In this document: positions 1 to 62,780 of the stretch, piece by piece
Numbering within the stretch: the stretch's first letter is position 1
Layout of the letters: each line of letters begins with the position of its first letter
Virus record (IMG/VR): IMGVR_UViG_3300036828_000344
Span: 1 to 62,780 of that record
DNA length: 62,780 bases
Strand: one strand, 5' to 3'
Source: a virus
Taxonomy: Duplodnaviria > Caudoviricetes
The notes under the pieces: generated by a model
Seen by the model: only the letters and a program-made list of their open reading frames with translations
Databases searched by the model: none
What the model was told of the DNA's origin: nothing
Position numbers and translations under genes: made by a program

Positions 1-141
1 AGCTCGCGCGCCATGACCTTGACGGCCATGTTGAGAGCGGCCTTGGAGGCGCAGTACGCGACGGAGCCGCGCATAGGGATCTCGGCCGCGTCCGACGATA
101 CCGCGACGGCCGAGAGCGCGCTGTTGGGGTATTGCAGTATG
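1..141. repeat. Terminal overlap, copy 1 (matches 62640-62780 except one base)
   Basis: Direct comparison of both ends; only mismatch is 127 G vs 62766 T. Indicates a circular or circularly permuted assembly. Confidence 0.97.
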
Positions 142-440
142 TGCTCGGATATAAGCGCGACGAATCCGGCGCAGTTGACCGAGAACATGTCTTCCATACG
201 GTAGACAATCTTCTGGTCGCTGACCCAGGCGAGCTGGTTGATTCCGGCCGAGTAGACGATGTGCGTGAACGGGCCGTATATCTCGCATAGCGTGATAATG
301 TCGGAGCGCGCCTCAACGTTTACCTCGGTGCGAGTAGGCATGAACTGCCATAGCTCCGGATTGCGTTTGGCTAGTAGCTCAGCAGTCGCCGCGCCGATGC
401 CGGAATGGCCGCCGATGATGAGGACTTTACCATCCTTCAT
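1..440 (-). CDS. Short-chain dehydrogenase/reductase (SDR), 5' part; continues across the join to 62390
   Basis: ATG at 440 reads MKDGKVLIIGGHSGIGAATAELL (GxxxGIG NAD(P) motif). The frame continues via the overlap into YCASK and RINAVAPG, giving 229 aa in total. Confidence 0.9.
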   Translation of the reverse strand, partial: MKDGKVLIIGGHSGIGAATAELLAKRNPELWQFMPTRTEVNVEARSDIITLCEIYGPFTHIVYSAGINQLAWVSDQKIVYRMEDMFSVNCAGFVALISEHILQYPNSALSAVAVSSDAAEIPMRGSVAYCASKAALNMAVKVMARE

Positions 441-1128
441 TGTTTTCCTTCCACCTCTCGATGTCTTTGGTAATTCGCATCCATAGCTCTTCCAGCGATA
501 GTACCCGGACGCCTGGGATACCGTCGCGCCGATTATATGGCTGGTCCCGTAGGTAGACCTTCCGGACTCCGTTAGTCATTGCGTCGGCCACCATGTCCGG
601 GAGATCATCCACAGCCGCGACGATTCGTGTGGGATTGACTTGCTCGACTAGCTCACGGTATTTGGTGGCCGGATTGCCGCCCTCAAGCAATCCTTCAAAT
701 AGCACGGCGTCATATTCGATGTGGTTACGCCGGAGCCATTCGCGCGTGTCTGGGTCGATGTTGTCTAGCCGGAGATACGGCCGGGTAGTACAGATCCAGA
801 CTTGTGCTTCCCATTCACGGATGCTGCGGGTTAGCTCAGCCGCGAACGGATAGGCTGGCATGAAGCGCTTGAGCCCACCCTGCCGGTAGGCGAGCTTGCA
901 CTGCTGGTACAGCGGATGTGGCACGCCCATGAAATCCGAGAGGCGAAGTCCAGGGTTGATATCGGTCGCGGAAGGCATAGGCATTCCCAGCCACTTCTCT
1001 GCGAACCAGAGGAAGTGTGCGTGGTAGTCGCCTAGCGTACCGTCGATGTCGATCGCGACTACAGGCTTGCCGTCTCCTGGACCTCGTGGCTTTACCTCGG
1101 CCGGCTGTGGAAGCACAATTGCTGTCAT
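427..1128 (-). CDS. HAD-superfamily phosphatase (5'(3')-deoxyribonucleotidase-like)
   Basis: DIDGT motif I, ICTTR motif II, VDD motif IV. Confidence 0.8.
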   Translation of the reverse strand: MTAIVLPQPAEVKPRGPGDGKPVVAIDIDGTLGDYHAHFLWFAEKWLGMPMPSATDINPGLRLSDFMGVPHPLYQQCKLAYRQGGLKRFMPAYPFAAELTRSIREWEAQVWICTTRPYLRLDNIDPDTREWLRRNHIEYDAVLFEGLLEGGNPATKYRELVEQVNPTRIVAAVDDLPDMVADAMTNGVRKVYLRDQPYNRRDGIPGVRVLSLEELWMRITKDIERWKENNEGW

Positions 1129-1376
1129 CGGATGATTACCGCTTCCTTGGCGAGGTCGGACACGATGAGAGCGAACGCATCATCCAGATTGATGTCTTCG
1201 ACTATGGGGTGAATTGAGGCTACCCGGATAGTCCGGTTCACCAGGCCGAAATGGTGGATGTGGTATATCGCCCGGTGTATGGGGCCGAGATCTGTGCTGA
1301 CGAGTAGTTCGGCGTCTGTTGCACCGATGTCGCGAACGGAGCCGCTAGCCGGGCCGTCTACGAATAGCGCGATCAT
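1125..1376 (-). CDS. Hypothetical protein
   Basis: ATGA overlaps with both neighbours inside the operon. Confidence 0.7.
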   Translation of the reverse strand: MIALFVDGPASGSVRDIGATDAELLVSTDLGPIHRAIYHIHHFGLVNRTIRVASIHPIVEDINLDDAFALIVSDLAKEAVIIR

Positions 1377-2143
1377 CGGATCATCTCCATTACTTCCGGG
1401 AAGGCCTGGTGGACTAGGTAAGACTTCCTCCAGGCTCCGTACCGGCCGATGCGCTTGTATTCCGGGTAGCAGTCACAGTCCGTTTCGAGCGGCTTGACTA
1501 CACGGGCATAGCTTGCGCTCGTGGCCGGAGGCTTAGGCCATTCCGTTGTCTGGTATCCGAATACTCGCGAGATCCGGTACCAGTCGTGCTCGCCGGTACC
1601 GTCACAGATGATGGAGTCTTCCGGGTACGGTACCGCATCCGTCGTGCCGTTCGCGTATATGTCATGGAACTTGAACCGGTGCTCAGGCTTGTAGCAGAGA
1701 GCCGGAGCCGGGATGGTTGAGATAATCATGTCCGGCCTGGAGCCGAATACCTCATCCGGCACGATGCCATTCTCGATTAGCGGTATCCGGTAGAAATGGA
1801 CGACCTCATCGGTAATTAGACGGTCCCACATCCGCAGGTAGGTCTCGCGAATATCCCATGCGTCGTGCTCGCCTATGAAGTCTTCCGGGCTAACCTTGCC
1901 GGTCCAGTTGCTGCCGTAGACCTTCTGCCGGTATTCGCCGGCTGTCCCAATGAGCGAATAGCTAACGCGAGTGTGGGCAGCTCGCTCGTATCCGGGAATG
2001 GGAGCGTGGAGATACTGACAGCCATAGAGCGTGCTCGGCCTAGCAGAGCTGCTCATGACGGTGGCCCTATTGCCAGAACTGACGACTGCCGCAGCAGCCG
2101 CCAGCCCAGCAGGGCCGCATCCGAGAATCGTGACACGGCTCAT
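1373..2143 (-). CDS. FAD-dependent oxidoreductase, UDP-galactopyranose-mutase-like fold
   Basis: ILGCGPAGLAAA dinucleotide-binding motif, YGCQYLH segment and C-terminal IGRYGAW; RBS AGGAAAGG before the ATG at 2143. Confidence 0.7.
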   Translation of the reverse strand: MSRVTILGCGPAGLAAAAAVVSSGNRATVMSSSARPSTLYGCQYLHAPIPGYERAAHTRVSYSLIGTAGEYRQKVYGSNWTGKVSPEDFIGEHDAWDIRETYLRMWDRLITDEVVHFYRIPLIENGIVPDEVFGSRPDMIISTIPAPALCYKPEHRFKFHDIYANGTTDAVPYPEDSIICDGTGEHDWYRISRVFGYQTTEWPKPPATSASYARVVKPLETDCDCYPEYKRIGRYGAWRKSYLVHQAFPEVMEMIR

Positions 2144-2221
2144 GGTGGTGGTCCTTTCCTGCAAACCTGCCCGGAAGGCTATGCCCTGTTTACCTTCCGG
2201 GCAGGCGTCTACGGTCAGCGG

Positions 2222-3079
2222 CTAGAACGGGATGTCATCCTTGGCGGCACGGCCACGGCCACGACGGGCCGGAGCCGCAGCCGGGGCCGGAGCGCGACCG
2301 GAAGAACGGCCTCCGCGCGGCGCAGAGCCGGACGCTGCGGGCCGCGCCGGAGCGCTCGCGGCCGGACGCCTACCGCGAGCCGGAGCTGCGGCCGTAGTCG
2401 CGCTCCGGGCCGCTCCGCGACGGCCACGAGCCGGAGCGGGCTCAGGCTCTGCCTCTGCCTCTTCGCCGTCCTCTTCGCCGTCCTCTTCCTCATACTCGTC
2501 ATCGGCCTCATCGTCGGCCGCTTCCTCGGCGTCCTCGCCCTCTTCATCGTCCTCATCGTCATAGGGCAGCCATTCCTTGACGCGAGGCGACATGACGCCG
2601 TTGTACGGCTCCTGTTCCGTGATGATCCGGCACCAGGCCTCATCGGAGTCCTCGCCCGGCCGGAAGCCGTCGATGGAGATGATCGGGGCACCGTTCTGGT
2701 CGGTCTTGTCTTCCACATCGACCTTGCGGGCCTTGATCGCCCGGATGGAGATCTGGAAGTTGTCGAGGAATGGGCCCCACCGGAACTTGGAGCCTGCGTT
2801 GAGCGCGGCGTTGAGCCAGAATGGGCAGTCGTTGTACTGCTCCAGGTCGCCTTCATTGTCGGCCGCGACGGTGAGAATCTTCAGCATGGGGTCGTTGCCG
2901 GAGCCGTTCGCCTTTGTGGCGGAGCGAGTCCACCACATCCGCTTGACGTAAGCGGTCAGTTCGGTGCCGACCGGAGGAACTTCGCCATAATAGCGGTCGA
3001 ATTCCTCGGTGGAGTATTCCGCTGATTCCAGTTCCTTGACGTCAAGGCTGGCGACATCTTCTGAGCGGAGCTTAGCCAT
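2222..3079 (-). CDS. Single-stranded DNA-binding protein (putative)
   Basis: Acidic tract and terminal DDIPF; lies after the exonuclease and AAA ATPase genes. Confidence 0.65.
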   Translation of the reverse strand: MAKLRSEDVASLDVKELESAEYSTEEFDRYYGEVPPVGTELTAYVKRMWWTRSATKANGSGNDPMLKILTVAADNEGDLEQYNDCPFWLNAALNAGSKFRWGPFLDNFQISIRAIKARKVDVEDKTDQNGAPIISIDGFRPGEDSDEAWCRIITEQEPYNGVMSPRVKEWLPYDDEDDEEGEDAEEAADDEADDEYEEEDGEEDGEEAEAEPEPAPARGRRGAARSATTAAAPARGRRPAASAPARPAASGSAPRGGRSSGRAPAPAAAPARRGRGRAAKDDIPF

Positions 3080-3132
3080 TGGTGGTTTACCTTTCGGATT
3101 CGTGACTGTGATCTAGGGAATTCTGGTGAAGC

Positions 3133-4128
3133 CTATGATCTGCTGTGTGCTCCCCTCTTGTGACGTACCGGAGCAGACGATGCCGCCGCTCCACGTGCTT
3201 GCGGAGCCATCCGGCTTGCTGGCCGTCTGGGTCGGCTAGCCTTAGCGGCTGCTCCTGCGATACCACTCGCACCTCTCGATTTCTCGATTGCCTCTATCAT
3301 CCGGGACATCGCGAAGAAATCACCTTCCTCAACATCCCAGGTCTTGCCGAGGGCCATATAACGGTCCTTAGCATACCAGGGTGGGAAAGGCTGGCAGAGG
3401 GCTCGCCTAGTAACTGGTCCTGTCATCTCCCGCGATTCCCGCGCTACCGCGTAGTATAGCGCGACGGAGAACTGGGAGGAAATGGCGTCTGATATCTCGC
3501 CTTTCTTCCCTAGTAGCAGCGGGATAACGCGCGGCTCGCCTTCCGCGTCATCAACCGACATTGACGTTGTGATAAAGATCACATTGGCGGGCATGTCGAT
3601 TAGCCGGGCGCACCAGCGCTTAAATCCGTTCTGGTACTTCTGATGGTTCTGAACGGCCGGTATGTCGAGGTCGCGCTTTGGATTGATCGCGTTCTCGCGC
3701 TCTAGGATCCAGCGCATGTACATGTCCTGCATGACCGTGCCGGAGTCGATCACAAACCAGTCCTTGCCGGTCAGCTCCTGCTCGGCCTTCTGGACTCCGG
3801 CCACCGCATGTTCCCAGGACGGAGCCCGCCAGAGACCAGCCTGCGAGCCTATGGCCCGTGCGCTCGCCACGCCTTCCGTCTCGGTCGATAGGAACACGAC
3901 CTTGCGCGAGCCATCTGCTGCGCCTCCGGCTAGTAGCGTTTTGCCGTGCCCGGACGGCCCGTGTACGAGAATGTTGATCGGCCGCTTGGCTGGATTGGGG
4001 TCTGAAAGGTCTTCAACCTCAATCTCAACGTCAGTCTCGATCATTGCCAGTGGGTTTTCCCTGACCTGCTTTGCCGATGGTGCCCTGGTGCGGACTCCGG
4101 TTAGCGGCCGGTCTGTTGTATCAGTCAT
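3133..4128 (-). CDS. AAA ATPase (Sak4/RecA-like)
   Basis: Walker A GPSGHGKT, Walker B FVIDS, YAKDR motif; TAATG overlap with the upstream gene. Confidence 0.85.
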   Translation of the reverse strand: MTDTTDRPLTGVRTRAPSAKQVRENPLAMIETDVEIEVEDLSDPNPAKRPINILVHGPSGHGKTLLAGGAADGSRKVVFLSTETEGVASARAIGSQAGLWRAPSWEHAVAGVQKAEQELTGKDWFVIDSGTVMQDMYMRWILERENAINPKRDLDIPAVQNHQKYQNGFKRWCARLIDMPANVIFITTSMSVDDAEGEPRVIPLLLGKKGEISDAISSQFSVALYYAVARESREMTGPVTRRALCQPFPPWYAKDRYMALGKTWDVEEGDFFAMSRMIEAIEKSRGASGIAGAAAKASRPRRPASRMAPQARGAAASSAPVRHKRGAHSRS

Positions 4129-5243
4129 TATGCTGCCTTCCTCATGTCCCGGTAAGGATCTATTTTCACGAAATTGGAACGTAGTACGGACTTGTAGGAA
4201 TCTGCTCCACGGTCCTGCAGGGTACACGGAACCCAGAACGGACAGCGCGGGCAGTCCTTTGTTGGGGTTTTGGTGACTGGGATGATTCCTTTGCGGACGG
4301 CATTCATGACCGCGACCTCATCAGCTATCTTGATGAGCTGGGACTTATGTTCGCTGCTGGAGCGCGGCACTAGCTCGCGAACGAATCGCGGAGAGCCCTG
4401 GCTCTTGCTTGCCTCACCCTGTACCAGGATTGAATTCCCCTCCGCCATCGCGACTAGAGCATCCACCTTTAGCTTCCGGAGCTGAGCCTCAGTCATGCCG
4501 TCTATCCCGGCCAGCGCGGCTACATACTGATCTTTGGTAGGATTGTTGAGGTACTCACCCTGCTCATTCTGCGGCCTGTCATCAGACATCGCCTTCCGCA
4601 GGAAATTGTAGATGATTCCGGCGATTTCCTCGCTGGGCTTGATGATGCCCTTTGCGCGGAGTACCTGCGTCGCGACCGCGAGGTAACTGCCACCCTGATC
4701 GTCAAGCTCAAGGTAGGCCGTCATGATCTGCGAGGCCGTCTTGTTCTCCAGTAGGTATAGCTTTCCGTCCGCAATGCTCCGGAGTACGCCATCCCATCGG
4801 CTAGCGAAAATAGCAACAGCCTTCCCGTGTCGCTTAATTGTGACGCGGAAAGGCTGTTCGATCGAAATGATGTTCCATTGTGGGTCACGGCCGTACGTAT
4901 CGACGTAGCCCTCAAGCATGCCTATGCCGAGGTCGCGAGCATCCATCCAGACCGGCTCATCAAACGTATCATCCAGGTACGTCCGCGCGAACGCGATCTC
5001 ATCGCCGCACCACTTGTCCCAGTAGTCGGCCGGATGGTCGCCGCGACGGAGGCCGCGCTTGAAGCCTCGCTGGTACCAGAGCGCCAGAGCCTCGTGGATG
5101 CCGATGCCGAACCAGAGCGCGTCAGCCTGCACGTAGCGCGGCCGGTAGCCCTCGTGGTACTCCCACTTCCATTTCGTGACGCAGCGCTTGAAGGTGGCCC
5201 GCTCCGAGGTCCGCAGGATAGGAATGGATGCTGATGTTGCCAT
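4128..5243 (-). CDS. Cas4-like/PD-(D/E)xK exonuclease
   Basis: N-terminal F.RC...W, FGIGIHEAL, D...ENKT nuclease motif, C-terminal CPRCPFWVPC. Confidence 0.85.
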   Translation of the reverse strand: MATSASIPILRTSERATFKRCVTKWKWEYHEGYRPRYVQADALWFGIGIHEALALWYQRGFKRGLRRGDHPADYWDKWCGDEIAFARTYLDDTFDEPVWMDARDLGIGMLEGYVDTYGRDPQWNIISIEQPFRVTIKRHGKAVAIFASRWDGVLRSIADGKLYLLENKTASQIMTAYLELDDQGGSYLAVATQVLRAKGIIKPSEEIAGIIYNFLRKAMSDDRPQNEQGEYLNNPTKDQYVAALAGIDGMTEAQLRKLKVDALVAMAEGNSILVQGEASKSQGSPRFVRELVPRSSSEHKSQLIKIADEVAVMNAVRKGIIPVTKTPTKDCPRCPFWVPCTLQDRGADSYKSVLRSNFVKIDPYRDMRKAA

Positions 5244-5478
5244 CGCCTCGCCTTTCTCTTGCTATCCCTTCAGAGGACTGCCCAGACTCCACAGCATCGC
5301 GGCCTGGGCAGTCCGCTCAGGGGACTTAGCTAATATGTCCAGGGTGGACGCCAGTTATCGCCTCCGTGGAGCAGGTACCATTCTTCGACACCTTCGCCAT
5401 CCACTTCATGGCCGATGTAGGTTCCACCCTCATCGGCTTCTGATTCGTTCTGCTTCACTGGCCAGTCCCTAAATAGTG

Positions 5479-5515
5479 CTGGACCCTACCGCACGGGGCA
5501 TCGGTAGGGTCCAGC
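5479..5515. terminator. Hairpin, probable terminator
   Basis: GCTGGACCCTACCG...CGGTAGGGTCCAGC inverted repeat just after the stop at 5518. Confidence 0.6.
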
Positions 5516-5517
5516 GA

Positions 5518-5934
5518 TCAGTAGGCCGCTTCCGGAGCCGCAGCGGCAGCAGCGGGCCGGCCACGCCTGCCACGCCCAGGGCCAGCCGCAGGGGCCGCAG
5601 GAGCCGTGCCGCGCGCTCCGCGACCTCGGCCGCGTCCGGTGGCCGGAGCGGTGGGCTCTGGGGCTGCCTCGGCCTCGCGCGCCGCGCGCCGTTCCGTTCG
5701 CCGCGTCTGGTTGAAGTCGGAGCGCTGGAAGTGCGTGTACAGCGAGCTGCCGAGGGCCAGGAGCCGGTCGGAATCGATCTGGTCAGGATCGCCCACGTTG
5801 TCCCGGAACCACACCGCGTAGTCGGCCATCGTCGCGGACAGCGGCTTTTCGAGGTACGGCGTGAAGTCCACCTGCTCAACTTCGGGCTCGGGAGCCGGAG
5901 CCGGAGCCTGCCGGCCACGAGGCTTGGGTGCCAT
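5518..5934 (-). CDS. Hypothetical protein with Arg/Gly/Ala/Pro-rich tail (internal start of ORF 5518-6291)
   Basis: RBS GGAAAGGAAA before the ATG at 5934 and TATAGT -10 box at 5974-5979. Confidence 0.7.
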   Translation of the reverse strand: MAPKPRGRQAPAPAPEPEVEQVDFTPYLEKPLSATMADYAVWFRDNVGDPDQIDSDRLLALGSSLYTHFQRSDFNQTRRTERRAAREAEAAPEPTAPATGRGRGRGARGTAPAAPAAGPGRGRRGRPAAAAAAPEAAY

Positions 5935-6372
5935 TGTTGTTTCCTTTCCACGGTTTACTGGGTCACTATCTCGACTATACCCCATACGGGGCCGCTGTAC
6001 TACTCTTTTCGCCTGCTGATTCCCGGTATGATCCTCTAGGCTGAAGCGGGAAAGGCCGTAATAGCGGAGCGTTACGAATCCGCCATCAACCTTCCATTCC
6101 TTTGACCGTTTGACGGTATCCTGGACGGTGTACCGGATGACCTCATCAGCCTGGTCCCGGCTGAATCCATAGTCCGCGAGCGCATCTCGGATGTCATCGA
6201 CGTTTGCGGTATATGGCTGCGAAACTATGACGGTCATATCATCTCCAGTAGATGAGGCAGAGGAATAGGATGCCGAGTAGACCGGACACAACCATGAACC
6301 AGAACTGAGAGGCCGGTGCTATTGCCTGCGAACGCCGGAGGTAATCGTGGTACGCATCGACCGCTCGCTTTA

Positions 6373-6708
6373 TCATGACGGCTCTTGCTCCGTTATGACT
6401 AGCTGGACGCGATATCGCCGCTCCGGCTCGCGCCAGCCGGTGAACCGGACTTCAAGCTCCAGGTACCCGGCTTCATCTTCCCGTTCCTCAACCACTATGT
6501 AGCGCTGTACTCCGTCGCCTATGTTTTCGCGACGGTTGGTGACGCATGTGCCGGGATTAGTCAGGGCATCCAGGCAAAGCTCCAGAAGGTCGCCTTCCTG
6601 GAACTTTCCCATCTCCGTTCCGATACGCGCTATCTTGTCTCCACGATCAGTCACAGGCTTTCTCCAGTCCTTGAATTTCCTGCCATGGCTGCTTCCGTAT
6701 CCGTTCAT
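6373..6708 (-). CDS. Hypothetical protein
   Basis: ORF overlapping the helicase stop codon. Confidence 0.55.
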   Translation of the reverse strand: MNGYGSSHGRKFKDWRKPVTDRGDKIARIGTEMGKFQEGDLLELCLDALTNPGTCVTNRRENIGDGVQRYIVVEEREDEAGYLELEVRFTGWREPERRYRVQLVITEQEPS

Positions 6709-8648
6709 GATGCCGTCGCCTCCAGGGCTAGTTCGCTTAGCGCTCGCGGGCTCGCCTTAGCGACTGCCGCGCGCTGTTCGGTCGTTAGGCTCGCCATCCA
6801 TTCATCGATCGCGCCGACACTGACTAGCCGGTAGATGATTACCTGATGGATCCGTGAGACGCGGTGGATTCGCGCGTTGAGCTGCTCATCCTGGTCGTCA
6901 ACCCAGGGAAGGTCTAGCACTACCATCTCATCGGCCGCGTCCAGGGTAATCGACTCGCCTCCGGCCTGTCGGTTGATACACACGACCTGGAGCGTGTCGT
7001 TCATGTCCTGGAACCGGGCCACGAGGTCGGCCCGGTCGCGGTCGGAGGTCGCGCCGGTCAGCGTCAGGACTTCAAAGCCTTCCTTCCGGAGGGTAGCGGC
7101 CGCAAGCTCAACCATCTCGCTGAAGCTGCTCGCGACTACAACCTTGGCTCCGGTGCCCTGCCGTTCCTGCATGAATTCGATGAGCCATTCGATCTTGTTA
7201 CTTGGCAGCTCCGGGATGATGTGGCGGTCATCGCCCATCCGGCCGGAGGCGTTCGCGAACTGTCGGAGCCGGCTGATCTCGGCTAGCACGCCAGTCGCGG
7301 TAATCCGTACTCCGTCCGCGAGCGTAGCGGCTCCCATGTCCTCCATCGCCCAGTACATCTTCGCCTGCTCATCCGTCATGTCTAGCTGGACGTAGCACGG
7401 GCTCTCAGGATCATCTGGGTCGATGGGCGTTCCGGCGTAAGCGATCGGCGGGAGGTCGGCCGCAACCTTGTCCTTGGTCCGCTTGAGGTAATACGGCCGC
7501 AGCATACGGTCCCAGGCATCCATGTCATGAGGCTCCAGGACTTTCCGCGCCTTCCCATTCTCATCCGTACCGCCAACGATCTTGCCGAACCTTCCCTGCT
7601 CGACTCCGAAATGCTTTTCAGCCCAGCCCCAGTAGCCTCCGAACACATCGGGCCGGAGCCAGTTAAGCGTGCCCCAGCCTTTCTCGATATGACTGCGGAA
7701 CGGCGTACCGCTTAGCGCGATAGCAAGGCCGTCCTCGCGGAGCTTACGCCGGAGTATGACCGCGCCGAATCGCTGCTGTGTAATCCGCTTGCTCTGGTAG
7801 TTCGCGGTGGACGCGAGTAGGTTGTGCGACTCGTCCAGAACGATCGCATCCCATTCCTGTCCGAACAGGAACGGCCAGTCAGGAATCGGCTCATACTTGT
7901 GACGGCAGGGCTCGCCGTGAACCTGCGGGCAGACGGTTTCTTTGCTGAGACAGATTTCCTGTTTCTTAGCGCGCACCATCTCGATGTTGATAATCAGCAT
8001 CTTGCGCGTGCCGGGGATAAGAGTCGAATGGTCCGCGAATGCGGCCATGACTTCCTCGCGCTCGCGCCGAGAGCCCTGCGCCACAAACGTCGCAATGCCC
8101 GGAGCCCAGCGCGCGGTCTCCCGCTCCCACACCGTCCGGGTAGCCGTCCTACGGCAGGCCACAAGGATGGTCTTGGAGTCCGATTCCACCAGTGCGGCGA
8201 GTGTCTGCAGCGTCTTGCCTAGGCCAGGATCATCACCGAGGATAACCTGACGACCGGTCAGCATGAAAGCCGTTCCGGCAATCTGGTACTTGCGGTTGTG
8301 GAGCGCGGCGTACAGCGCTGGTGCCTCGGCCTTGACGCGGAGTAGGTCAACGTCCGTGAGCGCTTCCTCGCGGAGAGCCTCAAGCTGCTGCTCTTTGGCT
8401 ATCTGGTCGCGAGCCCATATCGATAGGGCCGGCAGCACTACTAGCTCATCACCGAACACGCGCCGGAAGGCGCGGCAGGTATCCATGTTGAGCGGGTACT
8501 TCCAGCCGAGGAACACGTTGGGCTCAACGGTCTTGTCCCAGTCGGCTCGCGCTCCGGGAACCTGCCTCGCCATGCGTGGGCCTTTGCCGTTCGCATAGTC
8601 GATGTGCGCAAGAATCTTCTTGCCGTCGGTGGTGATCTCTGCCTTCAT
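6705..8648 (-). CDS. SNF2-family DNA helicase
   Basis: DDPGLGKT, LDESH, LSGTP, GGESITL and RIHR helicase motifs. Confidence 0.93.
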   Translation of the reverse strand: MKAEITTDGKKILAHIDYANGKGPRMARQVPGARADWDKTVEPNVFLGWKYPLNMDTCRAFRRVFGDELVVLPALSIWARDQIAKEQQLEALREEALTDVDLLRVKAEAPALYAALHNRKYQIAGTAFMLTGRQVILGDDPGLGKTLQTLAALVESDSKTILVACRRTATRTVWERETARWAPGIATFVAQGSRREREEVMAAFADHSTLIPGTRKMLIINIEMVRAKKQEICLSKETVCPQVHGEPCRHKYEPIPDWPFLFGQEWDAIVLDESHNLLASTANYQSKRITQQRFGAVILRRKLREDGLAIALSGTPFRSHIEKGWGTLNWLRPDVFGGYWGWAEKHFGVEQGRFGKIVGGTDENGKARKVLEPHDMDAWDRMLRPYYLKRTKDKVAADLPPIAYAGTPIDPDDPESPCYVQLDMTDEQAKMYWAMEDMGAATLADGVRITATGVLAEISRLRQFANASGRMGDDRHIIPELPSNKIEWLIEFMQERQGTGAKVVVASSFSEMVELAAATLRKEGFEVLTLTGATSDRDRADLVARFQDMNDTLQVVCINRQAGGESITLDAADEMVVLDLPWVDDQDEQLNARIHRVSRIHQVIIYRLVSVGAIDEWMASLTTEQRAAVAKASPRALSELALEATAS

Positions 8649-8848
8649 CTTCGCCTCGCCTTCAGGCCCAACCTTACCCTAGATTGGTGCAGAAGTCTAC
8701 TCGTCTGCAGGCCGAGGATGCGGCGCAGAACCCCAGTCCCAGAATCGTAGGGCTCCGTCCTCCGGCATGAGTGCAGGGGCTGGCTCTGGGCTGTCCTGGG
8801 CCGGTTCTGCGGACTCGGCTGGATCCTGGCCGTCCAGGAAGTGAGTGT

Positions 8849-9232
8849 TCATGAGAAGAGACTTTCTGTGAATATCTCGTCAGCCGACCCAACGATCTCA
8901 TCGTTCCAGGAGAGCCGCGCGCCGGAGCGGATCGTTATGCCGTAGCTCTGCACGTAGCCGTTCCGGATCATTCCCTTTAGGACTAGCCCGCAGGGCTCTC
9001 CGGCTCTGATCCGGTCTACCGAGACAGGTGGGACGAGTAGGACATTGATCTCCAGCACAACGAGAGCGGCCATAACCGGGCCGGCCATCATAATGCCGTA
9101 GCGGCGGTAATACCGGCCATCGTCGCCTTCCGCGATCGTGACGATGGCCGGTGTGTGCCCTGTGATAGCGCGGACGGCCTTAGTCGCCGGTAGGCCGTTC
9201 TCAAGATGCTGGATGAACTGGTCTCGGTTCAT
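8849..9232 (-). CDS. Hypothetical protein
   Basis: ORF in a tightly packed leftward operon. Confidence 0.6.
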   Translation of the reverse strand: MNRDQFIQHLENGLPATKAVRAITGHTPAIVTIAEGDDGRYYRRYGIMMAGPVMAALVVLEINVLLVPPVSVDRIRAGEPCGLVLKGMIRNGYVQSYGITIRSGARLSWNDEIVGSADEIFTESLFS

Positions 9233-9438
9233 CAGGCCTCAATCACCTTGCGAGGCTGGCCGCTACCGAGTGTGGCCACGACGCGGCTGACCTTAGCCCG
9301 GAACCAGTACACGCGCGAGTATGGCATCTCACGGCCTCGCCGGAGGTCGGTAACTACCTGCTGTAGCTCCGGGATGAGCCGTTCCAGCTCATCGGCCGCT
9401 GCTAGCTCGCGCGTCCGGCTCATGGCGACTTCCGCCAT
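9232..9438 (-). CDS. Hypothetical protein
   Basis: Operon packing. Confidence 0.55.
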   Translation of the reverse strand: MAEVAMSRTRELAAADELERLIPELQQVVTDLRRGREMPYSRVYWFRAKVSRVVATLGSGQPRKVIEA

Positions 9439-9623
9439 AGGTTCTTGCGCCAGGTGTGTGGGTCGAATCCAGCCCTGTTGACGACCAGGACGACATCCTG
9501 GCTGACGAGGATTACCCGGTCCTTGTCGCCATCGGCCGTCTCGATGCCGAGAGCTTCTGCCTGCTTTAGCATCATCTGCTGCGGAGTCATCTGGCTGTAC
9601 TCCACCGGGAACTTCTGTGCCAT
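9420..9623 (-). CDS. Hypothetical protein
   Basis: RBS GGGAGAGG and operon packing. Confidence 0.6.
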   Translation of the reverse strand: MAQKFPVEYSQMTPQQMMLKQAEALGIETADGDKDRVILVSQDVVLVVNRAGFDPHTWRKNLWRKSP

Positions 9624-9637
9624 GTTGCTGCCTCTCC

Positions 9638-10219
9638 CTAGTACCTTCTGCCGACGTGACGCTTGTGCGGCAAGTGCTCGACTTCCCTGACCGAGATGAT
9701 CATGTCGGCCGAGATGGTCTGTGTTCCTCCGTACTGGCTGCCGTGCGTCCGGTCGGGGCCGCGAGCCGAGAACTGAAGTTCCGAACGTGCATGGCTGAGG
9801 CCACCCATGAAGCCCATACGCCAGATACGCGGGTACTTCTGCTGGCTAGTCTTGGTGGTGATCTCATACTCGTGACCGGCTATGAGCGTAAACGTTCCGG
9901 CCGTGAACGTGTCGGAAGCCTTGTGGCGATTGTGGCAGATGCCACAGATGTCCGTCTCAAGTTCCGGACTTTCCGGAGCCACTTCGATGCCGGTGCACGC
10001 GCCGATGATGCCGTAGCCGTTCTCTGCGGAGTCCAGGCCATCACGGTAGACGAGATCCGCGACGTTGAGGATGCCTTCCTCCAGAGCCGGGCTCAACTCG
10101 ATTAGCCGCGTGATGGCGTGCTTGGCTTCCTCGGAGAGCCCGATGAGGGCAATCTCACGGTCGGACAGCTCGCCTCGCAGTGCCCTGCCGAGGATGGTAG
10201 GGACTTCGCTCTCAGGCAT
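9638..10219 (-). CDS. Hypothetical protein
   Basis: RBS AAAGGGAAAGG before MPESEV; contains CGIC. Confidence 0.6.
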   Translation of the reverse strand: MPESEVPTILGRALRGELSDREIALIGLSEEAKHAITRLIELSPALEEGILNVADLVYRDGLDSAENGYGIIGACTGIEVAPESPELETDICGICHNRHKASDTFTAGTFTLIAGHEYEITTKTSQQKYPRIWRMGFMGGLSHARSELQFSARGPDRTHGSQYGGTQTISADMIISVREVEHLPHKRHVGRRY

Positions 10220-10392
10220 TGCCTTTCCCTTTCTTGTGGAAGAACATACGGTGGAGTACCCGGCCGACCGGCCTATCCCGGTATAGTACCGCATGCCGGA
10301 ATGCCGCCTTGAATATTGACGTGACCGCGTAGGTCGTCAGGAATACGGTGATCCAGAGCCGGACGGATGGATGGTTCAAGAACACCAGCAGG

Positions 10393-10605
10393 CTATGCAT
10401 GCTTCTCTCCCGCAGACCTTATGGGCGGAAAACTTCTGATCCCGTCCTCGGTCCATTTTTCCTTATCGGAGCTGGATCTGCCGGCCCGGTAATGCGGGAC
10501 TCCGGCCTGCCGTTCCGGATCGGCCCAGTGAGCCTGGAGATCAGCAAGGTTCTCGAATTCTAGGCCACACTTACAAACGTAGTCCTCGGCCGCATCAGGC
10601 GACAT
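10393..10605 (-). CDS. Small zinc-finger-like protein
   Basis: YVCKCGLEFENLADLQAH resembles a partial C2H2 finger. Confidence 0.5.
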   Translation of the reverse strand: MSPDAAEDYVCKCGLEFENLADLQAHWADPERQAGVPHYRAGRSSSDKEKWTEDGIRSFPPIRSAGEKHA

Positions 10606-10915
10606 TTAGATCACCCCAGTATCCTTTCCTCGGTACGGCTACGCATTCCGGGCAGTACTCGCTGTGATGCCCGTTCTGCTTGATCTTGCGCTCCAGGAGC
10701 TTACCGCCGCGAACCGTCCGCGTGACTGTGAACGGGATACCGCGCCGGTAGAATTCGTCAACGATCGGCACGCCGCTCGTGCCATTGCGATGATGGGTCA
10801 GGCGCGAGTCGGTCAGATAGCTGCCGACGTAGTGCTGTGCCCACATCCGTGGACGGCTGCGGTCGCCTATCGGCTCCGCGAAATGGAGCAGGTAGACGAC
10901 CGTAGTCCGGCTCAT
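10595..10915 (-). CDS. GIY-YIG-like endonuclease domain protein
   Basis: VYLLH...HYVG...RL.HH..G and LERKIK pattern. Confidence 0.6.
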   Translation of the reverse strand: MSRTTVVYLLHFAEPIGDRSRPRMWAQHYVGSYLTDSRLTHHRNGTSGVPIVDEFYRRGIPFTVTRTVRGGKLLERKIKQNGHHSEYCPECVAVPRKGYWGDLNVA

Positions 10916-10919
10916 GACT

Positions 10920-11519
10920 TCACTTGTTCCGGCAGACCGGGCCGCGCCGCTCGCGGCGCGAGGTCTCATCGGTCAGGGGCAGTCCGCAGTCGCGGCAGCG
11001 CTCCATCTCGTCCGCGAACCGGTCGCCACACTTGTCGACACCCTCCGCGATAATCGTGTCCAGAGCCTTCAGAGCCTCGCTCGCGGAGATCATGATTGGG
11101 CCTTGACCGCCGAGGTAGCGCTTCACGAACCGGTAGCCGGGCTTCCGGCCTTCCTTGATGTACCAGAAGTCGAAGTCATTGTGCCCGCTCGCGCTTACGG
11201 TCGCGTAGTATCCGGCCTTGATCGCGGAGTAGTCCTTGCGCGCGGGCGCAGTCTTCTGCGGAGCCGGGCACTCACCGTCAAGATGCCGGACGGTCCAGCC
11301 GCGCTCGCCGCGCTCGATAGCTCCGGCCATTTCCGCGACACGGCCCGCACACCGGTAGCAGGTTCCGGCGTACTTGTTCGGGCGGTGCTTCGCCAGGTTC
11401 TGCTCCGCAGTCGTGGCCACGCGCTCACCGGAGTGCTTGACGGCCGCACCGTGATGGCAGAGGTACACGTCCTGCACGGAGTCGTGACGTCCCTGGCAGT
11501 TTCCGCACTTGATACTCAT
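10920..11519 (-). CDS. Multi-zinc-ribbon protein (DUF6011-like C-terminus)
   Basis: CGNC, CYRC and CRDCGLPLTDETSR...GPVC motifs. Confidence 0.65.
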   Translation of the reverse strand: MSIKCGNCQGRHDSVQDVYLCHHGAAVKHSGERVATTAEQNLAKHRPNKYAGTCYRCAGRVAEMAGAIERGERGWTVRHLDGECPAPQKTAPARKDYSAIKAGYYATVSASGHNDFDFWYIKEGRKPGYRFVKRYLGGQGPIMISASEALKALDTIIAEGVDKCGDRFADEMERCRDCGLPLTDETSRRERRGPVCRNK

Positions 11520-11598
11520 TTTCTCGCCTTTCGTTCCGGGCCGGTCGTTCGCGGCCTCACAGAACTGAGTCTACCCTACTGCAGCTGTTTGCGCTACC

Positions 11599-11856
11599 CT
11601 ACTTGGGAAGAAAACCACGACGGGATGCTGTCGCGCGCTTGATCTCAAATTCCCTGATGATGTCTTCCGTCTGCTCAGCGTAGCGCTCGCGATCGATGCC
11701 CATGCCGATGGTCTGCTCAAGCCGGTGCTGCTCCTGATCGAGCCGGAGCCGGAGCCGCTCAACCGTCTGGAAAGCCTGAATGGCCGTGTCCGTGTTGAAT
11801 CTCCGTAGCATACCCTTGTCGGTCGCCGCGTTGTCGTGGGCGTCATTCATAGTCAC
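11599..11856 (-). CDS. Hypothetical protein
   Basis: RBS GAGGAG; helical, charged sequence. Confidence 0.6.
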   Translation of the reverse strand: MTMNDAHDNAATDKGMLRRFNTDTAIQAFQTVERLRLRLDQEQHRLEQTIGMGIDRERYAEQTEDIIREFEIKRATASRRGFLPK

Positions 11857-11913
11857 TCCTCAGTTGAGGAGCCCGGCTGACGGACGGTGTAACGCCAGCC
11901 GGGCTCCGGTCTA

Positions 11914-12873
11914 CTAGCTTAGCGCGGTACGCGGAGCGGAGCCGGCTGCGGGGTTGAGGTTGGCCGTCTCGGCGTGCTGGACGCCTCGCCGGTACGCCTC
12001 CTGGTTGTAGCGTATGTCCTTTGACTTCAGCATTTCGGTCTCCGGGTAGTCTTCCGAGATCATCGCCGCGATGTTCTGCGATTTGTCGGCCAGCACCAGC
12101 TCTGCGCCTGTTGAACGGCCACCAGCGATTGCACGGAGCCGCTGCGAGATCCGGTGGAGGTAGCCCTGCGCCGCGTTGCGGCGGAAGTTCTCTGCGCCGG
12201 ACGGAGGGATACGCAGCGGAGCCTCGCCGCGCGCCTTAACCTCGGCTGCGTACGCGGCCTTGATCCGGCCGACCGACTTGGCCCAGGATACGCGCTCGCC
12301 GGTCACCCGGTGACGGTACATGAACTTGGCTTCGCCGTCGTGCCTCGCGGTCGCCTCCCAGCCGTACGCCTGCGCGATGTCGAACCAGTTGAGACCGGCG
12401 TTGTGAAGCTCATAGGCGTTGACGCCTAGTGACTTCGACTCGTCCGGCTTGGGGAAGATCGTGCCGGACATGTGGAGGTAGAGAGTGGTGAACAGCAGCT
12501 CGAAATACCGCAGGTCACTTTCGTAGCCGTAGACCCAGCAGTATTCCTCGCGGTAGCCACGGTACCCGGAGCCGCGCATCCAGATGGACGAGCACTTGCA
12601 GAACTTCGCGACCACGTTCACGAGGGTTGAGGCTTCCGAGAGGAACGGATTGCCGGCCTCGCCTATGTCTACCTTGATCCTGGTCGGCTTAACGCCGGTC
12701 GGCGCATCCTTCAGGAGCTGCCATTCCTTCACGGCGTACTTCTGCATGAGCTGGTCGGCCATCTCGCGACACGCGGTCGCCTCATTCATGCTCTCTGGGT
12801 CGCCTATGCTCTCCAGGCTCTCGGCCTTCGCGACCAGTCCGCGAATCCGCTCCAGAGTCTTGCTAAGTTCCAT
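11914..12873 (-). CDS. DUF2786-like domain protein
   Basis: LERIRGLVAKAE...EA...A..LMQKY N-terminal signature. Confidence 0.75.
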   Translation of the reverse strand: MELSKTLERIRGLVAKAESLESIGDPESMNEATACREMADQLMQKYAVKEWQLLKDAPTGVKPTRIKVDIGEAGNPFLSEASTLVNVVAKFCKCSSIWMRGSGYRGYREEYCWVYGYESDLRYFELLFTTLYLHMSGTIFPKPDESKSLGVNAYELHNAGLNWFDIAQAYGWEATARHDGEAKFMYRHRVTGERVSWAKSVGRIKAAYAAEVKARGEAPLRIPPSGAENFRRNAAQGYLHRISQRLRAIAGGRSTGAELVLADKSQNIAAMISEDYPETEMLKSKDIRYNQEAYRRGVQHAETANLNPAAGSAPRTALS

Positions 12874-13102
12874 TTCCTCGCCTTTCGTTCGCCTACCCCA
12901 ACTATAGCGCATACGCACACAGAGCGCTACTGCGGTAGCCTGCTAATTACTTCCGTCTCAAGAACGGCCGCATCAACGTCCTCCGGGATGACCATCCCCT
13001 GCTGGAACATCCAGCCGAGGTGACCTCGCCTCCACACCAGAACCTTACGCGGCCGGTCGGTGTAGGAGTGAACCTCCACCTTCCAGTTACCTGCCCTCAA
13101 CC

Positions 13103-13360
13103 TTACCGATCGTTCCTGTCTGCTAGAACGGCCTCTGCGCTCTCGATGGCCGCTCCAAGCTCGCGGGTAGTCGCCTCATTAACGGCGTACGCGGCCACAA
13201 CTTCGCGAAGCTCCGGAGAGCCCTCCACGAGAACAGCCGCACGCTCGTAAGCAGCCGGGTAACCGGACTTCCGGATGCCTTCCCGGAAGATGATGTCTGC
13301 GGCTACACGCCGCACATCGGCCGGATAGACCGACCAGTTAAACTTCGCCATCGTTACCAC
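13103..13360 (-). CDS. Hypothetical protein
   Basis: Operon packing. Confidence 0.5.
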   Translation of the reverse strand: MVTMAKFNWSVYPADVRRVAADIIFREGIRKSGYPAAYERAAVLVEGSPELREVVAAYAVNEATTRELGAAIESAEAVLADRNDR

Positions 13361-13557
13361 GTCTCACAGTCGGAGTCGCGGGTGTGGCGGATGCAGCAGC
13401 CCGGAGTGCCGCGCTCGCAGGAGTCGGTCTCCGCGCGGTCATCGGCCACTTCCTCGGCCGTGACTTTCACGGAGATGATTTCCACGATCTCGACTGAGCC
13501 GCCGAGAGCTTCCACAAGCTCAGCCGCTACGGCTAGCTGCTTCGCGGTAAGTTCCAT
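13354..13557 (-). CDS. Hypothetical protein with C-terminal Cys/His cluster
   Basis: Preceded by the GAAAGGCGAG motif. Confidence 0.65.
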   Translation of the reverse strand: MELTAKQLAVAAELVEALGGSVEIVEIISVKVTAEEVADDRAETDSCERGTPGCCIRHTRDSDCETW

Positions 13558-13608
13558 TTTCTCGCCTTTCGTTCGCCTACGGCAAGTGTACCCTACTTCT
13601 GCCAGATA

Positions 13609-14061
13609 TCAAAATCCGGTGACTTCAAACACACGGTACCGGTACGGAGGGAAGTACGGCCGGTGCTCTTCACCGTCAATGACCGACCAGGCATGCGCCT
13701 TCCCACCCTTGCGGCCGGTCACGAAAAATCGCCGGCCAGTCAGCGAGTAGGCCATCGCACCGACCGGGCCGAGGTACGTCACCGAGGTAACGGTACAGCC
13801 TACCGACTCGAATGCGGCGGTGATGTCGGTCTCATACGTTCCGAAGCCAGGCCGGAATCCGGACGCCAGCAAGACCTCGGCCGCGAGCCCGTAGTCGCAC
13901 GCCATGATCTCCGTGAACGTCTGGACTGCGCAGTCCTTCTGAAACCGGAGGTCGCCATCCTTGGTCCGCTTCATCTTCGCCGCATCCAGGCAGTCGCCAC
14001 AGCAGACTAGCTCGTGGCGCTCGCAGCGCTCCGTCTCCCAGGTCTTGCGGTCGGTCGTCAT
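13609..14061 (-). CDS. Hypothetical protein, possibly papain-like cysteine peptidase fold
   Basis: DCAVQ and HAWSVIDG segments suggest a Cys/His pair; preceded by GAAAGGCGAG. The product call is weak. Confidence 0.5.
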   Translation of the reverse strand: MTTDRKTWETERCERHELVCCGDCLDAAKMKRTKDGDLRFQKDCAVQTFTEIMACDYGLAAEVLLASGFRPGFGTYETDITAAFESVGCTVTSVTYLGPVGAMAYSLTGRRFFVTGRKGGKAHAWSVIDGEEHRPYFPPYRYRVFEVTGF

Positions 14062-14157
14062 CGTCCTCGCCTTTCATCGACCTGACCCAAGTCTACGCCA
14101 TGACCGCTAGAAAGCAAAATGGCCGGGCCGTAGCCCGGTCCATTCTGCCTAGCTGGC

Positions 14158-14340
14158 CTACCAGTAGCCGGTGACCTTCTTGTTCAGCGCGGCCCAGAAG
14201 AACAGCCGGCGCCAGCGCCGGTATCGCTTCTGGCCTTCCGGAGTAAACTTGCCGACCATCCTGGCCTCCGCACGGAATGCGGCTCGCTCAGTCCGGTTCA
14301 CCCACCGGAGCATGGCGCGGATGTCGCGGTAAAAGCCCAT
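14158..14340 (-). CDS. Small basic hypothetical protein
   Basis: Preceded by GAAAGGCGAG. Confidence 0.6.
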   Translation of the reverse strand: MGFYRDIRAMLRWVNRTERAAFRAEARMVGKFTPEGQKRYRRWRRLFFWAALNKKVTGYW

Positions 14341-14604
14341 TACTTTCTCGCCTTTCGCTGGCCGGCCTCTCTGGCCGGACGTACTGACTATACGCGATGC
14401 ATCTTGAAACGCAAAACGGTTACTGCACGCTCCGGCCGGTTACCCTGCGCAGAATAGCACTGCACGGCCCAGAGACGACTGCAGAGCGCAGCAGCCATGG
14501 GTTAGCGGTAGTTACCCTCGCAAAAGCTGCAGTGAGTTTCACCTGGTCAGAGTGGTATTTAGAAATGCGAATGGCCGGGCTCTCGCCCGGCCTCTCGCTC
14601 GCGC

Positions 14605-15102
14605 TCAGCGCTGCCAGTCGCTCTGCGACGGACGGTTGAAGCCCTCCGGCCAGTAGCGGTCGGCCGCCGCGCCTCCGGTCGGCAGGTGGTGAAGCCAGTT
14701 CGCCAGCTTCTGCTGCTCGGCCGGAGTCCGCTCGCCCGCATTCGCGGCCACGAGGTCAACGAGCCAGCGGGCCAGCTCCTGATTCGTGGAGCGCTTACCG
14801 GTCGGCTCGCTCGCGGCCGGAGCCGGGCCGCCGACCGGGATGGTCACGCAGGGCTTGAACTCCATCTCCTGCATCACATCGAATGAGCCCACGCCGTTCT
14901 CGGCCTCGTGCTCTTCCAGGATTCCGTTGTCCCAGTAGTCGTGGGCGAAGTCATACTGGCTCGCCCAGTCGGTCTTGCCGAATTCGACTTGATCCTGCTG
15001 GAAGTGGCCGGTGCGCCGCGTCCGGCTGTTCGGCCGGTGGTTGCACCCTACCGCGTGGATCTCCACGGTTCCGTCGCTCATGTTCCAGGCATTCAGCTTC
15101 AT
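14605..15102 (-). CDS. Hypothetical protein; C-terminal domain paralogous to that of 21873-22412
   Basis: Shared NQ.LAR.L.DLVA...K.ANWL..LPTGGAA..RYWP..F.RP..SDW. Confidence 0.75.
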   Translation of the reverse strand: MKLNAWNMSDGTVEIHAVGCNHRPNSRTRRTGHFQQDQVEFGKTDWASQYDFAHDYWDNGILEEHEAENGVGSFDVMQEMEFKPCVTIPVGGPAPAASEPTGKRSTNQELARWLVDLVAANAGERTPAEQQKLANWLHHLPTGGAAADRYWPEGFNRPSQSDWQR

Positions 15103-15252
15103 TGTCCTCGCCTCGCTCGCCTTTCCTTCGCTCATACCACAAGTCTACCGTACGTTTGCCATAAACGGAACGGTTTGGCAGAAAACTTTCAGGTGAATGC
15201 AGAACGGACTGCAGCAGGAAATATAATTCGAACAAGCTTACAGAGCTGGTGC

Positions 15253-15666
15253 TCAGTCTTTCTTCGCGCGGAGCGTACCATCCTGCACGTTCCACTCAAG
15301 CTCCACGCCCTCATCCGCGAGGGTATCGGCTGCCTGGTTCATCTGGTCTTGCTCTGGCAGCACAGGCAGCTCGCCCGGCTTGCCGAACTGGATGCCGGAC
15401 GTATCCACGCCCTGCGCCCGGAGGGCTCCGGTGATGGCTGCCTGTGACCGTCGCCTCTGCCACCGGAAGGTGGAAATGGTGAACGCGACTACTCCGGCCG
15501 TACCGGCGATGATGCCGACTGCGATCAGCATGTAGATCAGCGTCTGGATGATGACCTCATGGTAGATGTAGATCATGATGCCAGCTGCGATCAGCATGAT
15601 GAGGACGGCTAGTGCTGGGGACATCTGTGCGCGGCTCGCGCTCCGCTCCATCCATCGCCTAATCAT
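15253..15666 (-). CDS. Two-TM membrane protein (Spd-like accessory of the transfer module)
   Basis: Two hydrophobic segments; ATGA overlap with the stop of the FtsK/TraB-like gene. Confidence 0.7.
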   Translation of the reverse strand: MIRRWMERSASRAQMSPALAVLIMLIAAGIMIYIYHEVIIQTLIYMLIAVGIIAGTAGVVAFTISTFRWQRRRSQAAITGALRAQGVDTSGIQFGKPGELPVLPEQDQMNQAADTLADEGVELEWNVQDGTLRAKKD

Positions 15667-17336
15667 GCCGCCAGTCCTTTCCGGTTCACCAGCGCGTAGT
15701 CGTGTAGCCACTGCTCGTCATCCATGAAGCCCTGCGTCCAGGTTCGCTTGTTGCCCTGGCACACTAGTATCTTACCCGGTCCTTCCAGACATTCCTCGCC
15801 AGGCGAGCCGATTGTGCGGATGAACTGGTTGGGCTGGAAGCCAGCTGCGCAGAACGCGCTGAACGCGAACTTGAGGGACTGGCCTCCCATCGCCCGGTCG
15901 GTCAGATCCTGGAACATGAACTCACCGAACATGTTGGCCTGCCGGCCCTGCTGGAGTAGCGGTGCGATTGCCTCAGCCCACACAGACGGGCTCGCGCTCG
16001 ATTCGCCAAGAGTCTTGGTCCAGTAGTTCTTGAGCTTGCCGCCGAGGTGGTTGCCCTCATCACAGAAGATCCAGATGTCACCGAAATCAGACAGATGCTT
16101 CCGCCGCTCGCGGACGGCCGTGTACCTTTCCTCCAGGATACCGTTGAGCTTGTAGAAGATATCCCAGATCTTATCCATCTCCGTCACCGGATTGTCGAAG
16201 ATATGGACGCCGGGAATCCCGTGGAGAGCTTCAAAGCTGACCTGCTTGGTGTCGATGCAGTATATCTGGGCCGCTGGATCCTTGTGAGCGATCTGCGCGA
16301 CCTTTACCATGAAGCTCATCGACTTGCCCGTGCCGGAGCCCATGAACCTGCACCACCATGGGAGGTCTCCGTTGTGGCTCTGCACGTACACCGAACCTTC
16401 AGCCCGGACGCCTAGCCCGGTCTCCCGTGCTCCGAGAGCCTGGATGGCCGGGAGGTAGTCGCGGAGCCGCACCATGCTCGGCAGCTTGGGGATGATGACC
16501 GGTATCCAGGCGAGCGAGCGCGGGCTGACGGTAGTGTTCCAGCTGAAGCGAACCTTGCCGATCGTATGTGCCTCAATGATCTCCTGGATTGACTCGCGGT
16601 CGCGCACCAGGGCCGCAAACGTATCCGGTAGCCGTAGCTCGCCGCGCTCCGGGCTCATCTTTAGCAGGCTCATTGCCTCGGCCGAGGAACAGCCCATCTT
16701 GCTCGCGAGTAGCGAAGCCAGGACGTTCTTGGGGATGCCTTCCAGCTGTGGCTTCTCTTCCTCAACGAGAATCGGCCTCGTGCCGACCGTCATTGCGTCG
16801 GCTCCAAACACCCGCTTGGCGACCTGCGTCTGCGCCATGGCCGGCGCATGGACCGGATGAGTCTTGCGGTAGCTCGCGCGAGCCCGGATAATCCAGATCG
16901 CGAGCCGGAGCATAACCAGGCAGAAGATCAGGATGACTATGGCGCGGATCGTATCGGCCGGAGCGAACGCCAGGCAGCTTAGCAGGACCAGGACGGTGAA
17001 GACAGCCAGGTTGTTGCGGATGGCCCGGTAAAGTCGCGAGTGGGGCGTGAAGTAGACAAGTGTGCCTTCCGGAGTCGCTTTCTTGGTGCCTCCGGCCGCA
17101 GACCGGAGTCGCCTCTCATCGCCAAAAGACTTCTCTGGATGGAAGTGTGCGCCCGTGTGGAACCGTACCAGTACGCGGTGGATCTTGCCGGGCCGTCCGG
17201 GATGTCGCCAGCCGAGGTATTCCTGACCGTAGCCGTTGAGGATCCACGCGGAAGCCGTGATAATGTACAGCCCAAAGTAGACCAGGAACGGTATCCACCA
17301 CTGTACGTGGAGGCCACGCAAGATCAGTCCGGTCAT
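15663..17336 (-). CDS. TraB/FtsK-SpoIIIE-like membrane-anchored DNA translocase
   Basis: N-terminal TM helices, Walker A GSGTGKS, IDTK, Walker B WIFCDE, QGRQ, and a late PG-K/R segment. Confidence 0.8.
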   Translation of the reverse strand: MTGLILRGLHVQWWIPFLVYFGLYIITASAWILNGYGQEYLGWRHPGRPGKIHRVLVRFHTGAHFHPEKSFGDERRLRSAAGGTKKATPEGTLVYFTPHSRLYRAIRNNLAVFTVLVLLSCLAFAPADTIRAIVILIFCLVMLRLAIWIIRARASYRKTHPVHAPAMAQTQVAKRVFGADAMTVGTRPILVEEEKPQLEGIPKNVLASLLASKMGCSSAEAMSLLKMSPERGELRLPDTFAALVRDRESIQEIIEAHTIGKVRFSWNTTVSPRSLAWIPVIIPKLPSMVRLRDYLPAIQALGARETGLGVRAEGSVYVQSHNGDLPWWCRFMGSGTGKSMSFMVKVAQIAHKDPAAQIYCIDTKQVSFEALHGIPGVHIFDNPVTEMDKIWDIFYKLNGILEERYTAVRERRKHLSDFGDIWIFCDEGNHLGGKLKNYWTKTLGESSASPSVWAEAIAPLLQQGRQANMFGEFMFQDLTDRAMGGQSLKFAFSAFCAAGFQPNQFIRTIGSPGEECLEGPGKILVCQGNKRTWTQGFMDDEQWLHDYALVNRKGLAA

Positions 17337-18232
17337 TACCCACTCTTCTCATGAGCCTCGCGGTAGGCAGCCTTGACGTCATCCGGTAGCGGGCCGCGAC
17401 GGCCAACACGGCCACGGTACTCCGGACGGTCTAGCGCCCATTCACGAATGTGGATGTCTGGCTTGTGACGGCCTTCCCAGGTACCGTCACGTGGAGCGGC
17501 CTCGCGCCGGTCGCGGTGCTGCTTGAGAACTTCCGGAGGCGCGACCTCGGCCGTGCGTTCCTGGACCGGCTCTGCGCCGCTGCTGGCCGGCTCTGCGGGT
17601 GCGGGCTCGATACGCTCGCGGACGTTCCGGACGGCTCGCGCCTCGCGCTTGAATTCCTCAGCCAGCGTCAGCGCCACGATCTGGAGCGCAGATGAACGGG
17701 CCACGACAATGTCGCGGAGGTCGCGCAGTGTGGAGAGTGGGAACAGGATCCAGCGTATGATGCCGTACTTGGGCAGTGGCGATGGGTAGATGGAACCGGC
17801 TCGCGCTTGCGCCTTGCGCCGCTCATAGTGGATGTGAATGTCGTACAGGACGGCTGCTATGACGGGAAGGCTCGCCCACATTAGCCATGCGCCGGGAGGC
17901 TCGCCGGCCAGCCGGGCGTGGAAGGTCTGGAGGAATGCCGACACGAGCGCCAGACAGTTGACGAATATGCGCGGCTTGGAGCCAGACATTCCCTTCTGTG
18001 CATACTTTAGCGAGTAGTCGGCTCCGACCAGAGCCGCACCGTCAAAGCAGGTACTCATGAAGATCGCGATGTATGGCGGCACGCCAAAGTGGCGCGCGAC
18101 CCAGAAAAGCGAGTAAGCGCTCACGCCGAGAATTGGCACGAGTACGAGCAGCCAGATAAAGCGGGTGTAAGCTACCCGCGCGAACGCTGCCAGCCTACTC
18201 CGGTAAGAGCCGGTAGGCGTAGGATCGGACAT
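17336..18232 (-). CDS. SpdA/DUF2637-like 4-TM protein with C-terminal Lsr2-like DNA-binding domain
   Basis: Four hydrophobic helices with SAYSL.WVA..FG and FDG, an RW.L.P..T segment, and C-terminal IREWA...VGRRGPLPDDVKAAY. Confidence 0.7.
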   Translation of the reverse strand: MSDPTPTGSYRSRLAAFARVAYTRFIWLLVLVPILGVSAYSLFWVARHFGVPPYIAIFMSTCFDGAALVGADYSLKYAQKGMSGSKPRIFVNCLALVSAFLQTFHARLAGEPPGAWLMWASLPVIAAVLYDIHIHYERRKAQARAGSIYPSPLPKYGIIRWILFPLSTLRDLRDIVVARSSALQIVALTLAEEFKREARAVRNVRERIEPAPAEPASSGAEPVQERTAEVAPPEVLKQHRDRREAAPRDGTWEGRHKPDIHIREWALDRPEYRGRVGRRGPLPDDVKAAYREAHEKSG

Positions 18233-18381
18233 AAGCCCTCCAGTTTCTCCGCTTAGCTGGTGGGCTAGGCTCCACCGAGGACGGCCATTCTCGGTGGGGC
18301 CGTAATAGCCCGTTATGGCAATGATACCCTCTTATCACTTACTTAGTCGAGCATCTTTCGCGGGCTCGCTTTCCGGTAGGC

Positions 18382-18473
18382 GTAAGCGGTAAGCGGTAAG
18401 CGTGGAAAGTACGCGGTTCGCGGTAAGCTGTAGGTGGTTTTAGAAAGCGCGAGCGAGTAAGCGGCCATAAGCG
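18382..18473. repeat. GTAAGCG heptamer repeats
   Basis: Tandem at 18382, 18389 and 18396; further copy at 18457 and variants at 18423 and 18467. Confidence 0.75.
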
Positions 18474-18474
18474 C

Positions 18475-18963
18475 TCAGCGGCCGGCATCCCGCAAAAATC
18501 GCCGGATCTGGCCCGGTAGCTCGCCAAGGATCACCCAGTCATCATCGGTGATGAGGTCGATGTAGGCCGGCTGCCCGACTAGCGTTGCCATGGCCATGAT
18601 GATGCCATGCGCGCTGTGGTCCTCGCCCTCGTGATCATTGCGCCGCTTCTGGCCGGTATCGCCGTCACCGTCAATGTCGCCACGAATCTCCGGCGAGTTG
18701 TAGACCGTATTGAAGTTGGGCAGCTGGTCATACGATAGGCCCAGCTTCTGGCCAACGGTATCCCAGCAGTTGAACATGTACCGGACGTGCGTATGGCTCT
18801 TGCCGATCTCGCGGCCTAGCTCGCGCCGTGACTTGCCTTCTGTGACCTCTTGCCAGATCAGCTCTGCGGCTGCCCAGCGGTGATAGCTGGTCACGTGTTC
18901 TTCGCCTTCAGCTATCGACTCGTGCTCGATGATCTCCGATACGCGGTCAAGTTTGGCGGCCAT
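18475..18963 (-). CDS. Helix-turn-helix DNA-binding protein
   Basis: GKSRRELGREIGKSHTHVRYM HTH pattern. Confidence 0.75.
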   Translation of the reverse strand: MAAKLDRVSEIIEHESIAEGEEHVTSYHRWAAAELIWQEVTEGKSRRELGREIGKSHTHVRYMFNCWDTVGQKLGLSYDQLPNFNTVYNSPEIRGDIDGDGDTGQKRRNDHEGEDHSAHGIIMAMATLVGQPAYIDLITDDDWVILGELPGQIRRFLRDAGR

Positions 18964-18972
18964 TGTTGCCTC

Positions 18973-18992
18973 CCGGAAACTAGCGTTTCCGG
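18973..18992. promoter_or_regulatory. Palindrome in a short divergent intergenic gap (candidate operator)
   Basis: CCGGAAAC-TAGC-GTTTCCGG between the divergent starts at 18963 and 19006. Confidence 0.5.
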
Positions 18993-19005
18993 CTAGTATA
19001 GCTCT

Positions 19006-19542
19006 ATGACTATTAAGGCTATCGAGACGCGGTATGACGGATACAAGTTCCGGTCACGGCTGGAAGCACGCTGGGCTGTGTTCTTCAATGAGCTGAGGAT
19101 TGACTGGGAGTATGAGCCGGAGGGCTTTACGGTCGATACTCCGCGCGGCCGGATCAATTACCTGCCCGACTTCTGGCTAGGCACCGGGCAATGGGCCGAG
19201 GTCAAGGGATTTCTGGACCCTGCCGGAATGAGCCGTCTCTACGCGCTCGCCTGTGGGATGTCACTCTGCGGCTCCGGGCACGACCTCGTTGTGTTTGGCG
19301 ATGTGCCACGTCTCCACTCGATTGCCTGGCCGGTTCAGCTGCACTACCATCGACGGCTCTGGGGTGTGGCGTGGCGACCGGAGCCCGGCTGCCCCATGAA
19401 ACGGCCGCATGTCGCGATTGAGGACAGTTTTGAGACGGGGCAGCGCCTGACCGATGGGTTCCCGTTCGGCGTTCCCGACTGGGCGCAGGATGGCCTGCGC
19501 CGCGCTCGCGAGGCGCGGTTTGAATGGGGTGAGTCCGGATGA
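19006..19542 (+). CDS. PD-(D/E)xK nuclease-like protein
   Basis: FRSRLEARWA, WEYEPEG, YLPDFWL and WAEVKG. Confidence 0.8.
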   Translation: MTIKAIETRYDGYKFRSRLEARWAVFFNELRIDWEYEPEGFTVDTPRGRINYLPDFWLGTGQWAEVKGFLDPAGMSRLYALACGMSLCGSGHDLVVFGDVPRLHSIAWPVQLHYHRRLWGVAWRPEPGCPMKRPHVAIEDSFETGQRLTDGFPFGVPDWAQDGLRRAREARFEWGESG

Positions 19543-19634
19543 TGGGCTTGTGGGAAGGTCTCGCTACGGCCGGAATCGCCATCTGCGTTATCGTCGTGGC
19601 GCTGATCCTGGCGTTCTGGAGGACACAGCCATGA
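19539..19634 (+). CDS. 31-aa single-TM microprotein
   Basis: MMGLWEGLATAGIAICVIVVALILAFWRTQP; ATGA overlaps at both ends. Confidence 0.55.
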   Translation: MMGLWEGLATAGIAICVIVVALILAFWRTQP

Positions 19635-19804
19635 CTGTTCCGGGCGATGGCGTGGCCGAGGAAGGCGAGCCGGAGCGCGCGACCGATGGGCTTATCTTCC
19701 ATCCGGCCGACTCGATACGCAAGCTGTACCTGTGCCCGGAATGCGATGATGAGTACGTGGACGCGGCCTCGCTCGGCGCACATCGGCTCCGCGACCACGC
19801 CTAG
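19631..19804 (+). CDS. C2H2-type zinc-finger microprotein
   Basis: YLCPECDDEYVDAASLGAHRLRDH fits C-x2-C-x3-Y-x5-L-x2-H-x4-H; RBS GGAGG. Confidence 0.65.
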   Translation: MTVPGDGVAEEGEPERATDGLIFHPADSIRKLYLCPECDDEYVDAASLGAHRLRDHA

Positions 19805-19811
19805 GAAAGCC

Positions 19812-19846
19812 AGAGAGCCCGGAGTCACTTCATCTCCGGGCTCTCT
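19812..19846. terminator. GAGCCCGG-family hairpin
   Basis: AGAGAGCCCGGAG...CTCCGGGCTCTCT at a convergent junction. Confidence 0.65.
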
Positions 19847-20267
19847 TGCCCCAGTCCGGCCGGGCCGCGTGGCCTCCTGGGAGCTATGGGCTATCTGGTA
19901 ACCTTCCTGAATGGGTTGCCGCACGTGCAGAAGTGAATCCACCGTTTGCAGATGATGCACCTTTCGATTTTGTTACGCATTTTTCTCACCTCCTCAGATT
20001 ATCGCGCTTGCGCGGAGGTCGATGAACATGTCAAGTAGGTGCTCCATGAAATGGAGAGCGTGCCCGCCGCAGTGCTGCAGGAGCCGGTAGAAAAACTGGA
20101 ATACGTCCCAGACCTCGGATATCACTTGACTCGCCTTCCGTTCCGGATCTGACCCTTGACCTGCGGCCGGAGTATCTTGCGGAGCTTACGCTGGATCTTG
20201 CGCTTGAGGTTCTGCGCTCCGACCGTCAGGAGCGCGCCGGCCACGAGGCCGACAACGAACACACCGG

Positions 20268-20472
20268 TCATACCGGCACCACCTCCACGAGCGCGAGCTT
20301 CATGACCGGCACAAGGTCGGCTCCACGACGCCGCGCAGATTCGGGAGACGGAGCCCTAACGGTGATCTCGGCCGACCGGAACTTTGAGTGATCGCAGACC
20401 GGAGCGAACTTCAGAACGTACTCGTGAAGCTCGATATTCGGGACCACGCACCCGTCCTCGTGAAACATCATT
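20268..20472 (-). CDS. Hypothetical protein
   Basis: Preceded by GAAAGGCGAG; start approximate. Confidence 0.55.
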
Positions 20473-20810
20473 TTCTCGCCTTTCGCCTGGGGCTGGCCCG
20501 GTGCCGCTGCCCTTGCCTTTAGCATGTCCGCAGAATTCGCCGCTTCCGGCCTACCGGGCCAACTACTACAATAGTACCGCGCAGGGCCGACCGGAGTCTA
20601 CCCCACGCGGTACTTTTCTTGTGGTTTTTTACCGGCTGAGCCGGTCGGTGTCGGGCCACGCGCTCAGGAGCTTGTAGCCCAGATTCTCGGTGCCGGCCTG
20701 CCTGACGTCGAGATCACCGCCGAAGCAGCTGGCACCCTGGGAATTGAAATCCATGTTCACCTCCCATCCATCCTGTCGCTAGCTCCGGAGGCGAATGCCG
20801 CCAGAGACGT

Positions 20811-21293
20811 TCAGCCGCCGATGAAGCCGACCTGGCCAGCCGGGCCGTCCAGGACGAGGAAGTTGCCCGACATGTGGGCGGTCACGCCGGAGCCGAATGA
20901 GCCTGAGTTCGCGAGCGGTAGGATGGCACCGATCATGGTACGGCCGGAGTCGGTCAGCTGGACCACGCCTTCGCCGGTCTTGCCGTGCGTGCCGGCAGCG
21001 ATCGCAACAACGTACGGCTCCAGCATCTTGCCGGAACTGTCGTTGAAGTCGCCTGCGGCCTTCATCTGCACAGCCGTCAGCGTCTGCGTGACGGAGTAGC
21101 CGTCAGCCGTTAGGACGCTGGCCGGGCTCGCCGGAGCGGAAGCCGTGAACGGGCCGACCGAGAGCGCGGCGCAGACGGCCACAGCCAGCCCCAGGAGGGC
21201 CGTAACGACCGCAGCGAGGATAGCGGGCCGGAGGTAGCGCGAGCGCTTAGCGGTGGTGGGCTCCTGGGCCGTGGTGGGGATAACGTAAGACAT
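20811..21293 (-). CDS. Membrane-anchored or secreted protein
   Basis: Basic segment followed by a long hydrophobic helix. Confidence 0.7.
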   Translation of the reverse strand: MSYVIPTTAQEPTTAKRSRYLRPAILAAVVTALLGLAVAVCAALSVGPFTASAPASPASVLTADGYSVTQTLTAVQMKAAGDFNDSSGKMLEPYVVAIAAGTHGKTGEGVVQLTDSGRTMIGAILPLANSGSFGSGVTAHMSGNFLVLDGPAGQVGFIGG

Positions 21294-21386
21294 GGTGTTC
21301 TCGCCTTTCAGGGCATAGTAGACGTACCGGACGGTACGCCTAGCCGGAGCCGGTCGGAGACCGGCACCAGCCAGGCAGGCCGTGCC

Positions 21387-21806
21387 TTAATCCTGAACCT
21401 TGAATGTGATCCGGGCTATGTCGGCTGCTGTGCCCATACGGGCCAGAGCCGATTCCGCGAGCTGCTTGCGTGCCTCGTTGGGCACGACGATTGTGTGAGG
21501 CTCGCCGGAGTCGATTGCTTCCCGGATGATGCGGGGAAGTTCGGTTGTCCAGTCGCCTCCGTGCGGGTAGTTGCAGGGCTCCGCGAGGTCGGGCAGGCCG
21601 TGCTCGTCGCAGCGGTACCGGAGCGGAGTCCTGGCTGCCTCGCGGAGCGCAGCTGCCTCGTGCGCGAAGTAGGCTGCGAGCGTGGCCCTAACGTGCTGCT
21701 CGAATTTCGCCGGATTGACACAGTCCATGCCGCGCATGATGAGCGGAGTCAGCTCGCTCGCGGACACATCGGCATCCTGCCAGTCCTGCATCGTAGGTGT
21801 TGCCAT
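21387..21806 (-). CDS. Hypothetical protein
   Basis: Preceded by GAAAGGCGAG. Confidence 0.65.
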   Translation of the reverse strand: MATPTMQDWQDADVSASELTPLIMRGMDCVNPAKFEQHVRATLAAYFAHEAAALREAARTPLRYRCDEHGLPDLAEPCNYPHGGDWTTELPRIIREAIDSGEPHTIVVPNEARKQLAESALARMGTAADIARITFKVQD

Positions 21807-21872
21807 GATCTCGCCTTTCGCTAGAGCGTACTGCTGCCGGGCTCCGGAGAGCCCGGCAGTCTGATCGGCTTC

Positions 21873-22412
21873 CTACTCCGGCTTGCGCCAGTCCGACGTG
21901 GTCGGACGGGCGAACTTGGCCGGCCAGTAGCGCTGCCACGCGGCACCACCGGTCGGGAGAACCTTGAGCCAGTTCGCGATCTTCTCCTGGTCGGCCTTGG
22001 AGTGACCGGCGAAGTGCCCGGCCACGAGGTCGATCAGCTCGCGGGCGAGAACCTGGTTGCCCTCGCGCGCCGAGGTCGCGGAGCCGTTCTGCTCGGCCTT
22101 GGGAGTGGGGGTGGCGTTCGCCTTCGCGGCCGGAGTCCTGCCCTTGGCCGGAGTCCTCACGCCGGTCGCGGCAGCCTTCGCCGGAGTCTTCGCGGTCGCT
22201 GTCTTGGGCTTGCCGGTCTGCGCCTTCCGTCCGGCCGGAGCCGTCGCCGGAGTCTTCGCGGTCGTGGTCTCCGTCGCGGGCTTGGCGCTCGCCGCACGCC
22301 GCGAGCGGCGCGGAGGGGCATCGGTCTTGGTCTCTGCCTTGGGAGGGTTCAGGACACCCGCCAGAACCTCGGCATCCTTCGCGGCCTCGTGGGTGGTGGT
22401 CTGCTCGGTCAT
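21873..22412 (-). CDS. Protein with histone-H1-like K/A/T/P-rich N-terminus and a C-terminal domain shared with 14605-15102
   Basis: AKTPA/RTPA repeats; paralogous C-terminus. Confidence 0.75.
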   Translation of the reverse strand: MTEQTTTHEAAKDAEVLAGVLNPPKAETKTDAPPRRSRRAASAKPATETTTAKTPATAPAGRKAQTGKPKTATAKTPAKAAATGVRTPAKGRTPAAKANATPTPKAEQNGSATSAREGNQVLARELIDLVAGHFAGHSKADQEKIANWLKVLPTGGAAWQRYWPAKFARPTTSDWRKPE

Positions 22413-22687
22413 TTTCTCGCCTTTCGCCTAGGCCCAGTTTTCCGGGCCGTTGAGACAACTCTACCTGATGTCTGGGGTGCCGTCTACGGATTTCTGAACT
22501 TTCTCAGGAATTTCTCTGCGGTTGTTCCGGAGGTAGCGCGCGGCCGGAGCCGCGAGCACGGTTAGGCTGCCTAGTGCCTTCGCGAGAGCCCAGAACGTCG
22601 TGCCGGTCGGCTGCGTCAGCCAGATGACCGAGAGGAACGCTCCGGTCAGCCCACAGAGGACTAGCCACGATATCACGAAGGCTCGTT

Positions 22688-23329
22688 TCATGATTCCTCT
22701 TCCGGGCCGAACAGAACGCGCTCCGCGAATTCGCGGTCGGTCAGGACTTGCCGGCACCACGCGGCGCAGGTCTCGTTAGGATCACCGTACGCGCCGATCA
22801 TTCCGACAACGTCACGCAGAAGGTGAATCAGGACTAGGCCGGTATCGCGCTCACGGCCAAGACCATAATAGGTCGCAGGAACGTCCGCACTCGGTAGCTC
22901 GCGCTCGCGCTCCGACTCCCACCAGCAAGTAGGGTTCGGCCGCTCGCACACCCAGTTCAGGTACTCCGCATCCCGCAGAGCCGGGTAGAACGGGCTCTCA
23001 GCCGGCCCACGCCTCGCGTAAGTAAACCGGCCTCGCAGGATCATCTCATCAAACTTCCGGGTAGCGCGGTAGACGACCTCATAGGCCGACTCTCCACCGA
23101 TAGTCTCGTACACGCCATCCAGGAAGCCTAGCTCATCATCGCGGTCGCGCTCCACGAACCGGATCTCTCCGTTACGCGCCACGCCAGCTAGGAACGCGCT
23201 CCACCGGCGTCCCAGTTTCTCGCCGGTCGGGAAGGTAAAGGCACAGGGCACCTTCACGGTCTCCAGGTCCAGGTACGCGACATCATCGCGGAACCTACCA
23301 GGAACCTCTATCGTCCACAGATCGTACAT
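22688..23329 (-). CDS. DEDD/RNase H-like 3'-5' exonuclease (putative)
   Basis: YLDLET (ExoI), KFD (ExoII) and HLLRD (ExoIII)-like segments. Confidence 0.5.
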   Translation of the reverse strand: MYDLWTIEVPGRFRDDVAYLDLETVKVPCAFTFPTGEKLGRRWSAFLAGVARNGEIRFVERDRDDELGFLDGVYETIGGESAYEVVYRATRKFDEMILRGRFTYARRGPAESPFYPALRDAEYLNWVCERPNPTCWWESERERELPSADVPATYYGLGRERDTGLVLIHLLRDVVGMIGAYGDPNETCAAWCRQVLTDREFAERVLFGPEEES

Positions 23330-23332
23330 TCG

Positions 23333-23372
23333 CTCGCCTTTCGTCGCCTAGGGGCAATCTTACCCTAGTTTC
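23333..23372. repeat. Direct repeat copy 1 (promoter plus RBS module)
   Basis: Matches 23572-23612 apart from one indel. Confidence 0.9.
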
Positions 23373-23568
23373 ACAGGCTTACCTCTCCCGGAGTGACTTC
23401 GCCGGTAATCGCGCTCATGTCCTCGGCGCAGTCCTGCGTACGGATTGCGGCCGCGAGGCTCTCAAGCGATCCGGCTACGTCCTCGCGGCTAAGGCCGTTG
23501 CCTAGCGCGAGGCGCGCGGTGAGGGTGGTCGTGAGGTAGAAGTTCGCCCACGCGGTGTTCGGGTTCAT
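23371..23568 (-). CDS. Hypothetical protein flanked by direct repeats
   Basis: ORF lies between the two ~40-bp repeats. Confidence 0.65.
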   Translation of the reverse strand: MNPNTAWANFYLTTTLTARLALGNGLSREDVAGSLESLAAAIRTQDCAEDMSAITGEVTPGEVSL

Positions 23569-23571
23569 TTT

Positions 23572-23612
23572 CTCGCCTTTCGTTCGCCTAGGGGCAATCT
23601 TACCCTAGTTTC
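23572..23612. repeat. Direct repeat copy 2
   Basis: CTCGCCTTTCGTTCGCCTAGGGGCAATCTTACCCTAGTTTC. Confidence 0.9.
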
Positions 23613-23817
23613 TGCGGGAAAGCGAGCGCGAGCGAGGAAGCCATGGAACAGTATTTTCCCACTTCTCAAGGTCATCGGCCATCTTGGCGTACCGCGCTGC
23701 GTCCTCCCACATCAGCGTCACGAACCGATGGCTGACGCCTCGCTGCGCAGCGGTACTGGCGACCAGAGCCGTGCTCTCGGCGCATAGTCGCCAGTACCGG
23801 ACCTCGTAACTGGGCAT
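23605..23817 (-). CDS. Hypothetical protein
   Basis: Operon packing. Confidence 0.5.
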   Translation of the reverse strand: MPSYEVRYWRLCAESTALVASTAAQRGVSHRFVTLMWEDAARYAKMADDLEKWENTVPWLPRSRSLSRRN

Positions 23818-23820
23818 CGG

Positions 23821-24438
23821 TCAGGTGGAGTTGACTATCACGACGTACGGCCAGTTGCCGTTGTGGGAATGGCTCACCTTGCCGCCGAACCTGTTGGCGT
23901 TGACGTAGCAGTAGCCCCAGTCAGTACCGGAGCCGGAACCAGAGTGGTACAGAGTCGAGCACGCGGCGCACGGAGACCAGCCACCCTGATAGCCAGCGCC
24001 GGAGAGCCCGACAGCCATGGCGTAGCTGAAGCTCGCGCCGGGAGAATGTGAGCCGTCGCCACGGCTCGCGACGCACTGACCGCTAGCATTCGTGCCGGGC
24101 CAGTATTGTGAGTAGCAGTACTGGCACCAGCGCCAGCCGTTCTGGTAACCGGGCGTGCCCGGCAGGCCTCCGGTCGTGCCCTGGTTGTAGATCATCGAGT
24201 AATGCCAGCCCGGAGCGGCATGACCGTCGCCCGGCTGCTTAGGACAGACACCGCGTCCCTGGAATGGCGAGCCGCCATCGTAGGCCTGCGAGCACAGCGA
24301 GCACCATGCCCAGTTCGGCTGGTGTGTCTGCGCGAGAGCTACGCCACCGCTCGCGGCTAGCAGGGCGACACTGCCGGCTGCGGCCGCTCCGGCTCCGATG
24401 AGGAACCTACGCCTGGTTGGCCCGGTTAGTTCTGTCAT
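23821..24438 (-). CDS. Tat-exported Cys/His-rich repeat protein
   Basis: TRRRFL twin-arginine signal with ALA cleavage site; three Q..W..C..C...Y...C...H repeats. Confidence 0.8.
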   Translation of the reverse strand: MTELTGPTRRRFLIGAGAAAAGSVALLAASGGVALAQTHQPNWAWCSLCSQAYDGGSPFQGRGVCPKQPGDGHAAPGWHYSMIYNQGTTGGLPGTPGYQNGWRWCQYCYSQYWPGTNASGQCVASRGDGSHSPGASFSYAMAVGLSGAGYQGGWSPCAACSTLYHSGSGSGTDWGYCYVNANRFGGKVSHSHNGNWPYVVIVNST

Positions 24439-24561
24439 TGTGACCTCTCTGGTTAAGCGGCCCAATTTGTTGAGCGAGCCCGGTCACTCGGCCGGGGGTG
24501 GTCGGCGTGACCGGGCTCGCGGTCGGGCTAGCGACAGCAAGCTAGCCCTGGGGGATGGCTA

Positions 24562-25059
24562 CTAGTGCGCCGGGAACACGAGCAGGAACGTGCCTGCGAT
24601 GTTCTCCGGCCCGGTCTCCGAGTAGTCGCCGGTGACGTGCTCGCCAGCGCCGATCACGCCGCTGAACGTCCGCACGCCCTGGTTGCCGGCGTCCGGGCCG
24701 GTCGTGGGGTAGCTGACGCTGAGAACCACATCATTGCCGAACTGGATGCCGTGCACCTGAAGGTTGACGTGCACCGGCTCGTAGTTGTCGCGGATGATCC
24801 CGGAGATCACCCACACGCCGCCACCGGCGTAGTGCGACAGGAACAGCGCCGGGTAGGTGTACGTGGTCGTGCCGTCCACGAGCTTGAGGACGTTGAAGCC
24901 GTTCAGGTGCTTCACCGGCATCGGAATGGGATGGTGAACGGCCGTCAGTGTGGCCGGCGCAGCGGTGCTGGCGGATGCGGCCGCAGCCCCACCTCCGGCG
25001 AGCGCTAGCGCGAGTGCCGCTCCGGCGAGCCCTGTGAAGAGCCGTCTCCTGCTGGACAT
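24562..25059 (-). CDS. Secreted protein (Tat-like signal)
   Basis: MSSRRRLF, hydrophobic stretch, ASA cleavage site; RBS GGAGGG. Confidence 0.75.
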   Translation of the reverse strand: MSSRRRLFTGLAGAALALALAGGGAAAASASTAAPATLTAVHHPIPMPVKHLNGFNVLKLVDGTTTYTYPALFLSHYAGGGVWVISGIIRDNYEPVHVNLQVHGIQFGNDVVLSVSYPTTGPDAGNQGVRTFSGVIGAGEHVTGDYSETGPENIAGTFLLVFPAH

Positions 25060-25159
25060 ATATGTCCCCTCCTGCTGTGGGCGTGGGTGAATCCCTCGCC
25101 TACCTCGGCCTACCGTAGCGTATACATACCTGTGGTTTCTACGCACAGAGCCGAAATTC

Positions 25160-25723
25160 TTAAATCGCTTCCGGATAGAGATTTGCCATATCCCATCCAG
25201 GAGGATATGGCCATAGTTTCTTTGCGAATTCCATATTTTCCTTCGCGAGCCGGAGCGCGGTTATGGCGTGCCTTACTGCCGCTCGCATATGGTCTGGACC
25301 AGCAATCCACAATCCCCATTGCTTTAGCCGGTGATCGGTCGCCGTGCTAAAGGCGATACCTCGCGACTGGAAATGTAGTGTGGAATCGCCAAGCTGATTC
25401 TGGTGGCCGAGTAGCGTCATCATCGCGCCTAGCCGTACAGGGCTGAGCGTCTCTGGGTCAGTAGACCGGAATGATGGGTCAATGTCCCAGCCTTCCATGA
25501 TAAGAGCTGGGCCGGTCTTGTAGTCGAGTGACTGGACCTCGCGGACTAGCCGCGCGAGCGCCATCGCCTGGACGGGCTCTGCGCCGGAGAATTCGCCATA
25601 GTCCCATTCCAGGATTGCGGATGGCCCATCGCCAAATACCGAATCGCGCGGCACAGTCAGCAGCGCCCATCCGGTCGTTCCGCCTGGGTCTATGCCCATT
25701 ATGTGGAGGTGCCTGGTAGTCAT
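25160..25723 (-). CDS. RuvC-like Holliday junction resolvase
   Basis: GIDPGGTTGWA, central Glu (IMEG), C-terminal DH..AA.RHA. Confidence 0.75.
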   Translation of the reverse strand: MTTRHLHIMGIDPGGTTGWALLTVPRDSVFGDGPSAILEWDYGEFSGAEPVQAMALARLVREVQSLDYKTGPALIMEGWDIDPSFRSTDPETLSPVRLGAMMTLLGHQNQLGDSTLHFQSRGIAFSTATDHRLKQWGLWIAGPDHMRAAVRHAITALRLAKENMEFAKKLWPYPPGWDMANLYPEAI

Positions 25724-26001
25724 CGGCTCGCCTTCCGTCGCCTTTGGTTAGAATGGGCCGGCCAGGTTTACCAGGGAGTCTGCAGCTCCACCAGTCCTGG
25801 CCGGCCCCTTGCGCTCTATCCCCTGTCGGCAGGCGAGGGCCTCAGGGTTGGGCGGCGCAATACCGACTATACCCGGTACGGCCGGGAAAGAAAAGCCGCA
25901 AAGAATTGCGTAACGTTTAGAGGTAGAATAGAGGGAGGTCCAGGCACGCTACCCGGCACCTGGACCTCCAGAGTCCCTATCTCCCGAAAGGACCACCACT
26001 C

Positions 26002-28230
26002 ATGAGTATAGCCGCTTCCGGCGAATATCGCGAGCCGCTATCTGCTGCGCATAATCTGGCCGAGATGGGTGTGCCTATATTCTGCTGCCGTCTTGGGGAT
26101 GACGGCAATCCACGTGGAGCTTTTGACTGGCAGAACACAGAGGCCGGAGACGAGTCGCACGCCGCTATTGAGCGCTGGCGTCCGGGTATGGGGCTTGGCG
26201 CTCTCGGTGGGGTTATCTTTGACATCATTGACGTTGATCCGCGTAATGGCGGAGATCTGTCATGGCGGGTATTGCTACGATGCCTAGCCGGAGATCCGCC
26301 AGAGATATTCGGCATCGCTGCTACTCCGTCGCGCGGCGCGCATTTCTACATCGCGTCGCAGGGTGTTGGCCGGCAGAAGCTGCTCAAGGGAATCGACCTC
26401 CAGGCGCGCAGCGGATTCGTGTTTATCCCTCCGACCGTTAGGCCATCTAAGGCCGCAGGCGACAACGGAGCGCTCCGGCCGTACCGCTGGGTATCGGAGG
26501 TCCACTGGCAGGCAACTCCCTGGGCACACGAGCCGTCTGCGGCGTTCGCGATGCTGCCGTGGAGTAATGGCGAGCCTACTGGCGCTAGTAGCGGTAGCTC
26601 GCGGAAGACTCCGGCCGAATGGATGGAGACCGCGCTCACAGCCGAGACAGGCGAACAGCGCGGTGCTCTGCTCGGCCTCGTGATGGAGTATATGTTCCGT
26701 GGAATGCCGGACGCGGCTATTGCCGATACGCTCCGGAACTTCCTGCTGAAGATGCCTGTGTTTGACGAGGACAGGCCATGGTACCCGGCTCGTGGCGGAA
26801 ATCCGGATAAATGGATTCATTCACTGATGCGGAAGTCGGCTAGCTTCCGGCCAGCACCGGACGCAGACAGCGATGAGCTGGAAGGCATCAGGGATGTTGA
26901 GCCGAGACGGATAACGACAGAACATGCGGAAAGTGCTGAAGAGATAGCGTTCTGGGAATCAAGGCCGGTTCTGGCGCATATCCGTACGTCGGCTCGCGCT
27001 CGCCGCGCCTCGCCGTGGGCCGTGCTTGGCGAAGCTATGGCTGAGGCGGTATGTCATACGCCATCGACTCTGCTGCTACCTCCGGTCATTGGTGGCGAAG
27101 GCACGCTCAATATGCTCATCGCTATCGTCGGCAAGCCCGGCATCGGGAAGAATGCTGCTGCGCGGGCAGCGCGAGCCGCTTTCCGATGGACCGGAATCAT
27201 GGGGATTATTGATGACAAGGTAGACCGGATTCCGATTGGCTCTGGCGAGGGTATCGCCAAGTCATACGGAATGTCCATGAAGAACAAGGAAACTGGCGTT
27301 ATCGAAGTCGCCCGTGTAGCGGAGTCGGTTATCTTCACAATTCCGGAAATCGACACCTTTGGCGCACTTCACGGCCGGTCGGGCTCTACCCTGTCGCCGG
27401 AGATGCGGAAATTTTACTCTGGTGAAGCGCTTGGATTTGGGTACTCTAACCGCGAGTCGCGAGTCATAATCGAAGACCATACTTATCGTGGATGTATCAT
27501 CGCTGGTGTACAGCCTGGGCGAGGCGAAGTTATCCTGGGTGATATGGACAGCGGATTCGCGCAACGCTGGCTATGGCTACCAGCGCGAGATGAGACCATG
27601 CCTAGGGAACGGCCGGAGATGCCCCGTCCAATGGACTGGGAGCCTCCTGGCCTAGTAGAGTCGCTTGGCTATAGCGATGGGCCGTACGTCATGCCTGTGT
27701 TCGATGGTGCGTGGGATCTCGCGGATGAAGCGATCTTCAATTACCACCTGCAGAACGACAACGACGATGACCGCGAGGCGCATGCGTTCTATACGCGGCT
27801 AAAGGTCGCGGCCGGGCTCGCGCTCCTGGACGGCTCCGATGAGCTGCGTGAGTCGGACTGGGAGCTATCAGCGTACGTCATGAAGGTTAGCGGGAATACT
27901 CGCGACTATGTGGCACGTGTACTAGCGGAGAAGGCAGCAGCAGCGAATGAGGCTGCTGGACGGTCGGAAGGTAAGCGGCGCGCTGCTGCGGAGGCGTCTC
28001 ACACCAAGACCGTTAACACTAAGATCGCAAAGCGAGTCCTCGCGCTACTCGATTACAGCGAATTCCGGACGTATACAAAGATTACGATGAGCGGATTCAA
28101 TTCTGCTGATAGAAGTCTTGTCCCAGACGTGCTGATTGAGCTTGGTCTAGCTGGGATGGTTGAGTCGGAAAATTACACATATCGGGGCCGTAAATCGATT
28201 CGATACCGCAAAATACGCAAGACAAAGTGA
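26002..28230 (+). CDS. Bifunctional primase-polymerase fused to a P-loop helicase domain
   Basis: DIIDVDPRNGG, TPSRGAHFY and GFVFIPPT (Prim-Pol); GKPGIGKN Walker A. Confidence 0.88.
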   Translation: MSIAASGEYREPLSAAHNLAEMGVPIFCCRLGDDGNPRGAFDWQNTEAGDESHAAIERWRPGMGLGALGGVIFDIIDVDPRNGGDLSWRVLLRCLAGDPPEIFGIAATPSRGAHFYIASQGVGRQKLLKGIDLQARSGFVFIPPTVRPSKAAGDNGALRPYRWVSEVHWQATPWAHEPSAAFAMLPWSNGEPTGASSGSSRKTPAEWMETALTAETGEQRGALLGLVMEYMFRGMPDAAIADTLRNFLLKMPVFDEDRPWYPARGGNPDKWIHSLMRKSASFRPAPDADSDELEGIRDVEPRRITTEHAESAEEIAFWESRPVLAHIRTSARARRASPWAVLGEAMAEAVCHTPSTLLLPPVIGGEGTLNMLIAIVGKPGIGKNAAARAARAAFRWTGIMGIIDDKVDRIPIGSGEGIAKSYGMSMKNKETGVIEVARVAESVIFTIPEIDTFGALHGRSGSTLSPEMRKFYSGEALGFGYSNRESRVIIEDHTYRGCIIAGVQPGRGEVILGDMDSGFAQRWLWLPARDETMPRERPEMPRPMDWEPPGLVESLGYSDGPYVMPVFDGAWDLADEAIFNYHLQNDNDDDREAHAFYTRLKVAAGLALLDGSDELRESDWELSAYVMKVSGNTRDYVARVLAEKAAAANEAAGRSEGKRRAAAEASHTKTVNTKIAKRVLALLDYSEFRTYTKITMSGFNSADRSLVPDVLIELGLAGMVESENYTYRGRKSIRYRKIRKTK

Positions 28231-28404
28231 ATGTAGGACGGCTTAATGTAGGACGGACTACGCGCGGCCGGAAAAACGCCCCAACCTTAAAGCTTGCCTT
28301 TACATAATAATAGCATGTCATCATCATCATCTATCCATATATTATAGGGAGGGAGAGCGCGGGGTAATGTAGGACGGTCCTACATTAAAAGTCCTACATT
28401 AAAA
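28230..28404. promoter_or_regulatory. Putative replication origin
   Basis: Five AATGTAGGAC iterons (three forward, two reverse) around an AT-rich tract directly after the primase/helicase gene. Confidence 0.65.
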
Positions 28405-28985
28405 CGCTGCTATTTCGCGCTTTTCGCGTAGTTTTCCTGCAGGTGCTGTTCCGGGACTGGAATTGTTGTAATTCGCGCTAGTTCCGGCGCCAGAATGCAA
28501 CAGTGGCGATGACGACTGCGAAGGCGAGGAAGGTATGGAAACCAGTCGCATTCCAGGCGAATAGAGCCGGATGTGCTCTGTATAGCAGAACGGCTACTGC
28601 GATTATCGCGATTGTAGGCATCATGAGCCTCCACAGCGCCAGTCGCCTAGAATGAGCTGGTATTCGGTACCGGAGCGGCGTACCCGGTCGATGTCGAAGT
28701 AGGCGTAAAGCTGGCCTTCCCAGTCGCGGACGAATACCTGTGCTGTGCCGTCTGGGTGCTCGGAGGTTAGACCGTCGATGAACTGCGCGACGGTCAGTGT
28801 TGCTAGCTCGCGCGTGGTTTCGATGATTGTGTCGGCCGGCATTGTGCCGGAAAGGAATGTGACCGTGCCGACGTTGTACTTGGCGTGGTCGGAGCCGTCG
28901 ACTGCAGGATTGACGACTGTGACGGAATGTTGCGCTGCGACCTCGGAGAAACTACCGATGGCGGTGATAAGCTCGTGGTTAAGCA

Positions 28986-29207
28986 TTACTGGTCCATTCT
29001 GTGGAAGGTATCGCCCCAGCCGAGGTACATGCGGGCATGATCGTCGCAGTAACGGGCTAGCTCGCGGCTCGCGGTCGCGGGCCGGATGACTGTGGCGGGC
29101 TCCGGGCCAATGTCGCATTCGGCTGCCTTCGCGCAGAGCGGGCAGTTGGTGACCGGATGACCCTGGTGTGCTGTGACGTGGAGCCGTCGCAGCCATGGTG
29201 GTTTCAT
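28986..29207 (-). CDS. Small Cys/His-rich hypothetical protein
   Basis: Preceded by GAAAGGCGAG; CPLC and C..H motifs. Confidence 0.55.
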   Translation of the reverse strand: MKPPWLRRLHVTAHQGHPVTNCPLCAKAAECDIGPEPATVIRPATASRELARYCDDHARMYLGWGDTFHRMDQ

Positions 29208-29352
29208 AACTCGCCTTTCTAGGTACCCCAATTATATCTGCGATCTGGGGTCAAGTCGAGTAGCTTATGGATTCTGTGCGATTACTCCTGGTTAATGTCC
29301 ACTACTGTGGAGAATGGAGTATAATCACGCTCGATGGAGGGGAAGGCGACAA

Positions 29353-29670
29353 GTGAGCAGTACGTCGTGGCGGTCTACACCACTGCCACCTGGCTGGAGC
29401 GGCATCCGGTTCGCGGTCCTGGCGCGAGATCCGGTCTGCCGCTACGGCTCGCTGCCTGATGAGGAAGGCTCTTGTGGACAGGACAGTACGGAAGCGGATC
29501 ATGTAGGCGGCAGTGATGACCATCGACTAGAAATGCTGCGCGGATTGTGCCATCCGCATCATGTGGCGAGGTCGGCACGACAGGCGAGAAATGCTAAGGC
29601 CGTAATTGCTAGGGCTAGAAAACGGCCTGTTGATAACCATCCTGGGTACATACGAAGAGAGCCCGCGTGA
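29353..29670 (+). CDS. HNH endonuclease (packaging-associated type)
   Basis: VLARD..C, ADH, and LRGLCHPHH..S. Confidence 0.85.
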   Translation: MSSTSWRSTPLPPGWSGIRFAVLARDPVCRYGSLPDEEGSCGQDSTEADHVGGSDDHRLEMLRGLCHPHHVARSARQARNAKAVIARARKRPVDNHPGYIRREPA

Positions 29671-29828
29671 ACGCCGTTCCTATCACAATATCCGTACGCT
29701 ACCTAACGACCGACCTCGCTGCTGCTGTTGCTGTGGTACTGGAATGCCCGGAATGCTTTGCTATGGTAAGGCAGGAGAAGCTACCGGAGCATATCTCTGT
29801 CCTACATAGGGAGGCTCCCAGCTCGTAA
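29667..29828 (+). CDS. 53-aa zinc-finger-like microprotein
   Basis: GTGA overlap with HNH; ECPECFAMVRQEKLPEHISVLH. Confidence 0.5.
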   Translation: MNAVPITISVRYLTTDLAAAVAVVLECPECFAMVRQEKLPEHISVLHREAPSS

Positions 29829-30230
29829 GGAACTGCTGTGCTGCTGGTAAAGGAACTACTGCTATGGTTAAGAGATACCTCACAACAACAAAGCGATACC
29901 TTAATGCGCCGGGATGGGTGCGGGGAGTCGCCTTGTTGCGGGCACTCCCGGTGACTGGCTGCGTCAGGGAGTCGCCTTGTGTTGTGCTGGCAGCAGCAAT
30001 GATGGTGGGGCATAGGACGGGTGGGGGTGCACCCCCTAAGCCATACGAGGCCGAGACCTTGACGCATAGGCCCATGCTGCGTGCACACAATGTTTGTGCT
30101 TTCACATGCATTCCGGAGAAAGGACTGTCTAATGGGTAAACTTACATTCCAGGAGCTTATGCTCCTGATCCTCGTCCTCGCCATGATCGTAATCACCATT
30201 GCGGTCGGGCACATTGCTGGCTGGTGGTGA

Positions 30231-30431
30231 GTGATGGCGAACCTGCCAAAGCCTACGCCTAGGATCCAGAAGCAGCGCAAGCCGGGCGATGGCGAGGCCG
30301 TCTGCGACAAGTGCAGCGGCACAGGACGAGTCGATGCTCACGTCTGCACCAAGTGCTGGGGCTCCGGCGTGATGAATGAGGACGGCTCCGCGATCAAGCC
30401 AGGGAATGGCGGGAACGGAAGCGGCGGATGA
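30231..30431 (+). CDS. Small DnaJ-type zinc-finger protein
   Basis: Two CxxCxGxG motifs (CDKCSGTG, CTKCWGSG). Confidence 0.65.
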   Translation: MMANLPKPTPRIQKQRKPGDGEAVCDKCSGTGRVDAHVCTKCWGSGVMNEDGSAIKPGNGGNGSGG

Positions 30432-30666
30432 GCCAGGCTATCCCTCGCACGGGCCAGATCACCACTAGGTGGATCACCAGCCAGAGGACGTACCCGACAA
30501 TGAAGCTGGCCAGCAGGAACGGGCCGAGGAACAGCCAGCCCTCCAGGCCGATCCTGCGGCCATTCGGCCACCTTATCTTGAAGATGTTCACGTTCATTCT
30601 CGCCTTCATCGTGCCGGGCTCGTGCCCGTCGCGAACTAGAGCGTGCAGTCTGGCCGGTATATTCCC

Positions 30667-31116
30667 ATGACTGTCAGGAAGCAGCCCACGCAGCGGGGTG
30701 GCGGCGCGACCTCGGCCGTCGATGACCCACGCTACATCTCTGTGACGCAGGGTGAGGCGAGGCGCAAGGGCATACCCATCCCACAGCCCAACCCAAACTG
30801 GAATCCGGCCGTCCAGTCGTGGTACCGCGCGCTCCGGCTCTCCGGGCAGAGCCAGTTCTATGAGGCCAGCGACTGGGCCACGGCCGTCGCAGCTGCGCAG
30901 GCCTATGACATTTTCCTCAAGACTTACAACGCCTCTGTCTTCGCGAGTTTCGTGCGGCTCTCGGAGCGGCTAGGCGTCACGATCGTAGACCGGAAGCGCT
31001 CGCGTATCGAGCTATCAGACGGAGACGTTACCGACGCAGACGAGGAAGCGGCAGACAATACCATCATCGAGTGGCAGGGCAGGCTTGGCGTTGTACGCGA
31101 GGCCGGACAGGAGTAA
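30667..31116 (+). CDS. Terminase small subunit
   Basis: P...W...V..WY.AL..SGQSQFY..SDWA and LGVT..DR.R.RIE; position upstream of the large subunit. Confidence 0.85.
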   Translation: MTVRKQPTQRGGGATSAVDDPRYISVTQGEARRKGIPIPQPNPNWNPAVQSWYRALRLSGQSQFYEASDWATAVAAAQAYDIFLKTYNASVFASFVRLSERLGVTIVDRKRSRIELSDGDVTDADEEAADNTIIEWQGRLGVVREAGQE

Positions 31117-31118
31117 TC

Positions 31119-31415
31119 ATGGCAAGCAAGGGATTCACAGCAACAGCAGTAGGCGTCGTGGCCGGGCCGCTGGACGCCGGAACCGGGAACACGCTGGGGC
31201 ACTTCAACATCAAGGTCACCACGACCGCTCCGGACGCCGTTGTGGCGCTGGAGACCAGCCCAGACAACACGACCTACACCGAGGTAGCTCGCGTTACCGG
31301 CTCGCGCTGGGGTTATGGCAACAGCAACGGACGGCAGCGCTACGCGCACATCAACGTGATCTCACTCGGCACCGGTACGCCTCCGGTCGCGGCGGTCATC
31401 ACGGCCAATCCGTAG
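31119..31415 (+). CDS. Small beta-rich hypothetical protein, probably a virion component
   Basis: RBS GGAG; lies in the packaging operon. Confidence 0.6.
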   Translation: MASKGFTATAVGVVAGPLDAGTGNTLGHFNIKVTTTAPDAVVALETSPDNTTYTEVARVTGSRWGYGNSNGRQRYAHINVISLGTGTPPVAAVITANP

Positions 31416-31421
31416 TCCGTC

Positions 31422-32552
31422 ATGATCCACGACGTATCTCGCGAGCTACGCGGCGCGCACGGCCGCTGGACTCGCGGTGCTGAGGTCATGAAGCGCATGG
31501 CTGAAGAGTCTGGTTCTGCCCGGAAGGCTCCGAACCTGGAGGACATTCACAAACGAGTCCAGGAGATTGCTGGGCTGCCTTCCGGGCAGGGCCGGTACGT
31601 CAATGGGTTCTCTGTGCACAATATGGGCGACAGAGGCATTAGGGTGCGGATGCCTGGCAAGACCCAGTTCTATAAGGATCCACGCGAGGCCGCTGTTGCG
31701 GCATTCCGGAAGGAACACCACGAGGAAGGCCATTCGCCAATTACGCTGCCCGGCGTAGAGACCGGGCCGGGCTCGCCGCCATTGCGGGAAACAAAGAAAC
31801 TGGAGGATGTATTCCGTGGAACGGCCGGGAACGCTCCGCCAAAGGTTATCCATCCTCGCAAACTCGATATCGCTCAGTCGGCCAGCAAAGGCGTAGACCG
31901 CAACAAGACAATGCGGCAGAAGGTTCTGCACGCCTCCACGATTCAGGGACAGGTAACGCCGGAGCTAGTCGGCAAGACCGAGGTGACAATTACCAGGGCT
32001 CCGCACGGAAGGCGCGGCGGCAGTACGCTCGCGTCCCATTCCGGCCAGCAGAATACGCTTCACATCAAGCCGGAAGTCCTTGTTGGGAGTAATGCCGAGC
32101 AAGTGCGAGCGGCGAACGTTGGCGGCTGGTGGGTACCGACCGACTCCAAGCATGATCTAGCCACAAACGTTATGATCCACGAATACGGTCACGGCGTACA
32201 CGGAATGCTTATCAAGAATGGCGTAATGGAGGCCAATAAGCTCCGGCCGTATGCCAATTCAAAAACGGAAATGGCTTTCTGGACTAAGCTCGCGGACTCG
32301 ATGGGTGTGCCACGGCCGCACGTCATGATAGACAAGTACATTCCGGCCGGAGAGCCCGGCCACGAGTTTATGAATATCGTTGACTGGCATAAGCAGAACA
32401 ATGCCGCCATCAAAATGGCGACCTCGCGGTATGCAGGCACAAATATCAACGAGATGATGGCGGAGCTTTGGACTGAAGGCACGCTTTCCTCCAATCCGAG
32501 AGCCGGGGCCAAATTTCTGGCGAGCTTTGTGAAAGCAAAGGGAGAGAAATGA
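31422..32552 (+). CDS. Putative virion protein with C-terminal zincin metallopeptidase domain
   Basis: HEYGH and SRYAGTNINEMMAE motifs; N-terminus shared with 32718-33560. Confidence 0.7.
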   Translation: MIHDVSRELRGAHGRWTRGAEVMKRMAEESGSARKAPNLEDIHKRVQEIAGLPSGQGRYVNGFSVHNMGDRGIRVRMPGKTQFYKDPREAAVAAFRKEHHEEGHSPITLPGVETGPGSPPLRETKKLEDVFRGTAGNAPPKVIHPRKLDIAQSASKGVDRNKTMRQKVLHASTIQGQVTPELVGKTEVTITRAPHGRRGGSTLASHSGQQNTLHIKPEVLVGSNAEQVRAANVGGWWVPTDSKHDLATNVMIHEYGHGVHGMLIKNGVMEANKLRPYANSKTEMAFWTKLADSMGVPRPHVMIDKYIPAGEPGHEFMNIVDWHKQNNAAIKMATSRYAGTNINEMMAELWTEGTLSSNPRAGAKFLASFVKAKGEK

Positions 32553-32737
32553 CTACTAGGCTAGACCCAGCCGGCCCAAAGCTGATCCTGGATGGGGAAG
32601 AGACGACCGGCGTCACTTCTGACTCGTCCTGGGAAGGCACGGCCGAGGACGAGCAGCAGGAGGCCGAGCAGCAGTCGCAGGCGAACCTCGGCCGGATAGC
32701 GCGAGCAAGGAAGCAAGATGGCAAGCGCACTTCATGA
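32549..32737 (+). CDS. Small acidic hypothetical protein
   Basis: Overlaps both neighbours. Confidence 0.6.
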   Translation: MTTRLDPAGPKLILDGEETTGVTSDSSWEGTAEDEQQEAEQQSQANLGRIARARKQDGKRTS

Positions 32738-33560
32738 CGTCAGCCGCGAGCTACGCGGCACTCATGGCCGCTGGACCAGAAGCGGATCTGCCATCAAGCG
32801 CATGGTCGATGAGTCCACGGCCGCTCGCAGCGCCGGTTCTCGCGAGGACGTACACGCGAAGGTCTCTGCACTCGCCAGGGGCACGGGCCGGACGGTCGCG
32901 GGGCACCGGGTAGACCGGACGCAGGCCGATCGCTTCCGTGTTGGGCTCCGGACGCCTAGTGGCCGTGATACAAAGGTCTACGGCTCCGCAGAACACGCCG
33001 CACAAGCCATTCATGAGGGCCAGCATCATGACGCCGGTACGGAGTCTGCTTTCCGTAAGGTAACTGGCTCTAAGCCTGATATCACAAAGATGACGACAGA
33101 AGAGATGCAGCAGCACCTCAATGCCGGCAAGATTACCACAGGCGAGATCGTAGCTGAGATGGAGCGGCGCGGCAAGATTAGGACGGAGGCCGAGAACAAG
33201 GCGAGACTTCCCGGAGGTGCCGAGACCAGATATGACAAGCCATTCCACAAGACAAACGAGCCAGCTGAATACCTCCGCAAGCTGCGTGGTGGCGCGCCTC
33301 CTACGGCCGAGGGCACGCCGATTCCCGGCTCGCGTTCACAGCTCATGGATCTCTATCACCAGTACATGGCGATGGTGGCTGATGCGCCGAAAGGATCGCA
33401 GCGTGAGAAGGATATCACAACTCGCCTTGCGGAGCTTCGCACACAGATTAGCGCCATAGATAAGCGAGCGGAGCAGTCACAACGGACTCCGAGAGTCGCC
33501 AACGAAACTGCGGCCGCTCTTGCTGCGGTAAGGGCAAGGAAGGGCAGGACAAGAGGCTAA
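32718..33560 (+). CDS. Hypothetical protein with N-terminal domain paralogous to 31422-32552
   Basis: HDVSRELRGTHGRWTR vs HDVSRELRGAHGRWTR. Confidence 0.75.
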   Translation: MASALHDVSRELRGTHGRWTRSGSAIKRMVDESTAARSAGSREDVHAKVSALARGTGRTVAGHRVDRTQADRFRVGLRTPSGRDTKVYGSAEHAAQAIHEGQHHDAGTESAFRKVTGSKPDITKMTTEEMQQHLNAGKITTGEIVAEMERRGKIRTEAENKARLPGGAETRYDKPFHKTNEPAEYLRKLRGGAPPTAEGTPIPGSRSQLMDLYHQYMAMVADAPKGSQREKDITTRLAELRTQISAIDKRAEQSQRTPRVANETAAALAAVRARKGRTRG

Positions 33561-33562
33561 TT

Positions 33563-35218
33563 GTGGAAATAGCACCAAGGGATAGGCTTGTTACTATCCC
33601 GGACGGACTTCCCAGCCTAACACTCGGCTGGGAGGGCATTCATTGGGCCACGAAATACCTTAGGCAGCCGGACGGCCCGAATGCTGGCGACCGCTGGCAG
33701 TTTATTGAGTCGCAGGTGCGCTTTATTCTGTGGTGGTATTCCCTGGACGAGAATGGGCGCTGGACTTATTACCACGGCGTGCGCCGGTTTGCTAAGGGAT
33801 ACGGCAAATCTCCGTTCGCGGCCGTCATGTCGATGATTGAGCTACTCGCGCCGGTACGCCTAGACCGGTTTGCGCCTAATGTGCCCGGAGGCTGTATTGG
33901 CCGGCAGGTATCGATGCCGCTAGTACAGATTGGCGCGACCTCGCATGACCAGGCTAATATCAATACAATGCGAATGGTTCGCGCGCTGCTCCCAAAGAAT
34001 TCTCGCATTCTGCGGGATTACGACGTTGAGGCCGGGAAGACAATCTTCCATGTGCCTGGTGGCGGGCAGCTAATGGTGATTACTAGCTCGCCCACTACCG
34101 AGGAAGGCGCGCTGACTACATTCGCCATTCTGGACCAGACTGAGAGCTTCCTTCCTAATAATGGCGGTGTAGACCTCGCGGAGGTAATGGACCGGAACGT
34201 CGGCAAGTCGGGCTCGCGGATTATTGAGACCAGCAATGCTTGGGAGCCCGGCAAGGAATCGGTCGCGGAGACCACATTCGATGCCTGGGTCGCGCAGGAG
34301 GAAGGCCGGCTCAAGGGCAAGGGCAAAATCCTTTATGACTGCCGGCAGGCTCCGCCAGATATTGACTTTGATGATGTGGCGTCTATCCGGAAGGCTATCG
34401 AGTATGCCTATGGCGATGCCTACTGGGTCGATGTTGAGACTATTCTGGAGCGAATTCTAAGCCCACGGACTCCGCTTGACGTTAGCAAGCGCTTTTACCT
34501 CAACTGGCCGGAGAGCCCTGAGGATGCCTGGACTACGCAGCAGCGCTGGGCGAGAATGGCTGACCGGGAATTCCGCATTCCGGACGGCTCTGACATTGCG
34601 ATGGCATTCGACGGCTCGCGAGTCGATGACGCGACCGCATTGATTGGCTGCCATATCGGGACTGGCTTTACATTCTCGCTGGGAATCTGGGAGCCGAGGA
34701 AAGGACTCAAGTATGTACCCTCGGCCGAGGTCCATGAGGCCATTAGGCAGGCCAAGGAAAGGTTCCATGTCTGTGCTTTCTTTGCTGACGTCAAGGAATG
34801 GGAAGAGAGCACAAAGATTACCTGGCGCGAGATGTTTGAGGATGATCTCGATGTATGGGCCGTTCCCGGAGGCCGCGATCCACAGCCGGTAGCCTGGGAT
34901 ATGCGGAGCCATGTAGGCGAATTTACGCAGGCTGCGGAAATGGTCCTGAGTGAAATCGAGTCGCCGGAGGATGAGCCGGTATTCCATCATGATGGCGATG
35001 GAGTCCTCGGCCGTCATGTAACGAATGCGCGCCGGAGGCCCAACCGATGGGGCACTTCCATAGGTAAGGAATCACCCAAGAGCTACAACAAGATTGACGG
35101 TGCGGTCGCTATGATTATCGCGCGACATGCCCGGAGGCTAGTCCTCGCGAGCAAGGTCTATAAGGAACGCAAATCGTCCGGCGAAAAGCGCGGCGGCAAA
35201 GTCTGGAGCTTCTCATGA
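33563..35218 (+). CDS. Terminase large subunit
   Basis: KGYGKSP Walker A, ILDQT, RFYLN, FDGS...D.TAL and KIDGAVA nuclease motifs. Confidence 0.95.
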   Translation: MEIAPRDRLVTIPDGLPSLTLGWEGIHWATKYLRQPDGPNAGDRWQFIESQVRFILWWYSLDENGRWTYYHGVRRFAKGYGKSPFAAVMSMIELLAPVRLDRFAPNVPGGCIGRQVSMPLVQIGATSHDQANINTMRMVRALLPKNSRILRDYDVEAGKTIFHVPGGGQLMVITSSPTTEEGALTTFAILDQTESFLPNNGGVDLAEVMDRNVGKSGSRIIETSNAWEPGKESVAETTFDAWVAQEEGRLKGKGKILYDCRQAPPDIDFDDVASIRKAIEYAYGDAYWVDVETILERILSPRTPLDVSKRFYLNWPESPEDAWTTQQRWARMADREFRIPDGSDIAMAFDGSRVDDATALIGCHIGTGFTFSLGIWEPRKGLKYVPSAEVHEAIRQAKERFHVCAFFADVKEWEESTKITWREMFEDDLDVWAVPGGRDPQPVAWDMRSHVGEFTQAAEMVLSEIESPEDEPVFHHDGDGVLGRHVTNARRRPNRWGTSIGKESPKSYNKIDGAVAMIIARHARRLVLASKVYKERKSSGEKRGGKVWSFS

Positions 35219-36777
35219 TAATCGACCAGGATCAGCTTGTAGAGATTACCACACAGGCAATGCTGGCCCGGTACCGCGAGCAGGCTCGCCTAGACCGGAT
35301 CGCTGCTTACTGTCGCGGCAAGCAGGATCCACCGTACACGCCGAAAGGCGTCAATGCGGAATACCGCTGGATTGCCCGGAAGTCTAGGCGGAACTTCCTG
35401 CCGCTGATTATCTCGGTGGTGAGCCAGAACCTACACGTGGATGGCTACCGGCCGACCGGCTACACTGCCAACCAGGCTCTTGCGCCACAATCTCCACAGC
35501 CGCAGTGGGAGGCGTTCAGGGCCAACCGTATGGTGAGCCGGCAGCATGGCGTACACCGGTCTATCATCAAGTACGGAACGGCCTATGTTGTTGGGCTGCC
35601 CGGCCAGATGAGTAGTGACGAGGAACAGGGTGCAGACGTTCCGGTTATCCGGCCGGTCAGCCCTCGGCGTATGACCGCATTCTATGCAGATGACGTCGAT
35701 GATGAATGGCCTCAGTTCGCGATTGAGGTCAGGGTGGTAAATCTTCCCGGCAACAAGTCGCAGGTTCAGGTATCCGTCTACGATGAGGACAAGCGCTACA
35801 TTCTGGTGGGGAATGCGAACGCAAGCTCTGCGGCACAGATGGACCTCCGGCTCGCGGATGCCGATGACAGTACGCTTGACGGGCAGCCTCCGGTCGCGTC
35901 GCACGGTCTTGGAATCTGTCCTGTCGTCCGCTTCCTGTATGAGACGGATCTCGATGGCGAGGATGACTGCAGTGGAGAGATAGAGCCGCTAATGCCGATC
36001 CAGGACCAGATCAATTTCGACACGTTCAACCTGATGATATCAACGCAGTTCGCTGCTTTCCGGCAGCGCTGGGTCACCGGAATGGCGCCTGTTGATGAGG
36101 AGGGCCGCGAGCAAGCGCCATTCCGGCCCGGCGTGGACCGGGTATGGGCTTCCGAGGACGGCACCACCAAATTCGGTGAATTCGGTGAGACCGCTCTGGC
36201 GCCATACAGCCAGGTCCGCGAGGACGGTATCAAGCACATGTCGACCATCAGCCAGGTGCCGCCATACCACCTACTCGGCCAGGTAGCCAATATGAGCGCG
36301 GAAGCGCTCGCCGCAGCCAGGGATGGCCTAGACCGGAAGATTGAGGAGCTGCAGGCCGGTCTGACCGATCCATGGCGAAATGTGTTCCGGCTAACCGCGC
36401 TCGCCAGAGGTGACAAGGAAGGCTGGAATGACATATTTGGTACCGTTGTATGGCGCGATACTTCGGCTCGTGCTTTCGGCGCGACCATCGACGGCCTAAC
36501 CAAGGCCGCCCAGATGCTTGGCGTACCGGCCGAGGAACTGTGGTCGCGGATTCCCGGAGCTACCGCCGACGATGTTGCTGCCTGGCAGCTGGCGGCGCAG
36601 CGGGAGAAGGCACAGGCACTGGTACAGCAGGCTGTTCAGGCGTCGCAGGCTCCAAAGGTTGCGCCCGGTATGCTACCGGCCAACTTTATGCAGCCAGGTA
36701 CGGCGCAGAATACCGCGCAGACCGCTGTCGCTCCGGCTCCCGGTGCTGCCGCGCTACCGGCTGGGCTTCCGCAATGA
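35215..36777 (+). CDS. Portal protein (SPP1 gp6-like)
   Basis: Position and size; EIEPL...QD.IN, AAFRQRW.TG and NMSAEAL motifs. Confidence 0.92.
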   Translation: MIIDQDQLVEITTQAMLARYREQARLDRIAAYCRGKQDPPYTPKGVNAEYRWIARKSRRNFLPLIISVVSQNLHVDGYRPTGYTANQALAPQSPQPQWEAFRANRMVSRQHGVHRSIIKYGTAYVVGLPGQMSSDEEQGADVPVIRPVSPRRMTAFYADDVDDEWPQFAIEVRVVNLPGNKSQVQVSVYDEDKRYILVGNANASSAAQMDLRLADADDSTLDGQPPVASHGLGICPVVRFLYETDLDGEDDCSGEIEPLMPIQDQINFDTFNLMISTQFAAFRQRWVTGMAPVDEEGREQAPFRPGVDRVWASEDGTTKFGEFGETALAPYSQVREDGIKHMSTISQVPPYHLLGQVANMSAEALAAARDGLDRKIEELQAGLTDPWRNVFRLTALARGDKEGWNDIFGTVVWRDTSARAFGATIDGLTKAAQMLGVPAEELWSRIPGATADDVAAWQLAAQREKAQALVQQAVQASQAPKVAPGMLPANFMQPGTAQNTAQTAVAPAPGAAALPAGLPQ

Positions 36778-37631
36778 GTGTCGCAGAGGCTCCGGCTGTC
36801 GCAGATCCTGCTGCTGGGCTAGTTCCTGGGCTTCCGGTCGGCCCGGAGCTTGGCGGGCAGCTTCTGTTTAGCAATTACCGGAATACGCAGCAGGCGATTG
36901 CGACGCAGGCCGCGACTGCGATCCATAATCTCTGGACGCAGATGATTGACCCGGCAAAATTCAATGATACCTGGACGAGACTTGATCCGGTCGTAAGTGG
37001 GATAGTCGATACGCATTATGGGATGACGGCCGCAAATGCTGCGGAGTATTATGGTACCTCCCGTGTACTGGCGGATAATCCGGCCGTCCGTGTTCCCGGT
37101 GTGACGCTGGATCCGGCCTATCTCGCCAAAGAGATCAGCATTATGGGCGAGGCTCAGTTCTATCATTACCTCAAGGATAACGAGCCGGACGCCGCAGCGG
37201 CTATGACTCGCGATGGGCTCGCCGGAACGGGCATCCGGCTGGTAATGAATGGCGGACGGGATACCATAACGCAGGCAGCGCAGAACGATCCCCTCGCAAA
37301 AGGCTGGGAGCGGGTAATCGAGCCCGGTGCCTGTAGCTTCTGTGCTATGCTGGCCGGCCGTGGAACGGTATACAAAGCGTCAACAGTAGACTTCCGGGCT
37401 CACGATCACTGTCATTGCGTGGCCCGGTCGGTATTTGTAGGACAGGAGTCGGTGAATTCCGGGCTCTCGGCGGAATGGGCCAAGGCAACAAAGGGAACGC
37501 ACGGAGCGGCCGCACGTGCCGCCTGGGACAAGCACTGGAGTGGTAAGAATGTCGAATCTATCGGGCGACCAGCTCAAGAAACTGCGCACGAGCGGCCAGG
37601 CCATGCCGCCATCGGCGGCAAACGAAAGTAA
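36774..37631 (+). CDS. MuF-like minor capsid/capsid maturation protein
   Basis: GWERV...ACSFCAMLAGRG..Y and HDHCHC. Confidence 0.8.
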   Translation: MSVAEAPAVADPAAGLVPGLPVGPELGGQLLFSNYRNTQQAIATQAATAIHNLWTQMIDPAKFNDTWTRLDPVVSGIVDTHYGMTAANAAEYYGTSRVLADNPAVRVPGVTLDPAYLAKEISIMGEAQFYHYLKDNEPDAAAAMTRDGLAGTGIRLVMNGGRDTITQAAQNDPLAKGWERVIEPGACSFCAMLAGRGTVYKASTVDFRAHDHCHCVARSVFVGQESVNSGLSAEWAKATKGTHGAAARAAWDKHWSGKNVESIGRPAQETAHERPGHAAIGGKRK

Positions 37632-37839
37632 TGATCCACGATACCCGATAACTGCGCGCACCGGCGACAATTCCCTGGCGACCGCTATTCAGGCAGTCGG
37701 CCGGGCTCGCCCCAATACGCCAGAGGAACGCGCCAAAGTCCGGAGGTATATAATCAAGGTAGCAGCAGCGAAAGGCTGGAGTGCCGATATTCCGGATTCC
37801 TGGAGTAGCGACGGCACCCTCAAGACCGGAGGCGCATAG
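37549..37839 (+). CDS. Head-region hypothetical protein
   Basis: RYPI...AI..VGR...VRRYI...IPDSW pattern seen in phage head-region proteins. Confidence 0.65.
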   Translation: MSNLSGDQLKKLRTSGQAMPPSAANESNDPRYPITARTGDNSLATAIQAVGRARPNTPEERAKVRRYIIKVAAAKGWSADIPDSWSSDGTLKTGGA

Positions 37840-38081
37840 TGCCGGAATATGGCGATGAGTATGTCTATAGGCATCCACGCGGCTATGGGCTAGGCAAGGC
37901 CGCTAAAGGCGAGCCGCTAACCACTGACATGCATGAGCTTGATCTCGTGGATGGAACCACAGTCAAGTTCCTGGTGTATGATGTGGATTCCGGCTGGCCG
38001 ATAGTCGAGTGGACCGATCAGGCCGGTAACTCGCGCATCACCACAATTGATCCGGTCGAATTCGGTTCTCATTTCGCGTAG
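37839..38081 (+). CDS. Hypothetical protein
   Basis: RBS GGAGG; one-base overlap with upstream gene. Confidence 0.65.
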   Translation: MPEYGDEYVYRHPRGYGLGKAAKGEPLTTDMHELDLVDGTTVKFLVYDVDSGWPIVEWTDQAGNSRITTIDPVEFGSHFA

Positions 38082-38090
38082 GAGGTAGTT

Positions 38091-38552
38091 GTGCTTCTGT
38101 CGACAGGCCAGCTATTCGCTTATGCCGAGCAGCAGGCCCTCAACGCGGTATTCCTCAAGTCGCAGAGCCCTCCGGCCGGGCCGACCTATCTAGCGCTGTC
38201 GACAGCGGCTCCGGCTGGCGTACTCAACTCGAATGAGCTGACTATGGCCGGCGCTTCAATCAATGAGTGTCCGACCTCTTCCGGCTATGCCCGGCAGAAC
38301 TATGGGCCGGTACCGGCCACACTAGCCTCGCCATCGCTGATCTACAATTCGGCGCAGATTACCTGGGGCCCATTCACGGCCGCTCCGGGCACCTGTAGCT
38401 GGGCTATCTGCTGCGACTCCGCGAGCGGTGGGGCCGCGAATGCTATTGCGTCATTCCTTATGTCTTCCTCGCGGACGCCGGCCATCGGAGATAGCCTGCA
38501 GGCCATAGCAGGTACTGGCGCAGCCGGCACAGGCTTTATCTGTCAGGTGTGA
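38091..38552 (+). CDS. Putative virion structural protein (tail-fibre-associated type)
   Basis: YLALST..P, GYARQ and N...ITW pattern. Confidence 0.6.
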   Translation: MLLSTGQLFAYAEQQALNAVFLKSQSPPAGPTYLALSTAAPAGVLNSNELTMAGASINECPTSSGYARQNYGPVPATLASPSLIYNSAQITWGPFTAAPGTCSWAICCDSASGGAANAIASFLMSSSRTPAIGDSLQAIAGTGAAGTGFICQV

Positions 38553-38839
38553 TTATGCGACTCCCAGTCAGCCTAGCCGTTCCCGACCTCCGGCTACCGC
38601 GCGCTGCTCCGTGTAGCGCACTAGTCTTTGCCGGACAGAAGATTGAGTGTGGAGCTACCCCATCCAGTCTCTACCTACGATCGTGCGGCGTGCCCAGTCA
38701 TGAGCGCAGGATCTGGCTGTGTCCGGTCCATGCCGCCATAGCGGCCTCCGGCGCAGCGCTCTGTCGTGAGTGTGGCGCTCGCGCCGGTGTGCGGGCTGTC
38801 CGGCTAGTCCGGCTGACCGCTCCGGTACGGCTCCCGTGA
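38549..38839 (+). CDS. Cys-rich hypothetical protein
   Basis: GTGA overlap; LCPVH and CREC motifs. Confidence 0.45.
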   Translation: MIMRLPVSLAVPDLRLPRAAPCSALVFAGQKIECGATPSSLYLRSCGVPSHERRIWLCPVHAAIAASGAALCRECGARAGVRAVRLVRLTAPVRLP

Positions 38840-38963
38840 ACGGCACAGCGCGGCCGCAGAGTCCAACGGAGGCTAGCTCGCGCGCTCGCGGCCTCCGTCC
38901 GTCCGTCCGGGGCCGCTCCGTCGCTCTCCGGGCCGTACAGAGCCCGTCAATAGTGGAGGAATT

Positions 38964-39239
38964 ATGGTAGCTGGTAGGGAAGCATCGCCCGCAGACGTCA
39001 AATCGACCGAACGGCTGATGAAGTACTGGGCAGAAGGCCCAGGAGCCGCTAAGGTCCAATGGGGCGTGCCGGGAGACTTTGACCGGTGTGTAACGGAGCT
39101 GTCTAAGTACGTCGGCCCTGGCACTGTCAAAGGCCTGTGCGCAAACCTACATCACCGTGCGACCGGAGGCTGGCCGGGCCACGCTCCCGGTGTTGAGGAG
39201 GCCGCAGCGAAGGCGAAGGCAGCTGAGCATAAAAGCTAG
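38964..39239 (+). CDS. Conserved actinophage head-region hypothetical protein
   Basis: YW..G.GAAK..WG.PGDF.RC...GLCANLH..ATG.WPG. Confidence 0.75.
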   Translation: MVAGREASPADVKSTERLMKYWAEGPGAAKVQWGVPGDFDRCVTELSKYVGPGTVKGLCANLHHRATGGWPGHAPGVEEAAAKAKAAEHKS

Positions 39240-39320
39240 TCTTCCCTTATGACGGCCGAGGGGTTATTATCCCGCTAGTAACGCGCGAGCTTAGGCCGCA
39301 TCGCGCCTGGAGGGGCATCG

Positions 39321-39929
39321 ATGAGCGAATCAGCAGCAGAAGGTCAGGACGGAGCCGGAACGGCTCAGGCTGATGGCGTGCAGGGAACGTCCGAAACGGA
39401 CACCGAGGACGCTGATGCTGCGCAGTTGCTCGGCGGTATGCTCAAAGATCCGGAAGCGCTCGCGGCTGAGCTGGACAGGATCAAGAAAGAATCGCGCAAG
39501 TGGGAAGGTCGCGCCAAGGCCAATTCAGAGGCCGCGAGCAAGCTGCAGGAAATCGAGAACGCCAACAAGACGGAGCTTGAGAAGGCTCAGCAGGCGGCAG
39601 CCGATGCTGCACAGCAGAGGGATGCCGCGCTCGCCACTCATGCCCGCGTCATGGCGGCCGCAGCTCACAACCTTCCCGTTGAACTCATCGATCACCTCGG
39701 CTCCGGAACGGAAGAGGAAATCAATGAGCGGGCTGAGGCAATCGCGAAGGCTATTGATGAACGGGCAAACGCGATTGCCGAGCAGCTAGTAGCAAATGCA
39801 GCAGCAGGCCGGAACGGCATGCCTATGGGCGCACGCCCAGTCGAATCCCTCAGGCCAGGATCTGCGCCGGCAAGCGGCGGAACGCCGCAGACGCCAGATC
39901 AGTGGTTCAGGAAACTGCTAGGGCAATAG
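39321..39929 (+). CDS. Capsid scaffolding protein
   Basis: Acidic N-terminus, SRKWE.RAK.N coiled coil, KTELEKA; lies before the major capsid gene. Confidence 0.88.
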   Translation: MSESAAEGQDGAGTAQADGVQGTSETDTEDADAAQLLGGMLKDPEALAAELDRIKKESRKWEGRAKANSEAASKLQEIENANKTELEKAQQAAADAAQQRDAALATHARVMAAAAHNLPVELIDHLGSGTEEEINERAEAIAKAIDERANAIAEQLVANAAAGRNGMPMGARPVESLRPGSAPASGGTPQTPDQWFRKLLGQ

Positions 39930-39974
39930 CTAGTGCGCCTTGCGCCGTGAGGCGCGCGGAGAGGCCGTTCAGGC

Positions 39975-41198
39975 ATGACAACCTACAACCAGGGCATATT
40001 CCGCTCAGGCGGTACCCCTGACCCACTAGTCCCGCAGCCGCTCGCGGCCGACATCATTCAGGAAGCGCCCAAGGCAAGCGCGGCGCTGAGCCTGATGAAC
40101 CGCACAACCCTCTCGTCCAAGACCCAGCGAATGCCGGTGCTCGATGTCCTCCCGGTCGCGTACTGGGTGGGTGGCGACACAGGCATGAAGCAGACCAGCC
40201 AGCAGCAGTGGAAGAACGTCATCATGGTCGTTGAGGAACTGGCGTGCATCGTGCCGATTCCGGAGGCGTACCTGGATGACGCAGATGTGCCGCTCTGGGC
40301 CCAGGTTCAGCCGCGCCTAACGGAAGCGGTCGGCGCGCTGATCGACGCAGCCGTGCTCTGGGGCATCGGCAAGCCGGCCACCTGGGGTGAGTCGGTATTC
40401 ACCGGAGCTACCAAGTCCGGCCACTGGACCACTGAGGGCACCGGCACCGACCTCGGCGTTGATGTGTCGGTCCTTGGCCAGCAGATGGCGCAGTCCGGCT
40501 ACACGCTCAACGGTTTTGCGGCGATGCCGGGCATGAGCTGGAAGCTCACCGGGCTCCGGTCGGCGCAGGGCGTGCCGATCTACAACCCGGACATGTCGTC
40601 CAGCAATACCGGCCGTGGCCTGTACGGATACGACCTGGCCGAGATCAACAACGGCTCGTGGCAGATGCCAACGGCCGGAGCGCTGCTGCTCGCGGGCGAC
40701 TTCACCAAGTCGATCATCGGCATCCGGAACGACATCAGCTTCAAGATGTTCTCGGAAGGCGTCATCTCCGACGATACCGGCAAGGTCATCCTCAACCTCA
40801 TGCAGCAGGACTCCGTGGCGATGCGCATGACCATGCGGCTCGCCTACGCGACCGTCAACCCGGTCACGATCATGCAGCCCGGCTCCGCAATCACCGCTCG
40901 CTGGCCGTTCGGTGCGGTGCTCGGTGTCGGCACGACTGCTCCGGCCGGAGGCGCGATCAACGTCATCGGTACGTACCCAGGCGGTACGCTGCTGGCGGAC
41001 GGGCAGCTGGTTGAGGACGAGGAAGCCCTGGAGAAGCGGCACGCATTCGAGCGCGAGCAGCTGGAGCAGCGCAAGGCTGCCGCCAAGGAAACCAGGGACA
41101 GGACTGCCGCAGTCGAGCAGGGCCAGGGTGGCGGCAGTGACGAGGACGAGGACAAGGGCAAGCGCGAGCGCGAGCCCGCCAGGCAGACACGCCGGTAG
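39975..41198 (+). CDS. Major capsid protein (HK97 fold)
   Basis: PVL...P.AYWV, EELA.IVPIPE..LDD, GDF, NL.QQD.VA.R..MR.A. Confidence 0.93.
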   Translation: MTTYNQGIFRSGGTPDPLVPQPLAADIIQEAPKASAALSLMNRTTLSSKTQRMPVLDVLPVAYWVGGDTGMKQTSQQQWKNVIMVVEELACIVPIPEAYLDDADVPLWAQVQPRLTEAVGALIDAAVLWGIGKPATWGESVFTGATKSGHWTTEGTGTDLGVDVSVLGQQMAQSGYTLNGFAAMPGMSWKLTGLRSAQGVPIYNPDMSSSNTGRGLYGYDLAEINNGSWQMPTAGALLLAGDFTKSIIGIRNDISFKMFSEGVISDDTGKVILNLMQQDSVAMRMTMRLAYATVNPVTIMQPGSAITARWPFGAVLGVGTTAPAGGAINVIGTYPGGTLLADGQLVEDEEALEKRHAFEREQLEQRKAAAKETRDRTAAVEQGQGGGSDEDEDKGKREREPARQTRR

Positions 41199-41200
41199 TC

Positions 41201-41854
41201 GTGACTACGCCAACGCTGCCTAGCCTCGCCACGTCAGATGATATCGTGGCGAGGCTGGGCCGCAGCCTCAATCAGGTGGAGTCTGCGCGGGTTGATGCGC
41301 TACTCCAGGATGGCTCAGCCCTTGTCCGGCGTTACTGCCGCGAGGACTTTGTCTGGTATGACTCCGACCAGATTACCATAGCCGGAGATGGCGGCATTAT
41401 CAAGCTGCCATGGAGACCGATCGGCCAGATACTGTCGGTCACTGCGCAGTCTGGTGTTGCCGGCATTCCGGACATTCCGGTTACCTGGTACCATTTCGAC
41501 GGTATCGACAAGGTGACCGTAATGAATCCGGGCCGTTCCGGGATTATCAATCTCCCGGAATTCTGGTATGAAGAGTCATTCTGGTGGGGTGGCTCATTCG
41601 ACGTAGCGGCCTCGCACGGCTATAACCAGACGCCAGATGACGTCATTGCCGTGCTATGTACCGCGATTATCTCAGAGCTATCGGCTCCGACATTGTCCTA
41701 TTCGCTTGCGAGCGAGTCTGTTGGGGCTTATAGCTATACAATGCGCCGTACCGGTAGTGGCGCAGGCTTGAATGCTGCGCTTATCGATGCCGGCATGAAG
41801 ACTGCCCTAGCTGATTACCGGCAGGGCCAGGGAACAATTCAGGTAAGGATGTGA
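41201..41854 (+). CDS. Head-to-tail adaptor
   Basis: LAT.DD...RLGR.L and SESVGAYSY; position. Confidence 0.82.
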   Translation: MTTPTLPSLATSDDIVARLGRSLNQVESARVDALLQDGSALVRRYCREDFVWYDSDQITIAGDGGIIKLPWRPIGQILSVTAQSGVAGIPDIPVTWYHFDGIDKVTVMNPGRSGIINLPEFWYEESFWWGGSFDVAASHGYNQTPDDVIAVLCTAIISELSAPTLSYSLASESVGAYSYTMRRTGSGAGLNAALIDAGMKTALADYRQGQGTIQVRM

Positions 41855-41855
41855 C

Positions 41856-42140
41856 ATGGCAGTCTCCTGCGATATCAATGCGACTCCGCTCGCGCCGAAC
41901 CATGGCGATACGGTAACGGTCGTCTATACGGTTACCGGCAACGACCCTATTGACCCAACTTCTGGGTCCATTACCGGTACCGTCACGGTTGGCGGCGTGG
42001 AGTATGTCGCCGCGACCACAATCACGCTTCCGGGTACTCCGTCCGCGTCCGTCAGCTACGGCACGCCGGTCGATGAGACTGGTACGCTCGCGTTCACGTC
42101 TACGGCCGACCCAGCAACATTCACCGCTGTCGTTCCGTGA
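41856..42140 (+). CDS. Small beta-rich virion-associated protein
   Basis: Thr/Val-rich; position in the neck gene region. Confidence 0.55.
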   Translation: MAVSCDINATPLAPNHGDTVTVVYTVTGNDPIDPTSGSITGTVTVGGVEYVAATTITLPGTPSASVSYGTPVDETGTLAFTSTADPATFTAVVP

Positions 42141-42224
42141 CCGTAGTCATTGCCGGCTCTGTAACCGTGGGAGGCGTTCAGTACGCCTGCCAATGTACTG
42201 TCGATCTTCCGGAGGTGAGCGCAG

Positions 42225-42566
42225 ATGACGTTTCCGTACGGCCAGACGGTGACGCTGATTAGCCGTACCGTCTCCGGACAGGACGATTACAACAACGACG
42301 TTTATGCTGAAACGTCAGTTGATATATTTCCGTGTGTAGTCCAGCCAGCCGGAACGACTGAGGCAGTTCAGTGGACGGATCAGGTCAGTACGGACCTCGC
42401 GATATTCATGCCGTATGGTACCGATATTGAGGCTGTTGATGCGGTCTTGTATAACGGGCTTCGCTATGAGGTTCAGGGCAAGACAATTGACTGGATCTCA
42501 CCATTCACCGGCCGTGTTTCTCCGGTACAGATTAGGGTCAGCCTCATTACCGGAGCGTCAGTATGA
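42225..42566 (+). CDS. Head-to-tail stopper
   Basis: D.Y.N, YEVQG...W.SPFTG; position. Confidence 0.8.
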   Translation: MTFPYGQTVTLISRTVSGQDDYNNDVYAETSVDIFPCVVQPAGTTEAVQWTDQVSTDLAIFMPYGTDIEAVDAVLYNGLRYEVQGKTIDWISPFTGRVSPVQIRVSLITGASV

Positions 42567-42886
42567 CTGCGACCTTTACCCCAGACCATACCGGTGTTGG
42601 TGAGATGCTTGACTCGCGGATGATGGAAGGTGCGATGCTTACCGTCGCGGGAGGTATCCTAACGCGAGCTATCGCCATTGCGCCGGTCGATGAGAAGAGC
42701 CCGCATCCGGGCCGTTACCGGGCTAGCTTCCACATTCGCTCTCACCTACATGGTGGCGCGAAGAATGACCGCGCCGAGGCAATTGTCTACAATAGCGCTC
42801 CAGAGGCTCCGTTTGTGGAATGGGGTAACTGGGGCGATGAGCCAGAGCATATTCTGGCGCGAGCAGCCTTTGTGGGGATACGATGA
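42563..42886 (+). CDS. HK97 gp10-like neck/tail completion protein
   Basis: APVD...G.YR.S, A.FVEWG and HILARA. Confidence 0.75.
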   Translation: MTATFTPDHTGVGEMLDSRMMEGAMLTVAGGILTRAIAIAPVDEKSPHPGRYRASFHIRSHLHGGAKNDRAEAIVYNSAPEAPFVEWGNWGDEPEHILARAAFVGIR

Positions 42887-43272
42887 CAATTCCGGCATTC
42901 CCAGATATTGAGCTGATGCTGATATCCTATCTGGTACCGGCCAATCCCAGCATGAGGTTTGCGACAATTCTGCCGGCCGGAAATCCAGAAGTCATTACCG
43001 CTCGCATTCACCGGACGGCCGGAGCGAACCGGGATATTGCTGTTGACCGTCCTGTTGTTGATGTCGATGTATTCGGCCAGAAAGACAGTATGAATGACGT
43101 TTCTAATGCGGCGCTTCTGATTCAGTCACAGATCCTGTCGCTAATGGGAGCCGTTCTATCGAATGGAGTAGTTCAGCACGCAACAACGGTTATCGGCCCA
43201 CGACAGCTACCGGAGGCAAATCCAGCACTAGTCCGCTACTCCGCATCGTATGAGATACTCGTACACTCCTGA
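42883..43272 (+). CDS. Tail terminator
   Basis: Position before the major tail gene; G..R...D.P.VDVDVF and RY.ASY. Confidence 0.75.
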   Translation: MTIPAFPDIELMLISYLVPANPSMRFATILPAGNPEVITARIHRTAGANRDIAVDRPVVDVDVFGQKDSMNDVSNAALLIQSQILSLMGAVLSNGVVQHATTVIGPRQLPEANPALVRYSASYEILVHS

Positions 43273-43283
43273 AAGGGAAAGCA

Positions 43284-44009
43284 ATGTCAGACGCAAAGCA
43301 GCAAGATGATGTCGGTGAAATGGGTGTCTATGAAATCGAGCAGTTCGGGCTCACCGTTCCGGCGACCGGCACCTACAAGGACAACACGCTCATCTACGCG
43401 GCCGGTGACGTTGTGGTCTGGGTCGGCCAGCCCAACAACGCCTCGCCGCCAGTCGGATTCGAGGACCCATCGTCACTCGGCACCGGCATCTACAAGTGCC
43501 TGGGATGGGTCGATACCTCCGGCTACATCTTCAAGCTCGATGAGACCATCAAGGACATCCCGGCCGCAGGCGTCCTAACGCCGGTTCGCTCCATCCTTAC
43601 CGGAGGCTCCAAGACCGTCCAGTGTGTCTTCCTGGAGGGCCAGAATCCATATGTTCTCTCGCTGTACGACGATGTGCCGGTGTTCCCGGTCACGACCTCG
43701 CCGCTCAAGCCAGCCGCAACGCCTCCGGTCGGGCTCGGCCCGAATGCTGCGACCTACATCATCCCAGACCCACCGGCCGATAACCGGTACAGCTTCATCT
43801 TCGACAGCATCGACGGAGCCAAGCAGCAGCGGCTGTACGCTCCGTTCGCGAAGGTCACAGCGCGAGGGACCAACCAGGCTCAGCAGGGTGACATCACCAT
43901 GACCGACATGACGGTCACCTGCTATCCCGGTATCATCGGCACAACGCCAAACGCCGTACTGCAGCGCTCCGTCGGCTACGGCAAGAGCATGACGGCGTAC
44001 TTCACGTGA
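43284..44009 (+). CDS. Major tail protein
   Basis: LGW....G, PVR, DG....R.Y.P...VT, T.YP; position. Confidence 0.85.
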   Translation: MSDAKQQDDVGEMGVYEIEQFGLTVPATGTYKDNTLIYAAGDVVVWVGQPNNASPPVGFEDPSSLGTGIYKCLGWVDTSGYIFKLDETIKDIPAAGVLTPVRSILTGGSKTVQCVFLEGQNPYVLSLYDDVPVFPVTTSPLKPAATPPVGLGPNAATYIIPDPPADNRYSFIFDSIDGAKQQRLYAPFAKVTARGTNQAQQGDITMTDMTVTCYPGIIGTTPNAVLQRSVGYGKSMTAYFT

Positions 44010-44386
44010 GCGCTGAGGAGATCCGCGCGGCCGATGAGCCGGGCGATGAGGTCGATGTCGATGTTGACCTTGACCTACTGGATACTGCGCTCCGTCGCGA
44101 GGCTCTTGGCGAGTCCACGACCGTGCGCATCGGCGGTACCATCATCCACATAGCGCACGCCGGAGACTGGTCGAGCAGCGCTATGCGCGCGACCGCGACC
44201 GGTGACTGGGACACGTGGGCTCGCGAGGTTATCGCGGACGACAACGAATTCCAGGCGTGGGAGGATGCCGACCTCCGCAACTACCAGATCGAAGCGGTAT
44301 TCAGTGAGTGTGGCCGGCAGGCGCGACTCAACATGGGAAAATCCAGAAGGTCGGCTGGCTCACGCAGGAGTGGCCGGAGGAAATAG
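44006..44386 (+). CDS. Tail assembly chaperone (G)
   Basis: Position; ends near the slippery GGGAAAA site. Confidence 0.85.
   Translation: MSAEEIRAADEPGDEVDVDVDLDLLDTALRREALGESTTVRIGGTIIHIAHAGDWSSSAMRATATGDWDTWAREVIADDNEFQAWEDADLRNYQIEAVFSECGRQARLNMGKSRRSAGSRRSGRRK
44335..44341 (+). other. -1 programmed ribosomal frameshift site GGGAAAA
   Basis: G GGA AAA in the chaperone frame; the -1 frame stays open to 44862. Confidence 0.85.
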
Positions 44387-44862
44387 AAGCAGACCTGCAC
44401 AGGTATTACGGGCTTGACCTGGTACAGTTCTATCGTCCGGGCTCCGGCCTATCCTGGCGCAAGCTGCTCGTCCTGGTGAGTCACCTACCTCCGGAGAGCG
44501 CTTTGAATACCGCAGTGCGGAATGCGACGCCAGAGGAAAGGCTGCTGGCGAATTCAGGCGACCCTGCTGATGCTCCCTGGAGCAATGTCGAGAGCCTTCT
44601 GGCTACGTTCATTGATGAGCTACGGCAGCTGTCCTGGATGTACGCGAGCGCTCACACGGACTCCGGTACAGTGCCTAGGCCGGAGCCGATTCGCCGGCCA
44701 GGGCTCTCCCGGAGGCGTAAGCGCGGTATGTCGCCGGAGAGCATTAAGGCTCTTGACCCACGACTGCGGGCCGTTCCGGATGATCAGGTACAGGATGCCC
44801 TTGATGCACTTACTGGGAGGGGTGCGTTATGGCTGCTGGTGATATTTTCGTCGGTAACGTAG
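44335..44862 (+). CDS. Tail assembly chaperone frameshift extension (GT)
   Basis: IEADL.RYYG.DL, L...LP.ES and P.PI.RPG. Confidence 0.82.
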   Translation, partial: GKIQKVGWLTQEWPEEIEADLHRYYGLDLVQFYRPGSGLSWRKLLVLVSHLPPESALNTAVRNATPEERLLANSGDPADAPWSNVESLLATFIDELRQLSWMYASAHTDSGTVPRPEPIRRPGLSRRRKRGMSPESIKALDPRLRAVPDDQVQDALDALTGRGALWLLVIFSSVT

Positions 44863-47675
44863 CCGTTGGCGTAGTCCCTGATGCTCGTGGGTGGAACCAG
44901 AAGCTCCGGGCTGAGCTGGTTCCATCCTCGGCTGCGGTCGGTGAAGAGGTCGGCAGTACCATAGGTCGTGGCATCACCAGCAAGATGGGCGATGCCGGCA
45001 CAAAGGCCGGAGGCGCATTTGAGGAGACGTTCAAAAAGCGAGTCAAGGCCGCACTCGATGCGCTACCGGAGGATGCGACTGGACCTATTGCCGATCTTCG
45101 CGCAAAGCTAAAGGCACTGTATGATTCTGATATCATCGACAGTGATAAGGCCGTCCGCGAGCTAATCAAGATAGACACGGCCCTCAAGGATGTCAGCAAG
45201 AATGCGAAGGACATCCGGCTAACCTTCGACACAACGGAAGCCAGGGCGCAGCTCGCGCTACTGCGACGGGATGTCGGCAAGGAAGGCTCTGGAGCTAGCG
45301 GTGGCGGCGGAATCCTCGGCGGGATCTCCGGGATATTCGGTGGCGGAGGGGCAGCTGCGGCACAGGCACCGCAGGCAGCTGCTCCGGCTGCCGGCGTATT
45401 TTCCAATCCATACGTGATAGCCGGAGCGGTAGCAGCCGCGCTCGCGGCTCTCCCATTCATAGCGCAGGCAGCGGCCGGAGCTATCGTTGCTGCACTAGGT
45501 GGCGCAATTCTTGGGATAGGCGTTATCGGCGCGATTATGACCGGTAAGCTTACCAAGCAGTTTGACTCATTCAAGACTAGCGCCAGTGATGACCTGAAGA
45601 ATATCGGGCAGGCCTTTGTCCCAGTCTTGCAGTCTATCCTAACGACAGCACAGGGAGTCCTCAAGTACCTAACGCCGGTATTCAAGGCTGCGGCCGCGAC
45701 CATAGCCGGTCCATTCAAGATATTCTCGGATACCATACTCAGAGCATTCATGCAGCCTGCCGTAAAGAAATCAATCCAGGATATCGCGGATGCGTTCTCG
45801 GCCGTTATGAAGGCATTCACGCCGGACGTTCCCGGCATCATGCAGTCGTTTGCGGAGGCCGTCTCGCGGCTCGCTAAGGCTGTGGCTGCTAACCCAAAGG
45901 CTTTTGCGGATTTCCTCAACTTTGTATTCCAGCTAATCATCATGCTGATCGACGCAATTGCCTGGCTGACGAGGTTCGCGAATTACATTGAGCAGCGGTT
46001 CATCCCGGCCATTCAGCATCTTGTGAGTTACTGGATCGGAGCCGGGCACGCTATTGAGTCTGCCTGGGATACTACCTGGAACAATACGATCGGCCGGACG
46101 GAGCGAGGGCTCCACGATATTGCTGTCCTATTCGATAATCAGAGACATCAGATTGCGGCGGAAGTAGACCAGACTGGCCGGGATATCACCAATGTCTGGA
46201 ATTCGATCTGGAACAATACGGTCGGCCGTACCATACGTGGTGTTCATGATGTGCTGCGAGCCGCAGATGCGATCAGGGGAGTCCTTGATAGATGGCATGC
46301 GGTCGATTCGCCCTCGCGCCGGATCTGGGACGGAATGTGGTCTTACTTTGTCTCGGATACTATTCAGCGCGGGCGTGACATTGTTAGGTTTGTCAACAAT
46401 ATCGTCTCGGCGGTCATTGCTGCCTGGCGCTTCCTCGCGAACGTTTCTGCGGCGGTATGGAACCAGATATGGTCTAACACGGTAGGGCAGGCAATCAGGG
46501 GATATCAGGAGCTTTTGCCGGTATTCCGTACCATCGGCAATATGGTATCCAGTACATGGCACGTAATCGAGTCGGTCTCGTCCGCTATCTGGAACCAGAT
46601 ATGGTCTAATACCATAGGGCAGGCTATCCGTGGCGTTCAGTCTCTAACCGGAGTATTCAATACCATTCGCGGCAGGGTCGTCTCCGCGCTTAGCGGTGCG
46701 GGCTCGTGGCTTGTTGGTATTGGCGAGAGTATTATCCAGGGACTGCTCAGCGGCATCCAGAATGCTATGGGCGGTATCGGAGGCTGGCTCAAGTCACACG
46801 TTGTCGATCCAATCGTTGGTGCTGTAAAGCATTTCTTCGGTATTAGCTCGCCTGCGACCGTTATGATGCCGGTCGGCGCCAATATCATTCAGGGTGTCGT
46901 TCATGGCATGCTGACTTCCGGCGCTAATCTTGGCGGACTAGTCAAGACCATATTTGGAGGCTGGCCGCAGGCTCTCGGCTCGCTCGTGTCGAAGTCGCTT
47001 GTAGACATCACCAAACTACCGGCCAAGGCTCTGAGCGCGCTTGGATCGGTCGCCAGCAAGCTTGGTGGATTCTTTGCTAAGCTATTTGGCGGAGGTGGCG
47101 GCAGCGGGGTAAGCCGCTGGACCGGCGTGGTTATGCAGGCTCTCGCGCTTAACCATCTACCGATGTCACTCGCCGGCCAGGTTCTGCGCCAGATGTCGAC
47201 GGAGAGCGGCGGTAACCCCAACGCTATCAACCTTACCGACATCAATGCGCAGATGGGAGATCCGTCGCGCGGCCTACTCCAGACTATCGGCTCCACCTTC
47301 GCGGCATTCCACATTCCGGGCACCTCCGGCAATATCTATGATCCGCTCGCGAACGTCGCAGCCGCCATCAACTATGCGGCGCACACCTACGGTCCCAGCC
47401 TTATGCGCGGCGGTATGGGTATGGGCTCCGGGCACGGCTATGACAGCGGTGGCTGGCTTCCTCCAGGCGTGACGATGGCTGTCAACAGTACGCGCTACCC
47501 GGAGCTGGTACTGTCGCAGGACCAGATGCGCGAGGCCGTACTCAACGGAGGCGCGACCTACCATGCCCACTTCGACGGCCTAACCGGGGCCGCTATCGAG
47601 AGCCATGTGCGGACGGCCTTCCAGGCTATGTCCCTAACGTCCGGCAATCTTAACCGGCAGGGTAGGAGGCGTTAA
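44829..47675 (+). CDS. Tape measure protein with C-terminal SLT/transglycosylase-like domain
   Basis: Long Ala/Gly-rich helical protein with Trp-periodic repeats; ESGGNPNAIN...PSRGLLQ...TF. Confidence 0.93.
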   Translation: MAAGDIFVGNVAVGVVPDARGWNQKLRAELVPSSAAVGEEVGSTIGRGITSKMGDAGTKAGGAFEETFKKRVKAALDALPEDATGPIADLRAKLKALYDSDIIDSDKAVRELIKIDTALKDVSKNAKDIRLTFDTTEARAQLALLRRDVGKEGSGASGGGGILGGISGIFGGGGAAAAQAPQAAAPAAGVFSNPYVIAGAVAAALAALPFIAQAAAGAIVAALGGAILGIGVIGAIMTGKLTKQFDSFKTSASDDLKNIGQAFVPVLQSILTTAQGVLKYLTPVFKAAAATIAGPFKIFSDTILRAFMQPAVKKSIQDIADAFSAVMKAFTPDVPGIMQSFAEAVSRLAKAVAANPKAFADFLNFVFQLIIMLIDAIAWLTRFANYIEQRFIPAIQHLVSYWIGAGHAIESAWDTTWNNTIGRTERGLHDIAVLFDNQRHQIAAEVDQTGRDITNVWNSIWNNTVGRTIRGVHDVLRAADAIRGVLDRWHAVDSPSRRIWDGMWSYFVSDTIQRGRDIVRFVNNIVSAVIAAWRFLANVSAAVWNQIWSNTVGQAIRGYQELLPVFRTIGNMVSSTWHVIESVSSAIWNQIWSNTIGQAIRGVQSLTGVFNTIRGRVVSALSGAGSWLVGIGESIIQGLLSGIQNAMGGIGGWLKSHVVDPIVGAVKHFFGISSPATVMMPVGANIIQGVVHGMLTSGANLGGLVKTIFGGWPQALGSLVSKSLVDITKLPAKALSALGSVASKLGGFFAKLFGGGGGSGVSRWTGVVMQALALNHLPMSLAGQVLRQMSTESGGNPNAINLTDINAQMGDPSRGLLQTIGSTFAAFHIPGTSGNIYDPLANVAAAINYAAHTYGPSLMRGGMGMGSGHGYDSGGWLPPGVTMAVNSTRYPELVLSQDQMREAVLNGGATYHAHFDGLTGAAIESHVRTAFQAMSLTSGNLNRQGRRR

Positions 47676-48575
47676 ATGTCTACACCACCGGTACCGCTGC
47701 AGATATCCTATCAGGATCCAGACGGCAATATGTGGAATCTTTCGGATTTTTCGATGAGTAAGGGATATGTCTGCTCGGCTATCTCCGGTATTGAGGGACT
47801 GCCGGTGTCTATACAGACAATTCCATTGCTTGATGGGACGGCTGTTCCTAACGTATACATTCCGCAGCCGGGCTCGATTACCCTGGCTATTCTTGTTGGG
47901 CGTCCGGCCGGCACAGATTCCGACGATTATTACACAATGGCGGATTCGGTCGTGCGAGCATTCCTTCATCGCCGCATGGAGCTACCGGCTCCGGGCTATC
48001 TCATCATCCAGAGGCCGGACGGGAGTAGCCGGCAGATAGCGGTCTATACAACTTCCGGGCTCGATACGCCGGAGGTCGGCCTCAATGATATGGCGATATA
48101 CACGCTGACGCTTCAGACGCCAGATCCGTACTGGACCGATCTTGCGCCGAGCCAGATTGTATATGGTCTTGATTATGCAAGTGGCATCCTGCCGTTGCTA
48201 CCAATTCAGCTTGCTGGTAGTACGGTATTTGGCGAGAACAACATATACAATCCCGGCACCGCTCCGGCGTACCCAACGTGGACGATTACTGGGCCTGGCA
48301 CGCCGACGATTACCAATAAGACTACCGGCCTTTCATGGTCGCTGAATGCGCCGATTCCGGCTGGGCAGGTGGTCCAGGTCGTAACGGAGCGAGGTAAGCA
48401 GTCCGCTTACAATATAACAACGGCTACCTCGGTGTGGGACTCGCTTGTGTACTCTACTCTGCGCAGTCTCTGGCCGCTAGAGGGCGGCAACAATGATGTT
48501 AGCATCGCCATACCCGGAGCTACCGCCGCGACGCAGGTGGTACTGGACTGGGTTAACCGCTGGAACCGTGCGTAA
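47676..48575 (+). CDS. Distal tail protein (Dit)
   Basis: Follows the TMP; PDPYW, NPG...AYP.WTITGP and LWPL..G.N. Confidence 0.85.
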   Translation: MSTPPVPLQISYQDPDGNMWNLSDFSMSKGYVCSAISGIEGLPVSIQTIPLLDGTAVPNVYIPQPGSITLAILVGRPAGTDSDDYYTMADSVVRAFLHRRMELPAPGYLIIQRPDGSSRQIAVYTTSGLDTPEVGLNDMAIYTLTLQTPDPYWTDLAPSQIVYGLDYASGILPLLPIQLAGSTVFGENNIYNPGTAPAYPTWTITGPGTPTITNKTTGLSWSLNAPIPAGQVVQVVTERGKQSAYNITTATSVWDSLVYSTLRSLWPLEGGNNDVSIAIPGATAATQVVLDWVNRWNRA

Positions 48576-49858
48576 TGGCTATTATAACGACTGACGGAAG
48601 GTCGGTCACCCTCTCGGCCGGAGCGGGCTCTGTTGTTGACCTTGTCAATTACACTCCGCCAGTCGCGGGCTCGCAGGACTATGTATGGGTAGAGATCCTA
48701 GACCATAACCTAGTCGTGCAGGGTGTGATTCAGTTCGCCAACCTTACGGCTACTCTCTACTACAATGCGGTTGGCTCCTGGTCTATGATCGTTCCGTATT
48801 CGGATGTACTCTGGAATATGATGATGTCGGGCGAATTCATCGTCAACATCAACTGGCGCGGGCTCTTCTCATTCGGCGGCAAATGCGAGCAGCCCGGATA
48901 CATCGACTCAATACCGAATGCAGCCGGAGGGCAGATAGCCTACTCCGGCCCGTTCATATCGCTGTCTGGAGCGGATTACCTCGCGCTGATAGCAAACCGG
49001 ATTGCGTACCCAAACCCAGCAGCATTGTGGACGGCGCAGACGGCAGCTGCAGCCGATGCGGTCAGCGCCATGAAGCTAGAGACCGCCATCAAGCATTACG
49101 TCTCGCGCAATGCGGGCTCCGGAGCGCTCGCGGCTAGGCAGGTAAGCCTGCTCGATATCGCGACCGATCAGGCGCGAGGTCCAGCCGTCAGCTATACGGT
49201 CAAGTTTGGTACTGGCGTAGACCTTAACCTGCTGGATGTGGTCCGGGCCATCATTGCGCAGGGTGGTACGCCTTTTGGGGTACAGATCCTACGTAATGCC
49301 CCGGCGCACCGGCTCACATTCGATGTTTACATTCCGCGCGATCTATCCGGCAAAGCCTGGTTTAGCGAGAGCCTAGGCAACCTGACGGCCATCAACTTCT
49401 ACATTACCGATCCTACCTGTACGGATGCACTAGTTCAGGGAGCATCGGCTTTTATCGCGCAGGAATACTCCGGTACCACGCAATGGAATAAGACAGAGCT
49501 ATTTACCGATGACAGCTCAGAGACGGATGCTAACAACCTGGCGACGGTCGCGGCTACGGCCCTGCTTACCGGAGCGCTGGGGCCGGTCATGGGCGCAACA
49601 GTAGCCGACACGCCATACCTAACGTTTGGCCGTGACTTCAGGCTGGGCGATATCGTCAGTGTTGAGGTACGGCCCGGAGCGGTCTATAGCGATGTGGTGT
49701 CCTCGGTTGTGCTAACGGCCGATCCATCTCAGACTCCGGCCATCTCGGTAGTCCCAACCATCGGGCAGTCGTCCAACGCGACCGCAACCGACACGTCGAT
49801 TATCGGCCAGCTCACAAAACGAATTCAGGCGCTGGAGAAGAAACTGGCGACGAAATGA
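48575..49858 (+). CDS. Minor tail/baseplate hub protein
   Basis: YN.VGSW and FGRDF.LGD.V.V motifs. Confidence 0.82.
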   Translation: MAIITTDGRSVTLSAGAGSVVDLVNYTPPVAGSQDYVWVEILDHNLVVQGVIQFANLTATLYYNAVGSWSMIVPYSDVLWNMMMSGEFIVNINWRGLFSFGGKCEQPGYIDSIPNAAGGQIAYSGPFISLSGADYLALIANRIAYPNPAALWTAQTAAAADAVSAMKLETAIKHYVSRNAGSGALAARQVSLLDIATDQARGPAVSYTVKFGTGVDLNLLDVVRAIIAQGGTPFGVQILRNAPAHRLTFDVYIPRDLSGKAWFSESLGNLTAINFYITDPTCTDALVQGASAFIAQEYSGTTQWNKTELFTDDSSETDANNLATVAATALLTGALGPVMGATVADTPYLTFGRDFRLGDIVSVEVRPGAVYSDVVSSVVLTADPSQTPAISVVPTIGQSSNATATDTSIIGQLTKRIQALEKKLATK

Positions 49859-49864
49859 GGAATC

Positions 49865-50881
49865 ATGGTTACATATGACGGAAGGCCGTCAGCATTCACT
49901 CAGCTATCGACCACTGGTGACTGGGAGAGCTTTATGTCTTCGGCCGGTATTGCCGATGGCATAGACGGCCCTAATAGCTTTGTGCCGTCGCTCGATACCG
50001 GAGGCCGTAACGCCGTCATCTCGGCCGGCCAGGGACTCATCAAGGGGCAGCTCTGGCGCGCTGACGCTCCGGTTAGTACACCCATCCCGGCTGCTTCGGC
50101 ACAGAACCGGCTCGATATCCTAGCGCTCCAGCTGAACCGTGGAGCCACTAGCTCGCCTGCGGTAGTCGCGCCAGTAGTCATTACCGGTACGCCATCGGGT
50201 ACGCCTACCCTGCCGCTACTGACGCAGACGCCTACCGGCATTTACCAGATACCTATCAGCAACTGGCTGGCGACCTCGGCCGGAGGGCTCACCACCCTGG
50301 TGGATCAGCGGCAGTACTCCGGCCGTAGCATCGTGATGATGACGAGTGCATGGCACCCATCACCGGTGAGCCCGTGTCTGGGATTCGAGACGGACACCGG
50401 ATTCCTCTGGCGCTGGGATGGTTCTGCCTGGCATTACGTCAACGCTAATCAGAATGTAAATGGAGGGCCATTCCCGCAGACTATTAACACAACTGCAGCC
50501 GCTACAGTAGCTGGCACAACTATGGCCGGAGTCGTGCCTGGCACATATAAGGTGACTGCGGAAGCTCAGTTTACCGGAGGTGCCGGTGGCGGTAACCCCT
50601 CATTCCAGATAGGAATGAACTTTGCCACTTCCTCAATATGGGGCAACGGATATATTCTGCAGGCTGACGGAACGGGCGCAGGAGCTGCGCGCGATACCGT
50701 GAACCTGACCGGCCTTGTATTCACAGGGCCTGGAATGGTCTCTGGTGCGCATTACACAATGCAGATCAGCGGAACAATTGTAGCTACCGGCAGCGGAGCG
50801 ATGTCGGTGCAGGCATTTACATCGGCCGGTACAGCTCCATTCACAGTTAACAACTGTATCTTCAGCCGGTCTCCGTCATGA
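49865..50881 (+). CDS. Minor tail protein
   Basis: N-terminal G...I.G, R.D...L and P.L.QT..G.YQIP; beta-rich C-terminus. Confidence 0.75.
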   Translation: MVTYDGRPSAFTQLSTTGDWESFMSSAGIADGIDGPNSFVPSLDTGGRNAVISAGQGLIKGQLWRADAPVSTPIPAASAQNRLDILALQLNRGATSSPAVVAPVVITGTPSGTPTLPLLTQTPTGIYQIPISNWLATSAGGLTTLVDQRQYSGRSIVMMTSAWHPSPVSPCLGFETDTGFLWRWDGSAWHYVNANQNVNGGPFPQTINTTAAATVAGTTMAGVVPGTYKVTAEAQFTGGAGGGNPSFQIGMNFATSSIWGNGYILQADGTGAGAARDTVNLTGLVFTGPGMVSGAHYTMQISGTIVATGSGAMSVQAFTSAGTAPFTVNNCIFSRSPS

Positions 50882-51021
50882 GCATCATTCGTGTCGACCT
50901 ATCCGGCGAAGGCAGCAAGCGCGTTGGCGATGTTGTCCTGAATTTCGTATTCATCGGCTTTGGCGTACTCGAATGGGTGCTAGTCGCGTATGTCATAGAC
51001 CTAATTGTCCGGTCAATCTAG
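50878..51021 (+). CDS. 47-aa single-TM protein (holin candidate)
   Basis: ATGA overlap; hydrophobic C-terminal half; upstream of the endolysin. Confidence 0.45.
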   Translation: MSIIRVDLSGEGSKRVGDVVLNFVFIGFGVLEWVLVAYVIDLIVRSI

Positions 51022-51052
51022 CGAGCGTAGAATACCGATAGGAGGTGTGGCC

Positions 51053-51238
51053 ATGGATTTGGATGAAGGCCGTAGGCGTGGCCTTGAAGAGCGAGAGCCG
51101 ACGCAGGGCGTGGACGAGGATGAGCGAATGGAGCCCTGGGGCCTGCGTGACAAGAGGCCGTCAAGGCATATCCGGCATAAGCTCCGGCTGTACCGGGAAT
51201 TCCTGGAAGGGCTAGGTGACCGCGATGGCGATCAATGA
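51053..51238 (+). CDS. Small charged hypothetical protein
   Basis: RBS AGGAGG. Confidence 0.6.
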   Translation: MDLDEGRRRGLEEREPTQGVDEDERMEPWGLRDKRPSRHIRHKLRLYREFLEGLGDRDGDQ

Positions 51239-52088
51239 ACTATGGATCCCATCGCCACACTATTCGACCGGCCGGAGCGCGTACAACAAGATCGTATTCC
51301 ACACGACGCAGGGTGCGATGAAGATTCGCGATCTCGGCTCGTGGTTCCAGAATCCATCCGCGCAATGCTCATCGCATCACGGGGCCGACAGCTATGAGCG
51401 CGGGCTGTTCGGCGCGTACGTGTACGAGAACTACGCGGCCTGGACGCAGGGGAATGCGAACGGCTACTGTCTTTCGATAGAGCTATGCGGATTCGCGGAA
51501 TGGTCGCGGAGCGAGTGGCTCAATAACCGGCCTATCCTGGTCGACAATGCGGCCGAGTGGCTGCGGTACATGGTCGACAAGTACAGCGTCCCGTGGACGC
51601 TACTCAGCGACTCGCAGGCGCAGAACGCGAGCGCTCGCGGAATCTGCCAGCACGTCAACCTAGGCTCGTGGGGTAGCGGTCACTGGGACTGCGGCGACGG
51701 ATTCCCCATCGACGTCATCCTAGACAAAGCAAAGCACTGGGGTGGCAGTACCGAGCCCATCCCACCCAAGCCAGAACCAATTCTGGAGGATGATGACCTC
51801 ATGATCTCAATTCCACCCGCCGATGTCGACAACCGTGAATTCGGGATTTCGCTGCCCGGTGCATTCAGCGCGATGGGGCTCTGTGCGGACGCCTCGCTTT
51901 ACGGTGACTCGATTCACCTACGGTGCGCGTTCCATCGCCACAACAACACCGGCTTCGATGTGGTTGATGCATACGTGGACCGGTCGCACGTGAAGGTCGT
52001 TATCCGGCCTCCCAACAAATTCGACGGTGTGAGCCTCAAGCGGATCGACAACATGCCCGTCAACGTCACGCCAGATTTCGGGAGGTAG
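51216..52088 (+). CDS. Endolysin, N-acetylmuramoyl-L-alanine amidase (Amidase_2)
   Basis: IVFHTT, SSH, AW..G.AN...LSIELCG, CQH and HWDCG zinc-amidase motifs. Confidence 0.9.
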   Translation: MTAMAINELWIPSPHYSTGRSAYNKIVFHTTQGAMKIRDLGSWFQNPSAQCSSHHGADSYERGLFGAYVYENYAAWTQGNANGYCLSIELCGFAEWSRSEWLNNRPILVDNAAEWLRYMVDKYSVPWTLLSDSQAQNASARGICQHVNLGSWGSGHWDCGDGFPIDVILDKAKHWGGSTEPIPPKPEPILEDDDLMISIPPADVDNREFGISLPGAFSAMGLCADASLYGDSIHLRCAFHRHNNTGFDVVDAYVDRSHVKVVIRPPNKFDGVSLKRIDNMPVNVTPDFGR

Positions 52089-52091
52089 GCC

Positions 52092-52265
52092 ATGCCAGAA
52101 GTTACGCTTAGGCTGCACCGGTTCAGTGCCCTGGAGGACGCTGCCAAGGTGGCCGACGATATCCGCGCGGCCGGCAGCGTCAGCTATACGGACGCGACCG
52201 GAGCTGACGTCAGCGTTACGGTCGGAGACGTTACCGTGGAGGGTGACGTCACCACTACCGGCTGA
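52092..52265 (+). CDS. 57-aa hypothetical protein
   Basis: RBS GGAGG; MPEVTLRLHRFSALEDAAKV... Confidence 0.6.
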   Translation: MPEVTLRLHRFSALEDAAKVADDIRAAGSVSYTDATGADVSVTVGDVTVEGDVTTTG

Positions 52266-52355
52266 GGAGGCATCATCCTTACCAGGGAACAGCTCTGGGA
52301 GATAGAGCTGGCGCAGCTAGTCCAGGAACACGAGACTACTTCGCCAGATCCAGAT

Positions 52356-52880
52356 ATGTGGCGCTGGAGCCCGCTTGAGCTAGCAGAATTCGACCGCATG
52401 CTTACCATCGCGGTTCAGGTTCTGGCGGCTGGTGGCGGGCTCCGGCAGCTATTCTTTGCGGAGGCCGGTAGCGGAATAGGAACCAAGCTCTATCTCGCGA
52501 AGAATTACTTTGGTCTCCACGAGACCGGCTATGAGATATCGCCAGAGTACCTAGTCCGGTCGGGCGAGCTAGGCGTGAACGCATTCCGCTGGGATCTCCG
52601 CGAGAAAGACCCACCATGGTCTCACTTCGATATCGTCTACACGGCCCGGCCGTTCAAGAATGATGACTATGAGGTCGAATGGGAGCGGTCGGTTCAGGCC
52701 GCCATGAAGCCAGGAGCCGTCCTGATATCGGCATACACGGCCGACAAGCCATACAAGTGGCCCTGCTACTATCGCGCTCCGTTCCGTGGGATATGGCGGA
52801 AGCCTCGCGCCGGTAACTACAGCAACATCATTCAGCGGGTAGCGCCACACGATCCGCTAGTGCCAGAACCAGGGCCGTAA
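52356..52880 (+). CDS. Class I SAM-dependent methyltransferase (true start probably near 52275)
   Basis: FAEAGSGIG motif I, GYE, FDIVY..RP and MKPGA. Confidence 0.75.
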   Translation: MWRWSPLELAEFDRMLTIAVQVLAAGGGLRQLFFAEAGSGIGTKLYLAKNYFGLHETGYEISPEYLVRSGELGVNAFRWDLREKDPPWSHFDIVYTARPFKNDDYEVEWERSVQAAMKPGAVLISAYTADKPYKWPCYYRAPFRGIWRKPRAGNYSNIIQRVAPHDPLVPEPGP

Positions 52881-52922
52881 GCCTGGAGAGTAATCGCAAT
52901 TCCAACCCGGAAGGAAAGTCAG

Positions 52923-53147
52923 ATGACCGCAGTAGTCCCGGAGCCTCCGCGCAGCGGGCAGTACCTCCCGACCTACACCCACGTCGATCAGGAGGGTGGT
53001 GGCGACCTGCACGTCAACGCCAGGATGTGCGACACGTGCTTCGCTCTCGTGGATGAGAGCCATTACGACGCACATGCCGGCCAGCACGAGGCCGAGGCAG
53101 CAGGCGAAGGCCCAGGTGGGCCTTCTGGGCCCAAGTCCAGTAGGTAG
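52923..53147 (+). CDS. Small zinc-finger-like protein
   Basis: CDTCFALVDESHYDAHAGQH. Confidence 0.6.
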   Translation: MTAVVPEPPRSGQYLPTYTHVDQEGGGDLHVNARMCDTCFALVDESHYDAHAGQHEAEAAGEGPGGPSGPKSSR

Positions 53148-53156
53148 CCAGGACCA

Positions 53157-53198
53157 CGCGAGCCCGGAGCGGCGGCATTAAGTCTCTCCGGGCTCGCG
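53157..53198. terminator. GAGCCCGG-family hairpin ending the late operon
   Basis: 13-bp inverted repeat. Confidence 0.65.
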
Positions 53199-53274
53199 GC
53201 ATCCCTATAGACTGCATTCCGGTCGTGAGGTATAGTCGGAGCGAAGGCCGGATGCACCGGCCGGGAAAGGCGAG

Positions 53275-53595
53275 ATGATGAAGGAAGTAGTTTTTGAGCT
53301 AGACCGGACGGCCTACGATGGCGACCGGGCCGAGTATGGCTCGCTCTCCGGAGCGTTCAGTTTCTCGGTTGACCCATCCTTCCTGGATGAAGAGCCACCG
53401 CGCCGCATCGAGCTACGGATGACGGGCCGGAACGCTCCGTCACCGGCACGCATCATTGAGCTGGGAAGGCTCGCGGAGTCGGGTGACCGGGCGACGGCCT
53501 ACCGGGCACAGGCCGAACTGGAGGACATCGCGGATGGTCACTGGGATGGCCCGCGCACCGATGACCCACCGAAGTCGTGGCGGTCGGTGATCTAG
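53275..53595 (+). CDS. Hypothetical protein
   Basis: Own TATAGT -10 box and GAAAGGCGAG motif. Confidence 0.65.
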   Translation: MMKEVVFELDRTAYDGDRAEYGSLSGAFSFSVDPSFLDEEPPRRIELRMTGRNAPSPARIIELGRLAESGDRATAYRAQAELEDIADGHWDGPRTDDPPKSWRSVI

Positions 53596-53633
53596 CCGCG
53601 AGAGACCGGCTAGGCGCACGACCCTAGCCGCAA

Positions 53634-53673
53634 GAGAGCCCGGAGCGCCACAGGGAGGCCGCTCCGGGCTCTC
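53634..53673. terminator. GAGCCCGG-family hairpin
   Basis: 14-bp inverted repeat. Confidence 0.65.
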
Positions 53674-53742
53674 GCCTTCCCGTAGCGGAAAACTCAGATG
53701 TAGGGTAAGATTCCGGTAACTACAAACGGAAAGGCGAGATTA

Positions 53743-54018
53743 GTGAGTGATCTTACCGCAGAAGAGATGGAAGCAATCGACCGGGAGGCCGACAAGAGGT
53801 TTGCGCAGGATGACCTCTATGAGGCCGCTCTTGCGTTCGTGAACGCAGGGCTCGATTCCGGTCACAAGGCGAACTTCACCGCGCACGACACCGTCAACGT
53901 CGTGTCATGGAACCGGGATGACTCCGGCTCCATCGATTCCCGGTGGTACCTGGCCATGGTGTGCTTGCTCGCGTCTGCTAGGGCCGCGAAGGAAATGCTG
54001 GAGGATATTAACCCATGA
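53743..54018 (+). CDS. Hypothetical protein
   Basis: TAGGGTAAGATT promoter-like motif and GAAAGGCGAG upstream. Confidence 0.65.
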   Translation: MSDLTAEEMEAIDREADKRFAQDDLYEAALAFVNAGLDSGHKANFTAHDTVNVVSWNRDDSGSIDSRWYLAMVCLLASARAAKEMLEDINP

Positions 54019-54058
54019 CCAGGTCACGGCCGCCGACCTGGTAAGCTAAAGCGGCACA

Positions 54059-54101
54059 CGAGAGCCCGGAGACGCCCACAGAGGGCAGCTCCGGGCTCTC
54101 G
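54059..54101. terminator. GAGCCCGG-family hairpin at the convergent strand switch
   Basis: 13-bp inverted repeat. Confidence 0.65.
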
Positions 54102-54273
54102 GCGTCTCTAGGGCCGGTCGCGGGCTCTCCGGCCGTCTCCGTCGCGCTCCGGGGCCGTTACGGGCCGGTCTAGCCGCGAGCCCGGACGGAGCCCGGCCGT
54201 AATCGGCACGTGGCAGCAGCAAAGCCCACAGCTCCGGCCATCGGGGCGAAAATTCGTATAGCCGGATCTCGCG

Positions 54274-54552
54274 CTAGGCAGAGGGCTTACCGTCCGGCTC
54301 CGGGCCGCTATCCTGCTCAGGCTCCCAGCCGAGATCCCGCATCAGCTCGCTGTCCGGCGTCTCCATGATCACCGGGTTGCGGTCTAGCTCTGCGATCACG
54401 GGATCAGGCGGTGGGTCTGGGAAGATGAACAGCTGACGGATCTCCGGTCGGCCAAATCCGATGCTTGTGATGAGATCCGTCCGGGCATCCTCCGGGCTCA
54501 TCGAGTCCGGGAGCCGGAGCACCACGAGGTAGCCGACCGTGTTCATCCCCAT
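54274..54552 (-). CDS. Hypothetical protein
   Basis: Operon packing after DnaE. Confidence 0.6.
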   Translation of the reverse strand: MGMNTVGYLVVLRLPDSMSPEDARTDLITSIGFGRPEIRQLFIFPDPPPDPVIAELDRNPVIMETPDSELMRDLGWEPEQDSGPEPDGKPSA

Positions 54553-54791
54553 GACACACCGTGCTTGTGGTCTAGGTGCTCCTGGAGGCCGAGGGCGTGG
54601 AGCTGCTTATGGAAGGCTCGCCAGCACTGCTCGACATAGTCACTTGTGAATAGTGGGTCAGGGTCAACGCTATCGAGCCCACCAAGAGACTCGTCATGTC
54701 TCAGGGTCATGTGCCGGCAGAAATCATCTCGCGGCATGTCCTCGGCCGCGCGAACGGTAATGACTTCCTCTTTGTCTGCCATCTGAGTCAT
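54543..54791 (-). CDS. His-rich hypothetical protein
   Basis: H....H, H..LH and H.H clusters. Confidence 0.6.
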   Translation of the reverse strand: MTQMADKEEVITVRAAEDMPRDDFCRHMTLRHDESLGGLDSVDPDPLFTSDYVEQCWRAFHKQLHALGLQEHLDHKHGVSWG

Positions 54792-54794
54792 TTC

Positions 54795-57107
54795 TCATCC
54801 TTCTGGATCGATTACCCAAATCTTTTCGATCATTACCGGAGTGCCGAATCCGGCTATCCGGTACCCGGCTATCACCACTACATCGTGGTTGACATGAATG
54901 GTGCCTAGCTTTCTCTGTAGGTGTGGGAACTTCCACCGGTTTACCCGGCCATAGACTTCCTCATCACTCGTGTCGTACATATGCAGGGTAGCTCGCTTGA
55001 TAAGGTCGGGCCGCTTCAGCTCCGCAAGGATTTCCTCAACTTCACGGCCGCTGCGGCTCCGCTCGTCCTCCACAATGTCCTTATACTCTACTCTCCGGAC
55101 AACGCCTTCATAAACCACCCATGGTCCGGGCGCGAATCGCCTGCCGCGATCTGCGTTCCTTACTACTTCTATAGAAGCTAGCTGTTCACCGTTATGTGTC
55201 GGCTGTGGGACTTCCTTCTGTCGCCGGAGCCAGCGGTTAACGGAGGCGAGCTTGCGCTCTGTCCGGTAAAGACCGAATGGGTCGTTGGCGGCCGCAAACT
55301 CGGCCATACGCTCGGCGGTACGGTCTCCGATACCCGGAACGACCGTAAGGTCATAGAAGCTACCCCAGCCGCTTGCAGGCCGGGCTGCATCGATTCGCGC
55401 GGCTATCTTATCACCGATTTTTGGCACCTGGTTCCAGCCTGCCAGGATTTCCATGCGCCGCTCGCCGCGCTCGGCCGTGTAATGATGCGGCACCCAGGTC
55501 TGCCGGGAATGGCGCGCGACCGGAGGCTTGATATCTATCGAGTGCGCTAGTGCGTCGCGCATGAGCCGGAATCGCGTCTCTTCCTTACCGGCCTTCGCGA
55601 GCGAGGCCGCATAAAACTCAAGCGGGTAATTTGCCTTGAGCCAGGCAGTCCAGAAGGCCAGCATGCTGTAGCTGATAGCGTGCGCGATGTTGAAGCTATA
55701 GGTACCGGACGTCACGAGCCGCTTCCAGATCCGGTCGGCTAGCTCGCGGTCTATCCCGTGTAGCCGTTCCGCTCCGTCCGCAAAGCTGCCATAGCTGACG
55801 TTGAATGCGGCCTCGCCTAGTTTCTTTGATATGATCCGGCGAATCTGCCCGGCGTGCGTCCAGTCGAATCCCCCGACATCCCGCACAATCTTCAGGATCT
55901 GCTCCTGATATATTATCTGTCCGTAGGTGTCCTTTGTGATTTCGTCCACCACTGGATGAAGCGGCTGAGCTTTCTTTCGTCCATGTCGAACGTCAACGTA
56001 CTCTGCGGTCTGTCCGGAAAATAGCGGGCCAGGACGCGATAGCGCATTGACGTCTGTGATATGCTGGAAATGATCTGGATGGACATCTCGGTTGACGAGC
56101 CTAGTAGCTCTACCCTCAAACTGAAATACTCCGATGACATCTCCGGTACTGAAAATCGAGACGGCTCCAGGGTCAGTATCGGGAATCGCATACAAGTCCT
56201 CCAGGGTTAGGCCGGCCATCTCCAGACAGCGGGCGATCATTCCCATGGTCGATAGGCCAAGGAAGTCTAGCTTTAGGGCTCCGACGTATTCGGCATCATA
56301 CTTGTCGATCGACATTACCTGCGAGCCGTTCTTGGTATACACGGCGCAGATGTCGGTCAGTGGGCTATTCGCGATTACCAGGCCGGCTGCGTGTACGCTC
56401 ATTCCGCGAACGTCGCCTTCAAGCCGGGTAGCCTTTATCAGGTCTGGGTACTCTAGCAGGATATCCTGTGCGGCCGGGAACATATCAAATGTGTCGCCCA
56501 GGGTAGCGTCAAAGCGCGAGTCACCACCCGACCTCTCAATTAGCAGGTTCGCGACTATTTCTGTAGCCCAGGGCGGAATGTCGTATACACGAGCCACATC
56601 CTTGAGGGAATTCTTGCCACGGTACCGGACGAAATTGCCGATGTGTCCGAAACATTCCTTACCGTACTTACCCTCAAGGTACTGCCAGACGAGGTACCGG
56701 TGCTCATCGGAGCAGTCGACGTCAATGTCTGGTGGATCCGGTCGCGATAGGTCAAGGAAGCGCTCGAATACCATCATGGGATAGCGGTGCGGGTCAATCT
56801 CGGTAATCCGGAGTAGCCAAGCTACTACACTGGCCGCTGTGGAGCCGCGACCGGGGCCAAACGGTATGCCGTGATCCTTGCCCCATCGGATCGTGTCGGA
56901 GGTAAACAGGAAGAAATCAGCGAGGCCGCGCTCCAGGATCAGCTCCATCTCATATCTGACGCGGTCAGCGTACCAGTCACGGTGCTCCTGCGGCCGCTCG
57001 CCTATGTTGCGGTACTCCCAGCCAAACCGGAGCCACTTCCACAACAGTTCCTCGGCTTCCGGGCGCGAGCGCTCGCTAATCTTCTCCGCTGTTGCGGTTG
57101 CGGTCAT
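54795..57107 (-). CDS. dnaE: DNA polymerase III alpha (DnaE-like), catalytic part
   Basis: GPGRGS, FERFL, PDIDVD, SVHAAG, KLDFLGL, YQEQ and YSFN.AHA.SY; TGATG overlap at 57107. Confidence 0.95.
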   Translation of the reverse strand: MTATATAEKISERSRPEAEELLWKWLRFGWEYRNIGERPQEHRDWYADRVRYEMELILERGLADFFLFTSDTIRWGKDHGIPFGPGRGSTAASVVAWLLRITEIDPHRYPMMVFERFLDLSRPDPPDIDVDCSDEHRYLVWQYLEGKYGKECFGHIGNFVRYRGKNSLKDVARVYDIPPWATEIVANLLIERSGGDSRFDATLGDTFDMFPAAQDILLEYPDLIKATRLEGDVRGMSVHAAGLVIANSPLTDICAVYTKNGSQVMSIDKYDAEYVGALKLDFLGLSTMGMIARCLEMAGLTLEDLYAIPDTDPGAVSIFSTGDVIGVFQFEGRATRLVNRDVHPDHFQHITDVNALSRPGPLFSGQTAEYVDVRHGRKKAQPLHPVVDEITKDTYGQIIYQEQILKIVRDVGGFDWTHAGQIRRIISKKLGEAAFNVSYGSFADGAERLHGIDRELADRIWKRLVTSGTYSFNIAHAISYSMLAFWTAWLKANYPLEFYAASLAKAGKEETRFRLMRDALAHSIDIKPPVARHSRQTWVPHHYTAERGERRMEILAGWNQVPKIGDKIAARIDAARPASGWGSFYDLTVVPGIGDRTAERMAEFAAANDPFGLYRTERKLASVNRWLRRQKEVPQPTHNGEQLASIEVVRNADRGRRFAPGPWVVYEGVVRRVEYKDIVEDERSRSGREVEEILAELKRPDLIKRATLHMYDTSDEEVYGRVNRWKFPHLQRKLGTIHVNHDVVVIAGYRIAGFGTPVMIEKIWVIDPEG

Positions 57108-57442
57108 CAGGTGAGCCAGAGCCAGGGATGGTAAACGGTACCGCTGGCCGTTCTGAATATCGGCGCATGGCATATAACACATTCGCCATAACGGCTCGCT
57201 ATCTCGACTGCTGTCGCGGAAACCGGAGGATTCCGGTAAGAGACCCAGCGGTCATCCGGTCCAAGGTTGACGACCTCCGCATCGGCATTCTCGGTAACGA
57301 CCGTAATGACATCGCGCTCGTGCTCGTTACGCCAGACGAGGATTACCCGGCCGACGAAACAGCGAGCCGGATAGCTCTGCTCGATATAGATTAGCTCACC
57401 CTGGACGGGATTGCCGATGGCCGCTTCCCAGTTGATGTCCAT
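57107..57442 (-). CDS. Hypothetical protein between the two DnaE parts
   Basis: RBS AGAGG; C-terminal CVIC...H. Confidence 0.6.
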   Translation of the reverse strand: MDINWEAAIGNPVQGELIYIEQSYPARCFVGRVILVWRNEHERDVITVVTENADAEVVNLGPDDRWVSYRNPPVSATAVEIASRYGECVICHAPIFRTASGTVYHPWLWLT

Positions 57443-58377
57443 GGTCTGTCATCCTCTTTGCTGATTGGGTACTGGAGCCGGTCTGCCTTAGGCAGGGTTA
57501 CGTTACAGCCCTCCGCTATCCGGGCCGAGGTCTCGATGGCCTCCCAGGCAGCCGTCCGCGAAAGGCCAGTCTTCATCAGCCGTCCGGCTAGCTCGCGATC
57601 GGATTCCGGTAGCGTCATCGGCACTTCATAATTCCACTCGCGAAGTACGTCATCAATCGAATGCTTGCCGCGATGAACGGCATGAAGGATAGCCTGCATT
57701 TCGCCATCCTCCGGCCGAGGGTAATGGACGTCACAAGTGACTACAAGCGGCACGCCAGTTTCTTTCGACAGCTTTTCATACGCGCGGTTTATCCGGCCGG
57801 ACTTATCCAGCTCCCAGAATGGCTGGACCTCAAGATAGAAGTCATCGCCAAACAGACGCTGGAACCGGTGAATGACTAGCCTTGCATCATCCCAGCCGTA
57901 GCCGTCTCGCGAGGTCGGCTCCGGTATATTCTTACCACCGACCAGAGAGCAGGCGAGCAGCGAGCCCGTACAGCCGGATAGCGCCACGAGACCTTCGCGG
58001 TTAGCCGCGAGGCTTACGCCGGAGACGGTCGGATGATAATGGTAATCCTTCCAGGACTGCGTTATGACCTTGTTGAGGTTCCGGTATCCCGTCTGATTCC
58101 TCGCGAGAATCGTTAGGTGGAATTTGTACTGTCCCCTGTGTTCCTCGTCAACGGCTCCGGTATAAGCCTCCAGCCCAAAGATAGGCTTGATGCCGGCAAT
58201 GAGCGCGTACTTCTCAAGCTGGAAGTGAGAGCTATTCCCGCCATGCTCGGTAAGCGCCATAGCGGTATAGCCGAGGGCGGCAGCGCGCTCGACATGGAAC
58301 CGTGGCAGCTTATGTCCGTCTCCGTGGCTGAAGGTCGAATGGCCGTGGAGATTGACATACTCCATAGCGGGATTCAT
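57391..58377 (-). CDS. PHP domain of DNA polymerase III alpha, encoded as a separate gene
   Basis: LHGHSTFS..DG, ALTEHG, IKPIFGLEAY, HLTILA, LSGC and T.DVHY. Confidence 0.93.
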   Translation of the reverse strand: MNPAMEYVNLHGHSTFSHGDGHKLPRFHVERAAALGYTAMALTEHGGNSSHFQLEKYALIAGIKPIFGLEAYTGAVDEEHRGQYKFHLTILARNQTGYRNLNKVITQSWKDYHYHPTVSGVSLAANREGLVALSGCTGSLLACSLVGGKNIPEPTSRDGYGWDDARLVIHRFQRLFGDDFYLEVQPFWELDKSGRINRAYEKLSKETGVPLVVTCDVHYPRPEDGEMQAILHAVHRGKHSIDDVLREWNYEVPMTLPESDRELAGRLMKTGLSRTAAWEAIETSARIAEGCNVTLPKADRLQYPISKEDDRPWTSTGKRPSAIPSRVS

Positions 58378-58528
58378 TGCTTCCAGCCCGCGAGCCGCTT
58401 ACGCCACCAGGTTGCCATACGGAAGTCTAGGCACCCACATTCCGGCATAGAGCAGTCAAGCCCCATCCGGTGATGCTCGTGGGCGAGGTACCTGTGGCCG
58501 CACATACACAGCCGGTTATCGAGAGGCA

Positions 58529-58903
58529 TTAGCCGGGCTCCCCTAGCTCGCCCCACTTTGTGCCCTTGTTCCGGAGGCGCCAGTACATACCGCCGAACGT
58601 CACAAGGTCGATGGCTGAGTCGCCGTCGAATTCGTCATGCCGCCAGGAGCGGTACCTGAGGCGTCCGGCCTTGTTGAGGATATCGAGCACGAGACCTTTC
58701 CAGCCTTTGCTCCGCCAGGTTGAGCCGTCCGGGGCATAGCCGCGAGTCGACATAATCATCAGCGAGAGCGCGTACGGCCCGGCCAGCTGATCGATGGCGT
58801 CTGGGGTCGGGTTGACTCCGAGGACTTTGATGAAGTCGAATGCGGCGTCATGGATGACGTCATCATCGATTTCCTCCAGGATCATTTCCTCTTGGGTATT
58901 CAT
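58529..58903 (-). CDS. Nucleotide-modification-associated domain (Nmad1/DUF1599-like, alpha-helical pyrophosphatase fold)
   Basis: Y...W...G......K..RL...DS..DL..F pattern; genomic context. Confidence 0.55.
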   Translation of the reverse strand: MNTQEEMILEEIDDDVIHDAAFDFIKVLGVNPTPDAIDQLAGPYALSLMIMSTRGYAPDGSTWRSKGWKGLVLDILNKAGRLRYRSWRHDEFDGDSAIDLVTFGGMYWRLRNKGTKWGELGEPG

Positions 58904-59166
58904 TCGCTCGCCTTTCTGACTTGCTCTTTGGTCCAGATACCGTCAAGCTCAGTAGTCGCCGGCCATTGACAGCCGCGACATTTGAGGAGTACGGTCGTTG
59001 TGCTGCTCGCCGGCATACGCGGGTGAATAGGGCTCGCCGGTAGCTTTACCCCTAGTATATCCCACATATGGACGTGCGCATTACTCGCCATTACCTGGAA
59101 TGCGCCGATGATGTGCTCGGCTATCCGCTGGAATGCCTCGGCGTCTGATGGTGCGTCCTCGGCCAT
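58900..59166 (-). CDS. Hypothetical protein
   Basis: Overlaps both neighbours; H.H.W and C..C. Confidence 0.6.
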   Translation of the reverse strand: MAEDAPSDAEAFQRIAEHIIGAFQVMASNAHVHMWDILGVKLPASPIHPRMPASSTTTVLLKCRGCQWPATTELDGIWTKEQVRKASE

Positions 59167-60077
59167 TATGGCCTCCGGGCTGCGCCGTAGCTAAGCGGCT
59201 CGTGCGGGTGAATGTCGGTCCACGTCTCCGGCCGGTCGCCTTTTCTGTGGTGCTCTTCCACGCGGTCGCGGATGTCGCAGTGCCGGTCAGCTGGGCCCAT
59301 GAACTCACAGCGGCCGGTCTGATAGCAGACGGGCCGGAACATCCGCACGATTGCTTCCTGCTGCCAGCGTTCCTCGTCCGGGCCGTAGGCGAGGATGGCG
59401 CGGATGATCTGTGCCCAGACCTGCTTCCACTCATACTGCGCTTGCGAGCAGAGCCGGAGCCCGGCGTGATCGATGAGGTTCCGGAGATTCGTGTGGTAGT
59501 GCATCCGGGTACCGATGTTGGTCGGCAGGACTCCGCGAGCGTCCTCGGCCGGAACGCCACCGTTCACCATCCGGCCGTAGCTCGCGGCTATGTACCGGGA
59601 TGTGGTCGTCCACTCGACTCGCAGCGGGTGATCTTCCGCTAGCCTCGCGATGAATTCCGGCATGATGATTGCCGTCTCGGCATCATCCTTGACCGCGAAT
59701 CGCATCGACTCCTGGACGTAGGTAGCCGTCCTCTGCCGGACGGCCTGGTGCGTCCAGCCTCGCGTGACGCCGGAGATGTGGAGGGAGATGCTGACCCATT
59801 CGAGCGGAGCCGGTAGGCCGCGCGCCTTGAGCGCACCGTGGTACCACTCCATCGCCCGTTCCTGCGTCACCAGGCGTGGGTCAGTAAAGACTCCACCCCG
59901 GTATAGCTCGCTGACCGCCGCGACTAGCCGGAGCGGATTCGCGGTCATGTCGACTACCGTGACCGTGGGGCCGCTTGCGTCAACGGGCTCGGCCGAGTAC
60001 ATCGCCTGATCGGCCCAGCGGACGGGCAGCCTAGGCCGGTCGCCCGGATCGTTGGGGTGTGGTCCTGGTCCAGCCAT
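59166..60077 (-). CDS. thyX: ThyX-like flavin-dependent enzyme with altered motifs
   Basis: GVTR..THQ.VRQR......ESMRF, EDARGVLP, NLR.L and RLC..AQ.EW. Confidence 0.85.
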   Translation of the reverse strand: MAGPGPHPNDPGDRPRLPVRWADQAMYSAEPVDASGPTVTVVDMTANPLRLVAAVSELYRGGVFTDPRLVTQERAMEWYHGALKARGLPAPLEWVSISLHISGVTRGWTHQAVRQRTATYVQESMRFAVKDDAETAIIMPEFIARLAEDHPLRVEWTTTSRYIAASYGRMVNGGVPAEDARGVLPTNIGTRMHYHTNLRNLIDHAGLRLCSQAQYEWKQVWAQIIRAILAYGPDEERWQQEAIVRMFRPVCYQTGRCEFMGPADRHCDIRDRVEEHHRKGDRPETWTDIHPHEPLSYGAARRP

Positions 60078-60376
60078 CAGTTCTTCTCCGGTTCTGGTGC
60101 GTTGAGTATGAGTGATGCCATCTCCAGGAATACCTCGGAGAGATCATGCTTGCTAAAAGTTTTGTTGGCCGGAAGCCAGAACGTAATGGCGCTCCGGTCG
60201 TCATCGTCGGCCGTGTGGTGAAGGATGTCCGGGCTCGCGAGGTACATGCGGGCTCCGAAATACCGGATGCCGGTATCGGCTAGCTTGGATACCAGCTCAA
60301 TTTCCGGGGTGAGTTCCTGAGAGTAGACGTTAATGCGCATTGCCGTCTCCGTTCTGATTCGCCTGCATTCGCGCAT
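60077..60376 (-). CDS. Hypothetical protein (likely start at MRINVYSQE)
   Basis: Operon packing. Confidence 0.6.
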   Translation of the reverse strand: MRECRRIRTETAMRINVYSQELTPEIELVSKLADTGIRYFGARMYLASPDILHHTADDDDRSAITFWLPANKTFSKHDLSEVFLEMASLILNAPEPEKN

Positions 60377-60791
60377 ATATCGTCGCGAGCTTACCCATTA
60401 GTATATCGCGCGTCATCTGCGCATCCTTTGTAAAATGCTGAAGCGCGAGAATTCCGGTGAATACCACATCGGCTATCTCGTCCAGCATCGCGCCGAATGC
60501 CTCTGCGTTCTCCGGCTTGCGGGGATTCTGGCCGGTAAACAGGATGAGGTCGGCAATCGACTTGCCGAGAGGAATGAGGATATGGCTAATGCGCGAGTAG
60601 TCCTCATCGGTCGCGTCCGTCATGGAGTCCAGGGCTTCCATGGCCTCGCTCAGTTCCTCGGTGATCTTCGCCACACGGGCCCAGTCCTGCGCCATGGGCT
60701 GGTTCTGGTACTTGACGGCTACCGCTCCGTCCAGCCAGAGGTCGATACTCGCGACTGACTGCCAGTCGATTGTGTCTACCTGATAATTCAT
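60330..60791 (-). CDS. MazG-like nucleotide pyrophosphohydrolase
   Basis: KITEELSE, GQNPRK and DEIADV. Confidence 0.75.
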   Translation of the reverse strand: MNYQVDTIDWQSVASIDLWLDGAVAVKYQNQPMAQDWARVAKITEELSEAMEALDSMTDATDEDYSRISHILIPLGKSIADLILFTGQNPRKPENAEAFGAMLDEIADVVFTGILALQHFTKDAQMTRDILMGKLATIYARMQANQNGDGNAH

Positions 60792-61657
60792 TTCTCTCCG
60801 ACCTCCCAGTCAAATGCCTTTGTGGTATGGATATTGCCGAGAATGTAATCGTCAACGTTGAGGCAGTCGGTTATGAAATTCCTCCACCGACAGCGGTACT
60901 TGGCCGGAGGCCGCGAGATATAGCGCTCGCCCCAACGGTCGAAGAATGCCTGGTGAACGCGCGCCCAGGATTCGGCCGACCGGTCATCCATCGACACGCC
61001 ACCGAATTCCGGCCCTGGATTCTGCCGCAACATTCCGTTTGTGGATATCCCGGTATAGATATACCAGGGAACGTTCATGCCTTTGTAGGCATACCGGGCT
61101 AGCTCGACATCCTCGGCCATCCGGAGCTTAGGGTCAAATCCTCCGACGTACTGAACGTTGCCGACGTTCAGGCCAAAGCAGTGATAGCCCAGGCTTCCGT
61201 TGTGGAGCCAGATACCGGGCTCGCGGTAGTTCTCCGCCATAGCGGTACCGCGCGAGAACAGGCCGTGTATTGACTCCCAGGCTCCGATTCCGACAACGTC
61301 ATCACGGGAGGCTGCCGCCAGGAGGCCCATAAGGTCTCCCTTGATGACCTGATCGTCATCGATCATGACGATAGCTTTGTAGCCGCGAGCGTTCGCGTGC
61401 CTGACGCAGAGGTCTCTGGCGTAGCCGATGCCCTTGGCGGGCTCGCTCCATTCCCGTCCGTCGCGCCACATAGGCAGCGCGAGACGGCTCCGGGTAATCG
61501 CCTCTCCGGTCTCCCGCTGGAACTGCCTAGCGGTCGTAACGTGAACCGGTACGGTGGCGTCCTGGGCTGCCAGAGCCTCGTGCACGGCCCTGATAGCGCG
61601 GATGAGGTACCGCGTCCGGTCGCGAGTCGGGATGTAGACTGCGTACTTGTCCGGCAT
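60788..61657 (-). CDS. GT-A glycosyltransferase resembling TET/JBP-associated DNA glycosyltransferases
   Basis: VYIPTRDR, GIGYAR, MIDDD, EDVEL and late GG motif. Confidence 0.75.
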   Translation of the reverse strand: MPDKYAVYIPTRDRTRYLIRAIRAVHEALAAQDATVPVHVTTARQFQRETGEAITRSRLALPMWRDGREWSEPAKGIGYARDLCVRHANARGYKAIVMIDDDQVIKGDLMGLLAAASRDDVVGIGAWESIHGLFSRGTAMAENYREPGIWLHNGSLGYHCFGLNVGNVQYVGGFDPKLRMAEDVELARYAYKGMNVPWYIYTGISTNGMLRQNPGPEFGGVSMDDRSAESWARVHQAFFDRWGERYISRPPAKYRCRWRNFITDCLNVDDYILGNIHTTKAFDWEVGEK

Positions 61658-62238
61658 CAGTACTCCACAAAGTCCTCGGTGCGGATCAGCTGCGTCACGA
61701 GAACCGTGTTGCGCTCCGTTAGGCCCATGATCATGTTGAAGCCAATCCGGAGCTTCCAGCCTCTCCCATCATCACCGTCAACGGCTCCGTCTCCGGTGTC
61801 ATAGTAGTGGTCGCTGAAGGCATTCTTCCAGACGTCAGTCGCGAACCGGGTACGGTGCTCGAAACAGTTGTGCGCTAGCTCCGAGGTATAGTGGCCGGCT
61901 ATGTTGACGAACCAGCCGCCCACCTTGAGGACTCGCTGTGCTTCTGCGAGCACAAAGACCGGCCGGGCGAAATGGTCCATGGCGTGGGAGGTAAAGATGC
62001 CATCGACCGACTCATCGTCATACGGTAGCTGGTCCTTGTTGGCGTCCCATTCCGGGTAATCAAGATTGCGCCAGTCGTATGTGGCCATAGGGCTGCCGTC
62101 GATTGTCTTCCGGCCGGAGCCTAGGTGAAGGTACAGGCCTCCGGTAACCGGGTATGTGTCGATAAATCTGGGGAAGTCACGGATCATCCCGATATTGAAA
62201 TGGTCCCAGAGGCTTACCGGGTGGCTGAAGTCGGTCAT
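61657..62238 (-). CDS. SAM-dependent methyltransferase (Methyltransf_11-like)
   Basis: LHLGSG, LPYDDESVD.I..SH..DH and RVLKVGG. Confidence 0.82.
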   Translation of the reverse strand: MTDFSHPVSLWDHFNIGMIRDFPRFIDTYPVTGGLYLHLGSGRKTIDGSPMATYDWRNLDYPEWDANKDQLPYDDESVDGIFTSHAMDHFARPVFVLAEAQRVLKVGGWFVNIAGHYTSELAHNCFEHRTRFATDVWKNAFSDHYYDTGDGAVDGDDGRGWKLRIGFNMIMGLTERNTVLVTQLIRTEDFVEY

Positions 62239-62390
62239 TTTGCTTCCTCCGGGATGGGGTGTTCTACCATTACTGAAGTCCAGCCGTTGTCGCCCATCCG
62301 GCCGTAAAGCGCCGATAGGATCTGCGACATCAGCTTGTCGTCCGGTATCTCTTCCTTACGGCCAAGATGAATTCTGACGTCGATAAACAT
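62235..62390 (-). CDS. 51-aa hypothetical protein
   Basis: TAATG and ATGA overlaps with the SDR and methyltransferase genes. Confidence 0.55.
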   Translation of the reverse strand: MFIDVRIHLGRKEEIPDDKLMSQILSALYGRMGDNGWTSVMVEHPIPEEAK

Positions 62391-62780
62391 TAGCGGCCTC
62401 CGTTGATTGAGATGATAGAGCCGGTCATCTGTGCCGGGCCGGTCAGGACCCAGGCGATTGTCTCGGCTACCTCTGCGAGGCTCGCTCGCCGCTTAGTTGG
62501 GACGTTCTGCCGTTCATAGTTGCGGGCCTGATCCGGAGTCCAGCCACGGAATGTGGGCACGGCATCATCGATGTAGTCGGTCATGTCCGTGTCCTCCACC
62601 ATGCCGGGCGCGACCGCGTTGATGCGATGGAGCGGAGCTAGCTCGCGCGCCATGACCTTGACGGCCATGTTGAGAGCGGCCTTGGAGGCGCAGTACGCGA
62701 CGGAGCCGCGCATAGGGATCTCGGCCGCGTCCGACGATACCGCGACGGCCGAGAGCGCGCTGTTGTGGTATTGCAGTATG
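62390..62780 (-). CDS. SDR, 3' part (joins 1-440)
   Basis: YCASKAA catalytic motif, RINAVAPG and terminal TG.II.INGG. Confidence 0.9.
   Translation of the reverse strand, partial: ILQYHNSALSAVAVSSDAAEIPMRGSVAYCASKAALNMAVKVMARELAPLHRINAVAPGMVEDTDMTDYIDDAVPTFRGWTPDQARNYERQNVPTKRRASLAEVAETIAWVLTGPAQMTGSIISINGGR
62640..62780. repeat. Terminal overlap, copy 2
   Basis: Matches 1-141. Confidence 0.97.

Follow-up and report, generated by a model that had tools for sequence, protein, structure and literature searches.

Modification systems of the T4 (glucosyl-hmC), SPO1 (hmU) and RB69/DLP3 (arabinosyl-5hoC) types share a logic in which a C5-pyrimidine mononucleotide enzyme is combined with a pool-shaping NTPase, deaminase and nucleotidase, and with a post-replicative glycosyltransferase. 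All use ThyA-fold enzymes, and the 5hodCMP synthase of the RB69 type is described as flavin-bound (PMC13326640). A second group, the thymidine-hypermodified phages M6, PaMx11 and ViI, relies on 5-hmdU together with the kinase 5-HMUDK and aGPT-Pplase. M6 itself has a GC-rich, siphovirus-type genome with strong palindrome avoidance, and carries a dCMP deaminase and a thymidylate synthase homologue near its polymerase, the latter ThyA-type both by annotation and according to PMC8989533. Pfam family PF20691 (TAGT) comprises the T2/T6 DNA glucosyltransferases, which have a GT-A fold (PMC13216743). Metavirome GT-A enzymes are paired with 5mYOX or with thymidylate synthase homologues ('ThyS', a category that may include ThyX). 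According to a preprint on GT-A DNA glycosyltransferases, no base-modification enzyme is encoded nearby in about 65% of the contigs that carry one.

A module matching much of the locus described here is found in cultured actinophages of clusters D and DV (Troll4 gp61-68, Hawkeye gp70-78, Xenia2 gp69-84 and Terapin gp60-73), where oxidoreductase, nucleotidase/phosphatase, methyltransferase, FabG-like SDR, DnaE, in some cases MazG, and ThyX genes are arranged with the same strand logic. Mycobacteriophages of the Che8, Corndog and Myrna type reportedly glycosylate virion proteins, using glycosyltransferase and methyltransferase genes that lie outside the structural operon.

An early operon spanning the genome join

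The window, meaning the whole 62,780-nt stretch analysed (an IMG/VR virus record with a completeness rating of 97%), is a complete siphovirus genome of about 62.6 kb from soil, of Actinomycetota-type composition and from an apparently lytic phage. Its first 141 nt recur at 62640-62780 with 1 mismatch, the SDR gene, called as two halves (3-440 and 62390-62779), reads continuously across the join, and no integrase or lysogeny module was detected. The stretch under study is the distal half of a translationally coupled early operon of about 12 kb that spans this join; its ORFs are encoded on the minus strand, and the stop codon of one gene overlaps or abuts the start codon of the next (Table 1). 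The single coupled run of genes across the join noted in the preliminary description is therefore real, given the ORF spacing, the terminal repeat and the SDR read-through, but the range 58529-62780 covers only part of it, as the oxidoreductase and HAD genes (427-2164) and DnaE (54795-58377) fall outside.

Table 1. Genes of the operon in window coordinates, with the evidence for each assignment
Feature	Position	Strand	Evidence
FabG-like SDR, N-terminal part	1..440	-	PF00106 3.9e-15; gene spans join
HAD-type 5'-nucleotidase/phosphatase, 233 aa	427..1128	-	DIDGT motif; phrog_415 1.6e-15
ORF, 83 aa, no assigned function	1125..1376	-	no family match; homologues in closest relatives L033-L036
FAD/NAD Rossmann 'oxidoreductase', 263 aa	1373..2164	-	GxGxxG motif in translation; phrog_8720 4.9e-73
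DnaE polymerase core, 795 aa	54795..57182	-	PF07733 7.3e-60; PF17657 5.6e-37
DnaE PHP domain, separate gene, 328 aa	57391..58377	-	PF02811 9.3e-29; phrog_405 2e-83
Cys/His-rich ORF, 60 aa	58374..58556	-	translation; no family match
All-helical protein, 124 aa (earlier 'Nmad1-like')	58529..58903	-	kept between ThyX and DnaE in relatives
ORF, 88 aa	58900..59166	-	no family match; conserved 3' of ThyX in relatives
ThyX-like flavin-dependent thymidylate synthase, 303 aa, Cys-rich C-terminal extension	59166..60077	-	PF02511 1.2e-30
ORF, 99 aa, phrog_20753	60077..60376	-	phrog_20753 1.3e-25
MazG-like NTP pyrophosphatase, 153 aa	60330..60791	-	PRA-PH E=0.025
Soluble GT-A glycosyltransferase, TAGT-like family, 289 aa	60788..61657	-	TAGT 24.0 bits; phrog_842 1.4e-8
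Small class-I SAM methyltransferase, 193 aa	61657..62238	-	PF08241 2.1e-9; phrog_6636 8.1e-42
ORF, 51 aa, no assigned function	62235..62390	-	no family match
FabG-like SDR, C-terminal part	62390..62780	-	PF13561 5.7e-17

Most of the gene identities first proposed were upheld. Profile matches (Table 1) confirmed the ThyX-like, SDR, methyltransferase and DnaE calls, the last as a split gene, and profiles together with a structure model confirmed the GT-A glycosyltransferase. The ThyX-like protein scored 86.9 bits against TIGR02170 (cut-off 87.9) and, when aligned to T. maritima ThyX, retained the dUMP-binding residues R78, R80, S88, R90, R147 and R174. Hawkeye and Troll4, both without the glycosyltransferase, share its RQR motif (replacing RHR) and its Cys-rich tail, and the clade alignment contained no ThyX change peculiar to glycosyltransferase-bearing phages. 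The best NCBIfam match of the C-terminal SDR part was a pteridine reductase (68 bits, far under the 288-bit cut-off).

Three calls stood on weaker matches. The MazG-like protein corresponds to the 153-aa ORF, not the 99-aa one; it had 118 homologues at E<=0.001, and among the matches listed some were named 'NTP pyrophosphatase' by JGI, one 'MazG-like' by NCBI, and two carried PF01503. For the oxidoreductase, FAD-family and Rossmann profile matches were weak and confined to the N-terminus, its fold neighbours in the Atlas were amine oxidases, flavin monooxygenases and ThiO-type proteins, and homologues annotated 'oxidoreductase' were found in 126 actinophage records. The HAD protein was 51-52% identical to the 'nucleotidase' of Hawkeye and Troll4, and a 44% identical homologue in the relative L023 passed the Pfam NT5C cut-off (27.7 versus 24.8 bits).

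The 'Nmad1-like' call was not confirmed. The 124-aa protein had no Pfam match at E<=5, nor did any of its 17 homologues at E<=0.01. Alignment A4 had 31 invariant columns. The sole hint, a weak one, came from the Atlas, where the protein resembled (score 0.88) a cluster with DUF1599 in 14% of its members. Its structure model was all-helical and of low confidence (pLDDT 57). Homologues of the 88-aa ORF were present at the loci of 17 relatives, and those of the 99-aa ORF were 70-73% identical in L033, L035 and L036; by tblastn, no homologue of the 88-, 124- or 99-aa ORFs was found in three cultured-phage loci of 16-18 kb each.

Proteins of the cluster D/DV module were 31% to 59% identical to those of the window, and in Gordonia phage Terapin the PHP domain is likewise a separate gene. 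Gene order differs, with ThyX before DnaE in the window, and the cultured cluster D/DV phages lack homologues of both the glycosyltransferase and the 153-aa MazG-like protein, the latter having no tblastn match in cultured phages. The preliminary description had taken the large operon as a sign of DNA hypermodification, but most of it is a module that more than 100 cultured actinophages (clusters D, DV and others), none with the glycosyltransferase, already have in their annotation, so that the operon as a whole is no evidence of hypermodification. Its distinctive part is the glycosyltransferase; the remainder is already known from cultured actinophages.

A TAGT-like glycosyltransferase among DNA-metabolism genes

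The glycosyltransferase lies below the Pfam TAGT cut-off (27.5 bits), and aligned to the profile only through its N-terminal, donor-binding half (residues 5-102 on profile positions 1-88 of 205). Its relatives number 117 by exhaustive HMMER search. Of 69 aligned family members, 56 matched the TAGT profile with E-values of 1e-3 or lower, the strongest being 1.9e-15, and 62 matched phrog_842, 'beta-glucosyl-HMC-alpha-glucosyltransferase'. It resembles TAGT/JGT-like enzymes, such as the T2/T6 beta-glucosyl-HMC-alpha-glucosyltransferase and the metavirome GT-A enzymes, in fold, size, family-level HMM matches, viral structural neighbours, location amid DNA-metabolism genes, and the motif R...DDD...ED. 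Across the 69 sequences, R81, D100-D101-D102 and D183 were either invariant or shared by at least 90%; E182 reached that level only in a 10-sequence alignment; the third motif is EDV rather than EDY/F. The structure model (pLDDT 92.2) had named TAGT-domain proteins in 7 of its best 50 BFVD neighbours, with a beta-glucosyl-HMC-alpha-glucosyltransferase at rank 32 (TM 0.60). In the PDB the fold matches were generic GT-A enzymes with protein, teichoic acid or nucleoside acceptors, including TarP/TarS, COLGALT1, ppGalNAcT and the nucleoside glycosyltransferase AvpGT. Among the nearest homologues listed, the window protein included, most were basic, with a pI of 7.7-10.1 in 11 of 12 and of 6.35 in one; across the family it was mixed (median 7.95). 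Neither the window glycosyltransferase nor P0022 had a tblastn match among 50,697 cultured phage records.

In uncultured relatives the gene is near-universal, always on the replication strand among replication genes; in none of the inspected loci did it lie with the structural or lysis genes. It adjoins or is near ThyX in L005/L006, L023, L026, L027, L029 and L031, is preceded by a PRA-PH/MazG-like ORF in L029 and by a ParB gene in L020, and is followed by a dCMP deaminase in L016. ThyX was present in 17 of 25 glycosyltransferase-bearing records, and in all five of those at least 90% complete. Gene-neighbourhood analysis, proposed earlier as a check, thus placed the gene consistently inside a DNA-metabolism operon.

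A glycosyltransferase occupies the interval between DUF6011 and SNF2 in 17 of the 18 Sak4-anchored relatives that span it; the window has none at that site, but between its methyltransferase and MazG genes it carries a glycosyltransferase from a different subfamily. This retention and replacement argue for selection on function, which is preserved in the window by positional replacement. Such a pattern makes it very improbable that the gene is a mobile 'moron', functionally unconnected to ThyX, MazG and replication and adjacent to them merely because early operons are compact. Related genomes do place the glycosyltransferase at four or more different sites, and L033 and L036, the closest relatives, lack the methyltransferase-glycosyltransferase pair where the window has it, but all insertion sites are inside the DNA-metabolism operon.

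Acceptor-forming enzymes and restriction palindromes

It had been remarked that characterised pathways use ThyA-fold or TET enzymes rather than ThyX, and neither was detectable here: 0 of 26 glycosyltransferase-bearing records (the window and 25 others) had a ThyA-fold enzyme or Tet_JBP, the latter in a search run without a positive control, and the scanned ORFs listed for the window gave no Pfam match to ThyA-fold or TET families. ThyX is therefore the sole recognisable C5-pyrimidine enzyme. The absence of a nucleotide kinase was also borne out, no nucleotide or dNMP kinase being found in the window, which differs in this from the T4, SPO1 and RB69 types as it does in having only the ThyX fold. 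It shares with them the overall logic outlined above and, with the RB69 type, the involvement of a flavin. Genes for 5-HMUDK (P-loop), aGPT-Pplase, PLP and radical-SAM enzymes were likewise undetectable in the window, and no TET/5mYOX, C5-methyltransferase, ThyA-fold hydroxymethylase, or alpha- or beta-glucosyltransferase accompanies the glycosyltransferase, a difference from the known TAGT/JGT-like systems.

Restriction palindromes are strongly avoided. Five of 47 6-bp palindromes were purged from the window, with CCGCGG absent against 43.7 expected, and other complete glycosyltransferase-bearing genomes ranged from 4/50 to 14/51. The corresponding values were 0/37 for T4 and 19/35 for thymidine-hypermodified M6. 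Purging shows that the phage DNA encounters type II restriction enzymes, and a T4-like, restriction-proof genome was rejected; the pattern resembles that of M6.

Possible acceptors of the sugar

We consider glycosylation of the phage DNA by this enzyme plausible, while stopping a little short of calling it probable. Of the hypermodification first proposed, what stands is a TAGT-type glycosyltransferase amid nucleotide-pool and replication genes; the ThyX variants are not specific to glycosyltransferase-bearing phages, and ThyA and TET homologues are absent. An ordinary dNTP-supply and replication module, in which ThyX makes dTMP, MazG and the nucleotidase perform house-cleaning, and the glycosyltransferase acts on a virion protein, host envelope polymer or small molecule, is a possibility to be taken seriously, if not the one to expect. 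It fits the prevalence of the module in cultured actinophages without the glycosyltransferase, the retained dUMP-binding residues of ThyX, the lack of an acceptor-forming enzyme, the sub-threshold TAGT score, the PDB neighbours, and DNA open to type II restriction. There is also a precedent in mycobacteriophages, whose glycosyltransferase and methyltransferase genes reportedly act in glycosylating the virion (Freeman et al. 2023); the window, likewise from an actinophage, has both genes outside the structural operon. However, its glycosyltransferase had no detectable similarity to any in the cultured records, which should include the virion-glycosylating mycobacteriophages, the family's top profile matches are DNA glycosyltransferases, the gene always lies within a DNA-metabolism operon (with ThyX, MazG, dCMP deaminase, ParB or helicase adjoining), and there was no sign of an integrase or lysogeny module, which would have pointed to seroconversion.

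It appears unlikely that the oxidoreductase, nucleotidase, methyltransferase, SDR and ThyX together form a base-modification pathway, for example flavin-dependent C5 chemistry with tailoring, that also operates in cultured cluster D/DV phages and to which the glycosyltransferase adds a lineage-specific last step. Linkage of the five genes is preserved over clusters D, DV, EF and others, the oxidoreductase fold is of flavin amine-oxidase or monooxygenase type, and flavin enzymes acting on nucleobases are known in phage hypermodification, as with the PaMx11 gp47 lyase (PMC8989533) and the RB69-type synthase. The exocyclic-methylene intermediate of ThyX could, according to the discussion in PMC8989533, be trapped by a nucleophile. 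Against this, the oxidoreductase has no sequence link to PaMx11 gp47, matching only the actinophage records, and the window has none of the kinases or transferases that characterise known thymidine-hypermodification pathways. Nor is a modification role of the methyltransferase supported: its family, with homologues in 132 phage records that range from cluster D and Gordonia phages to PB1-like Pseudomonas phages, sits away from nucleotide genes in the last of these. In the literature searched, there was no account of modified DNA from the much-sequenced cultured actinophages that bear the module.

If DNA is the acceptor, as we infer, the glycosyltransferase would most likely place a sugar, after replication, on a hydroxylated pyrimidine of the phage's own DNA or on an existing sugar. 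Pool enzymes centred on dUMP, namely the ThyX-like protein, MazG, the nucleotidase and, in relatives, dCMP deaminase, would supply and bias the precursor. Modification would probably be partial or sequence-limited, like the thymidine hypermodification of the M6 type, and not a complete replacement like that of T4. On this reading, an uncultured lineage would have recruited a soluble TAGT/JGT-like GT-A glycosyltransferase into a nucleotide-pool and replication module.

Layout of the operon and of the genome that carries it

The record, rated 97% complete and labelled 'linear' in IMG/VR, has a GC content of about 60%. Its first 141 nt are repeated directly at 62640-62780 with one mismatch, which changes Pro to His within the duplicated part of the SDR gene. 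The ends therefore overlap, which allows a circular reading of the genome at about 62,639 bp; the repeat looks like a circular-assembly overlap or terminal redundancy. The plus strand carries the terminase, portal, capsid, tail, tape measure and endolysin genes, and the minus strand a long block for replication and nucleotide metabolism. No integrase was detected in gene scans of the window. The stretch was present in just two public runs, both soil metagenomes (shares 1.00 and 0.12) and both available as contigs only, in which base modification cannot show; no RNA run was listed among the holders.

Coordinates of the operon genes, in order of transcription, and of three further ORFs of the window
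Feature	Coordinates	Strand	Order	Remark
FAD-Rossmann oxidoreductase	1373-2164	-	1	
83-aa ORF	1125-1376	-	2	
HAD nucleotidase	427-1128	-	3	
FabG-like SDR	440-1, then 62780-62390	-	4	spans the join
51-aa ORF	62235-62390	-	5	
SAM methyltransferase	61657-62238	-	6	
GT-A glycosyltransferase	60788-61657	-	7	
MazG-like protein	60330-60791	-	8	
99-aa ORF	60077-60376	-	9	
ThyX-like enzyme	59166-60077	-	10	
88-aa ORF	58900-59166	-	11	
124-aa ORF	58529-58903	-	12	
60-aa ORF	58374-58556	-	13	
PHP domain	57391-58377	-	14	
DnaE core	54795-57182	-	15	208-nt gap before
285-aa protein	2222-3079	-		probable SSB
557-aa protein	15663-18232	-		early region
Methyltransferase-like ORF	52356-52880	+		3' of endolysin gene

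Nearly all adjacent operon genes share overlaps of 1 or 4 nt, so the preliminary description was correct, given the end repeat, in seeing one coupled run across the join. Its DnaE, PHP, ThyX, methyltransferase, SDR and glycosyltransferase calls were borne out by profile searches, and its oxidoreductase and HAD calls rest on motifs, PHROG matches, Atlas fold comparison and homologues passing Pfam NT5C. The MazG-like call belongs to the 153-aa ORF, which has 118 homologues; among those listed, some are named NTP pyrophosphatase or MazG-like and two carry PF01503. The ORF's own Pfam match was weak (PRA-PH, E=0.025, 15.4 bits against a cut-off of 21.3). Acidic motifs of the metal-binding E..E...E/D..D type are visible in it by eye, no PDB sequence match was found, and tblastn gave no matches to it in 50,697 cultured phage records. 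It showed no BLASTP similarity to the PRA-PH-like ORF beside the glycosyltransferase of the uncultured relative L029, and judging by their sequences the two may belong to separate branches of the superfamily. The 124-aa ORF had been called Nmad1-like, and this was not supported: it had no Pfam match at E<=5, and PF07659 (DUF1599/Nmad1) was matched by none of its 17 homologues at E<=0.01. A faint Atlas lead (score 0.88) pointed to a cluster with 14% DUF1599, and the model was helical and of low confidence (pLDDT 57).

Among the remaining ORFs, the 285-aa protein carries a long tail, acidic and rich in Arg, Ala and Pro, that terminates in DDIPF; it is kept in all close relatives. Such a C-terminal tip is familiar from bacterial SSB proteins, and the protein is therefore read as probably the phage single-strand DNA-binding protein. 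The 557-aa protein gave a weak FtsK/SpoIIIE match and adjoins a DUF2637 protein, and the second methyltransferase-like ORF gave a very weak match (Methyltransf_12, E=0.014).

A replication module shared with cultured actinophages

DNA and protein searches of the window against the same 50,697 records led to cluster D mycobacteriophages and to Gordonia, Microbacterium and Streptomyces phages, and the modules were compared by tblastn and annotation. Troll4 gp61-68 comprise an oxidoreductase homologue (gp61), a putative nucleotidase, a methyltransferase, gp64, a FabG-like reductase, DnaE, gp67 and ThyX; Hawkeye gp70-78 resemble them, and Terapin has the oxidoreductase, methyltransferase, a split DnaE and ThyX. 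The Xenia2 announcement lists oxidoreductase, phosphatase, methyltransferase, FabG-like reductase, DnaE, MazG-like and ThyX-like genes, with families common to clusters AE, BN, D, DG, DV and EF (PMC11385102). The window shares the cluster D/DV-type complement and synteny of oxidoreductase, nucleotidase, methyltransferase, SDR, DnaE and ThyX, with exonuclease-Sak4 upstream. In the window, DnaE lies in two genes 208 nt apart (54795-58377), one for the PHP domain (328 aa) and one for the polymerase core (795 aa); the identical split is annotated in the Gordonia phage Terapin, and in Troll4, Hawkeye and the uncultured relatives L023 and L029 the two are fused in a single gene, about 1,100 aa long.

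The preliminary description had taken the large operon itself as evidence of DNA hypermodification. Since its bulk is a conserved actinophage module, already annotated in GenBank (Troll4, Hawkeye, Terapin, Xenia2), the operon alone cannot be read as a hypermodification pathway. We consider it unlikely that the whole conserved module serves base modification. The methyltransferase was rejected as a marker of hypermodification, its family occurring also among early hypothetical genes of PB1-like Pseudomonas phages. Matches to the oxidoreductase were confined to actinophage records, and its assignment as an MnmC1/PaMx11 gp47-like lyase found no sequence support. Many relatives, though not the window, encode between exonuclease and Sak4 a protein of about 135 aa (L044, L045, L050, L052, L057, L058, L060, L061, L062, L065, L068) with sub-threshold matches to nucleoside 2-deoxyribosyltransferase (best PF05014 score 27.6 bits against a cut-off of 28.8), a further candidate gene of nucleotide metabolism.

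A TAGT-like glycosyltransferase in an uncultured lineage

Neither the window glycosyltransferase nor P0022, a member of the main subfamily, gave any tblastn match in the 50,697 cultured phage records. When 1.84 billion representatives were scanned exhaustively with HMMER, 117 relatives of about 270 aa were recovered. Among 69 aligned members, TAGT (PF20691) was matched by 56 at E<=1e-3 (best 1.9e-15), phrog_842 'beta-glucosyl-HMC-alpha-glucosyltransferase' by 62, and Glycos_transf_2 by eight. The window enzyme scored 24.0 bits to TAGT, short of the Pfam gathering cut-off of 27.5, with just its donor-binding N-terminal half aligned; the homologue in the uncultured relative L014 exceeded the cut-off (28.2 bits). 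According to PMC13216743, PF20691 is the GT-A-fold T2/T6 family that adds a second glucose to glucosyl-hmC, and solitary homologues occur in 288 of 753 phage genomes.

R81, D100-D102 and D183 are near-invariant across the 69 sequences, and E182 is conserved in a 10-sequence alignment. The family thus reproduces the R...DDD...ED core of the 'R...DDD...EDY/F' pattern described in a preprint for phage DNA GT-A enzymes and the trypanosome JGT (bioRxiv 10.1101/2023.12.21.572611), but the window protein has V in place of Y/F. Its model (pLDDT 92.2) and the alignment agree on a GT-A fold with an acidic DxD-type metal/nucleotide-sugar site. Fold neighbours in the PDB were generic GT-A enzymes, and the BFVD top 50 included seven TAGT-domain proteins as well as a beta-glucosyl-HMC-alpha-GT at TM 0.60. 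Isoelectric points across the family were mixed and not decisive. One relative carries two tandem copies (L040:2854-4500), and in another (L014:7518-8807) the longest ORF over the glycosyltransferase, from a putative start codon, reaches 429 aa, which adds some 160 residues at the N-terminus. Membership of L004 is in doubt; this is a 29%-identical GT2-like gene on a 10.5-kb fragment with a weak portal-protein match.

Gene neighbourhoods were compared in 24 IMG/VR loci obtained with the alignment of the main (P0022) subfamily, two metagenome loci obtained with the 10-sequence alignment, and 39 loci anchored on Sak4 of close relatives; viral contigs and genome contigs searched with the 10-sequence alignment yielded no loci. 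In the compared loci the glycosyltransferase was always on the strand of DNA metabolism. It lies directly beside ThyX in several (L005/L006, L023, L026, L027, L029, L031), and elsewhere after DnaE or before the exonuclease; dCMP deaminase follows it in eight of the 39 Sak4-anchored loci, and a PRA-PH/MazG-like ORF (L029) and ParB (L020) are further neighbours. In the closest kin of the window it sits between DUF6011 and an SNF2 helicase, an interval occupied by it in 17 of the 18 related, hence not independent, loci that span it. Two cases of this site without the gene were seen, and the window is one of them. Its single copy belongs to another subfamily and lies, with the methyltransferase, between SDR and MazG, a position that is vacant in L033 and L036, the closest relatives. 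From this arrangement the window gene is read as a functional replacement at a new position, which would argue for selection on glycosyltransferase function in the lineage. It is very improbable, in our estimate, that the glycosyltransferase and the module genes are merely adjacent.

Phage GT-A DNA glycosyltransferases, often near 'ThyS' or without a recognisable partner, are already published (bioRxiv 10.1101/2023.12.21.572611). The apparent novelty lies in the combination: a TAGT-like enzyme found throughout a lineage of DnaE-type actinophages that have only ThyX and include no cultured member. A literature search found no paper on it, nor any that connects ThyX with hydroxymethylated or hydroxylated bases or with the glycosylation of DNA; the preprint's supplementary and genome lists may include such contigs or cover the lineage.

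The acceptor of the glycosyltransferase

To our knowledge, all known glycosylated phage DNAs start from a base hydroxylated via a ThyA-fold enzyme or a TET/JBP dioxygenase. A six-frame profile search of 26 whole records carrying the family found ThyA (PF00303) in none, and Tet_JBP (PF12851) likewise in none, in a scan run without a positive control; the listed ORFs of the window, scanned with Pfam, held no TET/JBP, ThyA-fold or alpha/beta-GT partner. ThyX turned up in 17 of 25 records, including all five that are at least 90% complete, and every miss was a fragment. The preliminary description had proposed a flavin-dependent, ThyX-like route to a modified pyrimidine, and one point of this was sustained, namely that ThyX is the sole recognisable C5-pyrimidine enzyme. 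Its remark that no nucleotide kinase was seen agreed with the window gene scans.

The window ThyX scored 107.1 bits to PF02511 (cut-off 24.8) and fell one bit short of the NCBIfam equivalog TIGR02170 (86.9 against 87.9). Its motif, R-Q-R-T-A-T-Y-V-Q-E-S-M-R, departs from RHRxxSxxxxSxR in having Q for H and T for the first S; the two arginines of RHR, the second serine and the last arginine are retained. Alignment with T. maritima ThyX also pairs the later 'AR' and 'LR' arginines; arginines of this kind bind dUMP in ThyX. The clade has a cysteine pattern in the C-terminal third, RLC(S/T)QAQ ... P(V/I)C ... C.F ... DR.C.I, which may be a metal or Fe-S site. The first of these cysteines has no counterpart in the aligned stretch of T. 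maritima ThyX, and the other three, which lie beyond the alignment, are presumably absent as well. RQR for RHR and the conserved four-cysteine extension occur equally in two phages without the glycosyltransferase, Hawkeye and Troll4. No ThyX changes specific to glycosyltransferase-bearing phages were found in the clade alignment, and the window sequence gave no sign of a product other than dTMP.

Restriction-site avoidance was assessed from 6-bp palindromes with at least 6 expected occurrences under a maximal-order Markov model, sites being counted as purged at observed/expected <= 0.25. The window had purged 5/47, and five other complete genomes with the glycosyltransferase from 4/50 to 14/51; without it, the values were 2/42 (Troll4) and 13/44 (Xenia2). 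In the window CCGCGG (expected 43.7), GAGCTC (27.3), CCCGGG (20.4), CTCGAG and ACGCGT were all absent. Among non-palindromic 6-mers, 10/3238 were purged in the window, and 0-14 of about 2,300-3,600 across all genomes. These phages have thus been exposed to type II restriction, which excludes a restriction-proof genome like that of T4, the glucosyl-hmC control, where no palindrome was purged (0/37). The thymidine-hypermodified control M6 had purged 19/35, which weakens the use of purging as an argument against any modification; a partial, M6-like modification is compatible with the window's pattern. TGCA was depleted in all six complete glycosyltransferase-bearing genomes (observed/expected 0.29-0.69; window 0.62), and less so without the gene (Troll4 0.93, Xenia2 0.78).

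Taken from motif, profile and gene position, our preferred reading, held tentatively and at somewhat less than even confidence, is that the glycosyltransferase acts on phage DNA. A serious possibility, if a doubtful one, is an ordinary nucleotide-pool module accompanied by a glycosyltransferase with a non-DNA acceptor; the phages would then have an ordinary actinophage replication module and an accessory glycosyltransferase. The lack of ThyA and Tet_JBP matches and the dUMP-binding residues kept in ThyX fit such an arrangement, and the DNA-enzyme motif and the constant strand fit action on DNA.

Should the acceptor be DNA, a flavin enzyme of neither ThyA nor TET type might make the acceptor base. 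The Cys-cluster ThyX clade or the small FAD oxidoreductase would yield a hydroxymethylated or hydroxylated pyrimidine nucleotide, MazG and the nucleotidase would shift the pool towards it, and the TAGT-like enzyme would then add sugar to the modified base in DNA. Flavin-dependent C5 chemistry leading to glycosyl-acceptor bases has a precedent in 5hodCMP synthase of the ThyA superfamily (PMC13326640), and ThyX catalysis proceeds via an exocyclic methylene intermediate that is in principle trappable (discussion in PMC8989533). For these reasons the route appears chemically reasonable; no sequence signal here supports it, and we consider the full scheme improbable. If true, a hypermodified DNA base would for the first time be traced to a ThyX-type enzyme or a free-standing flavoprotein, and the unglycosylated precursor might occur also in cultured cluster D/DV phages.

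The finding itself is the retention of a DNA-type glycosyltransferase across an entire uncultured lineage in which ThyX alone is recognisable as a C5-pyrimidine enzyme. If the glycosyltransferase does act on DNA, its acceptor base must be made in some new way, and this would bear on anti-restriction and anti-CRISPR biology and on enzymatic DNA labelling.

Follow-up and report, generated by a model that had tools for sequence, protein, structure and literature searches.

The window analysed here is the whole 62,780-nucleotide stretch of a Caudoviricetes genome (IMG/VR record IMGVR_UViG_3300036828_000344), which is 97% complete. Its minus strand encodes a ThyX-like flavoprotein, placed in the replication module beside DnaE here as in cultured phages, together with an orphan FAD-dependent oxidoreductase and the other genes of Table 1. 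The ThyX-like gene overlaps both neighbours: its ATG shares bases with the upstream stop codon (TGATG) and its TAA with the downstream ATG (TAATG). When the region was compared with cultured phages by megablast, no match resulted; at the nucleotide level this phage is new. The DnaE-type polymerase is split (Pfam PHP, E = 9.3e−29; DNA_pol3_alpha, E = 7.3e−60), as it also is in Microbacterium phage Pharpay; it lies downstream of the ThyX-like gene in the window and upstream of it in Mycobacterium phage Troll4. Among 80 related loci searched by tblastn, the family of the 124-aa downstream protein was found in 52 and that of the 88-aa protein in 23.

Table 1. Features of the window that bear on the ThyX-like gene
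Feature	Position	Strand	Evidence
ThyX-like flavoprotein gene, 303 aa	59166..60077	−	Pfam, PHROG, AF2, Foldseek
Signature RQRTATYVQES (RHR-x7-S with His79→Gln115), residues 114-124	59706..59738	−	alignment, conservation
Segment GLPAPLEW, residues 87-94 (His53→Leu88, Thr55→Ala90, Glu58=Glu93, His59→Trp94)	59796..59819	−	alignment, conservation
Phe127 at the Tyr91 position	59697..59699	−	alignment, conservation
C-terminal extension motif C251-x5-C257-x9-C267	59277..59327	−	conservation
Orphan FAD-dependent oxidoreductase, phrog_8720 type, 256 aa	1373..2164 (probable start ATG at 2143)	−	tblastn, ORF list, AF2
HAD-family NT5C-like 5'-nucleotidase, DIDGT motif	427..1128	−	Pfam match of a relative, identity to Troll4
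SDR (short-chain dehydrogenase), C-terminal part	62390..62780	−	Pfam adh_short_C2, E = 6.8e−14
SDR, N-terminal part	3..440	−	same gene as 62390..62780
Class I SAM-dependent methyltransferase	61657..62238	−	Methyltransf_11, E = 2.1e−9; phrog_6636, E = 8.1e−42
GT-A glycosyltransferase related to TET-associated glycosyltransferases (accessory)	60788..61657	−	Pfam TAGT, phrog_842
153-aa protein, possibly an all-alpha MazG-like NTP pyrophosphohydrolase (weak)	60330..60791	−	PRA-PH match of a relative
99-aa protein, phrog_20753, translationally coupled to the ThyX-like gene	60077..60376	−	PHROG, overlap
Two small conserved downstream genes (88 aa, 124 aa)	58529..59166	−	tblastn
Split DnaE-type DNA polymerase III alpha	54795..58377 (PHP domain 57391-58377; core 54795-57182)	−	Pfam

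Five of these genes (oxidoreductase, nucleotidase, methyltransferase, SDR, and ThyX-like) are common with Troll4, at 35 to 59% identity. Linkage was counted in related loci with at least 3 kb (74 loci) or at least 9 kb (44 loci) of upstream sequence. The nucleotidase is 52% identical to Troll4 gp62 ("putative nucleotidase") and was found in 28 of 44 loci; a cluster relative matches Pfam NT5C at E = 1.3e−4, below the cut-off. The SDR gene spans the contig junction, since the opening and closing 141 bases of the window are identical but for 1 mismatch. Its product is 59% identical to Troll4 gp65 (annotated as FabG-like), occurs in 16/44 loci, and has L-xylulose reductase as its sole PDB sequence match. 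Its identification as a pteridine or dihydrofolate reductase was rejected: "pteridine reductase" is the best NCBIfam match of the C-terminal fragment, at 62.5 bits against a cut-off of 288, and the full-length orthologues of Troll4 and of Gordonia phage MoiGyank match generic SDR models equally. The methyltransferase (35% identity to Troll4 gp63) was present in 11/44 loci and the glycosyltransferase in 12/44, the latter about 10 kb away in relatives. The glycosyltransferase scores 24 bits with Pfam TAGT, below the 27.5 cut-off, and matches phrog_842 (E = 1.4e−8); its Atlas neighbours are viral clusters with TAGT in 32 to 44% of their members, and a PDB sequence search returned no relative at E ≤ 1. 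The 153-aa protein had no Pfam, PHROG or NCBIfam match, a cluster relative matched PRA-PH (E = 0.0049), and by our own reading EExxE/DExxD-like motifs are present. Overall, linkage of the ThyX-like gene to the nucleotidase, SDR, and methyltransferase is less regular than its linkage to the oxidoreductase.

The ORF at the centre of this locus has the ThyX fold. Pfam Thy1 (PF02511) matches residues 41 to 228 (E = 1.2e−30; 107.1 bits against a cut-off of 24.8), and phrog_85 (thymidylate synthase) matches at E = 3.4e−28. All top Foldseek matches of the AF2 model (pLDDT 94.3) are Thermotoga maritima ThyX (E = 3e−11; TM 0.76 by target; 25 to 27% identity). With the TIGR02170 thyX equivalog model, the protein scores 86.9 bits, one bit short of the cut-off of 87.9. 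Compared with canonical ThyX (FDTS; T. maritima TM0449; PDB 1KQ4/1O26/4GT9; PF02511; TIGR02170; EC 2.1.1.148), it shares the fold, is longer at the N terminus, has an insertion, and carries about 75 extra residues at the C terminus, along with four conserved cysteines. Canonical ThyX is a homotetramer whose active sites lie where subunits meet, and it makes dTMP from dUMP with NADPH and CH2-THF. In the close-homologue set (n = 121, the query and its 120 best homologues), C210 (nucleotides 59448 to 59450) is found in 120 sequences and C251, C257, and C267 in all 121; from this pattern, the four could possibly form a structural metal site.

Active-site residues are named after T. maritima ThyX (1kq4; chain number = native + 12), using a HMMER alignment in which GLPAPLEW aligns with G52-H53-E54-T55-P56-F57-E58-H59 and RQR...S with R78-H79-R80...S88. 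A MAFFT alignment including three canonical-type relatives (P0263, P0265, and P0266, with H53, H59, RHR, and Y91) gave an identical register. In the RHR-x7-S signature (Myllykallio 2002, as quoted in a passage of PMC2826268), both arginines and the serine are retained and the histidine is a glutamine. The readings RQR-TATYVQE-S and GLPAPLEW, on which the initial annotation was built, are confirmed by the ORF translation, by the register of both alignments, and by the presence of Q115 in 120/121 close homologues. It was also right that conserved histidines are missing: His53, His59, and His79 are replaced by L, W, and Q, to which His178 (Q212) can be added. Further coordinated replacements are N85→V121, Y91→F127, R74→H110, and D176→C210. 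Shared with canonical ThyX are Q75, R78, R80, S88, R90, E144, R147, N163, R165, R174, Q180, and E182. These include the dUMP binding and activation set Q75, R78, S88, R90, R147, and R174 (Q111, R114, S124, R126, R181, and R208 in the window protein), invariant or nearly so in 98 sequences, among which E178 (E144) is also invariant. Among possible FAD contacts, E58, R78, R80, N163, and R165 are retained and T55, H79, N169, and H178 are replaced; T55, H79, and H178 are residues that we take to contact FAD according to the T. maritima structure papers. The earlier suggestion that FAD and nucleotide binding are kept is supported, by the residues, for the nucleotide and needs correction for the flavin, whose binding set is only partly retained.

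Passages of PMC11940539 describe His53 as stacking on the folate pterin and on the reduced flavin, which bears out the folate contact attributed to it beforehand, and also describe a hydrogen bond between H53 and Y91. Tyr91 and Ser88 are termed strictly conserved, Tyr91 is the proposed general acid, and its mutation in T. maritima slows methylation-linked flavin oxidation about 1000-fold (passages of PMC11940539 and PMC8316439). In our alignment, His53 and Tyr91 co-vary, both being present in 3 of 138 rows, neither in 135, and a mixed state in none; such a joint change fits the H53-Y91 hydrogen bond (PMC11940539). The loss of the entire H53-N85-Y91 triad, as seen in sequence, would fit altered chemistry on the folate side. 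The original interpretation is partly supported, the nucleotide-binding residues being kept and the folate-stacking His gone; as to its suggestion that the product may not be dTMP, we lean the other way.

These replacements are not due to chance and extend throughout the clade. Among the 121 close homologues, position 88 is occupied by L (63) or I (52), together 115, position 94 is F, W or Y in 120, and S124, R126, and F127 are found in all. Two histidines that do not occur in T. maritima ThyX, His110 and His193, are present in 117 and 120 sequences, respectively. The query falls in a 109-row clade (SH-aLRT 99) and shows its defining features: R[QTNSGE]R-x7-S-x-R-F, a hydrophobic residue at 53, Phe at 91, His at 74, usually four Cys, and a linked FAD oxidoreductase. 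Position 79, which varies among Q, T, N, S, G, and E across this clade, is relaxed rather than re-specialised. The conservation of the pocket also bears on whether catalysis could have been lost, leaving a protein that binds nucleotide or flavin and serves the phage replication machinery as a regulatory or structural subunit. Several residues termed essential are missing and the gene always adjoins DnaE genes, but sequences only 30 to 40% identical show no variation in the catalytic arginines, in Ser88, or in many residues of the pocket. Selection on an active site leaves such a pattern, and a non-catalytic role is highly improbable.

The clade is large and almost confined to phages. It comprises 1262 database proteins at E ≤ 1e−5 and is found in 126 cultured actinophage genomes; cellular genomes are nearly devoid of it, with 3 loci in 185,579 species, and no organism is known to live on a clade member as its sole thymidylate synthase. 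A tblastn at E ≤ 1e−25 returned 53 records (28 Mycobacterium, 25 Gordonia) without the Microbacterium matches of E about 1e−37, a count that was not used. Databases and SEA-PHAGES label these proteins thymidylate synthase, and our literature search found no paper describing the clade. Its cultured members, such as Troll4 gp68 and other Plotvirus/cluster D proteins, MoiGyank gp86, and Pharpay gp53, share the replaced residues (29 to 39% identity; motif RQRTA.Y.QES.RF) and the same neighbours, and the literature found holds no biochemical characterisation of them. No cultured-phage member exceeds 39% identity to the window protein, and the Microbacterium-type proteins have lost all four cysteines. 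More distant proteins of Pbunavirus (Pseudomonas phage PA5 gp065), Wifcevirus (Escherichia phage Bas98_0051), and Streptomyces phage Gibson likewise do without these residues. Those of PA5 and Bas98 have I/T/A at His53, His79, and Tyr91, retain C210, C251, and C257, and are followed by a HAD gene, in Bas98 also by an SDR gene; they are only about 26 to 30% identical and form a separate branch of the tree, and tblastn for the oxidoreductase found none in Pbunavirus or Wifcevirus.

The most constant partner of the ThyX-like gene is the FAD oxidoreductase, a linkage that is tight and new here. It was found in 70 of the 74 loci whose upstream flank reaches 3 kb and in 43 of the 44 where it reaches 9 kb. 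Among cultured phages, the oxidoreductase occurs in 126 records, including 46 from Gordonia, 36 from Microbacterium, and 32 from Mycobacterium, and the three genus numbers are identical for the ThyX-like gene; in Pharpay, the oxidoreductase gene overlaps the start of the ThyX-like gene. The window protein, with a GCGPAG dinucleotide-binding motif at its N terminus, was found by tblastn with a relative (59% identity, E = 2e−87), and that relative matches phrog_8720 (E = 5.7e−79). Its AF2 model (pLDDT 95.7) has a generic FAD two-domain fold, from which a function was not assigned because many FAD enzymes lie within about 1 Z unit (Foldseek, VIA-align). The best VIA match is UDP-galactopyranose mutase (Z 14.8; rmsd 3.6 Å; 251 residues aligned), followed by PhzS, PHBH-type (group A) monooxygenases, protoporphyrinogen oxidase, and D-amino-acid oxidase, and a PDB sequence search matched the dinucleotide-binding motif only. 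A 386-aa antisense ORF (1865-3025, plus strand) in this region is longer than two real genes, the oxidoreductase gene among them.

This linkage is difficult to reconcile with an ordinary, self-sufficient ThyX in which the replacements are offset by, e.g., His110, His193, or Trp/Phe94 and the oxidoreductase has an unrelated job. The retained fold and nucleotide-binding residues, a score within 1 bit of the equivalog cut-off, the near-invariance of His110 and His193, the database and SEA-PHAGES labels, and the retention as E178 of E144, mutated in published folate-site structures according to their entry titles, all speak for it. Nevertheless, linkage in 43/44 loci, identical genus counts, and the Pharpay frame overlap are hard to call coincidence, and the coordinated losses fall exactly on residues that published mutagenesis marks as important (passages of PMC11940539). 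We consider this reading unlikely.

Family searches of the window genome found no match to ThyA, TET/JBP, dCMP deaminase, thymidylate kinase, DHFR or dUTPase and no phage dNMP kinase; ThyA was also without a match in 10/10 related phage genomes, and each of 5/5 related genomes had a single Thy1 match. The ThyX-like gene is therefore the only thymidylate-synthase-like gene of the window genome, and, with neither a phage kinase for thymidylate nor DHFR, dUTPase or dCMP deaminase encoded, its product must suit host kinases. Gibson additionally carries dCMP deaminase, a usual supplier of dUMP.

Because this is the sole thymidylate-synthase-like gene, lies in the replication module, and is without a phage dNMP kinase, we lean towards dTMP as the product. 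Tentatively, and at somewhat less than an even chance, we favour an enzyme that makes dTMP through a rewired folate/reductant half-reaction and probably depends on the oxidoreductase. As a phage-specific branch of the ThyX fold, the enzyme would most likely still accept dUMP, to judge from the residues kept, would still move a one-carbon unit to C5 via its flavin, and would still supply phage DNA replication with dTMP. What would have been rebuilt is the half-reaction on the flavin's folate/NADPH side, with Leu/Val/Phe for H53-N85-Y91 and Gln for the His of RHR, and the 256-aa oxidoreductase would probably be needed either to reduce the flavin of the enzyme or as the source of the one-carbon unit. 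Since canonical ThyX accepts formaldehyde in the absence of folate (passages of PMC8316439), a folate-independent one-carbon supply is chemically plausible. TrmFO, MnmEG, and RlmFO also perform flavin-mediated one-carbon transfer to uracil C5 (passages of PMC8989533), and in TrmFO a His likewise stacks on folate (passages of PMC11940539); these enzymes differ from the ThyX-like proteins in fold and in acting on RNA. Several points count against a dTMP product: Tyr91, strictly conserved and kinetically critical in ThyX, is always Phe here; the equivalog score is under the cut-off; and the clade is nearly absent from cells. The generic fold modelled for the oxidoreductase offers no hint of a reductase role. 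Finally, the genes that recur near the ThyX-like gene (methyltransferase, SDR, and 5'-nucleotidase, here joined by a TAGT-like glycosyltransferase) look more like a tailoring pathway than plain dTMP supply.

Such company would be expected if the enzyme made a noncanonical pyrimidine nucleotide and the phage DNA carried modified thymidine, which is possible, if somewhat unlikely. One candidate product would be 5-hydroxymethyl-dUMP, arising when water captures an exocyclic-methylene intermediate that the flavin cannot reduce; the oxidoreductase, SDR, methyltransferase, and, here, TAGT-like glycosyltransferase would tailor it further, and the NT5C-like nucleotidase and possible pyrophosphatase would remove the normal nucleotide. 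Canonical ThyX itself gives 5-hydroxymethyl-dUMP on acid quench, and the proposed general acid Tyr91 and folate-stacking His53 are lost clade-wide. The five-gene set shared with Troll4 points the same way, as does a glycosyltransferase whose nearest named relatives are TET-associated, yet whose genome is without TET/JBP or a ThyA-type hydroxymethylase. Wifcevirus phages, which carry the distant His-less gene with HAD and SDR genes, are reported to show "considerable resistance to restriction" (a passage of PMC11990801). On the other side, the window genome has no phage dNMP kinase, the methyltransferase, SDR, and glycosyltransferase are accessory (11/44, 16/44, and 12/44 loci), and the glycosyltransferase lies at a distance in relatives. 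Phages with 5-hmdU or 5-hmC DNA are known to carry a dNMP kinase, and actinophage glycosyltransferases and methyltransferases may decorate virion proteins instead. Moreover, the uracil-polarising arginines are unchanged, and the literature found reports no modified DNA for cultured members.

A broader proposal, which we regard as doubtful, is that the His-less enzyme and its obligate oxidoreductase form the core of an undescribed flavin-based pathway that furnishes phage DNA with a non-canonical thymidine analogue. In genomes that carry them, the SDR, methyltransferase, nucleotidase, and TAGT-like glycosyltransferase could extend it, and the analogue could be 5-hydroxymethyl-dU or a further tailored or glycosylated dU. 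A precedent for a thymidylate synthase relative that halts at the hydroxymethyl stage exists in the ThyA-family dUMP/dCMP hydroxymethylases of SPO1 and T4 (5-hmdU/5-hmC DNA), whose product feeds DNA hypermodification (passages of PMC8989533). Those enzymes have an unrelated fold and a cysteine-based, flavin-free mechanism, and the analogy touches the thymidine-analogue proposal only.

Mechanistic papers on ThyX, a drug target and a textbook example of methylene transfer through a flavin, treat His53, Ser88, and Tyr91 as conserved essentials. A very large natural clade, phage-borne and tied to an FAD oxidoreductase, manages without His53, His79, Asn85, and Tyr91 and conserves the remaining pocket. 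Either the roles accepted for these residues can be dispensed with in a different protein setting, or what these phages make is not dTMP; under either alternative, we expect the tightly linked orphan flavoprotein to take part. Caution is advisable with the automatic label "thymidylate synthase" on clade genes. Pbunavirus phages, whose more distant PA5 protein also lacks these residues, are reported to be in therapeutic use (a passage of PMC11990801). If the thymidine-analogue pathway were true, an unrecognised DNA modification, made by an enzyme of the ThyX fold instead of a ThyA-fold hydroxymethylase, would be present in cultured actinophages by the hundreds and perhaps also in Pbunavirus and Wifcevirus phages.

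The ThyX-like gene is translationally coupled on both sides, through TGATG and TAATG overlaps. The database gene call (P0001) starts at Met26 and yields 278 residues; the longer form of 303 residues is likely, since D23 and an RWAD motif, upstream of this methionine, are conserved among homologs. Pfam Thy1 covers residues 41 to 228 (E = 1.2e−30), and the score of the protein against the NCBI thyX equivalog model, 86.9 bits, fell short of the cut-off of 87.9. The AlphaFold model (pLDDT 94.3, pTM 0.90) had as best Foldseek matches the chains of Thermotoga maritima ThyX, with a TM score of 0.76 normalized by target and of 0.56 by query, the latter being lower because of the added N- and C-terminal parts.

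The initial annotation had reported RQR in place of RHR and GLPAPLEW in place of the GH...EH segment, and both strings were recovered from the nucleotide sequence (see the table). Aligned to T. maritima ThyX by HMMER (chain numbering is 12 off the native numbering used here), the protein showed the replacements H53 to L88, T55 to A90, H59 to W94, R74 to H110, H79 to Q115, N85 to V121, E86 to Q122, Y91 to F127, N169 to D203, D176 to C210, and H178 to Q212. Of these, His79 and His178 are presumably FAD contacts in the T. maritima enzyme. The residues kept were E58 (E93), Q75 (Q111), R78 (R114), R80 (R116), S88 (S124), R90 (R126), E144 (E178), R147 (R181), N163 (N197), R165 (R199), R174 (R208), Q180 (Q214), and E182 (E216). 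MAFFT, with three relatives carrying the canonical residues, gave the same register. The original observation was right and belongs to a wider and coordinated set of replacements.

One source describes Tyr91 and Ser88 as strictly conserved and critical in ThyX, and reports that His53 stacks on the folate pteridine in the oxidized ternary complex but, when the enzyme is free of substrate, on the reduced isoalloxazine, that Tyr91 and Asn85 hold it in place through hydrogen bonds, that the H53-Y91 bond stabilizes an "OFF" state of the flavin, and that mutation of Tyr91 slows flavin oxidation about 1000-fold (PMC11940539). In contrast to the H53-N85-Y91 triad of canonical ThyX, the window protein has Leu, Val, and Phe.

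A word-indexed search retrieved 1262 proteins at E ≤ 1e−5 among 3426 candidates, and an exhaustive search of representatives at 50% identity retrieved 2094 at E ≤ 0.001, 408 at 1e−10, and 96 at 1e−30. The best 120 of the 1262 homologs were 53 to 100% identical to the query, and many lay on contigs of about 60 kb. Among these 120 and the query (121 sequences), F127, S124, and R126 were invariant and Q115 was present in 120, while position 88 was L or I in 115, position 94 F, W, or Y in 120, and position 121 V, A, or I in 117. The regular expression R.R-x7-S.R matched 103 of 150 representatives, with a middle residue of Q (66), T (17), H (7), N (6), or another (7); many of the 47 others were fragments. 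For a quick maximum-likelihood tree, rows gapped in the first 23 of the 27 site columns tabulated were removed and the phages PA5, Bas98, and Gibson were added, which gave 138 rows. The tree is midpoint rooted, with many weak deep forks; we claim no direction of change. The query fell within a clade of 109 rows (SH-aLRT 99) in which hydrophobic residues (L or I, in rare cases T or A) occupy position 53 and Phe always occupies position 91, while position 79 varies among Q, T, N, S, G, and E. His53 and Tyr91 occurred together in 3 of the 138 rows and were both missing from the other 135, with no mixed rows. The replacements are a character of the clade and not a lesion.

The family also carries four near-invariant cysteines. 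C210, two residues past the dUMP-activating arginine in a core helix, is found in 120 of the 121 sequences, and C251, C257, and C267, in the C-terminal extension, in all of them. Nearly all the 153 tabulated sequences have the four, including the three canonical-type rows; a few lack C210 alone, and the Microbacterium phage type (Pharpay and the homologs P0199 and P0203) has lost all four together. They probably form a structural metal site tying the C-terminal extension to the core.

The annotation "ThyX-like thymidylate synthase" is carried by three proteins from cultured phages, gp68 of Troll4 (Plotvirus), gp86 of Gordonia phage MoiGyank, and gp53 of Microbacterium phage Pharpay, which all share RQRTA.Y.QES.RF. 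More distant versions without the histidines are encoded by the Pbunavirus PA5 (a Pseudomonas phage), the Wifcevirus Bas98 (an Escherichia phage), and the Streptomyces phage Gibson. Two hypothetical genes lie upstream of the ThyX-like gene in the Bas98 and PA5 loci, and the FabG-like SDR of Bas98 is 42% identical to that of the window over 71 residues. A pattern scan of 185,579 prokaryotic species (one genome each), which detects motif-bearing sequences only, gave only three loci, two of them on contigs of actinobacterial MAGs and the third on a contig of a Chthonomonadales MAG. A literature search, in which subscription journals were poorly covered, found no description of a ThyX clade lacking these histidines or Tyr91, of its cysteines, or of its oxidoreductase partner.

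The window, 62,780 bases long, is a single virus record with an estimated completeness of 97% and a G+C content of about 0.55 to 0.64. Positions 1 to 141 repeat 62640 to 62780 with one mismatch, so the phage genome is circularly closed or terminally redundant. No cultured phage matched it at the DNA level; its relatives at the protein level are phages of Mycobacterium, Gordonia, Microbacterium, and Streptomyces. Pharpay has a DnaE split like that of the window, while Troll4, MoiGyank, and Gibson have a single gene; a 111-residue ORF overlaps the gap between the two window genes. An FtsK/SpoIIIE-like ATPase (a weak match, E = 3.9e−5) adjoins a DUF2637 protein, a pairing better known from actinobacterial conjugative elements than from phages.

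Features of the window and of two related loci
Feature	Position	Strand	Remarks
Small terminase, SPP1-type portal, HK97-type capsid protein, tape-measure protein, siphovirus tail proteins		+	
Replication module		−	Primase-polymerase, SNF2 helicase, PD-(D/E)XK nuclease, AAA_24 ATPase, split DnaE polymerase
SDR gene	3–440 and 62390–62780	−	Cut by contig junction; one residue differs between the copies where they overlap
FAD-dependent oxidoreductase (phrog_8720)	1373–2164	−	Lies under the antisense ORF
Antisense ORF, 386 aa	1865–3025	+	
Conserved 285-aa protein	2222–3079	−	Between AAA_24 ATPase and oxidoreductase; in 52/80 related loci
FtsK/SpoIIIE-like ATPase, next to DUF2637 protein	15663–18232	−	
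DnaE-type polymerase	54795–58377	−	Split into PHP-domain gene and core gene
111-aa ORF	57107–57442		
ThyX-like protein	59166–60077	−	
Four near-invariant cysteines	59277–59450	−	C210 and C251-x5-C257-x9-C267
RQR-x7-S string	59706–59738		
GLPAPLEW string	59796–59819		
Glycosyltransferase, GT-A fold	60788–61657	−	Nearest named relatives TET-associated glycosyltransferases, under Pfam cut-off
Glycosyltransferase and class I methyltransferase	60788–62238	−	
His-less, Tyr91-less ThyX-like gene, then HAD "polynucleotide kinase/phosphorylase" gene	Bas98 locus (L085) 3359–8284; PA5 locus (L089) 860–6202		

We clustered the ORFs of the best 80 of 219 related viral-contig loci and counted neighbors with the proteins of the window itself as tblastn queries, which may miss divergent versions. 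After DnaE, the most consistent neighbor was a protein of about 270 residues with an N-terminal GxGxxG motif, the oxidoreductase, whose model (pLDDT 95.7) has a generic two-domain FAD fold. Of the 74 loci whose upstream flank reached 3 kb or more, 70 had it, as did 43 of the 44 whose flank reached 9 kb or more (the exception being L060). The same 44 loci contained an NT5C-like nucleotidase (28), the SDR (16), a glycosyltransferase (12), a methyltransferase (11), and a possible MazG-like protein (10). The oxidoreductase was found in 126 cultured-phage records (46 Gordonia, 36 Microbacterium, 32 Mycobacterium, 9 Streptomyces, 2 Arthrobacter, and 1 Nocardia), and the ThyX-like protein had identical counts for the first three genera, compared as genus totals. 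Troll4 encodes orthologs of the oxidoreductase (gp61, 40% identity), nucleotidase (gp62, 52%), methyltransferase (gp63, 35%), SDR (gp65, 59% in the C-terminal part), and ThyX-like protein (gp68, 39%), and the Pharpay oxidoreductase gene overlaps its ThyX-like neighbor at the start of the latter. The 386-residue ORF antisense to the oxidoreductase and 285-residue protein genes is of low complexity and rich in Arg, Ser, and Gly; it is almost certainly not a real gene and leads gene callers that rely on length astray. In the 285-residue protein, which matched neither Pfam nor PHROG families, a tail rich in Arg and Ala comes after a long acidic stretch.

The retained residues point to the arrangement known from ThyX, with dUMP stacked on the flavin and polarized by R208 and R126; the changes are concentrated on the folate/NADPH side and in the loop gating it. 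The initial annotation had suggested that folate chemistry may be lost or changed and that the product might not be dTMP. A different product, feeding DNA modification, seems rather doubtful. It would fit the loss of Tyr91, proposed together with Ser88 as an acid aiding the departure of water from the flavin carbinolamine (PMC8316439), the joint recurrence of nucleotidase, SDR, methyltransferase, and oxidoreductase, the TAGT-like glycosyltransferase of the window phage, and the restriction resistance that another report ascribes to Wifcevirus phages (PMC11990801). Although TET/JBP genes are absent from the genome, the glycosyltransferase and the methyltransferase lie within a nucleotide-metabolism operon; their target could be DNA or a virion protein. 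The product is nevertheless probably dTMP, because this is the only thymidylate-synthase-like gene of the genome and belongs to its replication module, a dCMP deaminase is encoded by Gibson, no dedicated kinase is present, and position 79 is relaxed and not re-specialized. The window had no match to ThyA, TET/JBP, dCMP deaminase, thymidylate kinase, DHFR, or trimeric dUTPase; ThyA was absent from all 10 related genomes searched, and 5 of 5 had a single Thy1 match. None of the points on either side is decisive. A loss of catalysis is very improbable. ThyX can form dTMP independently of folate when given formaldehyde (PMC8316439). A self-sufficient enzyme making dTMP is unlikely here. Synthesis of dTMP may instead depend on the co-inherited oxidoreductase, which would act as reductant or one-carbon supplier, a reading we favor tentatively.
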